This document shows, one piece after another, positions 1 to 55,225 of a DNA stretch of 55,225 bases. Source of the stretch: a virus (taxonomy: Duplodnaviria; Caudoviricetes). Every line of letters starts with the position of its first letter. The first letter of the stretch is position 1. The notes below the pieces were generated by a model that worked only from the letters and a program-made list of their open reading frames with translations, had not been told where the DNA came from and made no database searches. The stretch is from positions 1-55,225 of IMG/VR virus record IMGVR_UViG_3300020473_000034. One strand, written 5' to 3'. The translations under genes and the position numbers were made by a program.

Positions 1-165
1 GAGTATGCTGCTAATGCTACCGCATGTGAAGAGTTCCTATATGTGTTCACTTTAGATCATACATGGGAGTGCTATGCAATCAATCATACTTATGATGATG
101 ATTGGAATGTTATAGACACTAACATAGAAGGAAGAGAAATCCCATCTGAAGTGCCAGCAGAATAA
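1..165 (+). CDS. Partial (5'-truncated) hypothetical cyanophage early protein, C-terminus ...EEFLYVFTLDHTWECY...EVPAE
   Basis: Frame 1 is open from base 1 to TAA at 163-165. The stop lies inside the first palindromic promoter element. Confidence 0.7.
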   Translation, partial: EYAANATACEEFLYVFTLDHTWECYAINHTYDDDWNVIDTNIEGREIPSEVPAE

Positions 166-208
166 CTGGCACACTCGTCCTTGAAGCATGACGTTAAACT
201 GCTATACT
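151..208 (+). promoter_or_regulatory. Early promoter element copy 1: palindrome GTGCCAG-cagaataa-CTGGCAC, TTGAAG -35, TGcTATACT -10
   Basis: Perfect 7-bp inverted repeat at 151-157/166-172. TTGAAG is at 181-186 and TATACT at 203-208. Confidence 0.8.
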
Positions 209-213
209 ATAGA

Positions 214-328
214 AGTTGAGGCAAGGGTTCAATAATTTTGGATACGGCATACCAACACCTTATACCCCTCTATGGGTGAGGTCAATGCGAAAGATGGTAC
301 ACTCCTTATATTATTACTTGCTTCAACT
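214..328 (+). ncRNA. Putative structured ncRNA A (long rod-like hairpin starting at the predicted TSS)
   Basis: AGTTGAGGCAAG (214-225) pairs with CTTGCTTCAACT (317-328) with one G-U. Inner helices are AATAAT/ATTATT, TACCA/TGGTA, ACCT/AGGT and ACCC/GGGT. No convincing ORF. Confidence 0.6.
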
Positions 329-379
329 GCTCTAATCTCCTTTGGTAGTTTCAGGATTAGGGGCGATAGGAAACTACCA
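329..379 (+). ncRNA. Putative ncRNA B: H-type pseudoknot
   Basis: Stem 1 is CTCTAATC (330-337) with GATTAGGG (355-362). Stem 2 is TGGTAGTTTC (343-352) with GAAACTACCA (370-379), a perfect 10 bp interleaved with stem 1. Confidence 0.6.
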
Positions 380-466
380 TGATAGGCAGTTAGGTCTAAA
401 GATGCTTTGACCTCTGATTCACTTATGATGATTTAAGTCCGTACTGCAATTACTAACTGCCTATCA
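380..466 (+). ncRNA. Putative ncRNA C: multibranch RNA with a 14-bp closing stem
   Basis: TGATAGGCAGTTAG (380-393) is the exact complement of CTAACTGCCTATCA (453-466). Internal hairpins lie at about 393-412 and 421-438. Confidence 0.6.
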
Positions 467-475
467 CCATTATTT

Positions 476-547
476 CAGGGCAAGGATCTATGGTTGTCTC
501 TGTTCAGCAGAGAAATTACGTCCTGTAAGTCCCATTTTGTAAACCCT
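476..547 (+). ncRNA. Putative ncRNA D / 5' leader structure
   Basis: Hairpin TCTCTG-ttcag-CAGAGA (497-513) is enclosed by weaker GGG..GGA/TCC..CCC pairings. The stretch is non-coding and GC-richer than its flanks. Confidence 0.4.
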
Positions 548-560
548 AGACACATTTATT

Positions 561-689
561 ATGTCAGCACCAGTTCAATCAGCAGTATCTCCAAACTTTG
601 CAGAGTTCCTATTGGACAATGCAGTAGATGGAAATGAAATCCTAGCAGTCCTTGATGATATTGCAGAGGTGAGTGATACTGCACTATGA
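561..689 (+). CDS. Small acidic hypothetical protein (42 aa, MSAPVQSAVSPNFAEFLLDNAVDGNEILAVLDDI...)
   Basis: Manually translated ATG..TGA that ends right at element copy 2. Confidence 0.7.
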   Translation: MSAPVQSAVSPNFAEFLLDNAVDGNEILAVLDDIAEVSDTAL

Positions 690-691
690 TT

Positions 692-750
692 GTGACAGTA
701 CATTAAGATACACACCAAACCCCCGAAAGGGGGTTTTTTATTGGTATAAT
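692..750 (+). promoter_or_regulatory. Early promoter element copy 2 with embedded hairpin/terminator
   Basis: GTGACAG-tacattaa-GATACAC, then AAACCCCC-gaaa-GGGGGTTT plus a T tract, then TGgTATAAT (745-750). Confidence 0.8.
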
Positions 751-776
751 ATAAGAGTAAACAACAAAGAACTCTT

Positions 777-938
777 ATGAGGTATTCAGTTCATTGCCCA
801 TCCGCACCCTATGAGAACTCTTCATTTGTTGAACTTGACGATTGTTGGGGTTTATGCCTTGACCTATCCGAAGAGTATGGATATGCGGAAGTAAGAAATG
901 GGAATTGTTTTTTGGGTTCCTATACTAACGGACAGTAA
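777..938 (+). CDS. Small hypothetical protein (53 aa, MRYSVHCPSAPYENSSF...)
   Basis: ATG at 777 follows promoter copy 2. The TAA at 936-938 lies in the spacer of copy 3. Confidence 0.7.
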   Translation: MRYSVHCPSAPYENSSFVELDDCWGLCLDLSEEYGYAEVRNGNCFLGSYTNGQ

Positions 939-985
939 AGAAACTGTCCATAAATGCCCTATTAAGGGGCATTTTCCTTTATAAT
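929..985 (+). promoter_or_regulatory. Early promoter element copy 3 with embedded hairpin
   Basis: GGACAG-taaagaaa-CTGTCC, hairpin AAATGCCCT..GGGGCATTT, TATAAT at 980-985. Confidence 0.8.
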
Positions 986-1012
986 AGAAAAGTAAACAAC
1001 ATTCAGGAGAGT

Positions 1013-1381
1013 ATGCCACTAACAGCAATTCCAACAATAGCAGTTTTTCCTGAAGAGAAACTAACTCAGGAACAAAAAATTGAAAAGTGGGTATGGCAAT
1101 TATGCCGTTCACTTGAACAGAATTATGAGTTGAGGTATCCAAACTCAAGTAACCCTGTAACATTCTCAATGAGTGGGGGTCGTAAGTATTGGAAGGTCAA
1201 CCAAGTTAATGGTGGAGTTCATGCTTTTGTTGATAAGAAAACTGGTGAGGTTTATAAACCTGCTAGTTGGAGGTCACCAGCAAAGTATGTAAGATTTGAT
1301 TTAAGACTCATTAAAGATCGTGCATTATTACATGATCCAACATTCACAGATTGGGCAGGTGGTTATCTCTATATTAGATAA
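1013..1381 (+). CDS. Conserved phage hypothetical protein (RKYWKV...VHAFVDKKTGEVYKPASW.SPAK motif)
   Basis: ORF track, AGGAG RBS, and a motif recalled from T4-like cyanophage early genes. Confidence 0.8.
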   Translation: MPLTAIPTIAVFPEEKLTQEQKIEKWVWQLCRSLEQNYELRYPNSSNPVTFSMSGGRKYWKVNQVNGGVHAFVDKKTGEVYKPASWRSPAKYVRFDLRLIKDRALLHDPTFTDWAGGYLYIR

Positions 1382-1419
1382 TCATCCCCACAAATTGTAA
1401 ACCTTCGATAACATTTATT

Positions 1420-1611
1420 ATGCGTATTACTACCAACAAACTTGACTTTCTATCTGATGTATTAGAGGATTTTTGTGATTTGCACAAAATTGAATTGATG
1501 TCCGCGGATGATATTTTATATGGTAGTTACAGAGACAAATTAACATCATATCAAATATCATGGTTGGAACAATACATTGAAACATGGGACATTATTCAGG
1601 AGGTAAATTAA
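1420..1611 (+). CDS. Hypothetical acidic protein (63 aa)
   Basis: ORF track, operon-like packing. Confidence 0.7.
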   Translation: MRITTNKLDFLSDVLEDFCDLHKIELMSADDILYGSYRDKLTSYQISWLEQYIETWDIIQEVN

Positions 1612-1823
1612 TGAGTGAAGATCTAAATCGTAAGCACTCAGTAACATTAACTGAAGGGCAAATATCCACCATATTATACATTATGGAGGGATATATTCAA
1701 GGGTCTGATGATTATACTGAAGAATCCGAATTTGGCATTGATGTAAATAGTATTTTTGAAGAATTAGAGAGTGTTACCGACCAAACTTTCTTAGATGTAA
1801 ATAACACTGGAGGTAAGTATTAG
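1611..1823 (+). CDS. Hypothetical acidic protein (MSEDLNRKHSVTLTEGQIS...)
   Basis: AGGAGG RBS before ATG 1611, which overlaps the upstream stop. Start corrected from 1584. Confidence 0.7.
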   Translation: MSEDLNRKHSVTLTEGQISTILYIMEGYIQGSDDYTEESEFGIDVNSIFEELESVTDQTFLDVNNTGGKY

Positions 1824-1981
1824 TGAGAACATTACATCTAACCCATGATGAGTTTGATACACTTTATGATGTAATCTTAGAGAGTTATCAACATGTAAAG
1901 CATGAAAAGGTTGAGACAGAAAGTGATGAAAATCTTTATAAAATCTATCAAAAATTAATTCACATTAGAGGAAACAATTAA
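1823..1981 (+). CDS. Hypothetical protein (52 aa, GTG start)
   Basis: Manual translation. GGAGG RBS upstream, and it fills the gap between its neighbours. Confidence 0.6.
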   Translation: MRTLHLTHDEFDTLYDVILESYQHVKHEKVETESDENLYKIYQKLIHIRGNN

Positions 1982-1982
1982 C

Positions 1983-2180
1983 ATGAATAAATTAACCTAT
2001 TCTGACTCACCATTCTTCTCAAATTGGAGTCAAAGTTACTTCACTAATTTAACATTAAGTCAACACATTGCTAACAACAACTGGTTTATGAATACACTCT
2101 CTATGTTAAAAGATGATGGTGTATTATATGTCCCAGTTCTTGATAAGAACTTCAACAGATTAGGAGAAGAAGTATGTTAG
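1983..2180 (+). CDS. Hypothetical protein (65 aa)
   Basis: ORF track, GAGG RBS. Confidence 0.7.
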   Translation: MNKLTYSDSPFFSNWSQSYFTNLTLSQHIANNNWFMNTLSMLKDDGVLYVPVLDKNFNRLGEEVC

Positions 2181-2257
2181 TCTATGTAATTGGATTACTA
2201 ATGGTAATCACAATCTGTTTATTCGTTTACTATCTTTCACTTTACAATCCTCATTAA
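2174..2257 (+). CDS. Small single-TM peptide (MLVYVIGLLMVITICLFVYYLSLYNPH)
   Basis: Manual translation. AGGAG RBS and a hydrophobic 27-aa product. Confidence 0.55.
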   Translation: MLVYVIGLLMVITICLFVYYLSLYNPH

Positions 2258-2259
2258 CC

Positions 2260-2520
2260 ATGAAAAATTACACAATTACTATTGATGTATTAGATGCAGT
2301 TTATGATTTTTATCCTGGATTATCAACAGAAGATGCTACGAGAATTGCTGACCTAATTGTTGATAGGTGGGATTACACTGGAGATTATGATAGAGTTGCA
2401 GATGATATTACATGGTATGCTGATTCACTAGATATAGATTTAAAAGGTAAAGATGGGGTTGAGGAACAACCCGATAACATTTATGTACTAGATTCGCCTA
2501 AGACTTCTTTATTTCCATGA
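2260..2520 (+). CDS. Hypothetical acidic protein (86 aa)
   Basis: ORF track. Confidence 0.7.
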   Translation: MKNYTITIDVLDAVYDFYPGLSTEDATRIADLIVDRWDYTGDYDRVADDITWYADSLDIDLKGKDGVEEQPDNIYVLDSPKTSLFP

Positions 2521-2708
2521 TTAACACTACTATATCTTTTAAACCGACTACGAGATTTACACGTGCAGGTAAACGTGGTAAACATATTATGTGTCCTAAT
2601 TGTAAATCAATCTCTAAAGTTTATCACTTCTCATGGTCATCATTACATTGTAACCATTGTGAAGAATACATTGATAAATCATTGTGGAGTGTTGAACAAT
2701 GCAAATGA
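2517..2708 (+). CDS. Small zinc-ribbon protein (CPNC...CNHC)
   Basis: Two CxxC pairs and an ATGA overlap with the upstream gene. Confidence 0.7.
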   Translation: MINTTISFKPTTRFTRAGKRGKHIMCPNCKSISKVYHFSWSSLHCNHCEEYIDKSLWSVEQCK

Positions 2709-3004
2709 ATAATCAAACTAAATTAACATTTGCATTGGAACATATTGCACACCTTGAAGATTACATTGAAAAGGAATCTTCGTTGTTTCAACCACTCTCA
2801 ACGATCAAGATTGAATTAGAAAAACAACTCAAATTAGAACAAAATAGGAAAACTAAAATGTCACAAACTCCAGAAGATTTAATCGTTAAATTAACAGAAA
2901 TTGCCGACAAATTAGGTGGTAGTTTATCACATTTTACTACACATAATAGTTCAGGTAGAACATCAAATAAGATTGTAATCGAATATGACATAAAAGAGAA
3001 ATAG
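2705..3004 (+). CDS. Hypothetical protein, possibly two fused small modules (MNNQ.. and MSQTPEDL..)
   Basis: ORF track. ATGA overlap at 2705 and an internal in-frame ATG preceded by AGGA. Confidence 0.65.
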   Translation: MNNQTKLTFALEHIAHLEDYIEKESSLFQPLSTIKIELEKQLKLEQNRKTKMSQTPEDLIVKLTEIADKLGGSLSHFTTHNSSGRTSNKIVIEYDIKEK

Positions 3005-3007
3005 TGT

Positions 3008-3064
3008 ATGCCACTTTATAAAGTGAACACTAAATCGTTAAATGTTAATGTTTTGGTGTAATAT
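3008..3064 (+). promoter_or_regulatory. Early promoter element copy 4
   Basis: ATGCCAC-tttataaa-GTGAACA, with -10 TAATAT at 3059-3064 at the usual spacing. Confidence 0.65.
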
Positions 3065-3087
3065 GTAAACAATGTATAACAAATCCC

Positions 3088-3642
3088 ATGAACGATTTTA
3101 TTAAACATTTGGAAAATATTGTAGACTGGGATAAAGTTTTTGGTGTTGTCAATTCTTTATACTTAGATAAAGGATTTACATCAAACGCTGATAACTTTGC
3201 AAGGGCAACTATGGTAGAGAAAGCATTAGATAAGTTCTCTAATTTGAAAAGAGTTGATAAGAATGGATATGATTTCTTATTTAATGATAAGAAAGTAGAG
3301 TTAAAGATGGGTAAAAACTTATTCTATAAGAGGAAAGATCCCAATGCAACTAAGAAGTTTAAGGTTAAATCTTTCCTAAGTGAGACTAAAACAGTGGAGG
3401 ATTTTAAACAAATTAGTACATACGATTATCTCCTTGTTATAGATTTAACGGCAAAAAGAGTGGTGGTAGTTAATGATGAACATGCACGAAGTTTATATAC
3501 TGAAGGTGCTGACGGTGCTATGATTTCATTGAATAAAGGTGATTATTATGAGTGTAATTTACCTGAAATAAATGTTATCGAACCACCTGTAAATCTTTCA
3601 GTATTGTATAATAGAGCAGATGAACAGTTCTTATCATTTTAG
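3088..3642 (+). CDS. PD-(D/E)XK / restriction-endonuclease-like protein
   Basis: Helix with E (TMVEKAL), then GYDF..KKVELK motif and YDYLLVID strand. Confidence 0.55.
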   Translation: MNDFIKHLENIVDWDKVFGVVNSLYLDKGFTSNADNFARATMVEKALDKFSNLKRVDKNGYDFLFNDKKVELKMGKNLFYKRKDPNATKKFKVKSFLSETKTVEDFKQISTYDYLLVIDLTAKRVVVVNDEHARSLYTEGADGAMISLNKGDYYECNLPEINVIEPPVNLSVLYNRADEQFLSF

Positions 3643-3644
3643 AT

Positions 3645-3723
3645 ATGACACTTTATAAACTGGTACGTTTTTACAACAGAATGTAACAAAATGCCCCATA
3701 ACGTGATTTCTATCTGTTATAAT
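3645..3723 (+). promoter_or_regulatory. Early promoter element copy 5 (longer spacing)
   Basis: ATGACAC-tttataaa-CTGGTAC, with TGtTATAAT at 3718-3723. Confidence 0.65.
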
Positions 3724-3752
3724 TTGGGAGTTAACATGAATTTTTCTAATTT

Positions 3753-4181
3753 ATGCCTGTAAAGTCAACCTCTGCATCTGCTGTAAAATCAACATCTACA
3801 CGCAAAAGACGCACTCGTAAGACTTCACAAACTGCCGCAAAATCAGTGGCAAAAGTAACACCAACTCTAAAAACAGTTAGTGTTAAGAATGTAGGTCAAT
3901 CTCCTGCAAAAGTAACACCAACTCCAAAAACAGTTAGTGTTAAGAAAGCAGTCAAATCTCCTGCCAAGAAAGTATCAACAAGGAAACTAAAAAGACCTGC
4001 TAAAACAGTTTTAACTCTCAATCATTATGTGAGAGACTATCAATCAAGGGTTAAGATTCACAACTATGAGTTTAACTTATTCCTTGAAGATTGCAAAAAA
4101 GGTTTACAATTAGCAGACAAATCTCTTCGCAGTTTTTATGATTATGCTTTACAATCTTACAAAATACACTTTAATGTGTGA
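3753..4181 (+). CDS. Basic protein with a Lys/Ser/Thr/Pro-rich histone-H1-like N-terminus
   Basis: ORF track. Contains RKRRTRK and repeated SPAK/KVTPT..KTVSVK motifs. Confidence 0.75.
   Translation: MPVKSTSASAVKSTSTRKRRTRKTSQTAAKSVAKVTPTLKTVSVKNVGQSPAKVTPTPKTVSVKKAVKSPAKKVSTRKLKRPAKTVLTLNHYVRDYQSRVKIHNYEFNLFLEDCKKGLQLADKSLRSFYDYALQSYKIHFNV
3849..3962 (+). repeat. Two tandem 57-bp imperfect repeats (19 aa each)
   Basis: GCAAAAGTAACACCAACTC(T/C)AAAAACAGTTAGTGTTAAGAA... occurs at 3849 and 3906. Confidence 0.85.
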
Positions 4182-4238
4182 CAGTAAGATTAGTGGCATA
4201 TAAAACCCCCACTTGGGGGTTTTTTAATGTATTATAAT
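4178..4238 (+). promoter_or_regulatory. Early promoter element copy 6 with embedded hairpin/terminator
   Basis: GTGACAG-taagatta-GTGGCAT, then AAAACCCCC-actt-GGGGGTTTT plus T, then TATTATAAT (4230-4238). Confidence 0.85.
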
Positions 4239-4264
4239 AATATAAACAAATTTCCAGGAATTTT

Positions 4265-4513
4265 ATGACAGTATTGATTGAGACAATGGTAGACACTTCT
4301 CCAAACGTCCCATCATTATTTGAAATCATTAAGGACAATGTTGAGTTTTATTTCAGTGATGCTCACGAAATCGGTTCCTCAGATGTTTCAATATGTGTCA
4401 ATTCAGTCATCCAAGATTATTCACCCTTGACTGCCAATTTCGCAAGTGTCCCAACGCGTAGGGAAATTCGTAGGTCAGTCAACGAGGCAATCAGTGTGAT
4501 GGGTGACGACTGA
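4265..4513 (+). CDS. Hypothetical protein (82 aa)
   Basis: ORF track. A single-gene cassette between copies 6 and 7. Confidence 0.75.
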   Translation: MTVLIETMVDTSPNVPSLFEIIKDNVEFYFSDAHEIGSSDVSICVNSVIQDYSPLTANFASVPTRREIRRSVNEAISVMGDD

Positions 4514-4563
4514 TAAAGTGGCACACTAAACCCCCATTTGGGGGTATTTTCATGTATTATAAT
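4503..4563 (+). promoter_or_regulatory. Early promoter element copy 7 with embedded hairpin
   Basis: GTGACGA-ctgataaa-GTGGCAC, then CCCCC-attt-GGGGG, then TATTATAAT (4555-4563). Confidence 0.85.
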
Positions 4564-4587
4564 AGAGTAGTCAATCAAAGGTATTTC

Positions 4588-4827
4588 ATGGAAATCACTT
4601 CAAAAGATGGAAATATGGTTGTTGACTTCTATCCTGTAAAGAATTGGGATGGTAAATTGATTAACAATCGTATGCTCAAAGTATTATCATTTCGTGGTGA
4701 TACTCAAAAGAAAATGATAATATCTCGTGCTGAGTTTGGTCATCAAGTAAGAGAGTATATTCATCACTATAAGTATAAACTTACATCTAAGTATTCACCA
4801 GCACAATTTGTTACTTTGGAGGGTTAA
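4588..4827 (+). CDS. Hypothetical protein (MEITSKDGNMVVDFYP...)
   Basis: ORF track. Start moved to ATG 4588 because 4552 lies inside the promoter. Confidence 0.75.
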   Translation: MEITSKDGNMVVDFYPVKNWDGKLINNRMLKVLSFRGDTQKKMIISRAEFGHQVREYIHHYKYKLTSKYSPAQFVTLEG

Positions 4828-4829
4828 TC

Positions 4830-5057
4830 ATGTTTAAAAGTGAAACATTTGGAAGAATTTTCTGGGTTGATGATAACAATGATTTCAAATCATGCCCACT
4901 AAATGTAGATGGAACGGGTGATTTTACCTGTGAAGATTATGTTTCAGAGTGGACAGATTGGGAGGGAGTTGATTATGAAACTCTCTTTAATATCCATCAG
5001 TCATGTGTACTTAACAAGAATAATTACGCAGGTTCACTAACAATCAATGGAGTGTAA
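4830..5057 (+). CDS. Hypothetical protein (75 aa)
   Basis: ORF track, GGAGG RBS. Confidence 0.75.
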   Translation: MFKSETFGRIFWVDDNNDFKSCPLNVDGTGDFTCEDYVSEWTDWEGVDYETLFNIHQSCVLNKNNYAGSLTINGV

Positions 5058-5063
5058 TTAATA

Positions 5064-5291
5064 ATGAAATTATTAGTAACCCAAATTGAATTTGATTTCA
5101 ATGATAGTTTAAGTGATGAATATAGTTTATCATTAGATGAGCAAATTGCCATTACTAATGATAACTTAGGCATTTGGGAAGTTGATAACGAGGATGAATT
5201 AGTTGATAAGATAAGTGATAATTCAGGTTGGTGTATTAAGTCTATTGATTATACTTCTAATCTTATAAATCCACTCACAAGTTATCTTTAA
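5064..5291 (+). CDS. Hypothetical acidic protein (..ISDNSGWCIKSIDY..)
   Basis: ORF track, GGAG RBS. Confidence 0.75.
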   Translation: MKLLVTQIEFDFNDSLSDEYSLSLDEQIAITNDNLGIWEVDNEDELVDKISDNSGWCIKSIDYTSNLINPLTSYL

Positions 5292-5305
5292 GGAGGACAA
5301 TTCTA

Positions 5306-5536
5306 ATGACTAAATTATTAAACAGTTACACATTTGAAGCAAAGAAAATTGTATATTATTCAGTAACAGTTGGTGCAAATAATAAAACTGAAGCAAGAAG
5401 AATTGCATCTGATTTTGAACATTGCCAACATTATGAGGAGGTTGAGTATGTAGAAGGATATGAATATAAGGTAGGTAAGTTATTAGAATCAACTGATGAA
5501 AAGGCATGTAAATCAATTAAATCAACGGAGGATTAA
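5306..5536 (+). CDS. Hypothetical protein (76 aa)
   Basis: ORF track, AGGAGG RBS. Confidence 0.75.
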   Translation: MTKLLNSYTFEAKKIVYYSVTVGANNKTEARRIASDFEHCQHYEEVEYVEGYEYKVGKLLESTDEKACKSIKSTED

Positions 5537-5537
5537 C

Positions 5538-6446
5538 ATGACTAATTTACATATAGAACACCCCGAAGATACTATTTTAACTGGTGATTTATCAGTGCTT
5601 GATGCACTATTAGTACCCTCACATTTATCTGTTAAAATAGACGGAGCACCTGCAATCGTATGGGGGAAACATCCACAAACTAACAGGTTTTTTGTAGGTA
5701 CAAAATCAGTTTTTAATAAGAAGTTAGTCAAGGTAAATTATAATCACGATGAAATAGAAACTAATCATGGAACTGGAGATGTTGCCACTATTTTACACAA
5801 ATGCCTTTGTTATTTGCCCTTTACTGATAACATTTATCAAGGTGATTTTATCGGGTTTGGTGGTAAATCAGAATACACACCTAACACAATAACTTATACA
5901 TTTGATGATGAAATTGATGAGCAAATTATAATAGCACCTCACACAAGATATGTGCTTGATGGTGAATATAATGGTGATGAAAATGTACTGCGTGAGTGTG
6001 TATCAATACCATTATTATATGAACTAATTGATAGCGAAGAGTGTAAATTTGTTCAACCAAATGCAACTTATGATCTTGAAGATTCACTTGTTAATAGAAT
6101 CAAATTTGCCAAAAGTATGGCACAATTAGTAACATTTGTGGATGATAAAGAGTCAATAAGATTAAAGAAAGTGTTGAATGAATGTATTAAACAACAGATA
6201 GAAATAGACTCTTATGATTTTCCAGGAAATGAAAGTCTTATTGACTATTGGTTACTTATCAAGAGTATTAAGGAGGAATTGTTATCATCATGTTTCGATG
6301 ATTGTGAGATGATGAGTTACATTGAATATGAGGAATGTGATGGGGAAGGTTATGTTTTAACAAACCCGATTGGCACCTATAAAATAATAGATAGGGAATA
6401 TTTTAGTCATAAAAACTTCACTTTAGCAAAGCGATGGGACAGTTGA
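5538..6446 (+). CDS. Conserved cyanophage protein (recalled as DUF6267-like) with ATP-dependent ligase/nucleotidyltransferase motifs
   Basis: HIEHPED N-terminus, SVKIDG (motif I KxDG), IYQGD, EGYVL and YKII. GGAGG RBS before ATG 5538. Confidence 0.7.
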   Translation: MTNLHIEHPEDTILTGDLSVLDALLVPSHLSVKIDGAPAIVWGKHPQTNRFFVGTKSVFNKKLVKVNYNHDEIETNHGTGDVATILHKCLCYLPFTDNIYQGDFIGFGGKSEYTPNTITYTFDDEIDEQIIIAPHTRYVLDGEYNGDENVLRECVSIPLLYELIDSEECKFVQPNATYDLEDSLVNRIKFAKSMAQLVTFVDDKESIRLKKVLNECIKQQIEIDSYDFPGNESLIDYWLLIKSIKEELLSSCFDDCEMMSYIEYEECDGEGYVLTNPIGTYKIIDREYFSHKNFTLAKRWDS

Positions 6447-6494
6447 TAAACTGGTATAAAATCATTGACTTTTACCCCTTTTTATGTGTATAAT
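6436..6494 (+). promoter_or_regulatory. Early promoter element copy 8 (with -35 box, no hairpin)
   Basis: GGGACAG-ttgataaa-CTGGTAT, TTGACT at 6465-6470, TATAAT at 6489-6494. Confidence 0.8.
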
Positions 6495-6500
6495 AAAGGT

Positions 6501-6809
6501 ATGAAAAATTCAAAATCACTATTCTCTCAGTCCATAGATTTGACTGATGACTATCTATCATTTGAGTATGTTAAAGGTGTAACAACCTCAGTATTTGACA
6601 CCTATCGTAGACAAAATGATCTCGGAATTAATATCACTATCTATCATTATGCCAATGATATTTTCAAGGTTAATGTTATGGATTATGATGATTCTAAGGG
6701 TTGCATTGTAGGAAATGAAACTCAATTAGGTGAGTTCGATAACATTTATGATGCCGAAGATTGTGTCGAAACATATCTCAAAGATGTATTACTTGACTTA
6801 GGAGTTTAA
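6501..6809 (+). CDS. Hypothetical protein, likely leaderless (ATG at the predicted TSS)
   Basis: ATG lies 6 nt after the -10 box. The ORF-track start at 6465 is the TTG of the -35 box. Confidence 0.7.
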   Translation: MKNSKSLFSQSIDLTDDYLSFEYVKGVTTSVFDTYRRQNDLGINITIYHYANDIFKVNVMDYDDSKGCIVGNETQLGEFDNIYDAEDCVETYLKDVLLDLGV

Positions 6810-6811
6810 CA

Positions 6812-6940
6812 ATGAGTTGCCTACAAAATGAATTAATTCTTGAAACTTTATTCGATGAAGTTTGCGAAGAGTTTCCTAACAATAGTGATGAAATTAATGC
6901 CACTATTGCACAACAAAGATTTGACGATTTATGTCAATGA
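6812..6940 (+). CDS. Small acidic protein (MSCLQNELILETLFDEVCEEFP...)
   Basis: Manual translation. AGGAG RBS, and the N-terminus resembles a family recalled from cyanophages. Confidence 0.7.
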   Translation: MSCLQNELILETLFDEVCEEFPNNSDEINATIAQQRFDDLCQ

Positions 6941-7149
6941 AAGTATTAACAACAGGCAGAATTATCGGGTCATTCTTGATAGTTACTGCCTATTTTATTG
7001 TTTTACATGTATCGGCAACATTAGGGGCATTAATGCACTTAATTGCCAACGTAATTAGTATCCCATTCTTTATAAGAACTAAGGCACATGATGTGGTTAT
7101 TATGTTAACATTCCTTATGGTAATATCACTCAGCAAAATTATTACATAG
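6937..7149 (+). CDS. Small membrane protein (about 3 hydrophobic segments)
   Basis: ORF track 6931-7149. ATGA overlap at 6937 and a hydrophobic product. Confidence 0.7.
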   Translation: MKVLTTGRIIGSFLIVTAYFIVLHVSATLGALMHLIANVISIPFFIRTKAHDVVIMLTFLMVISLSKIIT

Positions 7150-7152
7150 CGG

Positions 7153-7209
7153 GTGACAGTCTGCAAAGTGTCCACTAAATCCCCCATAGAGGGGATTTTT
7201 TGCTATTAT
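7153..7209 (+). promoter_or_regulatory. Early promoter element copy 9 with embedded hairpin/terminator
   Basis: GTGACAG-tctgcaaa-GTGTCCA, then AAATCCCC..GGGGATTT plus T, then TGcTATTAT (7204-7209). Confidence 0.8.
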
Positions 7210-7214
7210 ATAAA

Positions 7215-7306
7215 TGTGGAGGGGGGTTGAGCATCCCTGAGACTCTTAATTAGACTGAGCAAATCAGTTAGCATAGAGTCAGACATCTGCTAATCCCTCT
7301 CCCACA
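7215..7306 (+). ncRNA. Putative structured leader/small RNA starting at the predicted TSS
   Basis: TGTGGAGGGGGGTTGAGCA (7215-7233) pairs with TGCTAATCCCTCTCCCACA (7288-7306). Inner helices are GACTCT/AGAGTC and GACTGA-gcaaa-TCAGTT. Confidence 0.6.
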
Positions 7307-7337
7307 CTAACCAAAGTCCCTTTAATTCTTTTTACTT

Positions 7338-7685
7338 ATGAGAAAAATTGAAAGACAAATGAATTTCGCAATCTCAAATAAGGGTAATTGGTCATCATCA
7401 AATACCAGAGTTGAGTATAACGAAAATTCAAATTGTTCTTCTGTTTATCTACATGGTCATCAAATTGCAACCGTTTGCCATGAAACTAAAGCAGTTAAAT
7501 TGTCATCTTGTGGATATGAAACTAACACCACAAAATCAAGACTAAATGCTATTTTAGATGAGGTAAAATACGGTTGTAAAGTATTTCAAAAGAACTTTGT
7601 TTGGTTCGTTAATTATAACAATCAAAACCTAATGTTCTGGGATGGAATGATACTTATTGATGCCAATCATCTGGAGGTTGCGTAA
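7338..7685 (+). CDS. Conserved cyanophage hypothetical protein (MRKIERQMN...TTKSRLNA)
   Basis: ORF track and a motif recalled from cyanophage early regions. Confidence 0.8.
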   Translation: MRKIERQMNFAISNKGNWSSSNTRVEYNENSNCSSVYLHGHQIATVCHETKAVKLSSCGYETNTTKSRLNAILDEVKYGCKVFQKNFVWFVNYNNQNLMFWDGMILIDANHLEVA

Positions 7686-7734
7686 CATTTACGCACCTCT
7701 TTTTTCTTATTAATTATTACTTTCTTTCTTTATT

Positions 7735-7887
7735 ATGGAACCACTAACTATCAACATTTACGAAGAAGTTTGCAAGAGTTATGAACAATTTGGAAGCAAA
7801 TCTTTTGACGATATGTTTATAGGATTTGACGATCATTCTGTTTCATATCTTTATAACGAAGATTATTACAATGTAGAGGTGAAATAA
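7735..7887 (+). CDS. Small acidic hypothetical protein (50 aa)
   Basis: Manual translation that fills the gap. Confidence 0.55.
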   Translation: MEPLTINIYEEVCKSYEQFGSKSFDDMFIGFDDHSVSYLYNEDYYNVEVK

Positions 7888-7888
7888 T

Positions 7889-8125
7889 ATGAATAGTTTA
7901 CAAGAATTCGTGGATTATGTGTGGTCATTCTATAACCCACAATCCGAACTTTATCCTATTAAAGGTTTAACTAAGCAAGACATATTAGAGGCAAGTTGGT
8001 TATATTTACAGATGTGTTGTTATCCATCTATGCCTGAATATTCGTGGGGTGATGGTGATAGTTTAGATAGAGAAAATGTAAGAGATATATTACTTAAAAG
8101 TCCACAATTTACATTCGGAGGTTAA
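7889..8125 (+). CDS. Hypothetical protein (..WGDGDSLDRENVRD..)
   Basis: ORF track, GAGG RBS. Confidence 0.75.
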   Translation: MNSLQEFVDYVWSFYNPQSELYPIKGLTKQDILEASWLYLQMCCYPSMPEYSWGDGDSLDRENVRDILLKSPQFTFGG

Positions 8126-8126
8126 C

Positions 8127-8297
8127 ATGAACAAATTATCACTAACTGATGCTGAATTAGATTTCCTTAGTAACATTTTAGATCAGTACGATTACACTGA
8201 GGAAGATGTTGATTTATTTACCAAATTAGAGTATAAAGTATATAAAACAAGACCACAATCTTATCAAGACAAACTAACAACAATCGGGGGTAATTAA
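8127..8297 (+). CDS. Small hypothetical protein (56 aa)
   Basis: Manual translation, GGAGG RBS. Confidence 0.65.
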   Translation: MNKLSLTDAELDFLSNILDQYDYTEEDVDLFTKLEYKVYKTRPQSYQDKLTTIGGN

Positions 8298-8299
8298 CC

Positions 8300-8614
8300 A
8301 TGACTTATTATTCACAATCCGCAAATCCAAATGCAACTAATTCAGAATTAGATGCAAAGGTAATTATAAAGAATTACCAACTAAATTCGTCTCAGAAAGA
8401 TGAACTTATTGAGCAATTTGTTGAGTTACAAGTTGATAGTATGGACACGAAAACTTTAGTTGAGTTTGTAACAGATATTCTCATAGATGACTATTCTAAA
8501 TTAACAGATAATGAGTTAAAAGAGAGAGTTAATTTATTCCAAGATGATGAACAATTATATAATGAATTAGTTGAGAATGTATTAATTAGTGAACTATGTG
8601 AGGAGGTTAATTAA
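8300..8614 (+). CDS. Acidic hypothetical protein (104 aa)
   Basis: ORF track. Confidence 0.75.
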   Translation: MTYYSQSANPNATNSELDAKVIIKNYQLNSSQKDELIEQFVELQVDSMDTKTLVEFVTDILIDDYSKLTDNELKERVNLFQDDEQLYNELVENVLISELCEEVN

Positions 8615-8616
8615 CA

Positions 8617-8946
8617 ATGAAAACAGGTGACGTAATCTACACTAAAATTGCAAAGATGGGAAACAAAGTAAGACCATGTATTGCAATCTGTGGTAATAGT
8701 TTAAAAGAACTGTTTTTAGTTCCAATATCATCTAAGGATTGGAATACACTATCTACAGTATCAATTAGTTTCAAAGATAAGCAAGGAAGTGCAGTATTAA
8801 ACGAGGCATTTATAGGGTCAGTAAATAACATTCAAACTTCACAATGGTCAGTTAGTGATAATGCTTTTAATAAGATATTTCAGAGACTAAATGAAAGACT
8901 AGATGATAATTGGAAAGCGTTTATATCAACTTATGGGTGCGTATAA
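8617..8946 (+). CDS. PemK/MazF-fold protein (putative endoribonuclease)
   Basis: 109 aa with MKTGDVIY...KVRPCIAI...FLVPISSK, matching the GD..K.RP.hhh...hhPhSS/T signature of PemK/MazF. Confidence 0.6.
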   Translation: MKTGDVIYTKIAKMGNKVRPCIAICGNSLKELFLVPISSKDWNTLSTVSISFKDKQGSAVLNEAFIGSVNNIQTSQWSVSDNAFNKIFQRLNERLDDNWKAFISTYGCV

Positions 8947-8983
8947 TGTTATTTTTATTCCCAAATTCACCCCCTAATTAACA

Positions 8984-9148
8984 ATGAACTCTACAGAATT
9001 AGACAATTTCAGTATCAGAAACAAATCTGATTTAGACAAGTTAAGTGATGCTTACGAAGGCAATCTTCTCAACTATTTTTATGGATTTACACCCGAAGAA
9101 TCCAAACAATTTAATCAAGTAAAAAGACAAATTAGGAGGACTAAGTAA
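8984..9148 (+). CDS. Small hypothetical protein (54 aa)
   Basis: Manual translation, TAATTAACAATG start context. Confidence 0.6.
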   Translation: MNSTELDNFSIRNKSDLDKLSDAYEGNLLNYFYGFTPEESKQFNQVKRQIRRTK

Positions 9149-9150
9149 CA

Positions 9151-9282
9151 ATGAAAAACTTTTTATTAGGTGCATTAAGTGTTATTTTAGTATATCAAGT
9201 CGTACTCCCTAAGTATGTTGATGACCTATGGTATTTGGAACAAGAATATAACATTTCATTTCAAACTTCACCCCTTAATTAA
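9151..9282 (+). CDS. Small protein with an N-terminal hydrophobic helix (43 aa)
   Basis: Manual translation, AGGAGG RBS. Confidence 0.6.
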   Translation: MKNFLLGALSVILVYQVVLPKYVDDLWYLEQEYNISFQTSPLN

Positions 9283-9284
9283 CA

Positions 9285-9503
9285 ATGAAAACAACACAAT
9301 TAGAAAAGGACATTGCATTTTGTATTGATGAATTAGACCTTTCTGATGAACAAATAGGAGAGATATTACGTGCATGTGAGAAACTAGGTAACATCAGTTG
9401 TGAATACTTTTGTGAGGAATTTATCTTCGAAGAGTATAACGAAGATGCCCTAGATCGTTACCATGATGATAACTATCTCAAGATAAATTGGTCATTAGAT
9501 TGA
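9285..9503 (+). CDS. Acidic hypothetical protein (72 aa)
   Basis: ORF track. Confidence 0.75.
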   Translation: MKTTQLEKDIAFCIDELDLSDEQIGEILRACEKLGNISCEYFCEEFIFEEYNEDALDRYHDDNYLKINWSLD

Positions 9504-9528
9504 CAATTAATTCCAATAAGTGTATAAT
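9500..9528 (+). promoter_or_regulatory. Host-like sigma70 promoter TTGACA-17-TATAAT
   Basis: Perfect consensus. ATG 9536 lies close to the predicted TSS. Confidence 0.85.
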
Positions 9529-9535
9529 ATAAAGT

Positions 9536-9766
9536 ATGAAATACGTTTACATTATTGACTATTGGATAACATTTCCCTCATCAGAATATGGGGGAATTGT
9601 TATATGTATTGCCGAGACAGATACAGAGGTATTCGAGTTACTTTTAAATGAACAATCGTTCCCTGAAAGTAATACAAACGCTATCATGGAAAGTATTAAA
9701 AGTGCGACCAAATTAGCATTAAAAGATGAATATGAATCTGGTATAATTGAGGCATTTACTACATAA
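9536..9766 (+). CDS. Conserved cyanophage hypothetical protein (YIIDYW..FPSSEYGG)
   Basis: ORF track, directly after the promoter. Confidence 0.75.
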   Translation: MKYVYIIDYWITFPSSEYGGIVICIAETDTEVFELLLNEQSFPESNTNAIMESIKSATKLALKDEYESGIIEAFTT

Positions 9767-9793
9767 ATTAAATTAGCAATTACACTCACTATT

Positions 9794-9958
9794 ATGACAT
9801 TACTTTATGCGATTGAGGAACAAAGTACAACTGGATGGAACAAATTAGATCAACAATATAGACATTTAACAAGAGAAGAATGTAAGACTAAGTATGATTT
9901 TCTAATCCTAGATGGAGCAAATCCAGAAGATTTAAGGATAGTAAGAGACGACCTTTAA
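9794..9958 (+). CDS. Small hypothetical protein (54 aa, ..IEEQSTTGW..LTREEC..G.NP..LRIVR)
   Basis: Manual translation. Confidence 0.65.
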   Translation: MTLLYAIEEQSTTGWNKLDQQYRHLTREECKTKYDFLILDGANPEDLRIVRDDL

Positions 9959-9980
9959 TTAACACTCACTTCGTACAATC

Positions 9981-10382
9981 ATGTCTACTAAGTATATCCC
10001 GGAAGTAAATGATTACGTGATTTGGAATAGACCTAATGGAGATATTGATGAAGGTTGGATATATTTTATTGGTGATATTCCCGAAGTTAAAAAAGGTTTT
10101 CCTACTCGTGATCGTTACCTTACTATAGAAATAGGAACGAAAGATAAGAACCCTTGTGTATATACAAGTGGCAAACCAATGTTACATAAGAAGCATCATA
10201 TTTGCCTACTATGTTATGAACAGTGCTGGAAAGAGTTGGTATTTGTTAAAAGAAGAAAGAGTAAATTAGACGATACGATAATACTAACCGCCGAAGAATT
10301 GTCTGTGGAAAAGTATAAACAATCAGATGATAATAGTGTTGATATGTATAAGTCACAAGAGCACAGATATGAGGATGTGTGA
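9981..10382 (+). CDS. Hypothetical protein (YIPEVNDYVIW...EGWIYF)
   Basis: ORF track. Confidence 0.75.
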   Translation: MSTKYIPEVNDYVIWNRPNGDIDEGWIYFIGDIPEVKKGFPTRDRYLTIEIGTKDKNPCVYTSGKPMLHKKHHICLLCYEQCWKELVFVKRRKSKLDDTIILTAEELSVEKYKQSDDNSVDMYKSQEHRYEDV

Positions 10383-10578
10383 TAACAATCGATTTGAAGA
10401 TTTATTCGTTAAATATCATTGAAACGGTATAATCTGATACATAAAATGTTAAAAATAAGGTTTTAAATACCTTTATAAATATACATCTGTTTATTATAGT
10501 TTTCCACATAGTTGTTAAAAAAGGGGGTGTAATCTGTGGATAAAGTGTTAATTAACTGTGGAAAAGTATTGTGGAAAA
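10304..10578. other. Cluster of five DnaA boxes with an AT-rich tract (candidate origin or DnaA-binding locus)
   Basis: TGTGGAAAA at 10304, 10557 and 10570, TTTTCCACA at 10500, TGTGGATAA at 10535. AT-rich stretch at 10441-10499. Confidence 0.6.
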
Positions 10579-10657
10579 AGTATTATATAGCGTTGTAATA
10601 TGATTTAATTAGTGTTATAAACGTCTTGTAATCTGCCGAGTTGATGCAACCTTTGCG

Positions 10658-10686
10658 AGCATAATATGAGGAAGGCAAGTTGTCAA
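10658..10686 (-). promoter_or_regulatory. Minus-strand sigma70 promoter TTGACA-17-TATGCT pointing into the DnaA-box cluster
   Basis: TGTCAA at 10681-10686 and AGCATA at 10658-10663 on the + strand, with a 17-bp spacer. Confidence 0.6.
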
Positions 10687-10784
10687 GTATCAGGGACGAT
10701 TTTTCAGCAATTCTTAACATTTAGCAACGCAAATACATATATACTATTATGAGTAAATAAAAACACTAAGTAACACTATATGTG

Positions 10785-10813
10785 TTGCAATATTCTGAGG
10801 TTTATGTTATAAT
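10785..10813 (+). promoter_or_regulatory. sigma70 promoter TTGCAA-17-TATAAT with extended -10
   Basis: Consensus match upstream of the ORF at 10837. Confidence 0.7.
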
Positions 10814-10836
10814 AACTCTATAATCACAGGGGAATT

Positions 10837-10980
10837 ATGAACGATTATGATGCCGAATTCGTGTGGGATTATGATAACTCATGCCATGATTTTCTTGAAG
10901 AAGATTCACAGTATGATGAAGATTATGCAAGGTTCGATGATAACAACTATCAAGAACTTGCCTATCGTCATTATGCATAA
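10837..10980 (+). CDS. Very acidic, Tyr-rich small protein (47 aa)
   Basis: Manual translation MNDYDAEFVWDYDN...ELAYRHYA, with an AGGGG RBS. Confidence 0.65.
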   Translation: MNDYDAEFVWDYDNSCHDFLEEDSQYDEDYARFDDNNYQELAYRHYA

Positions 10981-11096
10981 AGGCACGTAAATTTGGTCTT
11001 ATAGACTAACAACAATATAGGCACGATTAGGGCACGCTAAGTATAAACAATTGCGTGTTAGATTGTACTGCGTAGAATTATAAGAACGTCGGGACG

Positions 11097-11125
11097 ATTA
11101 TATCACAAAGTAGAAAGAACTGCAA
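11097..11125 (-). promoter_or_regulatory. Minus-strand promoter TTGCAG-17-TATAAT (extended -10), no downstream ORF
   Basis: CTGCAA at 11120-11125 and ATTATA at 11097-11102 on the + strand. Divergent from element copy 10. Confidence 0.6.
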
Positions 11126-11133
11126 GCGAATCT

Positions 11134-11192
11134 GTGTGACTTTATAAACTGGCACAGGACATATTGCAATGCGTTCAGTAATAGTGTAATAT
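11134..11192 (+). promoter_or_regulatory. Early promoter element copy 10
   Basis: GTGTGAC-tttataaa-CTGGCAC, TTGCAA at 11164-11169, 17-bp spacer, TAATAT at 11187-11192. Confidence 0.75.
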
Positions 11193-11220
11193 TAATATAT
11201 TGATTCGTTAATTGAAAACA

Positions 11221-11346
11221 ATGGAAGACAAATTACTCGAAGATCTTATCAACGAACCAGGTGAAATCTTTGACATCCCAGAGTTACAAACTGACGACAA
11301 ATTTGATGTCGAAAGTTATATTAATGGGGACACAGATTATGCGTGA
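11221..11346 (+). CDS. Small acidic protein (41 aa, ..PGEIFDIPEL..KFDVESYING)
   Basis: Manual translation, after promoter copy 10. Confidence 0.65.
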   Translation: MEDKLLEDLINEPGEIFDIPELQTDDKFDVESYINGDTDYA

Positions 11347-11350
11347 TAAA

Positions 11351-11479
11351 ATGATAAGATATCCAGACGGATTTTATGCGGAAATTGAGAAATATGCCAG
11401 TGAATTAGAGGTCACTTGTGATTACTATCTCTCCGAATTTTATCTCCAAACTAACAACAACTCTTCACCCACTAAATGA
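11351..11479 (+). CDS. Small hypothetical protein (42 aa, ..ASELEVTCDYYLSEF..)
   Basis: 3' part of the track ORF 11261-11479, starting at ATG 11351. Confidence 0.6.
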   Translation: MIRYPDGFYAEIEKYASELEVTCDYYLSEFYLQTNNNSSPTK

Positions 11480-11607
11480 CAACAATTCGTTACTGCTTTC
11501 CTAACAATCAACGATACAAATTAATGTCCTTTAATTCTTATAATAAAGCACTAAAATGCATTGAGTTATTGAAAACAATTGATTGCAAGGTTGAGTTACA
11601 ACAATGA
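11476..11607 (+). CDS. Small hypothetical protein (43 aa, MTTIRYCFPN..)
   Basis: Manual translation, ATGA overlap with the upstream gene. Confidence 0.6.
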   Translation: MTTIRYCFPNNQRYKLMSFNSYNKALKCIELLKTIDCKVELQQ

Positions 11608-11633
11608 CCATGTAATCCTTATTCGTTCGTGAT

Positions 11634-11674
11634 AACAACAGTCCCCCGTATTTATGGGGGGTTGTTTATATTTT
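11634..11674 (+). terminator. GC-rich hairpin ending the early region
   Basis: AACAAC..CCCCCG-tattta-TGGGGGG-TTGTT followed by T-rich sequence. Confidence 0.55.
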
Positions 11675-11776
11675 CAATGGATCCCCTAAGCTATAAACGA
11701 CCCAGATCGACCTTTCGATATAAGGAATATAGAAATTTTTTTTGCTATATAAAAACGACCACAGGGTTTTCAGAGA

Positions 11777-11950
11777 ATGAAAAAAAATTTCGATGATATT
11801 TTTAGCACCATAGAGATCGATCCAGTAACAGATAGATATCATATAACGATACCAGAGGAAATAATTAATGAATTTGGATGGTACGAAGACCTTAGATTAA
11901 AGTGGAATATAGATAGTGGTGAAATCTTTATTACAGAGGCAGATGAGTGA
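11777..11950 (+). CDS. AbrB/MazE/SpoVT-like swapped-hairpin DNA-binding protein (57 aa)
   Basis: Manual translation. ITIPEEIINEFGW...LKWNIDSGEIFI fits the AbrB-family pattern. Confidence 0.65.
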   Translation: MKKNFDDIFSTIEIDPVTDRYHITIPEEIINEFGWYEDLRLKWNIDSGEIFITEADE

Positions 11951-12119
11951 TTCAACATTTCATATCTACTTAAAGGATGAATGTATATTTAAAGATTTAA
12001 ACGAAGAAGAATTCAATATAATATGGGGAAGGATATATAAATCTTATTTTAAGGAAGACATAACATATTCAGAGGTTACGGAAAACCCGACTAAGGTATA
12101 TGAAGAATCTTCATATTGA
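11943..12119 (+). CDS. Small hypothetical protein (MSDSTFHIYLKDECIFKDL..)
   Basis: ORF track, GAGG RBS before ATG 11943. Confidence 0.7.
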   Translation: MSDSTFHIYLKDECIFKDLNEEEFNIIWGRIYKSYFKEDITYSEVTENPTKVYEESSY

Positions 12120-12144
12120 CAATTACTATATAAACTGATATAAT
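12116..12144 (+). promoter_or_regulatory. Host-like sigma70 (middle-type) promoter TTGACA-17-TATAAT
   Basis: Perfect consensus with a TG extension. Confidence 0.85.
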
Positions 12145-12166
12145 TGATATGTAATTACAACAGATT

Positions 12167-12922
12167 ATGGCAAAAGGATTTACAGTAAAGGCAAAGGCAC
12201 CTGTTGCCCAAAAAGCCCCTGAATGGGACTATGCAAAAGCAAAGGAGATGGTCAAGGGAAAATCAGTAGTATTTTGTTTACCTGGTAGAGGAGTATCATA
12301 TGCATTCTTAAAATCTTTCGTTCAGCTTTGTTTTGATCTTGTGCAGAGTGGTGCAAGTATACAAATATCACAAGATTATAGTTCCATGGTGAATTTTGCA
12401 AGATGTAAGTGTCTTGGTGCAAATGTTTTAAGAGGGCCAGATCAAATTCCATGGGACGGAAAGTTAAAGTATGATTGGCAACTATGGATCGACTCGGACA
12501 TTGTTTTTAATTCTGAGAAGTTCTGGCAATTAGTTCTTATGGATCAGGATATTGCAGGTGGTTGGTACTGTACCGAAGATGGTAAGACTACTTCTGTAGC
12601 ACATTGGTTAGAAGAGGATGATTTTCGTAACAACGGTGGAGTGATGAATCACGAGACTATCGAAAGTATATCCAAACGTCGCAAACCATTCACAGTAGAC
12701 TATACAGGTTTCGGATGGTTATTAATTAAGCACGGAGTATTTGAGCACGATGGAATGCCTTATCCATGGTTTGCACCTAAGATGCAGGTATTCGATTCAG
12801 GAGAAGTTCAGGATATGTGTGGAGAGGACGTTTCTTTCTGCTTAGATGCCAAGGAAGCAGGTTTTGAAATATGGTGTGATCCTCGTATAAGGGTTGGGCA
12901 TGAAAAAACAAGAGTCATATAG
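12167..12922 (+). CDS. Conserved cyanophage GT-A-fold glycosyltransferase-like protein
   Basis: LWIDSD (DxD motif), TGFGWLLI, GEDVSFC and RVGHEK motifs. Confidence 0.8.
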   Translation: MAKGFTVKAKAPVAQKAPEWDYAKAKEMVKGKSVVFCLPGRGVSYAFLKSFVQLCFDLVQSGASIQISQDYSSMVNFARCKCLGANVLRGPDQIPWDGKLKYDWQLWIDSDIVFNSEKFWQLVLMDQDIAGGWYCTEDGKTTSVAHWLEEDDFRNNGGVMNHETIESISKRRKPFTVDYTGFGWLLIKHGVFEHDGMPYPWFAPKMQVFDSGEVQDMCGEDVSFCLDAKEAGFEIWCDPRIRVGHEKTRVI

Positions 12923-13067
12923 TATATTTCTAAATGGCAAAGAAGTATTCTCCCAACTCACTGAAGGAGAATACTTTGACCGTATGCAAGATTATGCAAT
13001 TGAATTTTACCAAACTGGGCATCCCACTGAGGATGAATTGAAAACTGTTATTAACACGGAGGACTAA
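12900..13067 (+). CDS. Small hypothetical protein (55 aa, ..LTEGEYFDRMQDYAIEFYQTG.P)
   Basis: Manual translation, overlapping the end of the upstream gene. Confidence 0.65.
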   Translation: MKKQESYSIFLNGKEVFSQLTEGEYFDRMQDYAIEFYQTGHPTEDELKTVINTED

Positions 13068-13213
13068 TGGCAAAAGCAAAGACGGGACTAACAGGTGCTG
13101 ATACTATAGAGGCAACACCGAAGAAGTCTCGACAAGGAAGGGGCAAACACTCAAAATACTCGGCAACATCCCGTAACTCGGCTCGCAAAAGATATAGAGG
13201 GCAAGGAAGATAA
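13067..13213 (+). CDS. Small very basic protein (48 aa, ..PKKSRQG...KRYRGQGR)
   Basis: Manual translation with a GGAGG RBS. The YRGQGR C-terminus is recalled from T4-like marine phages upstream of gp25. Confidence 0.75.
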   Translation: MAKAKTGLTGADTIEATPKKSRQGRGKHSKYSATSRNSARKRYRGQGR

Positions 13214-13219
13214 ATAAAG

Positions 13220-13247
13220 GACTCCATTCTATATGGGGTCTTTTTTT
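13220..13247 (+). terminator. Rho-independent terminator
   Basis: GACTCCAT-tctat-ATGGGGTC followed by a T run. Confidence 0.75.
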
Positions 13248-13259
13248 ATTAACAATTCA

Positions 13260-13267
13260 TATAAATA
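13260..13267 (+). promoter_or_regulatory. T4-type late promoter TATAAATA
   Basis: Exact gp55 consensus just upstream of the first structural gene. Confidence 0.8.
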
Positions 13268-13284
13268 GATAAAAAACTATTACC

Positions 13285-13818
13285 ATGTCTTCTGTCTATA
13301 GACCCTTTCCAGAAAAATTGGGAGGGCAAAACGCAGCCACCTTTGTAGGAAATGAAGGGGATTTATTTTACGATCCAACAACCACCACTCTTAGAATTTC
13401 TGATGGAAGCACTCCAGGTGGTGTAGGAATTGGAGGTGGTGGTTCTACTACTTTAGATAAAATAGAAGAAGGTAATACTTCTGTTGAAACTATCGATACA
13501 GGTAATAATGGTACGATTAAATTCGAAACAGAAGGAACTGATCGTTGGAAGATCACTAGTGCTGGTCACATCATTCCATATGCTAATGCTGCTTATGATA
13601 TAGGTAATGCAGAGTATAAGGTAAGACACTTATTCTTATCTGATAATACTATGTACTTCCAAGGAGATTTCCTTAAAGTAGCACAACATAACGCAGGTGG
13701 AGCTGCTCAATCACCAAGTTATCTTATACCACTTGCCAAGTTAAAGGACGCATTGAATGCATCTGCTGACTATGAAGCATTCAAAGCAGCAATTCTTGCT
13801 ATTGGTGATGCTAGTTGA
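13285..13818 (+). CDS. Virion structural / short fibre-like protein with an Mtd-N-like N-terminal motif
   Basis: GDLFYD..TTTLRISDGSTPGG N-terminus and IIP..NAAYDIG.AEYKVRHLFLS fibre motif. Late promoter upstream. Confidence 0.65.
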   Translation: MSSVYRPFPEKLGGQNAATFVGNEGDLFYDPTTTTLRISDGSTPGGVGIGGGGSTTLDKIEEGNTSVETIDTGNNGTIKFETEGTDRWKITSAGHIIPYANAAYDIGNAEYKVRHLFLSDNTMYFQGDFLKVAQHNAGGAAQSPSYLIPLAKLKDALNASADYEAFKAAILAIGDAS

Positions 13819-13844
13819 TGTATAATATAGTTTTGGAATAAAGA

Positions 13845-13852
13845 TATAAATA
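13845..13852 (+). promoter_or_regulatory. T4-type late promoter TATAAATA
   Basis: Exact consensus upstream of gp25. Confidence 0.8.
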
Positions 13853-13868
13853 AATAAAAACTTTGTAT

Positions 13869-14270
13869 ATGGCCATTACAAGGATATCAAGATCATTCAA
13901 GGACATTAGTTTGTCTTTTGTGCCACATCCAGTGACAAAAGATCTTCCCATATTAAAAAATGAGAATGCGATTCGTAGATCGGTAAGGAATATTGTGGAA
14001 ACAATTCCTACTGAGAAGTTTTTTGATTCTGATTTTGGGTCTGACGTATATAAAAGTTTATTTGACTTTGTTGATTTTGGTACTGCATCTATTATACAGG
14101 ATCAAATTAAAACATGTATTGATAATTTCGAACCCAGAGTAAATAATGTGAATGTTGAAGTAAATCCACAACCTGATGATAATTCATTTGAGTGTATAGT
14201 TATATTTGATATTATTGGTCAAGAATTTCCTACACAGGAATATTCATTCATATTAGAAGCAACAAGATAA
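13869..14270 (+). CDS. gp25: Baseplate wedge subunit gp25
   Basis: FKDISLSF..HPVTKDL...NENAI..SVRN...GS...FEPRV motifs, directly upstream of gp6. Confidence 0.9.
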   Translation: MAITRISRSFKDISLSFVPHPVTKDLPILKNENAIRRSVRNIVETIPTEKFFDSDFGSDVYKSLFDFVDFGTASIIQDQIKTCIDNFEPRVNNVNVEVNPQPDDNSFECIVIFDIIGQEFPTQEYSFILEATR

Positions 14271-16181
14271 ATGACTCTTACCAAATTTTCAAATTTAGAT
14301 TTCGATCAAATAAAAACATCGATTAAAGATTATCTTAGGTCAAACACAAACTTTTCAGATTTTGACTTTGAGGGGTCCAATTTCTCTGTTTTAATTGATA
14401 CTCTTGCATATAATACCTATATCACTGCATTTAACTCTAATTTGATTGTGAATGAGTCGTTTTTGGACTCTGCAACCGTTAGAGAGAACGTTGTGTCTCT
14501 TTCTAGCAACATTGGGTACACACCCCGTTCTAGGACTGCTGCGATAGCACAGGTAGATTTAGAATTAACCATATTAGATGATGCTAATTCGGTTAATGCA
14601 GTATCTTTACAACCAGGATTGGTTTGTACGGGAGATATATCAGACAGTTCTTACCTATTTTCAATAGTAGATAAGGTAACTACACCAGTTGTTGATAAAA
14701 TTGCGAAATTTGAAGGGTTAAACATCTATCAGGGGACATTTTTAAAGAAAAAATTTGAATATGATGGTTCATTAGACCAAAGATTCATTTTAGATAACCC
14801 AAATATTGATTCATCTAAGGTAAGAGTGTATATTAGCTCCGATCAATCCGAACTTGGTATTGAATATTCGGCAGTAAATAACATTATTTCTATCAATTCT
14901 GACTCTAGGATCTATTTTATACGTGAAATACAGGATGAAAGGTATGAATTAAGGTTTGGTGATGGTATTTTTGGTAAAAAATTGGGTGATTATACTGGTT
15001 CTGACGGTAAATACATTACTGTTCACTATATGACCACAGAAGGAGAAGATGGTAATGGTGCACAATCATTTACATATGCTGGAATAGTCAATAATGAGAA
15101 CGATGTATCGCAAAATATAACAAATGTTCGTGTAACTAAGAAGCAATCTTCGCAAAATGGGTCTGCAATTGAGAATATTGACTCAATTAAGTACTATTCA
15201 CCACTACTTTATTCCGCACAGAATCGTGCAGTGACTGCTAGGGACTATGAAGCTATTATTAAGAGAATATATCCAAATACAGAGTCTGTTTCTGTTGTTG
15301 GTGGTGAAGAATTAGACCCACCAGAGTTTGGAACGGTTAGAATAAGTATTAAACCAACCAATGGTAGCTATGTTTCGGACTTTTCTAAGTCAAATATACT
15401 ATCAAAGTTAAAACAGTACTCTGTATCTGGTATTAATCAGTCTATTGTAGACCTCAAAGTACTATATGTGGAAATTGATTCAAGTGTTTATTACAATGAT
15501 GCCTTTATATCTGACCCAAATACATTAAAATCAAGTGTAGTTAGTACATTAACAAACTATTCAAAGTCTGTTAACTTGAATAAATTTGGTGGTAGATTCA
15601 AATATAGTAAGGTGTTACAAACTATTGATGATACTGATCAAGCAATAACATCAAATATCACTAAAGTAAGGATTAGAAGGGATTTAAAGGTCTCTGTTAA
15701 CCAATTTGCACAATATGAATTGTGTTTTGGTAATCAATTCCATGTAGATCCTAAAGGATTTAATATTAAATCTACTGGATTTAATATTCCTGGAGAACAA
15801 TCCACAGTATATTTGACTGATGTACCTAAAGAAGATCGTAAAACTGGAGCACTAGCAATTATAAAACCAATTAATGATACTGAATCAAGAGTTATTGTTG
15901 GTAATGCAGGTGTAGTTGATTATATTAAAGGTGAAGTTACTCTCACTACTGTCAAAATAACCTCAACAGTAAAGCCAAATGATATTATAGAGATACAGGC
16001 ATTTCCAGAATCCAATGATGTCGTAGGATTGAAGGATTTATACATCTCATTTAGCATATCTGAAAGTACAATAAATATGGTAAGAGATGTTATTGCATCT
16101 GGAGATGAAATTTCTGGGGTTAAATTCACCAAAGATTTCTATACATCAAGTTATTCTAACGGGAAAATAACAAGAGAGTAG
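14271..16181 (+). CDS. gp6: Baseplate wedge subunit gp6
   Basis: LDFDQIK..FSDFDFEGSNFSVLIDTLAYNT..ESFLDSA, FGDG and QNRAVTARDY motifs. Confidence 0.95.
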   Translation: MTLTKFSNLDFDQIKTSIKDYLRSNTNFSDFDFEGSNFSVLIDTLAYNTYITAFNSNLIVNESFLDSATVRENVVSLSSNIGYTPRSRTAAIAQVDLELTILDDANSVNAVSLQPGLVCTGDISDSSYLFSIVDKVTTPVVDKIAKFEGLNIYQGTFLKKKFEYDGSLDQRFILDNPNIDSSKVRVYISSDQSELGIEYSAVNNIISINSDSRIYFIREIQDERYELRFGDGIFGKKLGDYTGSDGKYITVHYMTTEGEDGNGAQSFTYAGIVNNENDVSQNITNVRVTKKQSSQNGSAIENIDSIKYYSPLLYSAQNRAVTARDYEAIIKRIYPNTESVSVVGGEELDPPEFGTVRISIKPTNGSYVSDFSKSNILSKLKQYSVSGINQSIVDLKVLYVEIDSSVYYNDAFISDPNTLKSSVVSTLTNYSKSVNLNKFGGRFKYSKVLQTIDDTDQAITSNITKVRIRRDLKVSVNQFAQYELCFGNQFHVDPKGFNIKSTGFNIPGEQSTVYLTDVPKEDRKTGALAIIKPINDTESRVIVGNAGVVDYIKGEVTLTTVKITSTVKPNDIIEIQAFPESNDVVGLKDLYISFSISESTINMVRDVIASGDEISGVKFTKDFYTSSYSNGKITRE

Positions 16182-16182
16182 T

Positions 16183-19100
16183 ATGATACAAACAGGATTT
16201 GAAAGTAGAGTAAAGATTCAAGATATTATATCGAATCAACTTCCAAATTATATTTTGGATGAGAGTCCTCTTACCTCTGACTTTCTTAAACAATATTATA
16301 TTTCACAAGAATATCAGGGTGGTCCTATCGACCTTTCTGATAATTTGGATCAATATTTAAAGCTTGATAATTTAACTCCTGATGTAATAGTCGATTCAAC
16401 AACATTATCAGAAGATATTAGTAGCACAGATTTAACAATAACAGTATCGGATACAAAAGGATTTCCGAATAGTTATGGATTATTGAAGATTGATAATGAA
16501 ATTATTACATATACAGAAAAAACATCTACTACATTTACTGGATGTGAACGTGGATTTAGTGGTATTACAAGTTATCATCAATCTTTAAATAGTGAAGAAT
16601 TAATATTTTCTACTTCAGATGCTGCAAGTCATAAGAAGGATTCAAGTATTCAAAATTTAAGTTCTTTATTTCTTAAAGAATTTTATAAAAAAACCAAAAG
16701 AACATTTACTCCAGGATTAGAAGATTCCACTTTCACTTCAGATTTAGATGCTGGTAATTTTATAAGAGAAGCAAAATCTTTATATGATACAAAAGGAACG
16801 GATGAATCGTTCAGAATACTGTTTAATATTCTTTATAATGAAACTCCAGATATAATTAATCTTGAGGAAAGATTAATTAAACCATCAACCTCAAAGTATG
16901 TTAGAAGAAGAATTGCTGTTGGGGAGGTAATTCAAGGAAATCCTACAAAATTAAAAGGGCAATCAATTTTTAAGAGTAAACTTAATAATACTGATATTAA
17001 TGTTTCTGTATCAGAAGTAGAAGCTTTTGTCAGAACTGGTATAGGAACTTATTATAAATTTGGATTATTCATTGATAATAGTGGATCTGATGAAATTTCA
17101 AATACGTTTAATATTATTCCAAACTCAAGAGTAATTGGAAATGTATCTGTTGGTTCTTCAATTATTACTGTAGATTCTACCGTTGGATTTAGTACTTCAG
17201 GAACTTTAATAACTGGAGATAACACATCTATTCAGTATACAAGTAAAACAATAAATCAATTTTTAGGTGTAAGTGATATTACTTCTGATATTAAATCAAT
17301 GGATAATGTTAGAAGTGATGATTATTATTATGGATATGAGGATGGTGATATTACTAAAGAGGTAAGATTAAGATTTACTGGTGTTCTGTCAGAATTTGTA
17401 CAAGACGGAAAACTAATTGTTGATGAAGGTGATATTATTGGGATAAAAAATATTGGAGATAAAATTGATAATCCAGAAAATAATTCAACTTTTAAAGAAA
17501 TATTTGCAAATTCATGGATTTATAATAGTAGTTCCTCATATAAACTAAAATATGATCCACTTCAAGCTACATCTGTAACATTTTTTAGTCCTGTAGATAG
17601 ATCTAGCTTAAAATATGGTGATGATATAGAAATTGTTGATGATGGAAGTAAAGATATTGTATATCCAACACCTACTAGTGATTTACCATATGTTAGTCAA
17701 GAACTTGAAAATGGTGAAGTTGGAGTTAATTTATCGAATTATACTCATACTTTGGGGGAAAATAGTCATCAATCATTAAGAAGAAAACTAAAGACGGCAA
17801 ATAGTTCTAATACACCAATACAATTTGGTAATGATAATGTAACATCAGATGTTCAAAATGTATATGTAAAAGATGATGTAGCATACGTAGCATCAAATTC
17901 ATTACCATCATATAGTTCAATAGGATCTTTTCCATATAATGAACAAATAACAGTTAATATTAGAACTTCAACTCTAGATTTTGATGGTTCTGCTGGTGGT
18001 AAATTGGAGGATATAATTGATGTTAGTAGTGATTTATATTCTACAATATCTTTTGAATCTCCTCATCCATTTAAAAATGGAGATAAAATTTATTATGATC
18101 CATCAGAATCTAGTTTAGTTGGATTAGAAACGGGAATTTATTATATTAAAAAAATTAGTGGTAATAAAATAAAATTATATGGTTCTACTTCTGGTATTTT
18201 AGGTGATAGGTATATTCCTCTTGGATATCCTCCTACAGAGTTTGATGGGAATCACAAATTTACATTATATTCCCAAAAATCTGGAGTAATTGGACCTCAA
18301 AAATTATTAAAGAAATTTCCATTAAAACAGAATCTTAAAAATGGTACATCAGTAGAAACACTTCCTGGTGGGACTGGTATGTTGGTTAATGGTGTTGAAA
18401 TTAATAATTATAAGTCATTAGATAAAATTCATTATGGTCCAATAAATTCAGTTTCTGTATTAAATTCTGGTGAAGATTATGATGTTATAAATCCACCAAA
18501 TATAACTTTATCATCACCAATTAGTACTGGTACAACTGCACTTATACATCCAGTGTTATCGGGTAAGATTGATAAAATTTTATTAGATAATCAAGATTTT
18601 GATATCGACTCTATTGTTTCTATAGGAATTACTGGTGGTAATAGTAGTGGATACGCTCTACAACCAATATTTAAGACAAGATATAGAGAAATTGAATTTA
18701 ATGCTAAAAAATCACCAGCTGGTGGTATTAATACTTCACCTGGTGATCCAGCATCATGTCAAATTACATTTTTATCAAATCACAATCTTACTACAGGTCA
18801 GTCTGTAGTCTATGAAAGTATTGGAAATCCAGAAGTTGGTGTTGGTATTGGAACTAGTACACTAGTTAATTTTTCAACCTATTATGTTGAAAGAATTAAT
18901 CAAGATACAATAAGACTTTATAATAGTCTTTCTGATGCTAATGGTACTTCATTGAATGGTATTGGTGGTATTGGAATTAATACAATTCATCTTAATGGTA
19001 GTGGGTCTGGTGTTCAAAGGTTTGTAGTTAATCAAAAAAATACATTATCAAGTGTCAAGGTATTAGATGGTGGTAATTATACAAATAGAAGTTTACTGGT

Positions 19101-22100
19101 GAAACCATCTGGAATTTCTACTTCTTTGAATAATATAACGTTTAAAAATCATGGTTTTAATAGTGGTGAATTAATTCAATATTCTGCTGTTGATGGAATT
19201 TCTAATAAAATTGATGGATTATCATTTGATAACCAATATTATGTTCTTAAAGATAATGATGATTCGTTCAGATTATGTGATGCTGGTATTGGTGGAACTA
19301 TTTCACAAAACTATATTTCTAGAAATATAGTTTCATTAGGTTCTACAACTGGAGTTGGATATCAACAATTTAAATATCCTGATATTAAAGGTTATTTGCA
19401 AATTATTAATAGTGATGGTGGACAAAATAATATTGAGGAAATTCCAATAACTCCTGTAATTAAAGGTTCGATTACTGATATTATACTTTATGAAAGTGGG
19501 TCTGGATATGGTTCAACTATCCTCAACAATATAAAGAGTCCAATAGTTACTATAAAGACTGGAAAAGATGCAGAATTAAGACCATTTTTTAATAATGGGA
19601 AGATTAGTGATGTTAGTGTTGAATATGGTGGAGAAGATTATTATTCATTACCTGATTTGGAGGTTGTTGATCCTACAGGAAGTGGTTCTGGAGCTGAATT
19701 AAGACCTATTATTACAAATTTAAAAATAACAGGTGTTGAAATTTCAAATGCAGGTATAGGATACTCATCATCTTCTTCAATTTTAATTAAATCTTCTGGT
19801 AAAAATTTAATATTAAAACCAGAAATTAGATCACTTACAGTTAATAACCAAGTTAGATTTAAGGAAGATAGTAAACATTATCAATTAGTAGATACAGAGA
19901 ATAATTTAAAATATACTGCATATGGATATAAACCAGATACATTTGGTGATTCTGTCACTGAAGGATCTAGTGCATCAAAATTAATTGGATGGGCATATGA
20001 TGGGAACCCAATATATGGTGGATATGGATTAGTAAGTCCAAATGAAAATCCATCAAATCCTAATGCACCTACAAAGAGAATGCAATCTGGATATACTTTA
20101 GATATATCTAAAGTTGTTGATAGGCCCATAGGATTTTCAAATGGTTATTTTGTTGATGATTATACTTATGATAATAGTGGTGATTTGGATGAATATAATG
20201 GTAGATTTGAAAAAACTGTAGATTTTCCTGATGGTGTATATGCATACCATGCAACGTTAGATGAAGATAATGATCCTACATTTCCTTACTTTATAGGAAA
20301 CAAATACAGATCTATTCCAATAGAAGAAAATCTTACAACTTTTGATCAATTATCATTCGATTTTAATACTTCTGGAGTTTTAAGAAATACTCTTCCATAT
20401 AAAGTTTCCGATATTAATGCGGATAATGATTTTATTGTCGAAAGTTCAGAAGTTGATACTCAAGAAATAGAAATTGAATCAATTTCAAGTGGAAATATAT
20501 CAGAATTTGATTTATTGAATAGGGGTTCTGGTTATAAAGTAAATGAAAATTTAAATTTTGACAATTCAGGAACTGAAGGTCAAGGATTGCTTGCAAGAGT
20601 TAGGTCTTTAGATGGTAAAGATTTGCAATCTATTAATACTGATATTGAAACTTATACTAATTCAGTATTAACATGGAATGATAGAAAATTAACTGTAACA
20701 GTTGATCCACATCATAATTTTAATGAGAATGATTATATTACAATTTCTGGAATTTCTACTGATTTATCTCATATTAATGGATCATATAAAGTTGGAATAA
20801 CATCATTTGTTTCAAATACAATATCAACTATTGCTGCATCACCATCAGCTGGATTTACCACTGAAATATATGTTTCAAGAATACCAACTGTTTCTATTGG
20901 AAGTAGTATACAGATAGGTTCTGAAAAGATGAAGATTCTGAATATATTTGAAAATCTGAATGTTCTTAGAGTAAAAAGAGGTAATAATTCTAGTGATTAT
21001 ACAGTAGAAATTCCAGAAAATAGTAGAGTAGAGTTTTTAACAAATTCTTTTAAAATTGATGAAAAAGTAGATTATTTTGATTCTTCTATTTCGGATAAGA
21101 TTTATTTCAACCCATCTAAGTCGGTTGGTGTGGGTGTAGATGATGGAACTACTCATTCAGTAGTATTTAATTTTGCAGGTAATGATATTGTAAGAAATAT
21201 ACCCATAAAACAATTATATATTGAAAATCATCCATTCCACAACAATCAAAAAGTTAATTTAACTGTTCCTAGTGGTTATGGTAATGCTAATAATTTTGGA
21301 AATGTATCAATTTCAACGAATAAAACATCCACACAATTTGATTTACCAACATCTGATTTATATATTGTCAATAAAGGTATTAATACTATAGGAATTAAAA
21401 CTGGAATTGGTACAGCTAGTGATGGATATGAATATGAAGAGGTTTATTTCCGTAATATACACAGCATGGATGATGATAATTATTTACTAGAAAGTGCTGA
21501 TGATAAACAGGTTTTATGTAAAGCTCAAAGGATTAGAACAGTAGTATCTGTTTCTACATCACATAATTTAACCAATAATGATAGTGTTTCTTTAGAAGTT
21601 AAACCTAATATTTCTTCTGGAATTGGATCTGATGTAAATGTAGAAGTAAAAAGAGATATTCTTACTGGACATTTATTAATTAATCCAATTACGTTTAGTA
21701 GTGGTGATATTAATCTTGGTAATAACACCATTACTTTGGGTAGTAAAGGAAGTAATTTAAAAACAGGAGATAAGGTTTTATATTCGGGTGATGCTACAGG
21801 ATTAACACCAGGAAATTATTATGTTTATAAAGTTGATGATAAAATAATTAAATTATGCCAAACATATTATGATGCAACTAGAATAGTACCTAATATTGTA
21901 GATATTACAGGCACTGGTTCTACGGGACAAATAATTAGCTTAGTTAATCCACAAATTCTTGCAACAAAAAATACTGATCTAGTTTTTGATCATTCAGATT
22001 CTTCATTAACTGGATATAATTTTAATTTATATTATGATCAAGAATTTAAAAATAGATTTGTTGGTACTGGTAAAACTTCATCATTTAATGTCTCTGCACA

Positions 22101-25100
22101 GTCATCAATAACTACTGTAAGTTATGGTAGTAGTTTATCTAGGAAATTATATTACAATATAGAAAAATCTGGGTTTATTTCCACTTCTGATACAGATGTT
22201 ATTAATAATTCAGAAATAGTATATATTGATAGTGTATATCATGGTGATTATAAAATTTCTGGGGTTGGAAATACAGATTTTACAATATATTTAAATAAAA
22301 TTCCAGAAAAATCTTCATATACTTCAACACAATGTGATTTACTTAAATATACTACTACTTCAAAATCTTATAGTGGTCCTATTGATAAAATAGAGATAAT
22401 TTCTGGTGGGTCTGGATATAAAAAAGTTCCAACTTTCGTTGGTGTTGGGTCTACATCAATCGGTAAGGATGCTGTAATAATACCAAAATCTAAAAATATA
22501 GGTAATGTATCTAAAATTAGAATAATTAACCAAGGATTTGAATATTCATCAGATAAAACATTAAATCCAACTGCGTATGTTTCACCAATAATTGAGTTGA
22601 AAAATTCAAATTCAATTGGAATAGTTACTGTAACTTCTGGTGGAAAAAATTATCTATCATCACCAAATATTGTTATTGTTAATTCTGAAACTAGAAAGTT
22701 AATTGATAGTGGATTCTTAGAACCAAAAATGATAGATAATTCTATTTTAGATGTAAATATTGTTGAAAAACCCCATGGACTTCCAGATTCTACAGTAACA
22801 TTAAAAACAACAAATAATACTAATGGAATTACAATTTCTTCTGTAGATTCTTCAACTCCAGCAAGTGATACTGGATATACTGTAATATTAGTTACACCAA
22901 CACTTGGTTTTAAAGAAGCACCATTTAAGGCTGGGGATAAAGTATTTATTGAAGGTATTGAAAAATATGGTGTACTTGGTGATGGTTTCAATTCGGAGAA
23001 TCTTGGATATGAATTTTTAACAATAGAATCTATTGTAGGTGGAGATAATCCAAATCCATTTAAATTTACAGTTAGTGCTGTTGGATTAACAACAATGGTT
23101 GGTACTGCAGTTACAACACCAACAGGATTTACGGCAGTTATCCCAGAATCTGATTATCCAACATTAATTGCCACTCAATCTAAAGAAGGGTTTGATATAG
23201 GTGAATTTATTACAGTAAATTCTATAGACTCACAAATCAAAGTAACATCAAATGATGATTCATCTATTAAAGTTACTGGACTTGGTGTTGATGATTTATC
23301 TGTTGGTGATGTTATTCTTGGAAAAACATCAGGTAATAAAGCAACTATATCAAAAATTACAGAAAATCATGGTAAATATGAAATTGATTTTTCGTCTGTG
23401 AAGGATGTTGGTTGGATTGATTCGGTTGGAAGACTAAATGATGATAGTCAAGTAATACCTGATAATGATTATTACCAAAATTTATCATATTCTGTTAAGA
23501 GTTCAATTACTTGGGATACATTACAAACTCCAGTCAATAATGTCCTTCATACAAGTGGATTGAAGAATTTTGCTGATACTGGAATTACTTCAACTGCTTC
23601 TGTTGGTATAGGTTATTCTATTGGAACTACAATAATTAGAGATATTTTTGAGGAGAAGAGAGTTGATGAAATTCAAGGTGTTGATCTAGTTAGAGATACT
23701 GAGGTTACAGGTGATGTTGCTAGATTAATAGAATTTAAAAATATAAGATTATCTGATTATATTGCATGTTTAACAAATGAAGTATTTACATTTGATAATA
23801 TTAATCAACAGTTTTCAAATTTAGAAGATACTGAAACATATTATGTAGATCTTATGGATATACCTGCAGATGGTAGGTATCAAAATTTTATAGTTAGGGT
23901 TGAAAGTAATACTAATACTGGAATATCAACACAAGTTCAATTATCAGAATTGGTTCTGATAAATTCTTATCCATATTCTAATAATGATCAAAATGTATTA
24001 TTGGAAAAATATCAATTATTTAATTCTGATAATGATGGATTTGTTTCTGTTGAAAAAGATCAATTAGGAACATTTAAAATTGTTAAAGATGAATTAACTG
24101 CAGTAAATACTCTTAGATTTTATCCAAAAGAAAAGTTTAATGTTGACTATGATTTAAAAATTCTTAAAGGTGAATTTACAAATGTAGTTTCTACTGCAGC
24201 AACTGTTAAAGTTGGTCCGATTGACAACAGTATATTTGTTCAACAAGTTACTAGTGGATCTACAAATGATATTTTATCCGTTGGTATTACTAGTATAAAT
24301 TCATTCTTTGTTAATGCACAAATTGTTGATAAATCAACTGGACAATTAAATTTTGTTGAAGCTTATGTTACCCATAATGGTCAAGATAGTTTTATATCAG
24401 AATCATATATTGACTCTGAACCATCTATAATTTCATCAAATAGAATTGGTATTTTAACTTCGAATTTAGATTCTGGAACATTAAAATTGAGTTATGAGAA
24501 TGATACATCTACTGATGTTATTGTTAGATCAAAGGTTGTTGGTTTTGGTACAACTGGATTTATTACTCCAGAAGGACATACTGGTGTTGGAACATATAGA
24601 TTCCAGAATCCAGCAGAACCAGATGGATATGAAAGGTCTGTAATCTATCAAGGAATATCTACTAGTGGTGTAGGAAAGACAACTATATTAGGGATAAGTT
24701 CCTCTTTATTTAATTCTGCTACATCTATAGTAGAAGTTAGTATAGGATCATCCAAAGCAGTACATGAAGTATTGAGTTTACATGATGGTATAGATGTTTA
24801 TGTGCAACCAGCACAATTCTTGGCTGATAGTTCCAATAATTTGGGATTAGGTACTTTTGGTGGTGAATATGATCCTGCTAGTGGTGATTATGTGGTAAGT
24901 TTTTACCCTGATAACTTAGTAGGTGTAACAACAGTATCAATATTTAATAAGTGTTTTTATAGATCTATTGATAGATTTAATATTTCCGACACTTTAGTTT
25001 ATGGTAGTGGATATACTGAAAATTTAGATTTTAAATTGTATAATGCTATTAATGGATTTAGAATTAGTAAGAAAGATTTTGAATTAACTACAAATTCAAT

Positions 25101-28100
25101 ACCAGTATTCTCTAAAAAAGTTAATCCTAGTTTCGAATCAGATTTAGTTCTTTCTACAGGTAAATTTAAGGTTAATGATCACTTCTTCAGAACCAACCAA
25201 ACCTTAAGTTATGAACCAAAATCAACAATACTTGGTATTGGATCTACTGCAATGCAGTATATGTCTGCAGATAACATAATGGATACATTACCATCTACAG
25301 TCTTTGCTATAAAGAATGATGATAATACATTCCAAATTTCTACTACAAGAACTGGAACTGCTGTTACCTTTACAGGAATTGGAGAAGGAAATGCTCATAC
25401 ATTCTCTATGGTCAATCCAAATGAAAAATCAATAATAAGTATTGATGATATTGTCCAATATCCAATAACACCAACTCCAATATCTCACAAATTAAGATAT
25501 AATGATGGTGGTCAAATAGGTTTTGCTAATACTATTTTCTCTTTGAGTGGAATATCAACTATACTTGTTGATGATATAATAAAAATTGATAATGAGTATA
25601 TGAAGGTTATCAACGTTGGTGTTGGAACAACTGGTGCTGGACCAATCACACCAGGAATTGGAACATTCCCATGTGTAGGAGTTGAAAGGGGTGCTCTTGG
25701 TACTCTTTCATCTATACACACAAACGAGGCTGTAGTTGATAGATTTAAGGGTAGTTTTAATATAGTTGATAGCACTCTTTGGTTTGCTACCCCACCTAGA
25801 GGAAATCCTACATTAAGTATATTACCAAATGGGTTGAAATTCCCAACTTCTGATTTTAATGGAAGAACATTTTTAAGAAATGATTATACAACAAATGATG
25901 TATATGATGATATTAGTGATCAATTTAATGGATTAACAACCTCATTTACATTGACTGTAGGTGGTGCAAATACTATAGGTATTGGAACTAGTGGTGGAAA
26001 TGGAGTTTTATTCATAAATGGAATATTCCAAACACCAACAACAGACAATAATCCAGCAAATAATTTTAAAATTATAGAAACTGGTAGTGGTGCTACTGGT
26101 GTAACTAGTGTTGTATTCTCTGGCATAACATCCACAGATGGAACATTAATTAAATCTGAGTATGATATTAATAGAAATGAATTACCAAGAGGTGGAATTC
26201 CAATTTCCTTCGGTTCAACTACTGGTTCTGGATATGCACCTCTTGTTGGAGCAAATGTAAGACCTATCTTAGATGCTAGTGGATCAATTACAAGTATAGT
26301 TGGTGTTGCAACCACTGGGGCAGCACTGGGAGTACATACAGCAGTGTATGATAATACTAGTGGAATATTAACAGTTACTACTATTGTAGATCATCAATTA
26401 GTTGATGGTGGACATGTTGATGAGGTTAAATTATCTCGTTTAGGATTCACATGTCCATCTGGAAGTGGTATAACAACAAATTACTTCCCAAGTGGAGCAT
26501 ATGGAGATACATTCTCTATTATTGGTGTAGAAGATACTAATAAGTTTAGTGTCAATGTTGGAACAAGTACTATTCCACATACTTATGTTGGTGCTGGAGA
26601 TAGTTCTGGAACTGTTTTCCCATGGTATGGAGATCTTACATTAGGTTCTGGTTATAATGGTATAGTTCCTATTTCAGTAACAGTTAAAGATAGTGGATAT
26701 GATCATGAATTTATAAGTGCCACTAATAATGCTATTACTAAAACTACATGGAATGGTACTGGAATTACTCCTACAAATGCTATTTTTGATTCACTTTCTG
26801 GAATTGTTACGTTTACGGCAACTTCTCATGGCTTGGTTACAGGTGATAAAGTAGGTATTGCAACAGGGTCATTAACATTTAAGTGTTCTAAGGATAATTA
26901 CGCATCAGAACATAAGTATCCTCGTGGACCATTTACTCATCAGTTTGATAGTGCTGATGCTAATGCTGTTAATAACTCATTACAACCTATTGGTGCTGAT
27001 TACAACGCCCTAACAGGTGACATGGTATTGACATTTGCTTCTGCTCATAATATAAGTAATGGAGCATTTATAACAATTACTGATAATTCTATTAGATTTA
27101 AGTGTGCTAAAGATAATTATACAACAATACATAGTTATCCAAGATTATCAGATCCTGCATCTGGGTCTAATTTAACGGTTTCTAATGCAACTGCTAATGA
27201 TCTTACAGTTAATGTTGGAGCATCTAATACAAAAGAAGATCCAGTAACTGGTATTTTAACTACAGTTACTAAGTTAAATAATAATATCTTTAGTGTATTT
27301 GTTGGAAGTGCAGTTGGTGAAGATGCTAATATCACAGCTACTCCAAAAACAGTTAATACTCATGTATTTGATAGTGCAAATAGTACTTTAAGTAATTGTA
27401 TTTTCATTAATAATTGGAGTGGTTCAGGTGGTCAAAAATCAATATCAGGTGCTGCATATACTGCATCTACTGGAGAATTGATGTTAGATATTGGGACTAC
27501 AGGTATGCCTTCAGCAGGTTCAGATAAAGTTGGTATTAAGACTAGTTCTCTAGCATTTAGATGTAATCAAGATGATTATAATAGTGTACATAAGTATCCT
27601 AGAACAAGTGACCCAGTTAATGGAACATTAATTGATATTACTAAGGTGGATACTAACACAGGAATGATTTTTGTTAATGTTGGAAAATCCAATACAAATT
27701 GTGGTGGTGCGTTAGACTTTACAGTAGTTGGTGGTGGAACAAGTTATACCAATCCTAAGATATTTGTTACAGAACCTTCTTATGCTGGTTTAGGTATAAC
27801 AGGAGTTTCAAGAGTTGGTGAAGGTCCAACGACAGATACTGGTTTTGGACTGCGTTTGGATGTTGAAGTAGGTGCTGCTCAGACTTCTGGTATAGGATCT
27901 GGTTTTTATGAAATTTCTAATTTTGATATTACTAGAAGTGGATATTCATTTAAACGTGGTGATGTTTTCTCACCAATTGGATTGGTTACTGATAGAAAAT
28001 TATATGAACCATTTGAACAAGCAACTATTGAAGTTGATAATATCTACACTGATAATTTCTCAATGTGGCAGTTTGGAGAATTTGATTATATAGATTCAAT

Positions 28101-29577
28101 TAAAAATTACCAAGATGGTATAAGAACTAGATTCCCATTATTCTATAATGGATCAAAAATTAGTGTTGATGCTGATCCTAATTTTGATAGTATTCTTGCA
28201 AATGTAATGTTTGTTGTTGTAAATGGAGTTATTCAGCAACCAATAGAATCATATGATTTTATTGGTGGAGCATCTATAAACTTCACAATGCCTCTAGATC
28301 CTGAAGATAATGTTGCAATATTCTTCTATAAAGGAACAGATAATGAAGATGCTGTTGTATCTACAGGAACAACTGTTTATCTTGAACTTGGTGATACTGT
28401 TGAGATTTCAGGTATTGGAACTATTGCCGAACAGGATGATAGAATTATTAAGTCTTTAAATACATCAACTAGTTTAGAGACAAACTTATATACTAGTGTT
28501 GGTATTAATGATGATGTTTATAGACCAATAAATCTTATAAAACAAAAACAGGATAAAATAATTGATAGAGAATTTATATCCAAGAAAAGAGTTAATTTGG
28601 AACCATTAATTCTTCCAGCTGCAAAAATAATTAGTGATGTCACCACATCTAATACTACATTTTTTGTTGATAATGCACATTTATTTGATTATGAAGGATC
28701 AAGTTCACAATTTAGTGGAATAATTGTTTCTGGTAAAGAAAATCCATCTATACCATCTGCAACTGCAACCATTAATACTACAGCAACTACAGTAACATCA
28801 ATTTCAGTTACTGGAGGTTCTGGATATACTTCAGTTCCATCTGTTTCAATTTCTGCACCACCAGAAATTGGTGTTGGTATTGGAACTACTGCAACTGCAA
28901 CTGCAACCATATCTAATGGTACTGTAGACAATATTACAGTAACTGAAGTAGGACTTGGATATACAATCGCACCTAAAGTTTTAATTGAACCACCAGATTC
29001 TATAGATGAGTTGGTGAAATGCCCTACAGGAAGTAATATTACAGTTGAATCTACTTCAGGTATAATTACAGGAATAGGAACTACTACTGTTGGTTCATTA
29101 TTGGGGATCAAATTCTTTGCTAAGGGACCAACTGTAGCTTCATTTAATCCCATATCTGTTGGGAATCCAATTTATGTTTATGATACAGCAGTTGGAACAG
29201 GATTAACTTCAATGAATGTTGCTAATACTACTGCAGTTGGAATCGGAACTAGTTTTACTGATAATGTATATTCTGTTGCAGAATTTACTACTCGTGGAGA
29301 TGGTAATAATGAATTCCTTGGAATTATTACATGTGTGATAAAATCAGATACTAATGTAGTTGGTTTTGCATCAACTGGAGCAAGTATTAACGATCCTGTT
29401 GGATATTATTCTGTTGGAAAACTATCAGGATTTGATAGAAGTAGTTCACCAATTTCTATTGGTGTAAATGGATTAACAGTTGATGTAGGGTTAACAACAT
29501 ACCCAACATTACAAAGAAGAGGTGGTCCAGGAGATGATACTTGGAAACAAACTGGAGGTTTAATAACACCAGAATAA
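16183..29577 (+). CDS. gp7: Giant baseplate wedge initiator gp7 (4464 aa) with inserted repeat and YHYH-like domains
   Basis: Lies between gp6 and gp8. FLKQYYISQEYQGG N-terminus, KGTDESFRILF and DNDYYQNLSYSVKS..HTSG motifs. Confidence 0.85.
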   Translation: MIQTGFESRVKIQDIISNQLPNYILDESPLTSDFLKQYYISQEYQGGPIDLSDNLDQYLKLDNLTPDVIVDSTTLSEDISSTDLTITVSDTKGFPNSYGLLKIDNEIITYTEKTSTTFTGCERGFSGITSYHQSLNSEELIFSTSDAASHKKDSSIQNLSSLFLKEFYKKTKRTFTPGLEDSTFTSDLDAGNFIREAKSLYDTKGTDESFRILFNILYNETPDIINLEERLIKPSTSKYVRRRIAVGEVIQGNPTKLKGQSIFKSKLNNTDINVSVSEVEAFVRTGIGTYYKFGLFIDNSGSDEISNTFNIIPNSRVIGNVSVGSSIITVDSTVGFSTSGTLITGDNTSIQYTSKTINQFLGVSDITSDIKSMDNVRSDDYYYGYEDGDITKEVRLRFTGVLSEFVQDGKLIVDEGDIIGIKNIGDKIDNPENNSTFKEIFANSWIYNSSSSYKLKYDPLQATSVTFFSPVDRSSLKYGDDIEIVDDGSKDIVYPTPTSDLPYVSQELENGEVGVNLSNYTHTLGENSHQSLRRKLKTANSSNTPIQFGNDNVTSDVQNVYVKDDVAYVASNSLPSYSSIGSFPYNEQITVNIRTSTLDFDGSAGGKLEDIIDVSSDLYSTISFESPHPFKNGDKIYYDPSESSLVGLETGIYYIKKISGNKIKLYGSTSGILGDRYIPLGYPPTEFDGNHKFTLYSQKSGVIGPQKLLKKFPLKQNLKNGTSVETLPGGTGMLVNGVEINNYKSLDKIHYGPINSVSVLNSGEDYDVINPPNITLSSPISTGTTALIHPVLSGKIDKILLDNQDFDIDSIVSIGITGGNSSGYALQPIFKTRYREIEFNAKKSPAGGINTSPGDPASCQITFLSNHNLTTGQSVVYESIGNPEVGVGIGTSTLVNFSTYYVERINQDTIRLYNSLSDANGTSLNGIGGIGINTIHLNGSGSGVQRFVVNQKNTLSSVKVLDGGNYTNRSLLVKPSGISTSLNNITFKNHGFNSGELIQYSAVDGISNKIDGLSFDNQYYVLKDNDDSFRLCDAGIGGTISQNYISRNIVSLGSTTGVGYQQFKYPDIKGYLQIINSDGGQNNIEEIPITPVIKGSITDIILYESGSGYGSTILNNIKSPIVTIKTGKDAELRPFFNNGKISDVSVEYGGEDYYSLPDLEVVDPTGSGSGAELRPIITNLKITGVEISNAGIGYSSSSSILIKSSGKNLILKPEIRSLTVNNQVRFKEDSKHYQLVDTENNLKYTAYGYKPDTFGDSVTEGSSASKLIGWAYDGNPIYGGYGLVSPNENPSNPNAPTKRMQSGYTLDISKVVDRPIGFSNGYFVDDYTYDNSGDLDEYNGRFEKTVDFPDGVYAYHATLDEDNDPTFPYFIGNKYRSIPIEENLTTFDQLSFDFNTSGVLRNTLPYKVSDINADNDFIVESSEVDTQEIEIESISSGNISEFDLLNRGSGYKVNENLNFDNSGTEGQGLLARVRSLDGKDLQSINTDIETYTNSVLTWNDRKLTVTVDPHHNFNENDYITISGISTDLSHINGSYKVGITSFVSNTISTIAASPSAGFTTEIYVSRIPTVSIGSSIQIGSEKMKILNIFENLNVLRVKRGNNSSDYTVEIPENSRVEFLTNSFKIDEKVDYFDSSISDKIYFNPSKSVGVGVDDGTTHSVVFNFAGNDIVRNIPIKQLYIENHPFHNNQKVNLTVPSGYGNANNFGNVSISTNKTSTQFDLPTSDLYIVNKGINTIGIKTGIGTASDGYEYEEVYFRNIHSMDDDNYLLESADDKQVLCKAQRIRTVVSVSTSHNLTNNDSVSLEVKPNISSGIGSDVNVEVKRDILTGHLLINPITFSSGDINLGNNTITLGSKGSNLKTGDKVLYSGDATGLTPGNYYVYKVDDKIIKLCQTYYDATRIVPNIVDITGTGSTGQIISLVNPQILATKNTDLVFDHSDSSLTGYNFNLYYDQEFKNRFVGTGKTSSFNVSAQSSITTVSYGSSLSRKLYYNIEKSGFISTSDTDVINNSEIVYIDSVYHGDYKISGVGNTDFTIYLNKIPEKSSYTSTQCDLLKYTTTSKSYSGPIDKIEIISGGSGYKKVPTFVGVGSTSIGKDAVIIPKSKNIGNVSKIRIINQGFEYSSDKTLNPTAYVSPIIELKNSNSIGIVTVTSGGKNYLSSPNIVIVNSETRKLIDSGFLEPKMIDNSILDVNIVEKPHGLPDSTVTLKTTNNTNGITISSVDSSTPASDTGYTVILVTPTLGFKEAPFKAGDKVFIEGIEKYGVLGDGFNSENLGYEFLTIESIVGGDNPNPFKFTVSAVGLTTMVGTAVTTPTGFTAVIPESDYPTLIATQSKEGFDIGEFITVNSIDSQIKVTSNDDSSIKVTGLGVDDLSVGDVILGKTSGNKATISKITENHGKYEIDFSSVKDVGWIDSVGRLNDDSQVIPDNDYYQNLSYSVKSSITWDTLQTPVNNVLHTSGLKNFADTGITSTASVGIGYSIGTTIIRDIFEEKRVDEIQGVDLVRDTEVTGDVARLIEFKNIRLSDYIACLTNEVFTFDNINQQFSNLEDTETYYVDLMDIPADGRYQNFIVRVESNTNTGISTQVQLSELVLINSYPYSNNDQNVLLEKYQLFNSDNDGFVSVEKDQLGTFKIVKDELTAVNTLRFYPKEKFNVDYDLKILKGEFTNVVSTAATVKVGPIDNSIFVQQVTSGSTNDILSVGITSINSFFVNAQIVDKSTGQLNFVEAYVTHNGQDSFISESYIDSEPSIISSNRIGILTSNLDSGTLKLSYENDTSTDVIVRSKVVGFGTTGFITPEGHTGVGTYRFQNPAEPDGYERSVIYQGISTSGVGKTTILGISSSLFNSATSIVEVSIGSSKAVHEVLSLHDGIDVYVQPAQFLADSSNNLGLGTFGGEYDPASGDYVVSFYPDNLVGVTTVSIFNKCFYRSIDRFNISDTLVYGSGYTENLDFKLYNAINGFRISKKDFELTTNSIPVFSKKVNPSFESDLVLSTGKFKVNDHFFRTNQTLSYEPKSTILGIGSTAMQYMSADNIMDTLPSTVFAIKNDDNTFQISTTRTGTAVTFTGIGEGNAHTFSMVNPNEKSIISIDDIVQYPITPTPISHKLRYNDGGQIGFANTIFSLSGISTILVDDIIKIDNEYMKVINVGVGTTGAGPITPGIGTFPCVGVERGALGTLSSIHTNEAVVDRFKGSFNIVDSTLWFATPPRGNPTLSILPNGLKFPTSDFNGRTFLRNDYTTNDVYDDISDQFNGLTTSFTLTVGGANTIGIGTSGGNGVLFINGIFQTPTTDNNPANNFKIIETGSGATGVTSVVFSGITSTDGTLIKSEYDINRNELPRGGIPISFGSTTGSGYAPLVGANVRPILDASGSITSIVGVATTGAALGVHTAVYDNTSGILTVTTIVDHQLVDGGHVDEVKLSRLGFTCPSGSGITTNYFPSGAYGDTFSIIGVEDTNKFSVNVGTSTIPHTYVGAGDSSGTVFPWYGDLTLGSGYNGIVPISVTVKDSGYDHEFISATNNAITKTTWNGTGITPTNAIFDSLSGIVTFTATSHGLVTGDKVGIATGSLTFKCSKDNYASEHKYPRGPFTHQFDSADANAVNNSLQPIGADYNALTGDMVLTFASAHNISNGAFITITDNSIRFKCAKDNYTTIHSYPRLSDPASGSNLTVSNATANDLTVNVGASNTKEDPVTGILTTVTKLNNNIFSVFVGSAVGEDANITATPKTVNTHVFDSANSTLSNCIFINNWSGSGGQKSISGAAYTASTGELMLDIGTTGMPSAGSDKVGIKTSSLAFRCNQDDYNSVHKYPRTSDPVNGTLIDITKVDTNTGMIFVNVGKSNTNCGGALDFTVVGGGTSYTNPKIFVTEPSYAGLGITGVSRVGEGPTTDTGFGLRLDVEVGAAQTSGIGSGFYEISNFDITRSGYSFKRGDVFSPIGLVTDRKLYEPFEQATIEVDNIYTDNFSMWQFGEFDYIDSIKNYQDGIRTRFPLFYNGSKISVDADPNFDSILANVMFVVVNGVIQQPIESYDFIGGASINFTMPLDPEDNVAIFFYKGTDNEDAVVSTGTTVYLELGDTVEISGIGTIAEQDDRIIKSLNTSTSLETNLYTSVGINDDVYRPINLIKQKQDKIIDREFISKKRVNLEPLILPAAKIISDVTTSNTTFFVDNAHLFDYEGSSSQFSGIIVSGKENPSIPSATATINTTATTVTSISVTGGSGYTSVPSVSISAPPEIGVGIGTTATATATISNGTVDNITVTEVGLGYTIAPKVLIEPPDSIDELVKCPTGSNITVESTSGIITGIGTTTVGSLLGIKFFAKGPTVASFNPISVGNPIYVYDTAVGTGLTSMNVANTTAVGIGTSFTDNVYSVAEFTTRGDGNNEFLGIITCVIKSDTNVVGFASTGASINDPVGYYSVGKLSGFDRSSSPISIGVNGLTVDVGLTTYPTLQRRGGPGDDTWKQTGGLITPE

Positions 29578-29596
29578 TGATTATTTAAATATGTTG

Positions 29597-29604
29597 TATA
29601 AATA
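29597..29604 (+). promoter_or_regulatory. T4-type late promoter TATAAATA
   Basis: Exact consensus upstream of gp8. Confidence 0.8.
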
Positions 29605-29621
29605 TCTAAAAAACTATTAAG

Positions 29622-31241
29622 ATGCCAGCGGTAGTAACAGATCAATTTAGAATATCAAATGCTAGTAATTTTATAGATTCTATATCAGATACTAGTAATT
29701 CTTATTATGTATTTTTAGGATTAGCAAATCCCACAGGTGGAGGTGGAGTGGATGAAGGTGGATTGGGAATTGGAAGAACTTCCACATGGAATAGTGGAAA
29801 TTTAGCAAGTATTCCATCACCAGTTGACAATTTTCAATATCAATCACTTTATGCAAAAACATCTCTTTTTGGTAAAAAGATAAATTCATCTAATGCAAGA
29901 AGAGTAGTTAAAAAACATACATGGGTAGCTAATACTAGTTATGATATGTATAGGCATGATTATGATATATTAAAAAATCCAACACCTAATGGTCAAAGTA
30001 ATTTGTATAATACAAATTATTATGTAATGAACTCTGATTATAGAGTTTATATTTGTATTGATAATGGTTCATCTGGTACTTTACCAAAAGGTAAAAAATC
30101 ATTAAATGAACCAATATTTACTGATTTGGAACCAGCTCCAGCTGGAGATGGTAGTGATGGTTATATATGGAAATATCTTTTTACAGTTAATCCTAGTGAT
30201 ATTATAAAATTTGATTCTACTGATTATATTGTATTACCAAATAATTGGTCTACATCAACCGATCCTCAAATACAAAATGTTAGGGAAGCTGGTGATTCTG
30301 AAATTTATGGTAATCAAATTAAAAAGGTTTATATACAAGATGCTGGAAGTGGTTATACTAAAGGAACACATACAGTAAATATATTGGGTGATGGAACAGG
30401 TGCTAAAGCATTAGTAACTGTTGATAGCAATTTTATTTCTAGTGTTGATATCATATCTGGAGGTTCTGGATATACTTACGGTATTTTAGATTTAAGTGGA
30501 TTCAATTCTGGTGCTGACCTTGCTAGTGGATCTTATGCAACACTAATACCCATTATTCCACCATCAAAAGGTCATGGATATGATCTTTATAGGGAACTAG
30601 GTGCAGATAAAGTTCTAGTTTATGCTAGATTTGATGATTCCACTAAAGATTTTCCAGTTGATGCTCATTTTGGGCAGGTTGGTATTATAAAGAATCCACA
30701 AACGTTTGGTTCTACTCAAATATATACGGGAAGTGTATATTCGTCCTTAAATTCAATGATGCTTACAAGAAGTTCTGTCGCAACTGATCTTGATAATAAA
30801 TCAAGTGTTGTAGGTGTTGCTATCACACAAACTCGTGCTGATAATAAAATTGCTAAAGGATATGTTGCATCATATGATAAAGATACTAAAGTATTAAAAT
30901 ATTGGCAAGATAGATCATTATATTTCCCAAATCATGAGGATCAAAAAGATAATATTAATGTTGATAGCATAGGAGATGTAGTACCGTTCACATCAGATGG
31001 TGGTGAAATTGAATCTGTATATCCTTCTAATGCATTTAGTGTTGTTATTGATAATAATATGTCAGGTATTTCAACATCAGTTGGTAATAAATTAGTAAAT
31101 CTTGGGGTTGAATTTACAAATGGTCTTGCAAATCCTGAGATAAATAAAAAGACGGGTGATATAATCTATATCGACAACCGCAAAGAGGTTGAACGTGATT
31201 CAAGACAAAAAGAAGACGTTAAAATTATTCTGGAATTCTAA
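29622..31241 (+). CDS. gp8: Baseplate wedge subunit gp8
   Basis: TDQFRI..A, YRVYICIDN, DGYIWKYLFT and RQKEDVKIILEF motifs. Confidence 0.9.
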   Translation: MPAVVTDQFRISNASNFIDSISDTSNSYYVFLGLANPTGGGGVDEGGLGIGRTSTWNSGNLASIPSPVDNFQYQSLYAKTSLFGKKINSSNARRVVKKHTWVANTSYDMYRHDYDILKNPTPNGQSNLYNTNYYVMNSDYRVYICIDNGSSGTLPKGKKSLNEPIFTDLEPAPAGDGSDGYIWKYLFTVNPSDIIKFDSTDYIVLPNNWSTSTDPQIQNVREAGDSEIYGNQIKKVYIQDAGSGYTKGTHTVNILGDGTGAKALVTVDSNFISSVDIISGGSGYTYGILDLSGFNSGADLASGSYATLIPIIPPSKGHGYDLYRELGADKVLVYARFDDSTKDFPVDAHFGQVGIIKNPQTFGSTQIYTGSVYSSLNSMMLTRSSVATDLDNKSSVVGVAITQTRADNKIAKGYVASYDKDTKVLKYWQDRSLYFPNHEDQKDNINVDSIGDVVPFTSDGGEIESVYPSNAFSVVIDNNMSGISTSVGNKLVNLGVEFTNGLANPEINKKTGDIIYIDNRKEVERDSRQKEDVKIILEF

Positions 31242-31247
31242 AAAACA

Positions 31248-34200
31248 ATGGCACAAAAAACAAATTTAAATATAAGTCCATATTATGATGATTTTGAATC
31301 TGATAAAAATTTTTATAAGGTTTTATATAAACCAGGATTTCCAGTTCAAGCAAGAGAATTAACTGGTTCTCAGTCTATTGTCCAAAATCAGATACAATCA
31401 TTTGGAGATCATATATTTAAAGAAGGGTCTGTTGTTATTCCTGGTGATATTGCATATGTTGGAAATTATTCAGCTGTTAAATTAAGTCCAGAAAATTATG
31501 GAACAGATATATCACTTTATATTAAAGATTATATAGGTAAGAAAATTACAGGAAGATCATCTGGAATAAATGCTACTGTTAAGCATGTTGCTTTACCAAA
31601 TACCGATCCTGTTGATGATGTAACAATTTATGTTACTTATACTAGTGCAGATAATAATAATCAAATAGGTTCATTTATTGATGGTGAACAATTAGTTTGT
31701 TCCGATAATATTAATTATGGTAATACAACTATAAATGCAGATACACCATTTGCTTCATTGATTTCTTCTGATGCAACTGCTATTGGATCAGCAGCATATA
31801 TCCAAAAGGGTGTTTATTTTATAAGAGGTTATTTTGTAAATGTTAGTTCTCAAACTATCATTTTAGATTACTATGGTAATGCACCATCTTATAGGGTTGG
31901 ATTAAAAGTAGATGAATTAATTGTTAATGCAAAGGATGATGATTCATTATATGATAATGCTAAGGGATTTAATAATTTTGCTGCACCTGGTGCAGATAGA
32001 TTAAAAATTAATTTAACTCTTGTTAAAAAGGTATTAGAAGATCAAGATGATACTGATTTTGTTGAATTATTAAGAATTAAGAATGGAAAAATTAAAATAA
32101 TTAATTCCAAAACAGATTATAATATAGTTAAAGATTGGATAGCAGAAAGAACATATGATGAATCTGGGGATTATACTGTAAATCCTTTTAAATTATCTGT
32201 ATTAAATTCTTTAAATGATAATTTAGGTAATGGTGGATTATTCTATAAAGATGAGAAAACAGACCAATTAAATACACCATCAGATAATTTAATGTGTTTA
32301 AAAATTTCTGATGGAAAAGCATATGTTAATGGGTATGATGTAGAAAAAACTGGAACTACTATAATTGATGTTGAAAAACCTAGAGATGTTGGAATTAATA
32401 GTACAGGAAGTGTTAATTTTAATATAGGAAGTGTTCTTAGGGTTAATAAAGTATCTGGTGTTATAAAGCAAGGAGGTCCAGTTCAATTATTTTCTGAGTT
32501 GGGGCAGCAAGGTGATATTATAGGTGTTGCAAGAGCATATGGTATAAATTTAAGAAATGAGGAATATAAGGATAATACAACTGTTTGGGATTTGAGGTTA
32601 TTTGATATACAGACAAATACACAAATCACACTTAACGAAGATGTTAATGCAACTCAATTACCAAATACTTCTTTTGTTAAGGGAAAGAGTAGTGGTGCCA
32701 GTGGATATGCTACGGCTGCTGGTTCTGGAAAAAGAATTGATTTAAATCAAACTACTGGAACTTTTTTTAAGGGGGAGCAAATACAAATAAATGGTGTAGA
32801 TTTTCCTAGAAGCATTGGTATATCTACTGTATTTGGTACACAAGGAATTAAATCTGTAAAACAACTATCTGTAGATAATTATCCAGAATTTACTGCAGAT
32901 TCACAATTAGATGTATTTGCACTTCCAAATGGTATTAGAAATGTTTCTATTGATGGGGCAGGTAAAGTAACTGCTGGTGCAAAGCAATTTAGTGGACTTA
33001 GACCAGGAGCTGTTGTAATATATAAAACATCTAGTGATGATATAACATACAATAAAGTTACATCTATAGATGCTGGTGGAACATCTCTTGAAATAGAAGC
33101 AATTACTCCAGATGTAGCAGGTGTTTTTGAAGGTGCATTGGGAAGCAATATTACAGTAGACATGTATGTTGGTGCACCAATAGTAAGAGGAAGTGGTAGA
33201 TTACACGCACCATTAGGTAATTTAAATGTTTCTACTGTAGATCTTTCAAATTCAAATATAAAAGTTACAAAACAATATAAACCAGGTGGTGCTCTTAGTG
33301 GATCTTTAACAGTTTCTATTTCCAATTTATCGGGAACTTATCCAGAAATTACTTCATCAAATTCAACCTTTGAATCTTTTGATGAAGAAAGATATTCATT
33401 ACATCATAGTGGTGGTACTATAGGTACAATTAATGAAGATACATTTGCCTATAATAATAGTGGTGATCAAATTGTTTTAAGTAATTTAGGAACTCCTAGT
33501 GGCACTAATTGGGTATTAAATGTCTCTGTTAAAAAGAATGGAATTCAAAGCAAAATAAAAGATTATAATAAGAGTAGAATGTTAGATGTTGTATATTCAA
33601 AATATGAAACATCTGGTGATGTTGCTATCGGTATAGGTGCTTCTACACTTGCAGATGGTCTTACATATGATCAAAATCAAAGATATGGATTAAGAGTACA
33701 GGATGAAAAAATATCATTAAATTGTCCAGATGTGGCTAAATTTATAGCAGTATACGAATCTATTGATGCTGAAAAACCAACTTTAGATCAGTTTAGATTT
33801 AGTAGTACTGCTGCTGTCCAAACAAATGCCGTTCTTGGTGAAAATATTGTTGGGTATAGTAGTAAAGCAATTGCTAGGGTTGTTGAGAAATCATCAACAG
33901 AAGGAAATACATTAGGAATTGTTTATTTAACTGGAGCACGTTTTAATGAAGGTGAAACAGTTAATTTTGAGGAATCAAATATAGATACTAATATTGAAGA
34001 AATAACTAATGGAATATATAAAGATCTTACAAATTCTTTCAAATTAGATAAAGGACAGAAGGATGAATATTATGATTATTCATCTATTGTTAGAAATGCA
34101 GGAGTATCTGAACCATCTGGTAGATTGTTAGTTATCTTTGATTATTATTCAGTTCCAAATGATGATGAAGGTGATCTATTCACAGCATTAAGTTATGATA

Positions 34201-37200
34201 AAGATAGATTTAATTATGATATTCCAAGTATTGGAGTATCTGGAATACGAGCAACAGATACTTTAGACTTTAGACCTAGAGTAGCAGATTATAATGTTAA
34301 TACTTCTACAGTATCACCTTTCAATATTGAATCAAGAGACTTTAGTGGTTCCATAAAACAATATGTTGTTCCTGACGAAACTTCTAGCTTGGGGTATGAA
34401 TACTACTTACCAAGAATTGATAAAGTTTATTTGAATAAATTTGGTGAATTTGTATATGAAAAAGGAATATCAAGTCCAGATCCAAAACCTCCAGTAAGAA
34501 CTGAAGGTGTGATGGAATTAGGAACTGTAAATCTTCCTCCCTATCTTTACAATCCAGAATCTGCAACATTATCATTAAAGGATAATAGAAGATTTACTAT
34601 GAGGGATATTGGTAATATTGAGGATAGAGTTTCAAATTTAGAGGAAGTAACTACTTTATCTCTATTGGAAATGGATATACAATCACTCCAAATTCAAGAT
34701 TCTGAAGGTAGAAATAGATTTAAAACAGGATTTTTTGTTGATCCGTTCAGAAATTATAGATCAATTAGTAGACAATCTCAAATTCAAATCAATAGACGAG
34801 CTCAAGAGTTAATTCCAGTACGTAGTAGAAATACTCTTGCATCTCAAATTACACCAAAATTATCTACAACATCATCATCTCTTGATTTTAATAGTAATTT
34901 TGAGTTATTTGATGAAAATGTTCAAAAAACTGGTGATGCAGTAACTTTGAAATATGATGAAGAGGTTTGGTTTGGACAATATTATGCAACTTTATTAAAG
35001 GATGGTTCACTTGGAATAATAAATGTAAACCCATATGAACTACCTGCAATATTGGGTAATGTTGATTTACAACCAAATACTGATGTTTGGACAAGAACTC
35101 ATCAATTAGATGATAATATAATCAATCAAAGTGGTACAGATTCTAGTGTAGATCTGAATTTGGCAGCTAATGGAACACTAGATCTTGGAGATATCACAAA
35201 TACTACTCAAACTAGTGAACATCATGTAGATCCAAGTAGTAATATTCAAACTGGAACTACAGTGACATCTAATACTTCCGACATAAATAGTAGTTTGGTA
35301 TTAACAGGATCTGATTCTGTTCAAATTAGTAATACTGATATAACAATTCAAAATAGATTAGTATCATCTTCAGCAGAAGATCATATGCGTTCTAGAAATA
35401 CTGAATTTAAAGCATCGGGATTTCCTGGAGGTGTTAGAACATATTTGTTTATTGATGGTCAAAAAATAGAAGATGTTATTCCAAAATTAGTTGCAATAAG
35501 TAAAACTTCTGGTGGAAATGAATATGGTTCTGATATTAATTTCATAGTTAATGAAAATGTTGTGGCAGAAGATCCAACAACTGGTGAAGAGATAATGACC
35601 TTTAAACTTTGCAGACCTGATCATAAATCTGGTCCTGTTACTGGACAACCAGAAGAAGTTTATGCTAAAGATCCATATTCAAACTCAGATCTTAGTAACC
35701 AATATACAATATCATCAACAGTTTTAAATATTGATACTCGTGCTTTAGCAGAAGAGGCTCAAGGTCAGTATTTTGGATATTTAGTTGCTAATGCAAAATT
35801 AATTGGTCAAGAAAGTGGTGCGGTAGCATATGTTAAGGATTGGGAAAATACTAAAATGGTTTCTGATGAATATGGTGATGTAATTGGAACATTTTTCTTA
35901 AGAGATCCAAATGAAACACCACAACCACCAATCAAAATTACAACTGGAAGAAAAAGTGTTAGGGTAACAACAAGTTCTACAAATGTAAAAGTTCCAGCAG
36001 GACAAGATCCTGATATTGTTATTGCAGAGGGAGTATATACCGCACAAGGAACATATGAGGTATGGCAAAATGATAGAACTATTAGAGTAGATACAACTAC
36101 AGTTAATGCTAGCTTTACAGCAACAGTTAATGCTGAAGGTACAATAACAAATAATCATGAGCATACAGTAACAGCTGAATATTCCGATCCTGTTGCACAA
36201 ACATTTGTTGTTGGTGGTAATGTAAATGCACCTTCTGCTGTTGGGGCAAACGAAGATTTTAATGGTTTATTCTTAACTGCTGTAGAGGTGTTCTTTGCTT
36301 CTATAGAGGATGAAACTAATGCACCTATAAGATGTGAGATAAGAACTACAACGGGTGATGCACGTCCTTCTAGGACTATTTTAGGTAGAAGTAGAACATT
36401 ATATCCATTTACAACTAATGAAAATGGTCAAAGGGTTCAAAATATTCAAACAGATGATGTTAATGCCAGTGTAGGAACTAAATTTACATTCCCAGAACCA
36501 ATATTCTTACCACCTGGAGAATCTTATTGTTTTGTTTTACTTGCACCAAGGAGTGTTAGGTATACAGTTTGGTTAGGTGAGCATGGTGGGCAAGCAGTTA
36601 ATCCTCAAAGTATTCCAGGATCTACTGGTGAATCTACAACATATTCTAGACAATATGGTGCTGGTGCATTATTTAAATCTCAAAATGGAGCACTTTGGAC
36701 TGAAGATCAAACACAAGATATGAAATTTGTTCTTTATAGGGCTAAATTTACATCTTCAGAGGGTTCTGTATTCTTTAATAATCCAGATTTAGATGCAAGT
36801 AATGGATTTACTCCAAGATTGAGGAGAAATGCATTAAGGACATTACCTAAAACTGGATATCTTAGAATAGGTTATTATGATGGTACTGGAGGTGGTGTTG
36901 ATCAATTACATGAATGGATTAAACCTGGTAGAAAACTTGCAGCAGGAACAGATAATAAGAGTACTGCTGTGGTTGAATCTGTTGGTTCAAGAGGTGTAAT
37001 TTCTGGTGCATCTAATATTCTTGATGGTGGAGCAAATTATACTACTAGTAATACAGTAGACACATATACCATAACTGGAAGGGGAAGTGGTCTGAAATTA
37101 AATATAACTTCCGTAGATTCTACAACAGGAGCTATAACAGGTGTATCATTATCTGCTGCTGGTTCTGGATATCAAGAAGGTGATGTTGTTGGTATTGATA

Positions 37201-38825
37201 ATACTACTGCCGGGAATCAAGGAAGAGATGCAAAAATTACAGTAACAATTGGTAATAATACTATAGATACGATATATCTTACTGATATTAAAGGAAAAAG
37301 TGGTACAGGTGGTAGTTGGACTAATGGTATAGCATTAAAATATTTTAAGGATGATGGTACTGTAGAATCTGGTGTTAATTCTAATTACAATGTTGAAAGC
37401 ACTAATGGATATATAGATACTGGTGGTGTAAATGATGGAAATCACCTAAAGATTAACCAATTTAATCATGGTATGTATAGTTCTACAAATAAAGTAGAAT
37501 TGAGTAATATTAAATCTGATCAACCAACTTCTACATTAACAGCAAACTTGATAAGGTCAGAAACAAGTACAATTAGTGTTGCTTCTACTTTACCATTCCA
37601 ATATTTTGAAGGAATTGAAGTTAATGCCAATACATCTTACAAAGGATATGTAAAAATTGGTAATGAGGTTATAGAGTATGATAATGTTACTGCAAATGGA
37701 TTAAGTATAGCATCAAACGGTAGAGGAGTGGAGGGAAATACCATAATTCATGATATAGGTGATACTGTTGAAAAATATGAATTAAATGGTGTTTCTTTAA
37801 GAAGAATTTGTATATCTTCTGGAAAACAAATTAGTTCAAATGATATTGGAATGGATCATTATCATCTTGAATTTGATAATGGTACCACATACGGACAAGA
37901 TAGAAGTTCAGATGAAGTATATGGTGGAGTTCAATACCCACAATTATCATTTAATAGTGATGCATTAGTTGGTGGAAATGGTGCTAGAGCAACTCAGAAT
38001 CTCATATATTCTGCTATAGTTCCTAGATATGATGCTCTTACTCCAAGTGGAGTTGATGGATCATCAACAAGTCTTACTGGTAGTATAAGAACTGTTAGTG
38101 GCAGTAGTGTTGATGGAACTGAAGGGTCATTTAATGATCAAGGATATCAAGATATTCAATTAAATTCGTTTAATACTTTAGATAAGGTTTCACTTGTTGC
38201 ATCTAAAGTAAATGAAAATGAATATTTACCAAATATGCCTAGAAATAAATCATTTACGACAGTATTAAATATGAAATCAAATAATGAATATATATCACCA
38301 ATGGTTTATCTTGGAGAATCAAATACTGAATTCATAAGTTATCGTTTAAATAATCCTATTGGTGCTGAAGATTATCCAACAGATAATAGAGTTAATTCTA
38401 TTGTTGATGATCCTCATAGTGCAGTTTACTATTCAACTACTGTTAGATTAACTAAACCTGCTACATCATTAAAAATATTATTAACTGCATTTAGACCAGA
38501 ATCATCAGATATTAGAGTTCTGTATAGATTGGAAAGAACGGATTCAAGTGGAGTTGTTGGTGAATTTGAATTATTCCCTGGATATAAAAATTTAATTGAT
38601 AATGATGAAGATGGTTTTGGTGATGTTGTAATTGATGAGGTTAAAAATGATGGTAGATCGGATTCATTTGTTGGTCCTAGTGTAAGTAATAGATTCTTGG
38701 ATTATAGATATACTGCTGATAATCTAGATTTATTTAATGGATATACTATTAAGATTGTTATGTCTGGTACAAATCAGGCACAACCACCAAGGATTAGAGA
38801 ACTTAGGAGTGTAGCTGTAAGATGA
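31248..38825 (+). CDS. Large virion structural protein, VrlC/DUF4815-like (2525 aa)
   Basis: TNLNISPYYDDF..FYKVLYKPG.PVQARELT, APGADRLKI, RTYDESGDY and RFKTGFFVD motifs. Follows gp8. Confidence 0.8.
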   Translation: MAQKTNLNISPYYDDFESDKNFYKVLYKPGFPVQARELTGSQSIVQNQIQSFGDHIFKEGSVVIPGDIAYVGNYSAVKLSPENYGTDISLYIKDYIGKKITGRSSGINATVKHVALPNTDPVDDVTIYVTYTSADNNNQIGSFIDGEQLVCSDNINYGNTTINADTPFASLISSDATAIGSAAYIQKGVYFIRGYFVNVSSQTIILDYYGNAPSYRVGLKVDELIVNAKDDDSLYDNAKGFNNFAAPGADRLKINLTLVKKVLEDQDDTDFVELLRIKNGKIKIINSKTDYNIVKDWIAERTYDESGDYTVNPFKLSVLNSLNDNLGNGGLFYKDEKTDQLNTPSDNLMCLKISDGKAYVNGYDVEKTGTTIIDVEKPRDVGINSTGSVNFNIGSVLRVNKVSGVIKQGGPVQLFSELGQQGDIIGVARAYGINLRNEEYKDNTTVWDLRLFDIQTNTQITLNEDVNATQLPNTSFVKGKSSGASGYATAAGSGKRIDLNQTTGTFFKGEQIQINGVDFPRSIGISTVFGTQGIKSVKQLSVDNYPEFTADSQLDVFALPNGIRNVSIDGAGKVTAGAKQFSGLRPGAVVIYKTSSDDITYNKVTSIDAGGTSLEIEAITPDVAGVFEGALGSNITVDMYVGAPIVRGSGRLHAPLGNLNVSTVDLSNSNIKVTKQYKPGGALSGSLTVSISNLSGTYPEITSSNSTFESFDEERYSLHHSGGTIGTINEDTFAYNNSGDQIVLSNLGTPSGTNWVLNVSVKKNGIQSKIKDYNKSRMLDVVYSKYETSGDVAIGIGASTLADGLTYDQNQRYGLRVQDEKISLNCPDVAKFIAVYESIDAEKPTLDQFRFSSTAAVQTNAVLGENIVGYSSKAIARVVEKSSTEGNTLGIVYLTGARFNEGETVNFEESNIDTNIEEITNGIYKDLTNSFKLDKGQKDEYYDYSSIVRNAGVSEPSGRLLVIFDYYSVPNDDEGDLFTALSYDKDRFNYDIPSIGVSGIRATDTLDFRPRVADYNVNTSTVSPFNIESRDFSGSIKQYVVPDETSSLGYEYYLPRIDKVYLNKFGEFVYEKGISSPDPKPPVRTEGVMELGTVNLPPYLYNPESATLSLKDNRRFTMRDIGNIEDRVSNLEEVTTLSLLEMDIQSLQIQDSEGRNRFKTGFFVDPFRNYRSISRQSQIQINRRAQELIPVRSRNTLASQITPKLSTTSSSLDFNSNFELFDENVQKTGDAVTLKYDEEVWFGQYYATLLKDGSLGIINVNPYELPAILGNVDLQPNTDVWTRTHQLDDNIINQSGTDSSVDLNLAANGTLDLGDITNTTQTSEHHVDPSSNIQTGTTVTSNTSDINSSLVLTGSDSVQISNTDITIQNRLVSSSAEDHMRSRNTEFKASGFPGGVRTYLFIDGQKIEDVIPKLVAISKTSGGNEYGSDINFIVNENVVAEDPTTGEEIMTFKLCRPDHKSGPVTGQPEEVYAKDPYSNSDLSNQYTISSTVLNIDTRALAEEAQGQYFGYLVANAKLIGQESGAVAYVKDWENTKMVSDEYGDVIGTFFLRDPNETPQPPIKITTGRKSVRVTTSSTNVKVPAGQDPDIVIAEGVYTAQGTYEVWQNDRTIRVDTTTVNASFTATVNAEGTITNNHEHTVTAEYSDPVAQTFVVGGNVNAPSAVGANEDFNGLFLTAVEVFFASIEDETNAPIRCEIRTTTGDARPSRTILGRSRTLYPFTTNENGQRVQNIQTDDVNASVGTKFTFPEPIFLPPGESYCFVLLAPRSVRYTVWLGEHGGQAVNPQSIPGSTGESTTYSRQYGAGALFKSQNGALWTEDQTQDMKFVLYRAKFTSSEGSVFFNNPDLDASNGFTPRLRRNALRTLPKTGYLRIGYYDGTGGGVDQLHEWIKPGRKLAAGTDNKSTAVVESVGSRGVISGASNILDGGANYTTSNTVDTYTITGRGSGLKLNITSVDSTTGAITGVSLSAAGSGYQEGDVVGIDNTTAGNQGRDAKITVTIGNNTIDTIYLTDIKGKSGTGGSWTNGIALKYFKDDGTVESGVNSNYNVESTNGYIDTGGVNDGNHLKINQFNHGMYSSTNKVELSNIKSDQPTSTLTANLIRSETSTISVASTLPFQYFEGIEVNANTSYKGYVKIGNEVIEYDNVTANGLSIASNGRGVEGNTIIHDIGDTVEKYELNGVSLRRICISSGKQISSNDIGMDHYHLEFDNGTTYGQDRSSDEVYGGVQYPQLSFNSDALVGGNGARATQNLIYSAIVPRYDALTPSGVDGSSTSLTGSIRTVSGSSVDGTEGSFNDQGYQDIQLNSFNTLDKVSLVASKVNENEYLPNMPRNKSFTTVLNMKSNNEYISPMVYLGESNTEFISYRLNNPIGAEDYPTDNRVNSIVDDPHSAVYYSTTVRLTKPATSLKILLTAFRPESSDIRVLYRLERTDSSGVVGEFELFPGYKNLIDNDEDGFGDVVIDEVKNDGRSDSFVGPSVSNRFLDYRYTADNLDLFNGYTIKIVMSGTNQAQPPRIRELRSVAVR

Positions 38826-39028
38826 TTAAAGTTGAAGGACACCCAAATCTCTATAGAGATGAAAAAACTGGTGCAATAATTAATTGTGATGATAATGGTT
38901 ATGATGAATATGTAAAATCTTTACATATTAGGGAAAAAAAGGACAGAGAACTCAGTGATATGAGAAAAGATATTGATGAAATCAAGTCTTCTCTGGCAAT
39001 TTTAATCAATGGCCTTAATAAGTCCTAA
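38822..39028 (+). CDS. Conserved small protein (KVEGHPNLYRDEKTGAIIN)
   Basis: ORF track and a C-terminal coiled coil. Confidence 0.8.
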   Translation: MIKVEGHPNLYRDEKTGAIINCDDNGYDEYVKSLHIREKKDRELSDMRKDIDEIKSSLAILINGLNKS

Positions 39029-39057
39029 ATAATAAGAGAAGTTATTATTAGAAATAG

Positions 39058-39399
39058 ATGGCAGCTGTATATGTTTCTAATCTTGTAATCAACGCAGGAG
39101 CCACATTTAGTCAACAATTTGATTTAGCACAGAGTGACGATTCTTCCCCATTGAATCTCACTGGGTATACGATTGCGGCACAAATTAGAAAACATGCTGG
39201 AAGTTCCAATTCTGTAGCATTTACTGCTACCGCAATGGATGCTGTTAATGGGTTGGTATTGATTTCGTTGACTCCAGTACAAACTGCCTCATTAAAAACA
39301 GGTAGACATGTTTATGATATTGTTATAACTGATTCTGCTGGTGATAAAACACGGGTTGTCGAAGGATCAGTTCTTGTTCGGGAAGGGGTTACCAGATAA
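39058..39399 (+). CDS. Small virion structural protein (beta-sandwich adaptor-type)
   Basis: NLVINAGATF..LTGYT..AQIRKH..GRHVYDI..TRVVEG motif. Late-promoter-like CTAAATA upstream. Confidence 0.75.
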   Translation: MAAVYVSNLVINAGATFSQQFDLAQSDDSSPLNLTGYTIAAQIRKHAGSSNSVAFTATAMDAVNGLVLISLTPVQTASLKTGRHVYDIVITDSAGDKTRVVEGSVLVREGVTR

Positions 39400-40424
39400 T
39401 GGCAGCAATTAAAGTTAGAGTTGGACAAGCAGATGCTGTAAAAGTTATCTCCAGTCAAGGTGGAGGTTCAATTTCAGCACAAAATGCAACAAATGTAATT
39501 GGTGGTATTGCATCGGTTACTCAGTTGAATGTTTCTGGTGTTTCAACTTTTCTTAATGATGTTAGTATTACAGGTGCAACAACACTTGCTGTTAATGGTG
39601 GTATAACAACCACTGGTGGTGATTTATATGTTGGTGGTGATTTATATGTTGGTGATGATATAACGTTTGATGAAATAAATGGTAGAAATCTTAATATTAC
39701 TGGTAATTCAACATTAAATGTATTAGGTGTTTCTGGAATTGTTACCACTAATCATTTATTGGTAACAGGTATTGCAACCATAGGTGGATCAACCATAAAT
39801 GATGGAACATTTGAGCAAATAAAAGTTGCTGGTGTATCTACATTTGTTGGGCAAGTTAATTTCCAATCACATGCAACATTTCAAGATAATGATAAGATAA
39901 AATTAGGAACTGATGAAGATTTTGTTTTATATCATAATAATTCAAATGCATATATTACCAATAATACTGGAAATCTATACATAATTAATAATGTAAATGA
40001 TGATGATGATGGAGATGTTGTTATCCAGGCTAAGTCTGGTGAAAACTCTGCCATATTTTATGATGATGAAGGTGTAGCTCTTTTTTATAATGGTGTACAA
40101 AAATTCATCACTACAAATGATGGATTAATTGTAAGTGGTATTGCTACTGCAACTTCATTTAGAGGTGCTGGAAATACTGCTGCTTCATTCCCACTTGGAT
40201 TGACAGCAACAAATGCTACTTTTAGTGGAAATGTAAGTGTTGGTGGAACATTAACCTACGAAGATGTAACTAATATTGATTCGGTAGGTCTTATTACTGC
40301 TAGAACAGGAGTAAGAATAACAAATGGTGGATTGATTGTAACTGCAGGTGTTTCCACTTTTAATGATGCAGTTAATATAACTGGAACATTATCTGCAGGA
40401 CTTATAGATGGAGGATCGTTCTGA
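39399..40424 (+). CDS. Tail-fibre-like structural protein
   Basis: Repeated VSGVSTF/VTGIAT motifs and GTLTYEDVTNIDSVGLITAR, typical of cyanophage fibres. Confidence 0.75.
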   Translation: MAAIKVRVGQADAVKVISSQGGGSISAQNATNVIGGIASVTQLNVSGVSTFLNDVSITGATTLAVNGGITTTGGDLYVGGDLYVGDDITFDEINGRNLNITGNSTLNVLGVSGIVTTNHLLVTGIATIGGSTINDGTFEQIKVAGVSTFVGQVNFQSHATFQDNDKIKLGTDEDFVLYHNNSNAYITNNTGNLYIINNVNDDDDGDVVIQAKSGENSAIFYDDEGVALFYNGVQKFITTNDGLIVSGIATATSFRGAGNTAASFPLGLTATNATFSGNVSVGGTLTYEDVTNIDSVGLITARTGVRITNGGLIVTAGVSTFNDAVNITGTLSAGLIDGGSF

Positions 40425-41269
40425 TGGCAAAACCAACTACTAAACAAGAATTAATTGATTATGCTCTTAGGAAATTAGGAGCTCCTGTTTTAGAAATTAA
40501 TGTAGACGAAGATCAAATAGATGATGCTGTAGATGACACTATACAATTATTCAATGAACGTCATTATGATGGTATTGAAAGAATGTATTTAAAATATGAG
40601 TTAACTCAGGATGATATTGATAGGGGAAAAGCATCTGGTACAACTGGAGTTGGTATTGTAACTACTACCGCAGAATCAACATCTGTTAGTGGTTTGGGTA
40701 CTATTACTTCTAATTGGTATGAAAATTCTAATTTCCTTCAGGTTCCAGATTCTGTAATTGGGGTAGAAAAGATATTTAAATTTGATAGTAGTACTATATC
40801 AGGTGGGATGTTCAGTCTTAAATATCAATTATTTTTGAATGACTTATATAGATTTAATTCAATTGATCTTCTTCAATATTCAATGACAAAAACATATCTT
40901 GAAGATATTGATTTTTTACTTACAACAGATAAACAACTAAGATTCAATAAGAAACAGGATAGATTGTATATTGATATTGATTGGGCTGCTGAAGAGGCAG
41001 GTACATATCTTGTTCTTGATTGTTATAGAGCATTAGATCCTGAAGCATTTAAGCAAATTTATAATGATAGTTTTGTAAAACCATATGTAACTGCTTTAAT
41101 TAAGAAGCAATGGGGTCAGAATTTGATCAAATTTAAAGGAACTAAACTTCCTGGTGGAATTGAACTTAATGGTAGGGAATTATATGACGACGCAGTTAAT
41201 GAATTATCAGAAATTAAAGAAAGGATGACTTTAGAATATGAAGTTCCACCCCTTGATATGATAGGATAA
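40424..41269 (+). CDS. gp13: Neck protein gp13
   Basis: LIDYALRKLGAPVLEINV...KKQWGQNLIKF...LPGGIELNG motifs. Confidence 0.93.
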   Translation: MAKPTTKQELIDYALRKLGAPVLEINVDEDQIDDAVDDTIQLFNERHYDGIERMYLKYELTQDDIDRGKASGTTGVGIVTTTAESTSVSGLGTITSNWYENSNFLQVPDSVIGVEKIFKFDSSTISGGMFSLKYQLFLNDLYRFNSIDLLQYSMTKTYLEDIDFLLTTDKQLRFNKKQDRLYIDIDWAAEEAGTYLVLDCYRALDPEAFKQIYNDSFVKPYVTALIKKQWGQNLIKFKGTKLPGGIELNGRELYDDAVNELSEIKERMTLEYEVPPLDMIG

Positions 41270-41273
41270 GATA

Positions 41274-42710
41274 ATGCCATTAAATCCCTTTTTTCTACAA
41301 GGTTCACAGAGTGAGCAACGACTTGTTCAAGATTTAATTAATGAACAATTAGGAATATATGGTGTAGAGGTATTGTATCTACCCAGAAGAATTGTTAAGA
41401 AAGATAGCCTTTTCACTGAATTAGAATCTTCTAGGTTTAGTGATAATTTTGCTATAGAAGCATATGTAAACACCTATGAGGGATATGGTGGTGCAGGTGA
41501 TATAATGACAAAGTTTGGTATGAGTTTGAAAGATGAATTAACGGTAACAATATCTAAAGAAAGATTTGAAGATTTTATATCTCCATTTTTGATACAAATG
41601 CCAGCAGATCAGATAGAAGTTACATCTAGACCTAGTGAAGGAGATTTAATTTATTTTCCATTAGGTAAAAGAATTTTTGAAATTAAATTTGTAGAACATG
41701 AAAAACCTTTTTATCAGCTAGGTAAAAATTATGTTTATGAACTACAGTGTGAACTATTCGAACTTGAAGATGAAATGGGTGGATGGGATCAAGTTGATGC
41801 TAATAGTGAGGAAATTGATAATACATTAGTAGAATCTGGATATATAACATCTTTAAAACTTATTTCCATTGGTTCAACAGCATCTTTGGGAGTAACAACT
41901 ACTACTGGATATGTAAGAAATATTATTCTCAATAATGATGGATATGATTATACAAAAGTTCCTAGTGTTGCAATTAGTACTGCACCTTCTGGAGGAGTTA
42001 ATGCAACTGCTGTAGCAATAACAACTTCTATTAATGGTATCTACTCTGTTAAAGAAATTCTATTAACGAATGCTGGTGCTGGATATACAGTCACACCTAC
42101 AGTTACTATAGTTAGTGCTGGTGCTACTATTTTGGGTATTGGTTCTACAACATATGGTGTTGGAGCAGCTGCTACTGCAACATTAGTAACTTCTGGTACT
42201 GGTATTGGAGAAGTTTCTATTGGTCTTGGTAATAGTGGAACGGGATATCCTTCAGAACCAACAGTATACTTTGGAACGCCAACTTCTGGTATAGGTACTG
42301 CAGTTGGTAGAGCAGAAATTAGTTCTGATAATATGGTAACTAGAATTCTTATTTCTGATGCTGGTATTGGATATGATAATACTACTGGAATTGCAACCGT
42401 TTCACCACCACCAGTTATTACAGGTATAGGTACATACAAGTTTAATGAGATTGTAACTGGTTCTCTTTCTTCTGCTAAAGGTAGAGTTAAGACTTGGGAT
42501 GTTACCAAAGGAGTTCTTAAGTTGGGTACAACTGATGGAACATTTGTTTCTGGTGATATTGCAATTGGATCTACATCTGGAGCTCAATATACTGTTGACT
42601 ATATACAGGAAGCAGAATTTTCTGATAAATACGATAAAGGTGATGAAATCGAAACAGAAGCTGATTCTATTATCGATTTCTCAGAAACTAATCCATTTGG
42701 TCAAGTATAA
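41274..42710 (+). CDS. gp14: Neck protein gp14 with an inserted repeat region
   Basis: EQRLVQDLINEQ, RPSEGDLIYFP and FSETNPFG C-terminus. Confidence 0.92.
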   Translation: MPLNPFFLQGSQSEQRLVQDLINEQLGIYGVEVLYLPRRIVKKDSLFTELESSRFSDNFAIEAYVNTYEGYGGAGDIMTKFGMSLKDELTVTISKERFEDFISPFLIQMPADQIEVTSRPSEGDLIYFPLGKRIFEIKFVEHEKPFYQLGKNYVYELQCELFELEDEMGGWDQVDANSEEIDNTLVESGYITSLKLISIGSTASLGVTTTTGYVRNIILNNDGYDYTKVPSVAISTAPSGGVNATAVAITTSINGIYSVKEILLTNAGAGYTVTPTVTIVSAGATILGIGSTTYGVGAAATATLVTSGTGIGEVSIGLGNSGTGYPSEPTVYFGTPTSGIGTAVGRAEISSDNMVTRILISDAGIGYDNTTGIATVSPPPVITGIGTYKFNEIVTGSLSSAKGRVKTWDVTKGVLKLGTTDGTFVSGDIAIGSTSGAQYTVDYIQEAEFSDKYDKGDEIETEADSIIDFSETNPFGQV

Positions 42711-43507
42711 TGTTAGGTACTTATTATTACCATGAAATAATGCGAAAGACGATTGTGTCTTTTGGAACATTATTTAATCAACTATATATCCGTCATGATG
42801 ATGCCGCCGGAAATACATATAGTGAACTTAAAGTTCCATTAGCATATGGTCCTGCACAGAAATTTCTTGCTAGGTTGGAACAACAGGCTGATTTAAATAA
42901 ACCTGTTCAAACAACTCTTCCTAGAATGTCATTTGAAATGACTTCAGTAAATTATGATTCTACAAGAAAGGTTGGTGTAACACAGACATTTAAGGCATCT
43001 GATGGAACCAATATGAAAAAGGTTTATATGCCAGTTCCTTATAATGTTGGATTTGAATTAAATATTCTAACTAAATTAAATGATGATGCATTGCAGATTG
43101 TAGAACAGATATTGCCATATTTTCAACCATCATTCAATTTAACTGTAGATTTAGTAAAATCAATAGGAGAAAAGAGAGATATACCAATTGTTTTGGATAG
43201 TATCAATTTCCAAGATGATTATGAAGGAGATTTTTCTACAAGAAGAGCACTTATATACACATTGAATTTTACAGCAAAAACATATCTCTTTGGTCCTGTT
43301 GCAGAGTCTTCAGAGGGTCTTATTAAGAAAGTTCAAGTCGATTATCATACTGATACTAACGTTAAGACATCAAAACGTGAAATGAGATATACTGTTACTC
43401 CTGATCCAGTTGATGCTGGACCAGATGATGATTTTGGATTTAGTGAAACATCAACTGTTTTCTCTGATGCTAAATCATATAGTCCAACACAAAGGAAGGA
43501 TATTTAA
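42710..43507 (+). CDS. gp15: Tail sheath stabilizer/terminator gp15
   Basis: YYHEIMRKTIVSFGTLFN, VPLAYGP.QKFLARL, LPRMSFE and EQILPYFQP motifs. Confidence 0.95.
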   Translation: MLGTYYYHEIMRKTIVSFGTLFNQLYIRHDDAAGNTYSELKVPLAYGPAQKFLARLEQQADLNKPVQTTLPRMSFEMTSVNYDSTRKVGVTQTFKASDGTNMKKVYMPVPYNVGFELNILTKLNDDALQIVEQILPYFQPSFNLTVDLVKSIGEKRDIPIVLDSINFQDDYEGDFSTRRALIYTLNFTAKTYLFGPVAESSEGLIKKVQVDYHTDTNVKTSKREMRYTVTPDPVDAGPDDDFGFSETSTVFSDAKSYSPTQRKDI

Positions 43508-43512
43508 TTATT

Positions 43513-43971
43513 ATGTCTAGTTATGATCCTATAGATGAAGCACTAAACACTACTAGTGCTATTGAAGTGAGTAATACACCTGAAAATGGTGGTATTAGGA
43601 GAAAAGATCAATTAAAAGATGTTAGTGATCATATAGAAAAGGATTACGATTATACTCGTGCCAATCTATATTCATTAATTGAAAAAGGACAAGAAACTTT
43701 AAATGGTATTATGGAACTTGCAGGTGAAAGTGCAAGTCCCAGAGCATATGAAGTTGCAGGGCAGATTATTAAATCAGTTGCTGATACTACTGATAAGTTA
43801 ATGGATCTTCAAAAGAAGGTTAAAGAAGTTGATGAGGAGAAAGTAAAAGGTCCAAGTCAAGTTACAAACAATGCTTTATTTGTTGGATCAACATCAGATT
43901 TATCAAAGATGATTAAACAACAATTTCTAAATACTAATAATACCAAAAATACTAAAAATGAAAAAGTGTAG
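43513..43971 (+). CDS. gp16: Terminase small subunit gp16
   Basis: DYDYTRANLY, SPRAYEVAGQ and NNALFVGST motifs. Confidence 0.93.
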   Translation: MSSYDPIDEALNTTSAIEVSNTPENGGIRRKDQLKDVSDHIEKDYDYTRANLYSLIEKGQETLNGIMELAGESASPRAYEVAGQIIKSVADTTDKLMDLQKKVKEVDEEKVKGPSQVTNNALFVGSTSDLSKMIKQQFLNTNNTKNTKNEKV

Positions 43972-44197
43972 AATTGGTTATTATTATTGTCACACTGAGA
44001 AAAAGTGTAAGAAAATTCCTCTTGGATGGCATGTAGGTCGTGGTGGATATATAGAACAAGATGAAGATAGTAAGAATGGAAAAAATGGTAACGGTGGAAA
44101 TGGTAACGGTAGTTCTGGGAATGGCAACGGTGGCAACGGCAACGGTGGTGGAATGGGAGAATCATACTCTTGGAGAAAAGATTTTGGATTAAAGTGA
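43958..44197 (+). CDS. Small Cys-rich protein with a Gly/Asn low-complexity tail
   Basis: C..GYYYC...KKCKKIP N-terminus and NGNGG repeats. Confidence 0.7.
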   Translation: MKKCRIGYYYCHTEKKCKKIPLGWHVGRGGYIEQDEDSKNGKNGNGGNGNGSSGNGNGGNGNGGGMGESYSWRKDFGLK

Positions 44198-44207
44198 GGT
44201 TTATTTT

Positions 44208-45860
44208 ATGTCTGCAGCTGAAGTATATCTAGGTAATCCCAACCTAAAAAAGGCAAATACGCCTATAGAATTTTCTCAGGATAATATTCTTGAGTTTTTG
44301 AAGTGTAAAGATGACCCAATATATTTTACTAGAAAGTATATAAAAATTGTTTCTCTTGATGAGGGACTAGTTCCTTTTAATATGTACGATTTCCAAGAGA
44401 AATTGATTAGAAGGTTCCATGAGAATAGATTTAATATCTGTAAGATGCCTCGGCAGACAGGTAAATCTACTACATGTATATCATATCTTTTACATTATGC
44501 AGTTTTTAATGATAATGTCAACATTGCTGTTCTGGCAAACAAGGCATCTACTGCTAGAGATTTATTAGGTAGATTACAACTTGCATATGAAAATTTGCCT
44601 AGATGGATGCAACAAGGTATAATATCATGGAATAAAGGTTCTTTAGAGTTAGAAAATGGATCAAAAATTTCAGCTAACTCTACGTCTTCATCTGCTGTCC
44701 GAGGTGGTTCCTATAATGTCATCTTTCTCGACGAGTTCGCATTCATCCCGAATCACATTGCTGACGACTTCTTTGCCTCTGTTTATCCTACTATTACGTC
44801 TGGACAAAGTACTAAAGTAATTATCGTTTCAACCCCAAGGGGTATGAACCATTTCTATCGTATGTGGCACGATAGTGAAAAAGGTAAAAGTGAATATGTA
44901 CCAACTGATGTTCATTGGTCTGAAGTTCCAGGTAGAGATTCTGTATGGAAAGAACAAACAATAGCAAACACATCAGAAGCACAATTTAAGATTGAGTTTG
45001 AATGTGAGTTCTTAGGATCTGTTAATACTCTAATCAATCCAGCAAAACTTAAAAATCTTGTATATGAAGAACCATTAAAACGAAATGCAGGTCTCGATAT
45101 TTATGAAGATCCTGTAAAGGATCATAATTATGTAATGACAGTTGATGTTGCCAGAGGATTGGGAAATGATTATTCTGCATTTATAGTTTTTGATACTACA
45201 GAGTTTCCGTATAGAGTAGTTGCTAAGTATAGGAATAATGAAATAAAACCCATGCTATTTCCCAATATTATTATGGATGTGGCAAAAGGATACAATGAAG
45301 CATTTTTATTGGTAGAAGTTAATGATATTGGAGATCAGGTTGCAAGTATTATTCAATATGATTTGGAATATGAGAATCTTCTTATGGCATCTATGAGAGG
45401 ACGTAATGGACAAGTTGTTGGACAAGGATTTTCTGGAAAGAAAACACAACTTGGTGTACGAATGACATCTGCAGTTAAAAAATTAGGATGTAGTAATCTT
45501 AAAGCAATAATTGAAGATGATAAATTATTATCTTGTGATTATGAGATTATATCAGAATTAACTACATTTGCACAAAAAGGTAATTCATTTGAAGCAGAAG
45601 AAGGATGTAATGATGACTTAGCAATGTGTCTTGTTATATTTGCTTGGTTAGTTGCACAAGATTATTTCAAAGAAATGACAGATAATGATATTCGTAAGAG
45701 ACTTTATGAAGAACAAAAGAATCAGATAGAGCAAGATATGGCTCCATTTGGATTTATTTCAGATGGATTTGATAGTATGGAAAGTTTTAAGGATAAAGAT
45801 GGTGATACTTGGCATACTGATGAGTATGGTGATCGTTCTTATATGTGGGATTATATGTAA
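44208..45860 (+). CDS. gp17: Terminase large subunit gp17
   Basis: YLGNPNLKK, PRQTGKST (Walker A), IFLDEFAF, VDVARG and DDLAM motifs. Confidence 0.97.
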   Translation: MSAAEVYLGNPNLKKANTPIEFSQDNILEFLKCKDDPIYFTRKYIKIVSLDEGLVPFNMYDFQEKLIRRFHENRFNICKMPRQTGKSTTCISYLLHYAVFNDNVNIAVLANKASTARDLLGRLQLAYENLPRWMQQGIISWNKGSLELENGSKISANSTSSSAVRGGSYNVIFLDEFAFIPNHIADDFFASVYPTITSGQSTKVIIVSTPRGMNHFYRMWHDSEKGKSEYVPTDVHWSEVPGRDSVWKEQTIANTSEAQFKIEFECEFLGSVNTLINPAKLKNLVYEEPLKRNAGLDIYEDPVKDHNYVMTVDVARGLGNDYSAFIVFDTTEFPYRVVAKYRNNEIKPMLFPNIIMDVAKGYNEAFLLVEVNDIGDQVASIIQYDLEYENLLMASMRGRNGQVVGQGFSGKKTQLGVRMTSAVKKLGCSNLKAIIEDDKLLSCDYEIISELTTFAQKGNSFEAEEGCNDDLAMCLVIFAWLVAQDYFKEMTDNDIRKRLYEEQKNQIEQDMAPFGFISDGFDSMESFKDKDGDTWHTDEYGDRSYMWDYM

Positions 45861-46091
45861 GTGGAGATAGATGAACAGGTCAAATTAGGTCACCTATTAT
45901 TTTCAGAAAGAAAATGTAGGATTTGTGGGGAAACAAAAGATTTGATTGATGGTTTTTATATCACACGCAAAAATAGAAAGAATTTAATGTCTTCTTATTC
46001 TTATGAATGTAAAGTGTGTACTATAAGAAGAGTTGTAGAAAATAGAAAAAAAAGTAAACCATTTGAAGATTGGAATTATCCAGACTGGTAG
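45861..46091 (+). CDS. Small zinc-binding protein (CRIC...CKVC)
   Basis: Two CxxC pairs and a GTG start right after gp17. Confidence 0.7.
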   Translation: MEIDEQVKLGHLLFSERKCRICGETKDLIDGFYITRKNRKNLMSSYSYECKVCTIRRVVENRKKSKPFEDWNYPDW

Positions 46092-46175
46092 GTTGTTCAT
46101 GCAATGTTTCCCCAACGAAAATCCCTGTTTTCATAAATATTTTTAGATAAATTTGGATTGCGAGGGGAAAACAAG

Positions 46176-48857
46176 ATGCCTTTAAATTTAGCATCTCCTG
46201 GAATTCTGGTAAGGGAAGTCGATTTAACCATTGGTGGTGTCGATCCGACTACAGACAAAATTGGAGGTCTTGTTGGACCTTTCGAAAAAGGTCCTGTAGA
46301 CGTTCCTACAACAGTTGTCAGTGAGAACGATTTAGTTAATAAATTTGGAAGACCGTTTGATACGGACAAGCAGTATGAGTCATGGATGGTTGGATCATCA
46401 TATCTTGCATATGGTGGACGATTAAGTGTTGTTAGAGCAGATGATACTGGTCTTAAGAACGGATTTAGTGGAACTGCAGGATCTGTTAAGATCAAAAGTG
46501 TAGATCATTACGATGAATTGGGTTATGCTGATAATGCCATTACTGGTGTTACTGTAGCTGCTAAAAACCCAGGAACATGGGCAAATGATATTAGAGTTGC
46601 AATAATTGATGGTAAAGCAGATCAGACTGTTACTTTAAGTGATGTAACTGGTTTGGCTGTTGGTGCTGGTGTATCACAGTCACCTGCTTCAGGAACAGTT
46701 AGGCAAGTTGGTGCTGGTGTAACTGAAGATATGGATGGATACTATAAGGGTATCATAACTGGTATTGATACAACTAAAAAAACAGTTGATATCAAGTTTT
46801 TGAGTAATGTAAAGGCAGATGGTACTGAAGTTGCAAAAGATTATAACAGTACTTACAAATTTGCAAATGGTTCTTTACAGTTCCCAAATAGTGGAGCAGG
46901 AACAACTTCAGCAAATATTGGAAGAGCTAGATATGGATCAACTGCAGCATCACATAATGCTGGAGTTGTTATAAATTCATACTATAACACCAAGACATCA
47001 GTTCTTGATCAGGCAGGTAATGCACCTTTACAAGCAGCAGATACTGCTGTTGGTATTGATACTACTGGTATAGACGATTTTATTGGTTCTGCAGGTAAAT
47101 TTATTGGAATTGGTAATGAGATTATTGATGTTAGTAGTGCTCAAATTGGAGCAGGTGAAATTACATCTGTGACAAGAGCTCAAGAAGGAACACCTGCATC
47201 CGTTCATGTTGATGGTGTTGCTATTAAGTTCTTTACTAAGAATGTTGCTGTTGGTGATGTAACAGATGATATAAATGCTTCTGCAGGATTAGTTGGTATA
47301 ACAACAACTGCTGATATCAGTGATAAAGTTAATGCTAATGGTGTTTTGAAAATTGGAAGTGAATTTTTAGATGTCACAACATTTTCTAATGGAAGTCAAT
47401 CAGAAATTACTGGTAGTGGAATTGTTGATTGGTTTGATCAGCAGACCATAGCAACAGGAACTGCTACTGTTGGTGGAACTGAGACTTTAACAACTATAAA
47501 GTGGAATACTGTTGCTGATACACCAGGAACATCAGATTTTGCTTCTTCTAGAGGTTCAAGATTTGATGAGGTTCATGTTGTTGTAATTGATGGTAAGGGA
47601 AGTGTTACAGGTAATGCTGGAACAATTCTTGAAAAGCATTTAAATCTTTCAAAGGCAAAAGATTCTGAGTTCTCTGTAGGTTCTCCTGCATACTGGAGAT
47701 CATACTTAGAGAGTAATTCTGATTACATCTTTGGTGGAACAGGTGCTATTATTGGAGTTACTACTACTGGATTTACAGGTAGTAATTACACTGAATTTGG
47801 TGATGGTGGATGGGATCAAAATACAGAAGGTATTCTCTTTAATGCATCTGGAAAACAGGATCTTACATTAACTGGTGGATTAAATTATGGTGGAAAGGCA
47901 GATTTAATTACTGCTGGAGCACTTGATTCTGGACTAGATGATTTAATTGGTGGTTATGGTAAGTTTGAGAATGATACTACAGTAGATGTAGACTTCTTAC
48001 TTATGGGTTCTGGAAAATATGGTGAAGATAAGACCAGAGCACTTGCAGAGAAGTTAATTGCTGTTGCTGATATAAGAAAGGATGCAGTTGCATTTATTTC
48101 TCCATATAGAGCATCAATGATAACTGATACTGCTGATGAGACTGCAGCAACACTTTTCAGTGATGCTGAGATAACTCAAAAGGTAGTTGATTTCTATAGC
48201 ACAATATCATCTTCATCATATGCTGTATTCGATAGTGGATACAAGTACATGTATGATAGATTTAATGATAAGTTCCGTTATATTCCATTAAATGGTGATA
48301 TTGCAGGAACTTGTGCAAGAACTGACATCAATGATTTCCCATGGTTCTCACCAGCTGGAACAGATAGAGGTGCTATTCTAAACGCAGTAAAACTTCCATA
48401 CAATCCAACCAAGTTACAAAGAGATTCACTCTATTCAAATAGAGTAAACCCTGTAATATTCTCACCTGGAGCAGGAATTGTCCTATTCGGTGATAAAACT
48501 GGATTTGCTAAGAGATCTGCATTTGATAGAATTAATGTTCGTAGATTATTCATCTACCTTGAAGATGCTATTTCTGCTGCTGCAAAAGATTTATTATTCG
48601 AATTCAACGATGAAATTACAAGGTCGAACTTCGTGAATATCGTTGAACCATTCCTCCGTGACGTGCAGGCTAAGAGAGGAATTCAAGATTATGTTGTAAT
48701 TTGTGACGAAACAAATAACACTGCTGCAATCATTGATGCAAATGAATTCATTGCAGATATATACATCAAACCTGCAAGATCAATTAACTTCATTGGTCTA
48801 ACATTTATTGCCACTAGAACTGGCGTTTCGTTCGAAGAAGTAATCGGTAAAGTTTAA
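46176..48857 (+). CDS. gp18: Tail sheath protein gp18 with inserted domains
   Basis: SPGILVREVDLT, PWFSPAG..RG, DRINVRRLF and IKPARSINFI motifs. CATAAATA late-type promoter at 46132. Confidence 0.96.
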   Translation: MPLNLASPGILVREVDLTIGGVDPTTDKIGGLVGPFEKGPVDVPTTVVSENDLVNKFGRPFDTDKQYESWMVGSSYLAYGGRLSVVRADDTGLKNGFSGTAGSVKIKSVDHYDELGYADNAITGVTVAAKNPGTWANDIRVAIIDGKADQTVTLSDVTGLAVGAGVSQSPASGTVRQVGAGVTEDMDGYYKGIITGIDTTKKTVDIKFLSNVKADGTEVAKDYNSTYKFANGSLQFPNSGAGTTSANIGRARYGSTAASHNAGVVINSYYNTKTSVLDQAGNAPLQAADTAVGIDTTGIDDFIGSAGKFIGIGNEIIDVSSAQIGAGEITSVTRAQEGTPASVHVDGVAIKFFTKNVAVGDVTDDINASAGLVGITTTADISDKVNANGVLKIGSEFLDVTTFSNGSQSEITGSGIVDWFDQQTIATGTATVGGTETLTTIKWNTVADTPGTSDFASSRGSRFDEVHVVVIDGKGSVTGNAGTILEKHLNLSKAKDSEFSVGSPAYWRSYLESNSDYIFGGTGAIIGVTTTGFTGSNYTEFGDGGWDQNTEGILFNASGKQDLTLTGGLNYGGKADLITAGALDSGLDDLIGGYGKFENDTTVDVDFLLMGSGKYGEDKTRALAEKLIAVADIRKDAVAFISPYRASMITDTADETAATLFSDAEITQKVVDFYSTISSSSYAVFDSGYKYMYDRFNDKFRYIPLNGDIAGTCARTDINDFPWFSPAGTDRGAILNAVKLPYNPTKLQRDSLYSNRVNPVIFSPGAGIVLFGDKTGFAKRSAFDRINVRRLFIYLEDAISAAAKDLLFEFNDEITRSNFVNIVEPFLRDVQAKRGIQDYVVICDETNNTAAIIDANEFIADIYIKPARSINFIGLTFIATRTGVSFEEVIGKV

Positions 48858-48877
48858 TTAATTTAGAGGTTTAAAAA

Positions 48878-49471
48878 ATGCCTTCACGTCAACAACAAAA
48901 CACTATTCCATTAAGGAAAATTAGTGATTTTAAAAGCAGACTATCTGGTGGTGGTGCTAGACCGAATCTCTTTGAGGTTGAGCTAGCATTCCCAGATGCT
49001 GTATCCATAGCAAATGATGTTTTACAGAAGTCAAGATTTCTTGTAAAAGCTGCTGCTCTTCCAACATCAACCATTGCTCCAGTTGATATCCCATTCAGGG
49101 GTCGTATTTTGAAAGTTGCTGGTGACAGAACTTTCGAAACTTGGACAGTCACTGTTATCAACGATACTGACTTTGCAATTCGTTCTGCTTTTGAAAAGTG
49201 GATGAATGCAATCAACAAATTGGATGATGCCACTGGTCTCACAAATCCAGAGACATACCAGAAAGATGCTCAGGTTCATCAATTAGATAGAGATGGATCT
49301 GTTCTCAGATCTTATAAGTTCTGGGACATTTACCCAACTAATATTTCAACAATAGACCTAAGTTATGAAACAACTGATACTATTGAAGAATTTACAGTAG
49401 AATTCCAAGTTCACTGGTGGGAAGCATTCAAAGGTAACGGTCCAAATGCTGGTGGTGAAAATATCAGCTAA
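48878..49471 (+). CDS. gp19: Tail tube protein gp19
   Basis: GGGARPNLFEV, FRGRILKVAGDRTFETW and IEEFTVEF motifs. Confidence 0.96.
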   Translation: MPSRQQQNTIPLRKISDFKSRLSGGGARPNLFEVELAFPDAVSIANDVLQKSRFLVKAAALPTSTIAPVDIPFRGRILKVAGDRTFETWTVTVINDTDFAIRSAFEKWMNAINKLDDATGLTNPETYQKDAQVHQLDRDGSVLRSYKFWDIYPTNISTIDLSYETTDTIEEFTVEFQVHWWEAFKGNGPNAGGENIS

Positions 49472-49506
49472 ATAGTGCTATAATAGTAAGATAAAGCAAT
49501 TATACG

Positions 49507-51174
49507 ATGGCACGACTCTTTGGATTCTCCGTTGAGGATAAAGAAAAACAATCAAAATCTATAGTCTCACCCGTTCCTCAAACCAATGAGGACGGGTCAG
49601 ACTTTTATATTTCTAGTGGTTTTTACGGACAATACGTAGATATTGAAGGAGTATATAAAAACGAATTTGATTTAATTAGAAGATATCGTGAAATGGCACT
49701 ACACCCTGAGTGTGATGGTGCTATCGAAGATGTTGTTAATGAAGCAATTGTTAGTGATTTGTATGATTCACCAGTTGAAATAGAATTAACAAATTTAAAT
49801 GCAAGTGATAAATTAAAGAAAATTATTAGAGAAGAATTTAAAACTATCAAAGAGATATTAGATTTTGATAGAAAGGCACATGAGATATTTAAAAATTGGT
49901 ATATTGATGGTAAATTAGCATATCTAAAAGTTATTGATCAAAAGCATCCTGAAGAGGGTATTAAAGATTTAAGATATATTGATTCACTAAAAATAAGATT
50001 TATTAGGCAGGAAAAGAAAAAGAATAGGGATCATTATATTAATGTTGCTAGTAATAGGGATAATCCTGCATCTTCAATAACTCCAGAACTTGAAGAGTAT
50101 TACCTTTATACTCCAACACCTGCGTACCCATCAAATTCAATAACTGGTGGTGGTGGAAGCAAAGGAGTTAAAATTGCAAAGGATGCAATTACCTATTGCA
50201 CATCTGGATTAATTGATAGAAATAAAGGAACAGTTCTTTCATATCTCAATAAAGCAATCAAGGCACTTAATCAACTTAGAATGATTGAGGATAGCCTTGT
50301 AATTTATAGGTTATCAAGAGCACCAGAGAGAAGAATATTCTATATTGATGTTGGTAATCTTCCTAAAGTTAAAGCAGAGCAATACCTTAAAGAGGTAATG
50401 TATCGTTATAGGAATAAGTTAGTATATAATGCCTCTACTGGTGAAGTTAGAGATGATCGTAAGTTCATGTCTATGATGGAAGATTTCTGGCTACCTAGAA
50501 GAGAAGGTGGTAGAGGAACTGAAATTACAACACTTCCAGGTGGACAAAATCTTGGTGAACTTGCTGACATTGAGTATTTCCAAAAGAAATTATATCGTTC
50601 ATTAGGTGTTCCTGAGTCTAGAATTGCTGCAGAAGGTGGTTTTAATTTAGGACGTTCATCTGAGATATTAAGAGACGAATTAAAATTCTCTAAATTTGTA
50701 GGACGTTTGAGAAAGAGATTTGCTCAAATGTTTAATGATATGCTTAAGACTCAATTAATTCTTAAGAATATTGTAACACCAGAGGATTGGGAATCTATTA
50801 GAGAGCATATTCAGTATGATTTCATCTATGATAATCAGTTTGCCGAACTCAAAGAAACTGAGATGATGAATGAGAGACTAGGAACTCTTGCTACCATTGA
50901 ACCCTATATTGGACAATATTACTCAAAAGAGTGGGTTCGTAGAAAAGTCTTACGTCAGACTGATAGTGAGATGATAGAAATGGATGAGCAAATAGAACAG
51001 GAAATTAAAGATGGTGTAATACCAGATCCAGCAGCAATTGACCCTATAACAGGAGAACCATTACCTCCAGAGGGTGAAATGGGAATGATGGGTGAAGTCC
51101 CAATGGAACCAGAAATTGATGGTGGAGTTACCAACGCACAGATGCAAAAAGATACCAAGAAGGCAGAGATATAA
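49507..51174 (+). CDS. gp20: Portal vertex protein gp20
   Basis: RAPERRIFYIDVGNLPK and EDFWLPRREGGRGTEITTLPGG motifs. Confidence 0.98.
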   Translation: MARLFGFSVEDKEKQSKSIVSPVPQTNEDGSDFYISSGFYGQYVDIEGVYKNEFDLIRRYREMALHPECDGAIEDVVNEAIVSDLYDSPVEIELTNLNASDKLKKIIREEFKTIKEILDFDRKAHEIFKNWYIDGKLAYLKVIDQKHPEEGIKDLRYIDSLKIRFIRQEKKKNRDHYINVASNRDNPASSITPELEEYYLYTPTPAYPSNSITGGGGSKGVKIAKDAITYCTSGLIDRNKGTVLSYLNKAIKALNQLRMIEDSLVIYRLSRAPERRIFYIDVGNLPKVKAEQYLKEVMYRYRNKLVYNASTGEVRDDRKFMSMMEDFWLPRREGGRGTEITTLPGGQNLGELADIEYFQKKLYRSLGVPESRIAAEGGFNLGRSSEILRDELKFSKFVGRLRKRFAQMFNDMLKTQLILKNIVTPEDWESIREHIQYDFIYDNQFAELKETEMMNERLGTLATIEPYIGQYYSKEWVRRKVLRQTDSEMIEMDEQIEQEIKDGVIPDPAAIDPITGEPLPPEGEMGMMGEVPMEPEIDGGVTNAQMQKDTKKAEI

Positions 51175-51177
51175 ATA
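51170..51177 (+). promoter_or_regulatory. T4-type late promoter TATAAATA
   Basis: Exact consensus at the gp20 stop. Confidence 0.75.
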
Positions 51178-51200
51178 AAGTATAATAATATATTAATAAA

Positions 51201-51401
51201 ATGGATGAGATTATCGATTTGATTGCGACTGATTCTAGTTCTTCAGATGTTAGTGATAAGATTAAAGATCTTTTATATACTAAAGCTGCAGATAAGATAG
51301 AATCTCAACGCTCTGATGTTGCAATGTCTATGTTCAATCAATCTGAACCAGAAGTTGAACCCGAAGTTACAAATGAACCAGAGGAACAAGAAGAAGAATG
51401 A
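51201..51401 (+). CDS. Small acidic protein, positional analogue of prohead core gp67
   Basis: Lies between gp20 and gp21 and has an acidic tail. Confidence 0.7.
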   Translation: MDEIIDLIATDSSSSDVSDKIKDLLYTKAADKIESQRSDVAMSMFNQSEPEVEPEVTNEPEEQEEE

Positions 51402-51631
51402 TTATTAAACCTTTAAGTACAGAATATGCAGCTGATAATGCAGCAATTGCTGCTGCAAGAGTAGTAAGATTAGTTAATACTGGAGCAACAGAAAAAGTTG
51501 CTATTGGTAATTCTACTCCAGCAGAATTAACTATACTTGCTAATACATCGGTTGTTATTGAAAAAGAAGTTGGAGCAGCAGTTGCTGCCACAGGTTCAGT
51601 TTTGGCAACCATAGTCGCATTTACTAACTAA
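51398..51631 (+). CDS. Small hypothetical protein in the head module
   Basis: ORF track, ATGA overlap. Confidence 0.7.
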   Translation: MIIKPLSTEYAADNAAIAAARVVRLVNTGATEKVAIGNSTPAELTILANTSVVIEKEVGAAVAATGSVLATIVAFTN

Positions 51632-51632
51632 A

Positions 51633-52283
51633 ATGAAACTCATTACGGAAGAAATATCTAGCGTCAAATTTATCACTGAAGGTAAAGGTGCTAAGAAAAA
51701 AATGTATATTGAAGGAGTTTTCCTACAAGGAGATCTCAAAAATCGTAATGGTAGAATGTATCCAGTATCAACTCTTACAAGAGAAGTTGGTAGATACAAT
51801 GAGTCTTTTATTCAAAAAGGACGTGCTCTTGGTGAGTTGGGACATCCAGATGGTCCAACCGTAAACCTTGATAGGGTTTCACATAAAATTACTTCACTAA
51901 AACAAGAAGGTAATAATTTTATTGGTAAGGCACAACTTCTCGATACCCCTATGGGTAAGATTGCAAAATCTTTAATTGATGAAGGTGTAACTCTTGGAGT
52001 TTCTTCTCGTGGAGTTGGTTCTATCAGAGAAGACCGTAGTGGTTGCAAGGTTGTTGGAGAAGATTTTATGTTAGCAACTGCTGCTGATATCGTAGCAGAT
52101 CCTAGTGCTCCAGATGCTTTTGTCTCTGGAATCATGGAAGGAAAAGAGTGGGTTTGGGAAGGAGGAATTCTTCGTGAACAACATGCCCAAAGTATTAAGG
52201 ATAGAATTAATGCTTTAGGAGGGCAAAATAGATTGGAAGAACACAAGTTGAATTTATTCAATGATTTCTTATCAAATCTATAA
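51633..52283 (+). CDS. gp21: Prohead protease gp21
   Basis: NRNGRMYP, ALGELGHP, GVSSRG and DIVADPSAPDAFV motifs. Confidence 0.97.
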   Translation: MKLITEEISSVKFITEGKGAKKKMYIEGVFLQGDLKNRNGRMYPVSTLTREVGRYNESFIQKGRALGELGHPDGPTVNLDRVSHKITSLKQEGNNFIGKAQLLDTPMGKIAKSLIDEGVTLGVSSRGVGSIREDRSGCKVVGEDFMLATAADIVADPSAPDAFVSGIMEGKEWVWEGGILREQHAQSIKDRINALGGQNRLEEHKLNLFNDFLSNL

Positions 52284-52287
52284 GTTC

Positions 52288-52295
52288 TATAAATA
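52288..52295 (+). promoter_or_regulatory. T4-type late promoter TATAAATA
   Basis: Exact consensus upstream of gp22. Confidence 0.8.
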
Positions 52296-52323
52296 AACAT
52301 AGATTAAACAGATATCTAAACAA

Positions 52324-53475
52324 ATGTCCGTTGGTAGCAAATTACAAGAAATGGAAAACATCGAAGAAAACGCGGTAACCAAAGGTGCTAAACCTGCGGA
52401 ACCAATGCAGAAACTTACCACAGGTGGAACTCCCGCTACATGGGAAGACCTTGGTGGTCCTACTCCAGAAAACTATAAAGCTGATGATGATTCAGCCAAG
52501 TTAAAAACTCCTGGTGCATCTTTAAAGCAAGTAAAAGATGTTGTCAATAAAGGTGCTAAACCTGCTGAACCTATGAAAGCAGGTCTTAAGAAGGAAGAGG
52601 AAGAGAAGCCTGCAGATCAAGTTGTTTCCGAAGAAGAGACTACCGAAGAGGAAGTCGTTTCTGAAGAAGAAACTACAGAAACTACTGAGACACAAGAAGT
52701 AGTTGCTGAAGAAGAAACAACTGAAGAGGAAGTCGTCGTCGAAGATAAGATTGATGTTGAGGAAGACCTCAATGCTCTTATTTCTGGTGAAGAACTTTCT
52801 GAAGCGTTTCAAGAAAAGGCAAGAACCATTTTTGAAGCTGCTATCAAAACAAAGATTTCAGAACTTAAGGAAGAACTCAAAGTTGAGTACGAGAAATCTC
52901 TAGTTGAAGAGGTTAACGTCATCAGAACAGAACTCACAGAGAGAACTGATTCTTACCTTGAGTACGTTGCCGATGAGTGGATTTCTGAAAATCAACTCGC
53001 AGTCGAGCATGGACTTAAGACTGAAATGACTGAATCATTCCTTGAAGGAATGAAGAGTCTTTTTGAAGATCATTATGTAACAATCCCTGAAGAAAAATAT
53101 GATGTGCTTAATAGCATGGTAGAAAAACTTGATGAGATGGAAGATAAACTCAACGAGCAAATCAATAAGAACGTTGCTCTTAATAAGAGATTATCAGAAT
53201 CTGCTGCAGATGTAATTCTAGCAGATGTATCTGAAGGTCTCGCAGTTTCGCAAAAGGATAAATTACATTCGCTTGCTGAAAATGTTGAGTTTGATAGTGA
53301 AGACAAGTATCGTGAGAAGCTAGAGACATTAAGGGAATCTTATTTCCCAGCTAATCCTGGCACTCCAAAAGACAAGCCTGAGAATCTATCTGAAGGAACT
53401 GCATCTGAACCACAGAAGCAAGTATCTAGTTCAATGGAAGCATATATGCAATCTTTTGGCCGTATGTCTAAGTGA
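52324..53475 (+). CDS. gp22: Prohead core scaffold protein gp22
   Basis: Acidic coiled coil with KARTIFEAA, YLEYVADEW..EN and KLETLRESYF motifs. Confidence 0.93.
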   Translation: MSVGSKLQEMENIEENAVTKGAKPAEPMQKLTTGGTPATWEDLGGPTPENYKADDDSAKLKTPGASLKQVKDVVNKGAKPAEPMKAGLKKEEEEKPADQVVSEEETTEEEVVSEEETTETTETQEVVAEEETTEEEVVVEDKIDVEEDLNALISGEELSEAFQEKARTIFEAAIKTKISELKEELKVEYEKSLVEEVNVIRTELTERTDSYLEYVADEWISENQLAVEHGLKTEMTESFLEGMKSLFEDHYVTIPEEKYDVLNSMVEKLDEMEDKLNEQINKNVALNKRLSESAADVILADVSEGLAVSQKDKLHSLAENVEFDSEDKYREKLETLRESYFPANPGTPKDKPENLSEGTASEPQKQVSSSMEAYMQSFGRMSK

Positions 53476-53532
53476 TTTTAATAGAATAAAGTCAAACAAA
53501 AACTTTTTTAAATTTTAATAGGTAAAACTAAA

Positions 53533-54990
53533 ATGCAAGCCCCAATAAATAACGAGGTTTTGCAGGAAAAGTGGGCACCACTTCTTGACCACGAAGGTGC
53601 AGAGAAGATTACAGACCCACATAAAAGAATGGTTACTGCCGTTCTCCTGGAAAATCAAGAAAACGCAATTAGAGAGGAGAGAGAATTCCTTTCAGAAGCT
53701 GCTCCTGCAAACAGCACAGGTTCATCAGGTGCAAATGCTGGTTTCAGTAATGCTGCTGGTAATGGTCCAACTGCAGGTTTCGACCCTGTACTAATCAGTT
53801 TGATCCGTCGTTCAATGCCTAACTTGGTCGCATATGACCTTGCTGGTGTTCAACCAATGACTGGTCCTACTGGACTAATCTTCGCAATGCGTTCACGCTA
53901 CGATTCACAGACTGGTACTGAAGCATTATTCGACGAAGCAGATACTGGATTCTCTGGTGTTAGTGCTAATAGAGCAGAAACAGACATCGGTAATCCATAT
54001 GTTGCAGGTTCTGATCATAAGTCCGTTGGTTTTGGTACTACTTCACAAAATGAAGGTACTGCAGCTAATGTTCCTCAAGATCCTTCATTACTTAACCCAA
54101 CATCAGGTTCACCTGCAAACCAGAGGAAGTATCCAACTGGTCAGGGTATGAATACAGAGAATGCTGAAGCTCTTGGAACAGATGGTTCACCAGCATTCAA
54201 CCAGATGGCATTCTCAATCGAGAAAGTCACTGTTACTGCGAAGTCACGTGCTTTAAAAGCTGAGTACTCACTAGAACTTGCTCAAGACCTCAAAGCAATC
54301 CACGGATTGAATGCAGAAGCCGAGTTGGCAAACATTCTTTCTACTGAGATTCTTGCTGAGATCAACAGAGAAGTTATCAGAACAATCTACAAGGTTGCTG
54401 AACAGGGTGCTTCTACAAACGTTGCTAACCAAGGTACATTCGACCTTGACGTTGACAGTAATGGTCGTTGGTCTGTTGAGAAGTTCAAAGGACTTATCTT
54501 CCAGATCGAAAGAGATGCCAACAAGATTGCACAGAGAACTCGTCGTGGAAAGGGTAACATGATCCTTTGCTCTGCTGACGTTGCTTCTGCACTCACCATG
54601 GCAGGTGTTCTTGATTACACCCCTGCTCTTAATGCTAACCTTAATGTTGATGACACAGGCAATACATTTGCTGGTGTACTTCAAGGTAAGTATAGAGTAT
54701 ACATCGATCCTTATTCATCAAACTCAGATGCGATTGATGCTACTCAGTACTATGTTATTGGTTATAAGGGTTCTTCACCTTATGATGCAGGACTGTTCTA
54801 CTGCCCATACGTTCCTCTACAGATGGTTCGTGCAGTTGGAGAGAACTCATTCCAGCCAAAAATCGGCTTCAAGACCAGATATGGTATTGTTGCTAACCCA
54901 TTTGCTGAAGGTACCACACAACAGTATGGTAAGCTTAAAGTTAATGCTAACCGTTACTACAGAAGAGTTCAAGTTAAGAACCTTATGTAA
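53533..54990 (+). CDS. gp23: Major capsid protein gp23
   Basis: LIRRSMPNLVAYDLAGVQPMTGPTGLIFAMR, KSRALKAEYS and FQPKIGFKTRYG motifs. Confidence 0.99.
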   Translation: MQAPINNEVLQEKWAPLLDHEGAEKITDPHKRMVTAVLLENQENAIREEREFLSEAAPANSTGSSGANAGFSNAAGNGPTAGFDPVLISLIRRSMPNLVAYDLAGVQPMTGPTGLIFAMRSRYDSQTGTEALFDEADTGFSGVSANRAETDIGNPYVAGSDHKSVGFGTTSQNEGTAANVPQDPSLLNPTSGSPANQRKYPTGQGMNTENAEALGTDGSPAFNQMAFSIEKVTVTAKSRALKAEYSLELAQDLKAIHGLNAEAELANILSTEILAEINREVIRTIYKVAEQGASTNVANQGTFDLDVDSNGRWSVEKFKGLIFQIERDANKIAQRTRRGKGNMILCSADVASALTMAGVLDYTPALNANLNVDDTGNTFAGVLQGKYRVYIDPYSSNSDAIDATQYYVIGYKGSSPYDAGLFYCPYVPLQMVRAVGENSFQPKIGFKTRYGIVANPFAEGTTQQYGKLKVNANRYYRRVQVKNLM

Positions 54991-55093
54991 ACAAGGATGC
55001 TGTGGGTCAGGAAGATGTCCCACATGTCCATTCAGATCAGAAAGACCTCCTTTACGGGGGTCTTTTTTTATGTTCGGTTATTACATATGTTGA
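54944..55093 (+). CDS. Possible small Cys-rich metal-binding ORF overlapping the gp23 3' end in the +1 frame (or a frameshift extension of gp23)
   Basis: Encodes LCKQGCCGSGRCPTCPF immediately across the gp23 stop codon. Confidence 0.35.
   Translation: MLTVTTEEFKLRTLCKQGCCGSGRCPTCPFRSERPPLRGSFFMFGYYIC
55041..55069 (+). terminator. Rho-independent terminator after gp23
   Basis: AAAGACCTCC-tttac-GGGGGTCTTT plus a T run. Confidence 0.85.
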
Positions 55094-55118
55094 CATTTTT
55101 CTAAGAAGTTGGTATACT
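55090..55118 (+). promoter_or_regulatory. sigma70 promoter TTGACA-17-TATACT (extended -10)
   Basis: Consensus match. Confidence 0.8.
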
Positions 55119-55158
55119 AACTGTACGCTTTCGAGCGTATTTCCTATAACAATATCTT

Positions 55159-55225
55159 ATGGACAATTTCATAAAGATCAAAGGTCTAACTCCAGAGCAA
55201 GAAATTGCTGTATTGGAGGAACTGA
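55159..55225 (+). CDS. Partial hypothetical protein (MDNFIKIKGLTPEQEIAVLEEL...), runs off the window
   Basis: ATG after the promoter, open to the end of the window. Confidence 0.6.
   Translation, partial: MDNFIKIKGLTPEQEIAVLEEL

Follow-up and report, generated by a model that had tools for sequence, protein, structure and literature searches.

Folded RNA modules tiled behind an early-type promoter in a T4-like cyanophage genome fragment, and their possible roles

T4-like cyanophages are among the sea's most abundant viruses, and little is understood of how their early genes are expressed. The stretch of DNA analysed here in full (55,225 nt, hereafter the window) is a fragment of an uncultured virus whose genes match those of T4-like cyanophages of Prochlorococcus and Synechococcus. 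Close to its start, positions 214-547 had been read in a first-pass annotation, made from the letters alone, as four back-to-back structured non-coding RNAs forming an early small-RNA operon. The locus raises the questions of whether this stretch is indeed structured non-coding RNA, whether its folds belong to any catalogued family, and what such an array could do at the head of a phage transcript.

As had been claimed, the stretch lies directly behind an early-type promoter, which is sigma-70-like, matches the consensus at 9 of 12 positions and carries the TG extension; its kind is taken as early ( Table 1 ). Transcription would start near 214-216, T216 lying 7 nt past the -10. In relatives with a recognisable -10, the first paired base of the leader helix likewise lies 7 nt past it in 26 of 35 cases, and the first helix opens at about the first transcribed base. 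The folded array is followed after 25 nt by a conserved ORF, which is represented by nine distinct protein sequences of 37-42 aa in related loci and matches no PHROG family. Because the array runs into this ORF and then into an intrinsic terminator, it is at least the 347-nt 5' leader of the mRNA that carries the ORF.

Table 1. Coordinates of the features at the left end of the window.
Feature	Position	Strand	Description
Homologue of PSSM2_070	1-165		Stop codon precedes the folded stretch
Sigma-70-like promoter	181..208	+	-35 TTGAAG (181-186), 16-nt spacer, TG-extended -10 TATACT (203-208)
M1	214..328	+	Three-helix rod: P1 214-225/317-328 (12 bp), P2 231-236/310-315, P3 250-255/294-299
M1 variable apical arm	256-293
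M2	329..379	+	Classical H-type pseudoknot: S1 330-338/354-362, S2 344-352/370-378
M3	380..466	+	87 nt, hairpin-like; perfect 14-bp closing helix 380-393/453-466 (inverted repeat I3, 100% complementary)
M4	476..535	+	Outer helix 478-480/531-533, P2 483-486/521-524, P3 hairpin 497-502/508-513
Conserved 42-aa ORF	561-689	+	Homologue of PSSM2_071
Intrinsic terminator	717..744	+	8-bp stem, T run

The surroundings of this unit show further repeated elements. The -10 of the next promoter (745-750) directly abuts the terminator, and repeat D4 has copies at 745-766 and 980-1001. At 717-766 and 952-1001, terminator hairpins are followed by a common TATAATA.AA.AGTAAACAACA promoter/start region, forming terminator-promoter cassettes of a PeSL-like kind. 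A start-codon context, TTGTAAACC...ACATTTATTATG, is repeated at 537-563 and 1395-1422 (repeats D7 and D11) in the absence of a Shine-Dalgarno sequence, and may be a translational operator. A TGGCACA box upstream of promoters is not enriched (6 matches versus 4.7 expected).

The absence of a convincing ORF from the stretch also held on closer analysis, since the ORFs within it reach at most 39 aa and none of them is conserved. Two of these, at 216-335 and 272-382, were considered as coding and rejected, given that the homologues of the first module (M1) have lengths of 76, 102, 107 and 112 nt, which differ by non-multiples of three, and that several homologues, read by eye, show stops or frame changes. 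Coding across the second module (M2) was set aside as well, its homologues carrying single-base indels.

All four proposed folds are present, including the 12-bp helix closing M1 and the 14-bp helix closing M3. The proposed pseudoknot corresponds to the two crossing stems of M2, which covary, and the fourth hairpin module (M4) comprises three helices. Two parts of the initial description needed amendment. M3 does have a perfect closing helix, but its predicted fold is an irregular rod that is not clearly multibranched. The folds had also been called independent, which is true of M1 and M2 in so far as each occurs alone elsewhere, but here the two are joined, the closing helix of M1 being the helix that abuts M2. 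The linkers between modules in the window measure 0-9 nt.

Folding z-scores against dinucleotide shuffles are -2.98 for M1, -4.19 for M3 (-3.92 on the - strand) and -1.42 for M4, and -0.58 for the nested fold of M2, nested folding being unable to see a pseudoknot. For the stretch as a whole they are only -1.96 (+ strand) and -2.19 (- strand), so that thermodynamics alone does not decide. In the covariation check that had been proposed, the collected homologues show compensatory changes in M1, M2 and M4, the structures of which are supported by covariation; for M3 no diverged homologue was found. Many cells hold G-U pairs and hardly any hold A-C, indicating that the + strand is the folded one. 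We are confident that the modules are real structured RNAs that have so far escaped cataloguing.

For M1, eight distinct sequences pair in 92.1% of cells, versus 27-45% when the partners are slid, and 10 of the 19 pairs are changed on both sides; in P2 of the window's own copy, a C-G pair is replaced by A-U. At the apical arm, copies have either a GNRA tetraloop, as in three related loci (L103, L004 and L315), or an insertion, and some of the insertions look by eye like another module, M6. By blastn, M1 was also found in a viral contig from a single cell; this copy has an internal deletion, and its order relative to M4 differs. A scan with 14-mers of M1 returned 119 loci, mostly chance matches, among them about five new true copies.

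M2 belongs to the H-type pseudoknot class in that its strands follow the order S1-5', S2-5', S1-3', S2-3' and both helices are compensated. A word-anchored scan of IMG/VR recovered at least 67 instances that fit the family, 55 of them distinct, and 53 once two chance matches had been dropped. Among the matches listed, these 53 sequences are paired in 94.5% of cells, against 17-53% when slid; 11 of the 18 pairs are changed on both sides, and none of 500 shuffles reaches the score. Seven of the nine pairs of S1 are changed on both sides in this set, as are four of the nine of S2, three of these four corresponding to a register shift between 8-bp and 9-bp forms of the helix, which is a compensated indel. 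The same matches hold about 55 G-U cells, and 50 of their 51 unpaired cells fall at one conserved G.G position. The words used for the scan fixed parts of S2 and of loop 3, and a control model was built with S1 only. Applied to 100 loci chosen by M4 alone, it gave 16 further matches (13 distinct) that are 94.8% paired and in which S2 shows A-U to G-C and C-G to U-A changes. Throughout the sets examined, no variation was seen in the loops CCUU(U) and GCGAUAG; P-SSM2 carries GGCUAUAGG.

By blastn, M2 (324-379) is about 84% identical to an unannotated gap of Synechococcus phage ACG-2014f and occurs in 57 phage records, the hosts of which are only Synechococcus and Prochlorococcus. Carriers include P-SSM2, at a second locus (144,051-144,103) before PSSM2_175, and S-SKS1, which is not T4-like. 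In cellular genomes the M2 pattern gave five matches, three by chance and two apparently true on short MAG contigs that are probably viral; with a stricter pattern, cyanobacterial genomes gave no copy. A helix that abuts CUGC, P0, always precedes M2. P0 may be a minimal GUUGA-GAGA-UCAAC hairpin or a helix of other sequence, for example UCAAAAGG/UCUUUUGA; it may also be the helix that closes an entire domain, this being M1 in the window, whose P1 thus doubles as P0, and M7 elsewhere. Of 60 upstream 40-mers, 29 contain a helix of 5 bp or more that ends at CUGC, compared with a mean of 18.9 and a maximum of 28 in shuffled ones, an enrichment that by itself gives only modest support.

For M4, a scan recovered at least 96 instances, corresponding to 68 distinct 76-mers, and among the matches listed these 68 sequences are 97.2% paired, versus 41-60% when slid, with both sides changed in 7 of 13 pairs. 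The selection fixed the anchors TCTATGGTTG and AATTACG together with the first three bases of P3; the elements left free, GCAAGG, the UUCAG loop and GUAAGUC, reach a conservation of at least 90% among the matches listed, and the internal loops are conserved too. By blastn, M4 (473-532) is 96.7% identical to an unannotated gap of P-SSM2 (100% over 54 nt at 55980-56033), and it is found in nine cultured or deposited phage records.

M3 is an orphan by comparison. A blastn search of 3.1 Mb of related loci gave a single 20-nt chance match, an 18-mer scan of the viral contigs of IMG/VR gave one match, also by chance, and the stem sequence has no further copy in the window. Overlapping 18-mers scanned against metagenome contigs gave six matches, five by chance and one true; this only other copy (locus L371) matches the array of the window over the approximately 420 nt compared. 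In relatives, continuous ACCACAUUAUUU-type linkers connect M2 with the module that follows, at the place occupied by M3 in the window, suggesting that M3 may be a recent insertion into the M2-M4 linker.

That the modules are separable is borne out by the relatives: M1, M2 and M4 appear there alone, reordered or nested in one another, and the genes or tRNAs that follow them are unrelated. M4 stands by itself right behind a promoter before various ORFs, or in the apical loop of M6, M7 or M9, and M1 also sits within M7. Stand-alone leaders of M4, M1 or M9 begin a few bases past a -10. In three relatives (L103, L004 and L205) a hairpin lies over the -35 region.

Five further conserved leader modules, designated M5 to M9, were noted in relatives (L002 1354-1495, 1563-1620 and 2230-2345; L049 7140-7570; L014 1950-2400). 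One of the stems of M7 accommodates an inserted M1 or M4.

Sequences of the modules are also present in RNA libraries. In assembled contigs of marine RNA libraries from three studies, M2 and M4 are present, as is M1 in its short GNRA form, DNA carry-over being possible. None of the contigs spans 408-451, inside M3, an absence that carries no weight for or against this module. Summed depths on these contigs range from 25 to 640 over M2 and M4 and from about 3 to 30 over ORFs; being summed over all relatives, they cannot rank the parts of a transcript.

Searches of catalogued families support the novelty of the folds. With the 4227 covariance models of Rfam 15, which include manA, wcaG, glnA, preQ1, SAM-II/V, HDV-like and pistol, the whole window gave no match at the families' gathering scores, in agreement with the statement of the first-pass annotation that the array matches none of the cyanophage manA, wcaG and glutamine-riboswitch (glnA) motifs. 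Nothing meaningful was found at E-values up to 10 on positions 100-800: within 214-547 only two minus-strand matches were obtained (scoring 12-19 bits where the gathering scores are 48-100; E 1.2 and 6), and the other three overlie the terminator region. ARAGORN found no tRNA or tmRNA gene in the 55,225 bases. Literature searches gave no description of the M1, M2 and M4 motifs; the supplements of a virus-wide catalogue (PMC10690425) may include them.

Some likenesses to known RNAs were considered for M2 and discarded. M2 contains GGCGAUAGGAAC, which presumably recalls the J4/2 region of the HDV ribozyme; a HDV-like (including theta) ribozyme is rejected because a single nucleotide separates the 5' strand of S2 from the 3' strand of S1 in 53 of 53 sequences, leaving no room for P3/L3. 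A putative likeness to coremin and exonuclease-resistant RNAs comes down to a common AAACUAC, which in M2 is a strand of a covarying stem.

Many copies of M2 lie just ahead of a tRNA. In the collected loci this holds for 32 of 71 copies, the tRNA being that for Arg in 26 and for Pro in 6; the gap measures 3 nt in 17 copies, 4 nt in 13 and 5 nt in 2. A further 37 have no tRNA downstream on the DNA examined, which in two of them is shorter than 80 nt, and in two the tRNA is further off; copies without an adjacent tRNA are followed by other modules, the start of an ORF or a second promoter. By contrast, none of 98 copies of M4 in the collected loci is near a tRNA. One ORF-free gap of ACG-2014f (127,938-128,413; L003 1440-1915) contains in succession a promoter, a small hairpin, M2, tRNA-Arg, a manA RNA and tRNA-Asn, the manA RNA (90 bits) lying 78 nt past M2 and between the two tRNAs. 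In S-SKS1 (L368 1130-1310), M2 lies between two tandem promoters, ahead of a hypothetical gene. Release as a unit is plausible only for those M2 copies that a tRNA follows, since RNase P would cut 3-5 nt behind them.

Several phage elements resemble the modules in part. The PeSL cassettes of T4-type phages are repeated and small non-coding cassettes with sigma-70-type early promoters located before ORFans; each stem-loop is a simple G/C hairpin that functions as a terminator and lies ahead of the promoter boxes, between or across them, or immediately before the start site (Arbiol et al. 2010, PMC2839356). The early sigma-70-type promoter, the variable regions and the modular shuffling are shared, whereas the modules of the window lie downstream of the start site, are multi-helix or pseudoknotted and have invariant loops and covarying stems; the window has the early promoter (181-208) and lacks a terminating simple stem-loop at or upstream of it (166-208). 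The tRNA cluster of T4 encodes the stable RNAs C and D (species 1 and 2), which are small, structured and co-transcribed with the tRNAs. M2 resembles them in the copies that precede a tRNA by 3-5 nt, where it too would be released by the enzymes that process tRNAs, but the window has no tRNA and a location in a tRNA cluster is found only elsewhere. A further comparison is offered by the putL and putR RNAs of phage HK022, promoter-proximal folded antiterminators that bind the transcribing RNA polymerase in cis; they are likened to the modules by position only, as a promoter-proximal fold in an early phage transcript. The manA and wcaG RNAs (RF01745, RF01761) are orphan structured RNAs of T4-like cyanophages found by covariation (Weinberg et al. 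2010, PMC2864571), and differ from the modules in their folds and in that their models give no match. The gene 32 leader of T4 and T2 contains an H-type pseudoknot that, according to a review, binds the gene's own product and serves one gene (Uzan and Miller 2010, PMC3014915). Compared by description, it shares with M2 the stacked stems near the 5' end of the leader, upstream of an unstructured A+U-rich stretch and a start codon; in contrast, M2 heads tRNAs and many unrelated ORFs. The modules are neither PeSL cassettes, nor T4 RNAs C and D, nor manA or wcaG RNAs, nor the gene 32 knot.

As to function, the reading that we favour, tentatively, is that of a cis-acting 5' leader which buries the 5' end of the transcript and shields it from host RNases. 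It is preferred because the first helix is located at the first transcribed bases and because the modules serve unrelated genes; their occurrence before many different ORFs and tRNAs points to a generic role on the transcript rather than to a gene-specific switch. In other bacteria, RNases E and J are dependent on the 5' end of their substrates. In cyanobacteria both enzymes are essential, according to one source (PMC8682795). Marine cyanophages would assemble such a leader from portable folded modules, shuffled and nested. In the window, a short early transcript would start near 214, carry the composite leader and the ORF, and end at the terminator. The leader would fold co-transcriptionally, with the 5' end hidden in a long helix and compact knots and hairpins exposed, and would shield early messages and tRNA precursors from RNases E and J of the host, in so far as these enzymes need the 5' end there too; the invariant loops probably bind a protein. 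Several observations fit this stabilising leader poorly. A plain stabiliser needs neither invariant loops nor a pseudoknot; M3 and M4, being 165-260 nt away from the 5' end, cannot cap it, and M4 is often nested; some phages have a second promoter directly behind M2; and M2 would not protect a mature tRNA, since RNase P should remove it from the copies that precede one. As the loops, the tRNA spacing and the internal modules are left unexplained by a leader alone, processed small RNAs, an action on the polymerase and a role in DNA shuffling all stay alive.

The operon of small RNAs initially proposed, in which modules would be cut out by RNase P, RNase E or a similar enzyme and act in trans as stable species, for instance by titrating a host RNA-binding, tRNA-targeting or defence protein, is a possibility of lesser weight. 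Processing of the tRNA 5' end would free M2 in the tRNA-adjacent copies, ACG-2014f keeps M2 in one ORF-free stretch with tRNA-Arg, manA RNA and tRNA-Asn, loops that stay invariant on covarying stems point to a specific partner that binds them, and the module sequences are present, as presence only, in RNA-library contigs of three studies. However, the array of the window continues into a conserved ORF with no terminator between, the 55-kb window has no tRNA, and the 0-9 nt linkers carry no recognisable cleavage signal. A broader version holds that about ten portable RNA domains (M1-M9), which marine cyanophages would graft to the starts of early transcripts and into one another's loops, are processed tRNA-style into abundant, stable small RNAs that capture host factors such as RNases, tRNA-targeting nucleases and defence proteins, with M2 as a partner of the tRNA-processing or tRNA-attacking machinery; taken as a whole it is rather unlikely, and if it were true, some of the most abundant viruses of the ocean would carry a toolkit of RNAs directed against the host. 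It is improbable that the 5'-proximal modules, above all P0 and M2, act in cis on the host RNA polymerase in the manner of HK022 put, letting it traverse structured tRNA arrays and early regions rich in terminators in a state that withstands pausing or termination. Such an action would suit the position of M2 at the very start of transcripts and at the head of tRNA arrays, its location between tandem promoters in S-SKS1 and relatives, and the terminators that punctuate the early region. Nevertheless, a strong terminator lies 170 nt past the array, where the transcript in the window seems built to end, and, since cyanobacteria are not known to have Rho, one common need for antitermination on untranslated RNA is removed.

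The modules are very unlikely to matter mainly as DNA, that is, as recombination seams or miniature mobile cassettes whose folds are incidental. Module order does vary among close relatives, modules are inserted into one another, terminator-promoter cassettes flank genes, and M3 resembles an 87-bp insertion with 14-bp inverted ends in a linker that is continuous in relatives. Yet pairing is kept by compensatory changes despite sequence drift, G-U pairs mark one strand, the pseudoknot is maintained and insertions in apical loops keep the host fold, all of which indicates selection on RNA. The conserved loops on covarying stems and the compact pseudoknot are also reminiscent of small aptamers, and one or more modules could in principle be ligand-sensing riboswitches for the downstream gene. 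This has the slimmest chance of all the readings weighed: there is no expression platform, a tRNA begins 3-5 nt past M2 in 32 copies, the downstream genes vary and are unrelated, M4 is often nested in other RNAs, and no Rfam riboswitch matches.

Whatever their role, M1, M2 and M4 are three RNA families absent from Rfam, with defined helices and invariant loops ready for probing. Long leaders are built here by combining and nesting RNA domains, one of which keeps a fixed spacing to the first tRNA of a tRNA array. Should the domains act by stabilising transcripts, by reprogramming the polymerase or by trapping host proteins, they would constitute a new RNA-borne layer of phage-host conflict; if they merely fold, they would still be useful markers of early transcription units and recombination seams.

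Further along the window, a TGTGGAAAAGTAT-type word occurs at 10297-10569 three times in direct and once in inverted orientation; the gap at 10383-10837, of about 455 nt, is AT-rich and holds no ORF of 60 aa or more, and the words look like iterons. At 11002-11100 there are two copies of a 28-nt repeat (71% alike) with the ends GGCACGATTA and GGGACGATTA, and a promoter-like site follows downstream near 11150. Two very long ORFs occupy the + strand, at 16183-29577 (4464 aa) and 31248-38825 (2525 aa).

What the first reader, a model, noticed from the sequence alone, without database searches (positions are those of the whole stretch)
10304..10686. Host-type DnaA-box cluster, AT-rich tract and inward-facing promoter: an oriC-like locus in a T4-like phage
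Seen: four DnaA boxes within 80 bp of non-coding DNA (TTTTCCACA at 10500, and inverted TTATCCACA at 10535 and TTTTCCACA at 10557 and 10570), plus a fifth at 10304. An AT-rich tract lies at 10441-10499, and a minus-strand TTGACA-17-TATGCT promoter reads into the cluster with no ORF. Established: TT(A/T)TCCACA is the DnaA box, TTTTCCACA is the typical cyanobacterial variant, and T4 origins are DnaA-independent promoter/R-loop origins. Inference: either a hybrid origin using host DnaA with a transcript primer, or a datA-like sink that titrates DnaA to stop host replication.
Basis: partly seen in the sequence, partly recalled or inferred. Interest (0 to 1): 0.8.

Follow-up and report, generated by a model that had tools for sequence, protein, structure and literature searches.

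The report
Host DnaA-box array in cyanophage cassette
A gene-free stretch of this T4-like virus of marine cyanobacteria carries five perfect binding sites for DnaA (the host protein that starts DNA copying) around an easily melted AT-rich core flanked by two opposed promoters, making it the best but still unproven candidate for the virus's unmapped replication start.

Summary
All 5 TTWTCCACA sites of the 55-kb window lie at 10304-10578. No simulated window (0 of 2000) reached 3 sites in 80 bp; the window has 4.

The locus is one version of a single-copy, non-coding cassette shared by P-SSM2-like and other cyanomyoviruses. Its parts are:
- a 20-32-nt near-invariant AT-rich core that holds a T4-type late promoter (TATAAATA, + strand);
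- a variable array of short repeats;
- a conserved sigma70-type promoter on the minus strand that reads back through the array.

The array is made of host-type DnaA boxes in about one sixth to one quarter of distinct cassettes, on at least three different flank backgrounds. The first box always starts 18-19 nt after TATAAATA. The other cassettes carry unrelated repeats at the same place, so DnaA boxes are an optional module.

Against an RNA gene: no excess folding energy, no Rfam match, and the core hairpin is not kept by compensatory changes. Against a classical origin: no GC-skew switch here or in the complete P-SSM2 genome.

Best reading (about 0.4): an origin-like cis element of the T4 oriE/oriF kind that docks host DnaA. 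DnaA binding and replication initiation are untested.

The parts
10304..10312 (-). Upstream DnaA box (TTTTCCACA), inside the last 80 nt of ORF 9981-10382. It lies on the far side of the AT-rich core from the main array.
   Evidence: A '-' oriented box is also found upstream of the core at -178, -188/-189 and -109 in three diverged class-C sublineages with different upstream sequence.
10441..10499 (.). AT-rich tract, the candidate unwinding element.
   Evidence: 84.7% AT, in the top 0.15% of 59-nt windows of the window.
10452..10483 (+). Near-invariant core ('anchor') of the cassette. It contains an imperfect hairpin AAGGT/ACCTT at 10457-10473.
   Evidence: 32 nt are 100% identical to P-SSM2 and P-SSM5 while the flanks diverge. 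The exact 25-mer occurs in 24 IMG/VR contigs. It is single-copy in the window and in P-SSM2. The hairpin stem is disrupted without compensation in about 10 of 38 distinct cassettes.
10474..10481 (+). T4-type late promoter motif TATAAATA, reading rightwards across the box array.
   Evidence: The window has 6 TATAAATA on the + strand and 0 on the - strand. The other five lie 24-36 nt before ORF starts, most of them structural genes; this one has the next ORF 363 nt away. That this motif is the T4 late promoter is recalled knowledge.
10487..10497 (+). Conserved spacer CTGTTTATTAT between the late promoter and the first repeat.
   Evidence: CTGTTT(A/T)TTAT-like sequence is present in most cassettes of all classes.
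10500..10508 (+). DnaA box 1 (TTTTCCACA), the box nearest the AT-rich core.
   Evidence: In nine of ten class-C representatives the first box starts 18-19 nt after TATAAATA and is '+' oriented; in the tenth (L063) it has decayed to TTTTCAACA.
10535..10543 (-). DnaA box 2 (TTATCCACA).
10557..10565 (-). DnaA box 3 (TTTTCCACA; extended repeat TGTGGAAAAGTAT).
10570..10578 (-). DnaA box 4 (TTTTCCACA), 13 nt start-to-start from box 3.
10618..10657 (-). Moderately conserved initial transcribed region of the minus-strand promoter (CGCAAAGGTTGCATCAAC...).
   Evidence: Alignment of 31 distinct cassettes. It is 86% identical, together with the promoter, to a class-B cassette, L050.
10658..10686 (-). Sigma70-type promoter TTGACA-17-TATGCT reading leftwards into the boxes and the AT-rich core. 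The predicted start near 10651 is inferred.
   Evidence: TTGAC(A/G), an exact 17-nt spacer of variable sequence, and TA(C/T)G(C/G)T or TAGAAT were found in 31 of 34 distinct cassettes. Most have TGn before the -10 hexamer.
10687..10712 (-). A-rich tract upstream of the -35 hexamer (UP-element-like; inferred).
   Evidence: A-runs at this place in most of the 31 aligned cassettes.
10837..10980 (+). Neighbouring small acidic ORF (47 aa, ends LAYRHYA) with its own TTGCAA-17-TATAAT promoter at 10785-10813. It is the conserved right-hand neighbour of the cassette, not part of it.
   Evidence: Homologous small ORFs lie downstream of cassettes of classes A, B, C and D.

Best explanation
The locus is this phage's copy of a single-copy, non-coding control cassette of cyanomyoviruses.

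Anatomy (shown). A near-invariant AT-rich core carries a late promoter on the + strand. A strong host-type (sigma70) promoter on the minus strand reads back towards that core. Between them lies a swappable array of short repeats. In this phage, and in at least three other lineages, the array consists of perfect host-type DnaA boxes. One is fixed 18-19 nt from the late promoter. Two to four more lie beyond it in the opposite orientation, and in three sublineages a further one lies on the other side of the core.

Proposed mechanism (inferred). Early in infection host RNA polymerase fires the minus-strand promoter. Host DnaA occupies the boxes on both sides of the AT-rich core and helps open it. 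The transcript then forms or stabilises an R-loop that primes phage DNA synthesis, as at T4 oriF/oriG and probably oriE. Later, transcription from TATAAATA runs the other way and shuts the site down.

Shown: the anatomy, its conservation, and selection on the 9-mers. Not shown: DnaA binding, R-loop formation, and replication start. Relatives with other repeat modules would use other DNA-binding factors at the same position.
For: Clustering and consensus:
- All 5 of the window's boxes lie in 275 bp; 0 of 2000 simulations reached 3 in 80 bp.
- The 9-mers match the cyanobacterial DnaA box consensus (PMC4674748 passages).

Conservation of the boxes:
- Class-C arrays recur in sublineages whose module sequence is otherwise unalignable, with the first box at +18/19.
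- In four class-C contigs, 3 of 3, 3 of 3, 3 of 4 and 3 of 5 strict boxes of the whole contig lie in the cassette. P-SSM2 (252 kb, no box module) has 7 scattered boxes.
- In three independent within-lineage pairs, box positions are conserved 103 of 108 against 336 of 402 for the rest of the module (Fisher p = 5.8e-4).
- Box modules sit on different flank backgrounds. The window's promoter side is 86% identical to a class-B cassette and 71% to another class-C one. The contigs fall in different cyanomyovirus lineages.

The rest of the cassette:
- The minus-strand promoter keeps its hexamers and exact 17-nt spacing in 31 of 34 distinct cassettes.
- The AT-rich core is the most conserved part.
- The core acts as DNA rather than as an RNA hairpin, because its stem is not compensated.
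- The late-promoter motif is used strand-specifically by this phage, 6 on + and 0 on -.
- The cassette is single-copy.

Precedent and host:
- T4 has promoter + DUE R-loop origins, and oriE has iterons with an early promoter (PMC3016281 passages).
- No origin is mapped for these phages. Only a predicted theta origin in Syn9 is mentioned (PMC2984593 passage).
- Five small cyanobacterial genomes searched all encode DnaA.
Against: - No experiment shows DnaA binding or initiation here.
- Most cassettes lack DnaA boxes: 37 of 49 rows, and 93 of 112 distinct sequences, some of them unrelated. DnaA is therefore dispensable for the cassette as such.
- There is no GC-skew switch in the window or at the cassette in P-SSM2, where skew is positive throughout. 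This is weak evidence, because almost all genes share one strand.
- The box nearest the AT-rich core is oriented opposite to the boxes next to the AT-rich tract in four fetched cyanobacterial box clusters.
- The distance from promoter to core varies from 73 to 283 nt.
- Individual boxes decay between close relatives: window versus L035 is 32 of 36 box positions against 113 of 134 elsewhere, not significant.
- In L235 both arms of the first inverted pair changed together (TTGTCCACA/TGTGGACAA). This fits a hairpin or dimer-site constraint as well as DnaA.
- All module classes begin with an inverted repeat, and the segment folds somewhat better than shuffles (mean z -0.73 on + and -1.20 on -, n = 112 related sequences).
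Confidence: 0.4

Rival explanations
1. Transcription switch. The cassette is a regulatory region in which proteins bound to the repeat array control the two opposed promoters; here the bound protein is host DnaA, which could act as a read-out of host replication state. Control could work by a roadblock at about +10 of the late transcript or by antisense interference. Replication would not be involved.
For: - The first box or repeat always lies 16-21 nt after TATAAATA, at the very start of the late transcript.
- Convergent early and late promoters are conserved.
- Modules are interchangeable, as operator sites can be.
- That DnaA also acts as a transcription factor is recalled knowledge.
Against: - The late promoter has no gene for 363 nt.
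- The extreme conservation of the AT-rich core beyond TATAAATA (32 nt identical to P-SSM2) is not needed for a T4-type late promoter (recalled).
- The extra box on the far side of the core is not explained.
Confidence: 0.2
2. Small non-coding RNA gene. The minus-strand promoter makes an early RNA of about 100-300 nt, antisense to late transcripts. Its variable middle carries lineage-specific motifs or hairpins, and the boxes matter as RNA or not at all.
For: - The conserved promoter is followed by a moderately conserved 40-nt leader and no ORF.
- Every module class starts with an inverted repeat, and L235 shows a change in both arms.
- Contigs from RNA libraries cover 10391-11300 in run X4, including one that spans 10505-10942.
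Against: - Folding energy is no better than shuffles for 10445-10652 (z -0.03 on the minus strand, -0.35 on the plus strand).
- There is no Rfam match even at E <= 1.
- The only terminator-like hairpin is not maintained by compensatory change and is followed by an A-run, not a U-run, on the minus strand.
- The same exact 9-mers recur in unalignable modules, where a structural stem would be free to vary.
- Unpaired extra boxes exist, including one on the far side of the core.
- The RNA-library contigs cannot show strand or ends, and DNA carry-over is possible.
Confidence: 0.12
3. DnaA sink. The array titrates or inactivates host DnaA as phage genomes accumulate, in the manner of datA, to stop host chromosome initiation.
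For: - Four to six perfect boxes per genome copy form a denser array than found in likely hosts. In 4 of 5 small (1.6-1.9 Mb) cyanobacterial genomes searched, no two perfect boxes lie within 60 nt.
- The boxes are conserved.
Against: - The boxes have a fixed position relative to the promoters and the AT-rich core, which a sink does not need.
- Most relatives replace them with unrelated repeats at the same place.
- An IHF site, which datA requires (recalled), was not looked for.
Confidence: 0.1
4. The 9-mers are bound by a phage protein or by another host protein, not DnaA. The match to the DnaA box reflects mimicry of its specificity or coincidence.
For: - Other module classes have private repeats with no known binder.
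- The window's repeat extends beyond the box as TGTGGAAAAGTAT.
Against: - Only the 9-mer core is shared among sublineages; the flanks differ.
- The variants seen (TTTTCCACA, TTATCCACA, TATTCCACA) stay within or one step from the DnaA consensus.
- No DnaA-like or other DNA-binding domain was found in 36 ORFs of 1-13.9 kb. Only 26% of the genome is in hand.
- The upstream gene type does not co-vary with module class.
Confidence: 0.1

Closest known systems
Bacteriophage T4 oriE (early promoter plus cluster of 12-nt iterons; RepEA/RepEB region)
   Same: - A T4-type phage with a non-MotA, early-mode promoter associated with a cluster of short repeats.
- The repeats are kept in syntenic regions of relatives and their role is still undefined (PMC3016281 passages).
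- By recall only, oriE is transcribed early and late in opposite directions. The primary paper, PMC94188, was not held.
   Different: - T4 iterons are evenly spaced direct repeats. Here the 9-mers are in mixed orientation at spacings of 13, 22 and 35 nt.
- Here the repeats equal the host initiator's box.
- The module is swapped among lineages.
- No sequence homology to T4 oriE was tested.
Bacteriophage T4 oriF (uvsY) and oriG (gene 34) R-loop origins
   Same: A promoter reads into an A+T-rich unwinding element. The transcript is proposed as primer, and late transcription or UvsW shuts the origin off (PMC3016281 passages).
   Different: - T4 uses MotA-dependent middle promoters and a minimal region of about 100 bp, and DnaA is not mentioned in that review (0 occurrences).
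- Here the promoter is sigma70-type and lies 73-283 nt from the core, with a protein-site array between them.
Cyanobacterial oriC (arrays of TTTTCCACA boxes, usually beside dnaN)
   Same: - Same 9-mer consensus (PMC4674748 passages).
- Clusters of boxes in both orientations lie next to an AT-rich tract in four fetched cyanobacterial genomes, with 7 perfect boxes each.
   Different: - There is no extended homology: the best hits cover only about 48 nt of box array in 401 genomes.
- The phage element has two opposed promoters and a late-promoter core.
- The proximal box has the opposite orientation.
- The boxes are optional among relatives.
E. coli datA (DnaA-box cluster that inactivates or titrates DnaA)
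   Same: About five clustered DnaA boxes outside the chromosomal origin (recalled knowledge).
   Different: datA needs IHF and has no promoter or AT-rich-core architecture (recalled). Here the position is fixed within a promoter cassette.
Lambda ori/pR region, P1 oriR and iteron plasmids (pSC101, F, RK2) that use host DnaA boxes beside their own initiator sites
   Different: - Those elements encode their own initiator (O, RepA and so on) and are not T4-type phages.
- No cognate initiator gene was found next to this cassette.

Membership tests
DnaA-dependent bacterial-type origin (oriC-like) | Cluster of DnaA boxes matching the host consensus | tested here: met
   Five perfect TTWTCCACA sites lie in 275 bp; 0 of 2000 simulations came near this. 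The consensus is taken from PMC4674748.
DnaA-dependent bacterial-type origin (oriC-like) | Adjacent AT-rich unwinding element | tested here: inconclusive
   An 84.7% AT tract lies between the boxes and is strongly conserved. Unwinding itself is not testable. DnaA-trio or 13-mer motifs were not formally tested.
DnaA-dependent bacterial-type origin (oriC-like) | DnaA binding and DnaA-dependent initiation | not testable with these tools
   Needs EMSA or ChIP and origin mapping.
DnaA-dependent bacterial-type origin (oriC-like) | Strand-composition (GC-skew) switch at the origin | tested here: not met
   Skew is positive on both sides in the window and throughout the complete P-SSM2 genome, including the cassette at 65.8 kb.
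T4 oriF/oriG-type R-loop origin | Promoter reading into a downstream A+T-rich element | tested here: met
   Minus-strand TTGACA-17-TATGCT lies at 10686-10658 and is conserved in 31 of 34 distinct cassettes. It reads towards the AT-rich core.
T4 oriF/oriG-type R-loop origin | MotA-dependent middle-mode promoter | tested here: not met
   The promoter has a canonical -35 TTGACA, not a MotA box. That cyanomyoviruses lack MotA is recalled.
T4 oriF/oriG-type R-loop origin | Persistent R-loop and autonomous replication of the cloned fragment during infection | not testable with these tools
   An experiment is needed.
T4 oriE-type origin | Early-mode promoter plus a cluster of iterons kept in relatives | tested here: inconclusive
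   An early-type promoter and lineage-specific repeat arrays are present. The repeats are not evenly spaced direct 12-mers, and homology or synteny with T4 oriE was not tested.
datA-like DnaA sink | Box cluster with an essential IHF site that acts on DnaA-ATP | not tested
   Only the box cluster is shown. An IHF site was not searched for, and the effect on DnaA is not testable.
Small non-coding RNA gene | Promoter, terminator and a conserved structure or known family | tested here: not met
   The promoter is present. Folding z is -0.03 and -0.35. Rfam gives nothing. The candidate terminator hairpin is not compensated. Expression evidence is inconclusive.

The most novel reading that the evidence does not exclude
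Cyanomyoviruses share one modular replication origin: early promoter, AT-rich core and opposed late promoter. The initiator-docking array within it is swapped between lineages. In this lineage the array hijacks the host initiator DnaA, which would be the first DnaA-assisted origin in a T4-type phage. It would also imply that other lineages dock other, still unknown, factors through their private repeats.
Probability: 0.3. Interest if true: 0.85.

Novelty: new variant of a known kind. Interest (0 to 1): 0.7.

Why it matters
Replication origins of marine T4-like cyanophages are unmapped. The one review passage I read mentions only a predicted theta origin in Syn9.

T4-type origins are thought to work without host DnaA. 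A conserved, single-copy cassette would change that picture. Several lineages have independently placed perfect host DnaA boxes in it, next to an AT-rich core and a conserved early promoter.

It gives a concrete, testable candidate origin. It suggests that these abundant ocean viruses couple their replication or early/late switch to the host initiator. It also shows a swappable repeat module whose other versions point to unknown DNA-binding partners.

I did not find it in print:
- 'cyanophage' + 'DnaA box' gave 2 papers, judged unrelated from the listing only.
- 'cyanophage' + 'iterons' gave 1 unrelated paper.
- 'cyanophage' + 'origin of replication' + 'T4-like' gave 16 papers (14 listed), of which one passage was read.

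Within this scan, eight earlier AI notes on other genomes describe the same kind of element.

Tried and rejected
- **Rfam and tRNA.** Rfam at gathering threshold over the whole window and at E <= 1 over 10300-11300 gave nothing, and no tRNA was found.
- **RNA folding.** Folding 10445-10652 on both strands gave no excess stability.
- **Public RNA runs.** Four marine metatranscriptome runs hold small shares of the stretch (0.05-0.16 of sampled words). When laid, they are contigs only. X4 has a contig across 10505-10942, and X1-X3 have contigs from about 10640-10662 rightwards. These ends coincide with the boundary between conserved and variable sequence and probably reflect assembly branching among strains. 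Strand, ends and level cannot be read, so this counts neither for nor against transcription.
- **Co-variation of module class with the upstream gene.** None was found. The window's ORF type occurs with classes A, B, C and D.
- **DnaA-like or DNA-binding domains in nearby ORFs.** None in 36 ORFs. PHROGs gave only unknown-function families for the neighbours.
- **Capture of host oriC DNA.** No extended similarity in 401 cyanobacterial genomes.
- **Class-A palindrome GGATASTATCC as a host site.** One site in 1 of 5 small cyanobacterial genomes, no more than the control.
- **GC skew.** No switch.
- **Cultured phage with a box module.** Not found with three of the four class-C sublineages as blastn queries. 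Bellamy has a divergent cassette without boxes.
- **Minus-strand ORFs inside the cassette.** 10402-10509 and 10583-10720 are not conserved in relatives.
- **One wasted paper search.** One search returned unrelated papers.
Full report
**What is there**

The window is a 55,225-base IMG/VR virus record, estimated 26% complete. It is a T4-like cyanomyovirus. Baseplate, tail, terminase, portal and capsid genes follow from 13.8 kb. The closest isolates by blastn of 12001-20000 are S-SKS1 (71%), S-SRM01 and P-SSM2 (69%). All credible genes are on the + strand.

Positions 10383-10836 hold no credible ORF, tRNA or Rfam family.

They are the only five matches to TTWTCCACA in the record.
- The total count is unremarkable: 2.27 expected, and 11 of 100 shuffles reached 5.
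- The clustering is not. In 2000 Markov-1 simulations no sequence had more than 2 sites in 80 or 280 bp, against 4 and 5 observed.

The tract 10441-10499 is 84.7% AT, in the top 0.15% of 59-nt windows. The minus-strand TTGACA-17-TATGCT lies at 10686-10658.

**It is a conserved cassette**

blastn against phage records found a 32-nt stretch (10452-10483) that is 100% identical in P-SSM2 and P-SSM5. Longer matches occurred in single-cell-derived marine viruses.
- The exact 25-mer occurs in 24 IMG/VR contigs.
- A relaxed 20-mer occurs in 44 IMG/VR loci, 2 of them unrelated coding matches.
About 15 of the 80 fetched are unrelated.

Reading these loci shows one architecture, from left to right:
1. 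The near-invariant AT-rich core ends in TATAAATA.
2. A short conserved spacer, CTGTTT(A/T)TTAT, follows.
3. A variable module of short repeats comes next.
4. A moderately conserved segment of about 40 nt follows the module.
5. A minus-strand promoter closes the cassette.

In 31 of 34 distinct cassettes the promoter reads TTGAC(A/G), then exactly 17 nt of variable sequence, then TA(C/T)G(C/G)T or TAGAAT. Most have TGn before the -10 hexamer and an A-rich tract upstream of the -35. The three exceptions are one sublineage with a TTGACT...TAAGAC variant. Conserved hexamers with a free spacer of fixed length are the signature of a promoter rather than of an RNA or a protein-coding sequence.

TATAAATA occurs six times on the + strand and never on the - strand of the window. 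The other five lie 24-36 nt before ORF starts, most of them structural genes. The one in the core has no ORF for 363 nt. That this motif is the T4 late promoter is recalled knowledge.

The cassette is single-copy in the window and in the complete 252-kb P-SSM2 genome. A divergent copy without boxes exists in the cultured Synechococcus phage Bellamy.

**The repeat module is swappable, and DnaA boxes are one version**

Modules fall into classes:

| Class | Repeat | Share of 112 distinct downstream sequences |
|---|---|---|
| A | AAGGATAGTATCCTT + GAGTATC | 49 |
| B | TTCTCAATA-type repeats, both orientations | 23 |
| C | DnaA boxes | 19 |
| D | AATCTGTATGTA repeats | 4 |
| Unclassified | some unrelated | 17 |

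In the IMG/VR and GenBank set the strict box count is bimodal: 0 in 37 rows and 2-4 in 12 rows, out of 49.

Class C has a fixed layout.
- A '+' box starts 18-19 nt after TATAAATA in nine of ten representatives. In L063 that first box has decayed to TTTTCAACA.
- One to four '-' boxes follow at +31 to +98.
- In three sublineages with different upstream sequence, a further '-' box lies on the other side of the core, at -178, -188/-189 or -109.

Between sublineages the module is unalignable except for the 9-mers.

Whole-contig counts put 3 of 3, 3 of 3, 3 of 4 and 3 of 5 strict boxes in the cassette. P-SSM2 has 7 scattered boxes and none in its cassette.

Within three independent close pairs, box positions are better conserved than the rest of the module: 103 of 108 against 336 of 402, p = 5.8e-4. 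The window-L035 pair alone is not significant, and single boxes do decay.

Class C is not one clade by its flanks. The window's promoter side is 86% identical to a class-B cassette (L050) and only 71% to another class-C one. Class-C contigs fall in S-RIM12/ACG-2014g-like, S-B05/P-TIM68-like and S-SKS1/P-SSM2-like lineages. Boxes were thus either exchanged as a module or acquired repeatedly at the same place.

The upstream gene type does not co-vary with module class. A small acidic ORF ending LAYRHYA is the constant right-hand neighbour.

**Are they DnaA boxes?**

TTTTCCACA is described as the cyanobacterial 'species-specific' DnaA box, with in-vitro binding reported for Cyanothece (passages of PMC4674748).

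The variants seen here (TTTTCCACA, TTATCCACA, TATTCCACA, rarely TTGTCCACA) stay at or one step from the consensus.

Fetched box clusters in four cyanobacterial genomes show 7 perfect boxes in two orientations beside an AT-rich tract. BLAST of the phage module against 401 cyanobacterial genomes matches only such box arrays, about 48 nt at 80-90%. The phage element therefore uses the host's motif but is not captured oriC DNA.

Five small cyanobacterial genomes all encode DnaA. In four of them no two perfect boxes lie within 60 nt.

No DnaA-like domain was found in 36 phage ORFs.

**RNA or DNA element?**

- The 208-nt stretch between promoter and core folds no better than shuffles on either strand (z -0.03 and -0.35).
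- The core's AAGGT/ACCTT hairpin is disrupted without compensation in about 10 of 38 distinct cassettes.
- On the minus strand that hairpin is followed by an A-run, not a U-run, so it is not a maintained terminator.
- All module classes begin with an inverted repeat, and one relative changed both arms together (TTGTCCACA-gggg-TGTGGACAA).
- The first 66 nt of the module fold somewhat better than shuffles (mean z -0.73 and -1.20 over 112 related, non-independent sequences).

A dimer-site, cruciform or hairpin constraint therefore cannot be excluded.

Contigs from four marine RNA libraries cover parts of the region, one across 10505-10942. They give no strand, ends or level.

**Origin tests that could be run**

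GC skew shows no switch in the window. In complete P-SSM2 the skew is positive throughout and nearly all genes share one strand. This does not support an origin, but it is weakly informative for such genomes.

The T4 review states the following (passages):
- oriF and oriG consist of a promoter plus an A+T-rich unwinding element with an R-loop primer.
- The iterons' role is undefined.

A review of cyanomyoviruses mentions only a predicted theta origin in Syn9 and says it is unknown for other phages (passage).

**Verdict**

The most likely reading (about 0.4) is an origin-like cis element of the T4 oriE/oriF kind that docks host DnaA beside its AT-rich core.

The rivals are:
- a DnaA-sensitive early/late transcription switch (0.2);
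- a small antisense RNA gene (0.12);
- a DnaA sink (0.1);
- a binder other than DnaA (0.1).

The 'oriC-like' label is right as a resemblance and wrong as membership. The element is not a host oriC copy, shows no skew switch, and its boxes are optional among relatives.

Eight earlier AI notes of this scan on other genomes reach a similar reading. They are not independent evidence. Their common claims (box array, backward promoter, AT-rich block, optional add-on, many relatives) were re-derived here from this window's own relatives.

Noticed in passing
L001 1690-1860, L003 1690-1880, L004 1770-2000, also L056, L069, L084: Right of the cassette, many relatives carry arrays of a palindrome ATCTCGAC(T/G)AGAT. 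It is often embedded in the spacer of consensus early promoters (TTGACA-ATCTCGACTAGATCTG-GTATAAT), like a repeated operator. The window has only one CTCGACKAG, at 44727, and none near the cassette.
   Followed up: partly
window 10982-11036: Three of the window's six GGCACG/CGTGCC hexamers cluster in the next gene-free stretch (10981-11260). P-SSM2 has repeated TGGCACA in the equivalent place (L001 2040-2340). This may be a second repeat-bearing control region.
   Followed up: no
window 10837-10980 (+): A small acidic ORF (47 aa, ending LAYRHYA) with its own TTGCAA-17-TATAAT promoter is the constant right-hand neighbour of cassettes of all module classes. It has no Pfam or PHROG match.
   Followed up: partly
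window 9981-10382 (+): The upstream ORF (133 aa, phrog_522, Cys/His-rich ...HHICLLCYEQCW... followed by KRRKS) occurs next to cassettes of classes A, B, C and D. It holds one DnaA box in its 3' end in the window lineage.
   Followed up: partly
window 16183-29577 and 31248-38825 (+): Two giant ORFs of 4464 aa and 2525 aa lie within the baseplate/tail-fibre module. They were not analysed.
   Followed up: no
L057 versus L086 (class-C sublineage): The 5-nt spacer between the first inverted box pair is ACCTC in one relative and its reverse complement GAGGT in another. This suggests inversion of the segment through the inverted boxes.
   Followed up: no
G257, G321, G281, G352 (unnamed 1.6-1.7 Mb cyanobacterial genomes): No two perfect DnaA boxes lie within 60 nt in four of five small cyanobacterial genomes, although all five encode DnaA. 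The phage array may be denser in perfect boxes than the origins of such genomes.
   Followed up: partly
window 10419-10447 (+): A plus-strand promoter-like site, TTGAAA-17-TAAAAT, lies just left of the core. A GTAT...GATAC inverted motif lies at the same place in many relatives. Its role is unknown.
   Followed up: no

Follow-up and report, generated by a model that had tools for sequence, protein, structure and literature searches.

We favor, with modest confidence, the reading that positions 54944-55093 of the window (the whole 55,225-nucleotide stretch of viral DNA that we analyzed) are an unannotated mini-gene, which belongs to a family of very small, Cys-rich cyanophage proteins and is most likely translated on its own. 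The predicted proteins of this family have about 20-50 residues and share the core [KR]-G-C-C-G-[AS]-G-C-P-[TDN]-C-P-[FY]-[RK]-P. The mini-gene would overlap the 3' end of a highly expressed upstream gene, which in the window is gp23. Its translation would most likely begin at an in-frame start inside the last codons of that gene (ATG 54944 in the window), and ribosomes that finish gp23 would probably aid it. An earlier note on this DNA had offered an overlapping 49-codon gene from ATG 54944 as its second option. This is the best fit, as copies with their own start occur in many contexts. We prefer independent translation because most copies have an in-frame start nearby, because three contexts have ATGA overlaps, and because there is no conserved slippery site. 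The features of the region are:

53533..54990, plus strand: the gp23 major capsid gene, 485 codons, from the list of open reading frames and blastn to annotated cyanophage gp23 / major capsid genes.
54944..55093, plus strand: the proposed mini-gene, 49 codons, from ATG 54944 to TGA 55091-55093, in the gp23 +1 frame.
54995..55036, plus strand: the conserved core G-C-C-G-S-G-(R)-C-P-T-C-P-F-R, with 4 invariant Cys, from alignment A1, the codon table, and the three-frame substitution test.
54995..55029, plus strand: a predicted RNA hairpin within the coding core, in which TGTGGG pairs with CCCACA, plus outer pairs.
55039..55070, plus strand: the intrinsic terminator of gp23, a 12-pair stem (55039-55067) and then a T run; the mini-gene frame reads through it.
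55090..55118, plus strand: a sigma-70-like promoter of the next gene (ATG 55159), with TTGACA, 17 nt, TATACT, and an upstream TG (11/12 matches).

The gp23 gene ends in AAC (54979) CTT ATG TAA (54988-54990), and the Cys-rich +1 reading that the earlier note described there is present in the sequence. Translated from 54983, the +1 frame gives L C K Q G C C G S G R C P T C P F; its five Cys codons are at 54986, 54998, 55001, 55016, and 55025. The Cys codon at 54986 is forced because it overlaps the ATG-TAA of the gp23 end. The +1 ORF is open over 54581..55093, and ATG 54944, which is 17 codons ahead of the core, is the nearest in-frame canonical start in the window. From this ATG, the mini-gene overlaps the last 15 codons and the stop of gp23, and its own stop codon (TGA) falls inside the -35 hexamer of the promoter of the next gene. 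We saw no Shine-Dalgarno-like sequence ahead of ATG 54944. This ATG is missing in the closest relative, P0001 from a marine metagenome, in which a 44-residue ORF was called that is 86% identical to the window peptide. The window's core has a one-codon insertion (AGA 55013-55015, an extra Arg) that is also found in two relatives: the window, L008, and P0001 all have an extra residue (R or K) ahead of the third Cys.

The Cys density of the +1 stretch is, by itself, unremarkable within the window. Across the six frames, the window has 15 stop-free stretches of 17 codons with at least 5 Cys (the mean in 50 block shuffles was 0.58). What sets the +1 Cys feature beyond chance is that it is conserved in relatives. 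We scanned for relatives with a pattern anchored solely on the gp23 stop plus G-C-C-G, which gave 47 unique gp23-adjacent sequences. All of the invariant downstream residues are kept in 44 of the 47; the exceptions are one G>A change, one P>S change, and one 1-nt insertion. Among 30 unique relatives, and counting only the 33 nt that the scan pattern left unconstrained, the columns that vary are 11/11 of the third codon positions, 3/11 of the first positions, and 3/11 of the second positions. Similarly, the median identity is 0.95 for first plus second positions vs. 0.64 for third positions. Where codon pairs differ, 80% of the differences are synonymous in the frame of the mini-gene vs. 10% and 0.4% in the other two frames. 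The indels that lie 5' of the terminator loop are 3, 3, and 9 nt long (multiples of three). The Cys codons, on whose conservation in relatives the earlier note had staked its proposal, are indeed kept, and the coding signature lies in precisely the +1 frame. This is purifying selection in the mini-gene's own frame, as would be expected of an independent overlapping gene. These comparisons indicate that the core G-C-C-G-[AS]-G-C-P-[TDN]-C-P-[FY]-[RK]-P is clearly under selection at the level of the peptide.

Across the 71 peptides of alignment A1, the invariant residues are G13, C14, C15, G16, C20, P21, C23, P24, and R26. The core uses all four Gly codons, TCA and AGC for Ser, and AGA, AGG, and CGN for Arg. 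(The codon table includes one chance match away from gp23, L423; the codon-position counts rest on the separate three-frame test.) A search of 1.84 billion representatives with a profile built from the 71 peptides gave 18 matching proteins at E ≤ 1e-3, among them small ORFs with a Met 3-5 residues ahead of the core. We also considered a reading on the minus strand and rejected it by reasoning: A/T changes at shared wobble positions would alter the amino acid there, and the frame would reach a stop after about 9 codons in TGA-type loci.

Many copies of the module have a start codon of their own close to the core. The nearest in-frame ATG, GTG, or TTG lies 4-6 codons 5' of the core in 13/13 psbD contexts, 3-10 codons 5' in 58/61 other contexts, and 2-10 codons 5' in 48/67 gp23 contexts. 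Among unique gp23 ends, a +1 start within the last 8 codons is found in 38/54 carriers of the module vs. 45/116 non-carriers (p = 1.4e-4, ignoring kinship). This enrichment is modest because 39% of the non-carriers have +1 starts by chance. The +1 frame is closed within the last 8 gp23 codons in 0/54 carriers vs. 28/116 non-carriers (p = 9e-6, again ignoring kinship). At the end of psbD, a start is present in 12/12 carriers vs. 46/102 non-carriers, and the Arg codon CGT, which creates a GTG, is found in 10/12 carriers vs. 16/102 non-carriers. On the other hand, 16 of 55 unique gp23-type carriers have no ATG, GTG, or TTG in the last 8 gp23 codons, and 5 of these 16 have no start within 25 codons. 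At one locus (L028), a stop closes the frame 18 codons upstream, and the interval contains no canonical start.

The module is patchy after gp23, as it was found in just 3/80 and 2/78 unbiased flanks. Close relatives of gp23 differ in whether they carry it, which implies that the module moves between genomes. Phages S-MbCM100, ACG-2014a, and S-RIM12 are among its carriers. The variant with CP-D-C was found in 88 unique contexts, 81 of them away from gp23. These include sites 3' of phage psbD, 3' of genes for two small proteins (phrog_32637/275 and phrog_1811), and 3' of the gene for a 265-residue Gly/Cys-rich protein. Free-standing copies of the CP-D-C variant are 23-codon ORFs after a late-promoter-like CTAAATA. 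Three contexts (L428, L448, and L495) have classical ATGA overlaps of stop and start. At three gp23 loci, the module is in the -1 frame, and its GTG start shares bases with the gp23 stop. In one context, the DNA of the module overlaps the region that encodes a signal peptide, in a different frame. Class 2 copies stop 4-5 codons past the core, and no T run lies within 70 nt.

In the isolate records that we checked, the module is not annotated, either 3' of gp23 (KJ019153 and KX349321) or 3' of the phrog_1811 gene (KF156338 and KJ019062). Fremin and colleagues reportedly predicted small gene families in phage genomes in 2022, and the supplements of that study may include this one. We did not find a family for the mini-gene's peptide in PHROGs. 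A scan of one genome per prokaryote species gave no cellular homolog at the pattern used; the sole match was a gp23-adjacent copy on a contig that is filed in an archaeal MAG. The element is not mentioned in the literature that we searched, including PMC10690425 in part.

The earlier note had also pointed out that the stop of the +1 frame (55091-55093) lies beyond the terminator stem (55039-55067), which would leave terminated mRNA without a stop codon in this frame. Both statements are correct, and they extend to the relatives: in 75/75 gp23-type copies, the stop lies past the T run of the terminator, and therefore terminated transcripts would be non-stop in the frame of the mini-gene. Elsewhere the stop is inside the predicted transcript, namely in class 2, in 10/11 psbD copies, and in 35/54 other copies. 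We compared three metatranscriptome runs and one DNA run to 54500-55225; the RNA contigs span conserved parts of gp23 and not 54925-55140.

The proposed arrangement resembles that of coupled overlapping small genes in other phages, such as ATGA-type pairs or lambda Rz1, which is overprinted in Rz. As in those systems, a short unannotated ORF starts in or at the end of the upstream gene, three contexts have ATGA overlaps and one has GTGA, and one context shares DNA with a signal peptide. The mini-gene differs in the gp23 context, where no start is conserved and the stop falls past the transcription terminator. We infer that the start is used and that translation is coupled to that of gp23.

The reading that the earlier note had preferred is programmed +1 recoding near or at the gp23 stop, which would give a minor gp23 isoform with a Cys-knuckle tail. 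The mechanism would then likewise give tailed forms of D2 and the other upstream proteins. We consider this unlikely: we found no shared slippery site and no fixed stimulator, and copies with their own start occur in many contexts. It does fit the 157 of 182 unique contexts in which an upstream ORF of at least 60 codons ends within 48 nt and the core is in its +1 frame. It also fits the spacers from the gp23 stop to the core (4, 7, 10, or 16 nt, each 1 modulo 3), the gp23-type carriers that lack a near start, and the absence of +1-frame stops from the carriers' last 8 gp23 codons. Some capsid proteins are extended by programmed frameshifting, as in T7 gene 10A/10B (-1) and in the capsid and tail genes of Listeria phage PSA (+1). 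As in those phages, an alternative frame is open across the stop of the major capsid gene and a hairpin lies downstream; here instead, neither a slippery codon nor the hairpin is conserved, the module has its own start elsewhere, and we found no fused gp23. The earlier note had singled out CTT as a shift-prone codon, but this codon varies: of 54 unique carriers, 37 have CTC and 17 have CTT. Across contexts, the last sense codon may be ATG, GAA, AAA, AGA, TTC, GCA, CTC, or AAC, which leaves no shared shift-prone site, and the last 16 codons of gp23 show free variation at their synonymous sites. Nor is there a stimulatory structure at a fixed distance, as the spacer ranges from 4 to 16 nt. The +1 frame must be open across the Leu codon of gp23, which speaks against a shift that takes place at the stop. 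When independent contexts are counted, about 7 have the core in +1 and 4 have it in -1 (with ATGA or GTGA overlaps), and there are also the free-standing copies. In-frame fusions of the phrog_1811 protein to the core do exist (P0015 and P0019), and P0014 joins the other small upstream protein to the core. But the two phrog_1811 fusions are the only ones among the 120 best of 1701 homologs, each is from one contig, and their junctions are at differing places, as expected from single-base assembly errors. A search for longer proteins found none that shares words with the window's 49-residue ORF, which is weak evidence. Also, the C-terminus of D2 is lumenal in photosystem II, so an added tail would be hard to square with D2's role. 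A broader form of the idea is that the Cys-knuckle is a mobile recoding cassette that settles behind the stops of strongly expressed cyanophage genes, gp23 and psbD among them. A +1 event, for which no start codon or classical slippery site would be required, would join it to their products in a fraction of translations, giving minor metal-binding isoforms of the capsid protein and D2. We think this quite unlikely.

It is very unlikely, in our view, that the ORF acts only in cis, with a peptide that has no job of its own. Ribosomes translating into the 5' arm of gp23's terminator, and perhaps paused by the nascent peptide at the core's Pro-rich end, would then set how much transcription continues into the downstream genes. 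The frame does run through the terminator in every gp23-type copy, the 5' arm of the stem is made up of the R-P-P codons, and the frame is not conserved past the terminator loop (L011 and L020 differ by a 1-nt indel in the loop). However, the core is retained even where no terminator follows, as in the class 2 copies, and the stop lies before or in the T run in the 10/11 psbD copies and in the 35/54 other copies that have a T run. Also, neither a spacer nor a pause would need the four invariant Cys and the Gly residues. An untranslated RNA element of the 3' UTR (a hairpin before the terminator), or else a chance off-frame run of Cys, is strongly disfavored and seems to us extremely unlikely. 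The stretch 54979-55075 folds at -33.8 kcal/mol (z = -3.49 for the whole folded stretch, which includes the hairpin at 54995-55029), off-frame Cys-dense stretches are common in the window, and the gp23 flanks of non-carriers have a conserved hairpin in which the stop codon pairs with a downstream complement. Yet the arms of the window's hairpin are fully paired in just 19/32 unique gp23-type motif sequences and in 0/56 other contexts, so this hairpin is not the conserved feature. No compensatory changes were seen, it is the third positions of one frame that vary, and indel lengths are multiples of three. Rfam gave no family at gathering score; its three sub-threshold matches are all on the terminator. 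Finally, the gp23-type core is close in nucleotides to the signal-peptide region of phrog_591, an HExxH-containing secreted protein, so the core might be a neutral relic of the 5' end of such a gene. The substitution pattern makes this, too, extremely improbable. The gp23-type copies are constrained in the Cys frame only, gp23-type codons such as GGA or GGG would place Glu or Gly in the frame of the signal peptide, and decayed copies are rare (3/47).

T4-like cyanophages are among the most abundant marine viruses and their genomes are much used as references, so a conserved module that is missing from the annotation of the isolate records we checked is of some importance. The module adjoins the most strongly expressed late gene as well as phage psbD. 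If the independent mini-gene encodes a peptide that binds metal or hits a host target, it would be a new small player in cyanophage infection; if recoding instead joins the peptide to gp23, the frameshift would be of a new kind.

The four Cys may hold a metal ion or form a redox-active site. This suggestion comes from the likeness of the core to the C-terminal Cys motif of DUF5522 (PF17653), a likeness that is below threshold and confined to the motif. The earlier note had pointed to DUF5522. The resemblance held up in weak form, in that DUF5522 is the sole recurrent Pfam match and the top lead from the ESM Atlas; the matches are below the cut-off, and the window's own variant is not matched. 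Specifically, 48 of the 71 peptides match DUF5522 at E ≤ 1 (10.7-24.4 bits; best E = 0.0056), and none reaches the Pfam gathering cut-off of 25 bits. The window peptide, with its extra Arg between the Cys pairs, has no match at E ≤ 10. The matches run from about position 27, or 30-34, to position 45 of the 48 in the profile, and not over the whole profile; P0015 gives the one long alignment. A search of the record and 14 control genomes for DUF5522 gave no match anywhere, which is uninformative. We also considered whether the phrog_1811 protein and the core might be a split DUF5522 gene. The fusion P0015 matches positions 4-45 with 24.4 bits, yet the motif of P0019 alone scores 23.0 bits and the upstream protein alone is not matched, so we rejected this idea. 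No paper in the literature that we searched mentions DUF5522, so it gives no function for the mini-gene; conversely, the mini-genes could be an experimental handle on DUF5522-type motifs, for which a function has so far been lacking. Like DUF5522 proteins, the predicted mini-gene products are very small, and their four-Cys motif likewise has C-P-[aromatic] at its end; the mini-genes differ in being phage-borne, in overlapping other genes, and in matching only at the C-terminal motif. In the ESM Atlas, the three best clusters all belong to DUF5522 and have 33-43 residues. Most relatives of the mini-gene align to the DUF5522 motif without gaps, and the Cys spacing in the window, L008, and P0001 is one residue longer.

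The 55-kb window comes from a T4-like cyanophage, placed in the Kyanoviridae judging from its nearest records. An earlier note had described a Cys-rich peptide in the +1 frame at the stop codon of gp23, the major capsid gene. It is present as described, and the locus is arranged as follows:

53533-54990 (+): gp23, ending AAC CTT ATG TAA
54944: in-frame ATG, the proposed start of the mini-gene, 49 codons to TGA 55091-55093
54983 onwards: +1-frame Cys-rich peptide as read, open as far as TGA 55091-55093
54995-55029: predicted hairpin
55039-55067: strong intrinsic terminator
55090-55118: near-consensus sigma-70-like promoter (TTGACA, 17 nt, TATACT, with an upstream TG; 11/12 matches)

The promoter sits between the gp23 terminator, which it follows directly, and the next ORF (ATG 55159); the mini-gene's stop falls within the -35 box. 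Cys density on its own says little, because the window has 15 off-frame stretches of similar density (versus a mean of 0.58 in shuffled sequences).

The feature is nevertheless real and conserved, and the best reading is a four-cysteine mini-gene that has gone unannotated. Its core is the motif [KR]-G-C-C-G-[AS]-G-C-P-[TDN]-C-P-[FY]-[RK]-P. The earlier note had proposed checking Cys conservation in the gp23 3' flanks of relatives, and we scanned with only the gp23 end and G-C-C-G as anchors, leaving the next 11 codons free. This gave 51 unique sequences, of which 4 were chance matches inside other genes and 47 lay behind gp23. All invariant residues were kept in 44 of these 47; the exceptions were one G>A, one P>S, and one 1-nt insertion. 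When 30 unique sequences were compared over the unanchored 33 nt, the columns that varied numbered 3, 3, and 11 (of 11 each) at codon positions 1, 2, and 3, and 80% of differing codon pairs were synonymous in the frame encoding the core (the Cys frame), versus 10% and 0.4% in the other frames. In the core, Gly is encoded by any of its four codons, Ser by codons of either family, and Arg by AGA, AGG, or CGN; one position accepts T, D, or N, and F and Y interchange. Indels as far as the terminator loop are of 3, 3, and 9 nt, and beyond the loop the frame is not maintained. The hairpin arms are fully paired in only 19/32 gp23-type motif sequences and in 0/56 from other contexts, with no compensatory changes. 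What is constrained is the peptide and not an RNA structure.

An exact 20-base pattern from the element matched 33 IMG/VR contigs, always directly behind the gp23 stop and in gp23's +1 frame (33/33). The element also lies right after the gp23 stop in the Synechococcus phages ACG-2014a and S-RIM12, whose gp23 3' ends are only ~68% identical to the window's. It is absent behind gp23 of the nearest gp23 relative, AG-345-L05, and of P-SSM2. In two samples picked by gp23 similarity alone, it was found in 3/80 and 2/78 gp23 flanks, and it is missing from relatives whose gp23 C-termini are 95% identical. In the marine DNA run X1, other contigs carry unrelated short flanks instead of the mini-gene between the gp23 stop and the terminator; the breakpoints of the replaced stretch are 54990 and either 55041 or 55055. 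Presence of the mini-gene is polymorphic within this one community. Given the flank counts, the close relatives without the element, and these replacements, the element is an exchangeable cassette of patchy occurrence, sited between gp23's stop codon and its terminator.

Two contigs (L150, at 1977-2468 on the plus strand, and L156) have a 163-codon ORF inserted between gp23 and the mini-gene. This ORF, which by eye we take to resemble a GIY-YIG-type homing endonuclease, puts ~640 nt between the two, and the mini-gene's GTG is kept. Another contig with a cyanophage gp23 end and the mini-gene (PCAW01000011.1) is filed in a Methanobacteriota archaeon MAG, which is probably a binning error.

Degenerate scans placed the core in other contexts as well. 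Among the matches listed, it occurs behind phage psbD (the upstream ORF being the 353-residue D2 protein), behind phrog_32637/275 and phrog_1811 (both small proteins whose function is unknown), behind a Gly/Cys-rich protein of 265 residues, and as a free-standing 23-codon ORF after a late-promoter-like CTAAATA; in three of these matches, each with a different upstream gene, the overlap is of the classical ATGA type. At three gp23 loci, a GTG overlaps the gp23 stop and the module lies in the -1 frame. The psbD type is represented by:

L437, 3574-4632 (-): psbD locus with the mini-gene right behind it, overlapping the psbD stop, as at 11 other unique loci

In an unbiased sample, 1/76 unique psbD ends had the mini-gene. 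By tblastn, the peptide was found in 127 phage records, 120 of them named Synechococcus phage. One record, KJ019071.1 (Synechococcus phage ACG-2014g), has two copies, of which one follows gp23 and the other the phrog_1811 gene. The peptide gene was unannotated in all four isolate records inspected. A scan of one genome per species found no cellular homologue at the pattern used.

The earlier note offered two modes of translation: a +1-frameshifted gp23 isoform, or an overlapping 49-codon gene from ATG 54944. Starts near the core favour the overlapping gene. Among the matches listed, 58/61 contexts other than gp23 and psbD have an in-frame ATG, GTG, or TTG 3-10 codons upstream of the core; the corresponding distance is 4-6 codons in 13/13 psbD contexts and 2-10 codons in 48/67 gp23 contexts. 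We also compared gene ends followed by the module (carriers) with the same ends without it, ignoring kinship throughout. A +1 start is present in the last 8 gp23 codons of 38/54 carriers versus 45/116 non-carriers, and the +1 frame is closed there in 0/54 versus 28/116. At psbD ends, the start is present in 12/12 carriers versus 46/102 non-carriers, and the Arg codon CGT, which creates a GTG, in 10/12 versus 16/102.

At first sight, the reading frame suggests instead that recoding joins the core to the upstream protein: among the matches listed, the core is in the +1 frame of a sizeable upstream ORF ending within 48 nt in 157/182 unique contexts. Counted per independent context, however, there are about seven +1 versus four -1 cases (ATGA or GTGA overlaps), plus the free-standing copies. 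Nor is any slippery codon common to the contexts, as the last sense codon varies from one to the next; at the gp23 Leu codon, carriers have CTC more commonly than CTT, and synonymous sites upstream vary freely. That the +1 frame has to be open across the Leu codon also disfavours a shift at the gp23 stop itself. Because of the module's own starts, the lack of a common slippery codon, and the -1-frame gp23 loci, we favour an independent mini-gene. In the window, ribosomes would enter the Cys frame at ATG 54944, and translation of the mini-gene is probably coupled to that of the upstream gene, here gp23.

Some observations do not fit. No start is found in the last 8 gp23 codons of 16/55 unique gp23-type carriers, and in five of them even 25 codons contain none; at one locus (L028), the frame closes 18 codons upstream and the intervening stretch has no canonical start. 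The window's ATG 54944 is missing in its closest relative. Metagenome protein sets also contain small upstream proteins fused in frame to the core, in two or perhaps three cases (P0015, P0019, and perhaps P0014); these are single-contig cases with differing junctions, and they make up 2 of the best 120 among 1701 homologues. Furthermore, as the earlier note had seen in the window, the mini-gene's stop lies beyond the terminator T run, and this holds in 75/75 gp23-type copies; the Cys frame is therefore non-stop on terminated gp23 mRNA, and in the gp23 context a normally released peptide could come only from read-through transcripts. Copies in other contexts mostly end before the T run. Because of the missing starts, the stops beyond the T run, and the fusions, we retain as minority readings recoding or a cis role of the ORF in terminator control.

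In one class, the core overlaps another gene at its 5' end. That gene's product is a secreted, HExxH-containing protein of ~225 residues (phrog_591, function unknown), whose signal peptide is encoded in the frame one base downstream of the Cys frame:

L138, 8303..8971 (-): phrog_591-type gene with the core; relatives L223-L302

In an unbiased sample of this family, the core is intact in ~15/80 and decayed in a few, and most members have unrelated signal peptides. The shared DNA is nearly invariant among members with an intact core. In one member, two changes turn Val-Ala in the signal peptide into Ala-Val yet leave the peptide of the Cys frame unaltered, which points to constraint in both frames. 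This subgroup might represent dual coding, or a signal peptide overprinted on the mini-gene. In two members of this class (L124 and L154), the core appears, by eye, directly behind the 3' end of an apparent tRNA gene (GGTTCGATCC-like arm).

The likeness to DUF5522 suggested earlier holds in part. DUF5522 was the only recurring family, matched by 48/71 peptides at E ≤ 1 (best 0.0056), and in every match the likeness is confined to the C-terminal motif of its profile. Single peptides scored 10.7-24.4 bits, all under the 25-bit cut-off, and the window's own peptide, which differs from the motif by an extra Arg before the third Cys, had no match. The top three ESM Atlas clusters retrieved with a free-standing copy all belonged to DUF5522, with lengths of 33-43 residues (scores 0.86-0.82; 181 shared features). 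On this sub-cut-off likeness, the core would work like the C-terminal motif of DUF5522 and may descend from it. DUF5522 has no known function, and our literature search found no paper on it. We infer that the four-Cys peptide may bind metal. A profile search of 1.84 billion representatives gave 18 proteins at E ≤ 1e-3: one repeat protein, and otherwise +1-frame ORF calls inside gp23 or small core-bearing ORFs. A literature search of main texts, with supplements outside its reach, found no published paper on the mini-gene.

Non-carrier gp23 flanks (such as L303, L039, and L045) have what looks like a conserved hairpin sequestering the gp23 stop codon, at the position equivalent to 54985-55030 in the window. 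A motif complementary to the stop region lies a few bases further on and covaries with it: among 116 unique non-carrier flanks, those with a TGA stop have TCACA in 47 and TTACA in 6, and those with a TAA stop have TCACA in 2 and TTACA in 17 (Fisher p = 1e-9, kinship ignored).
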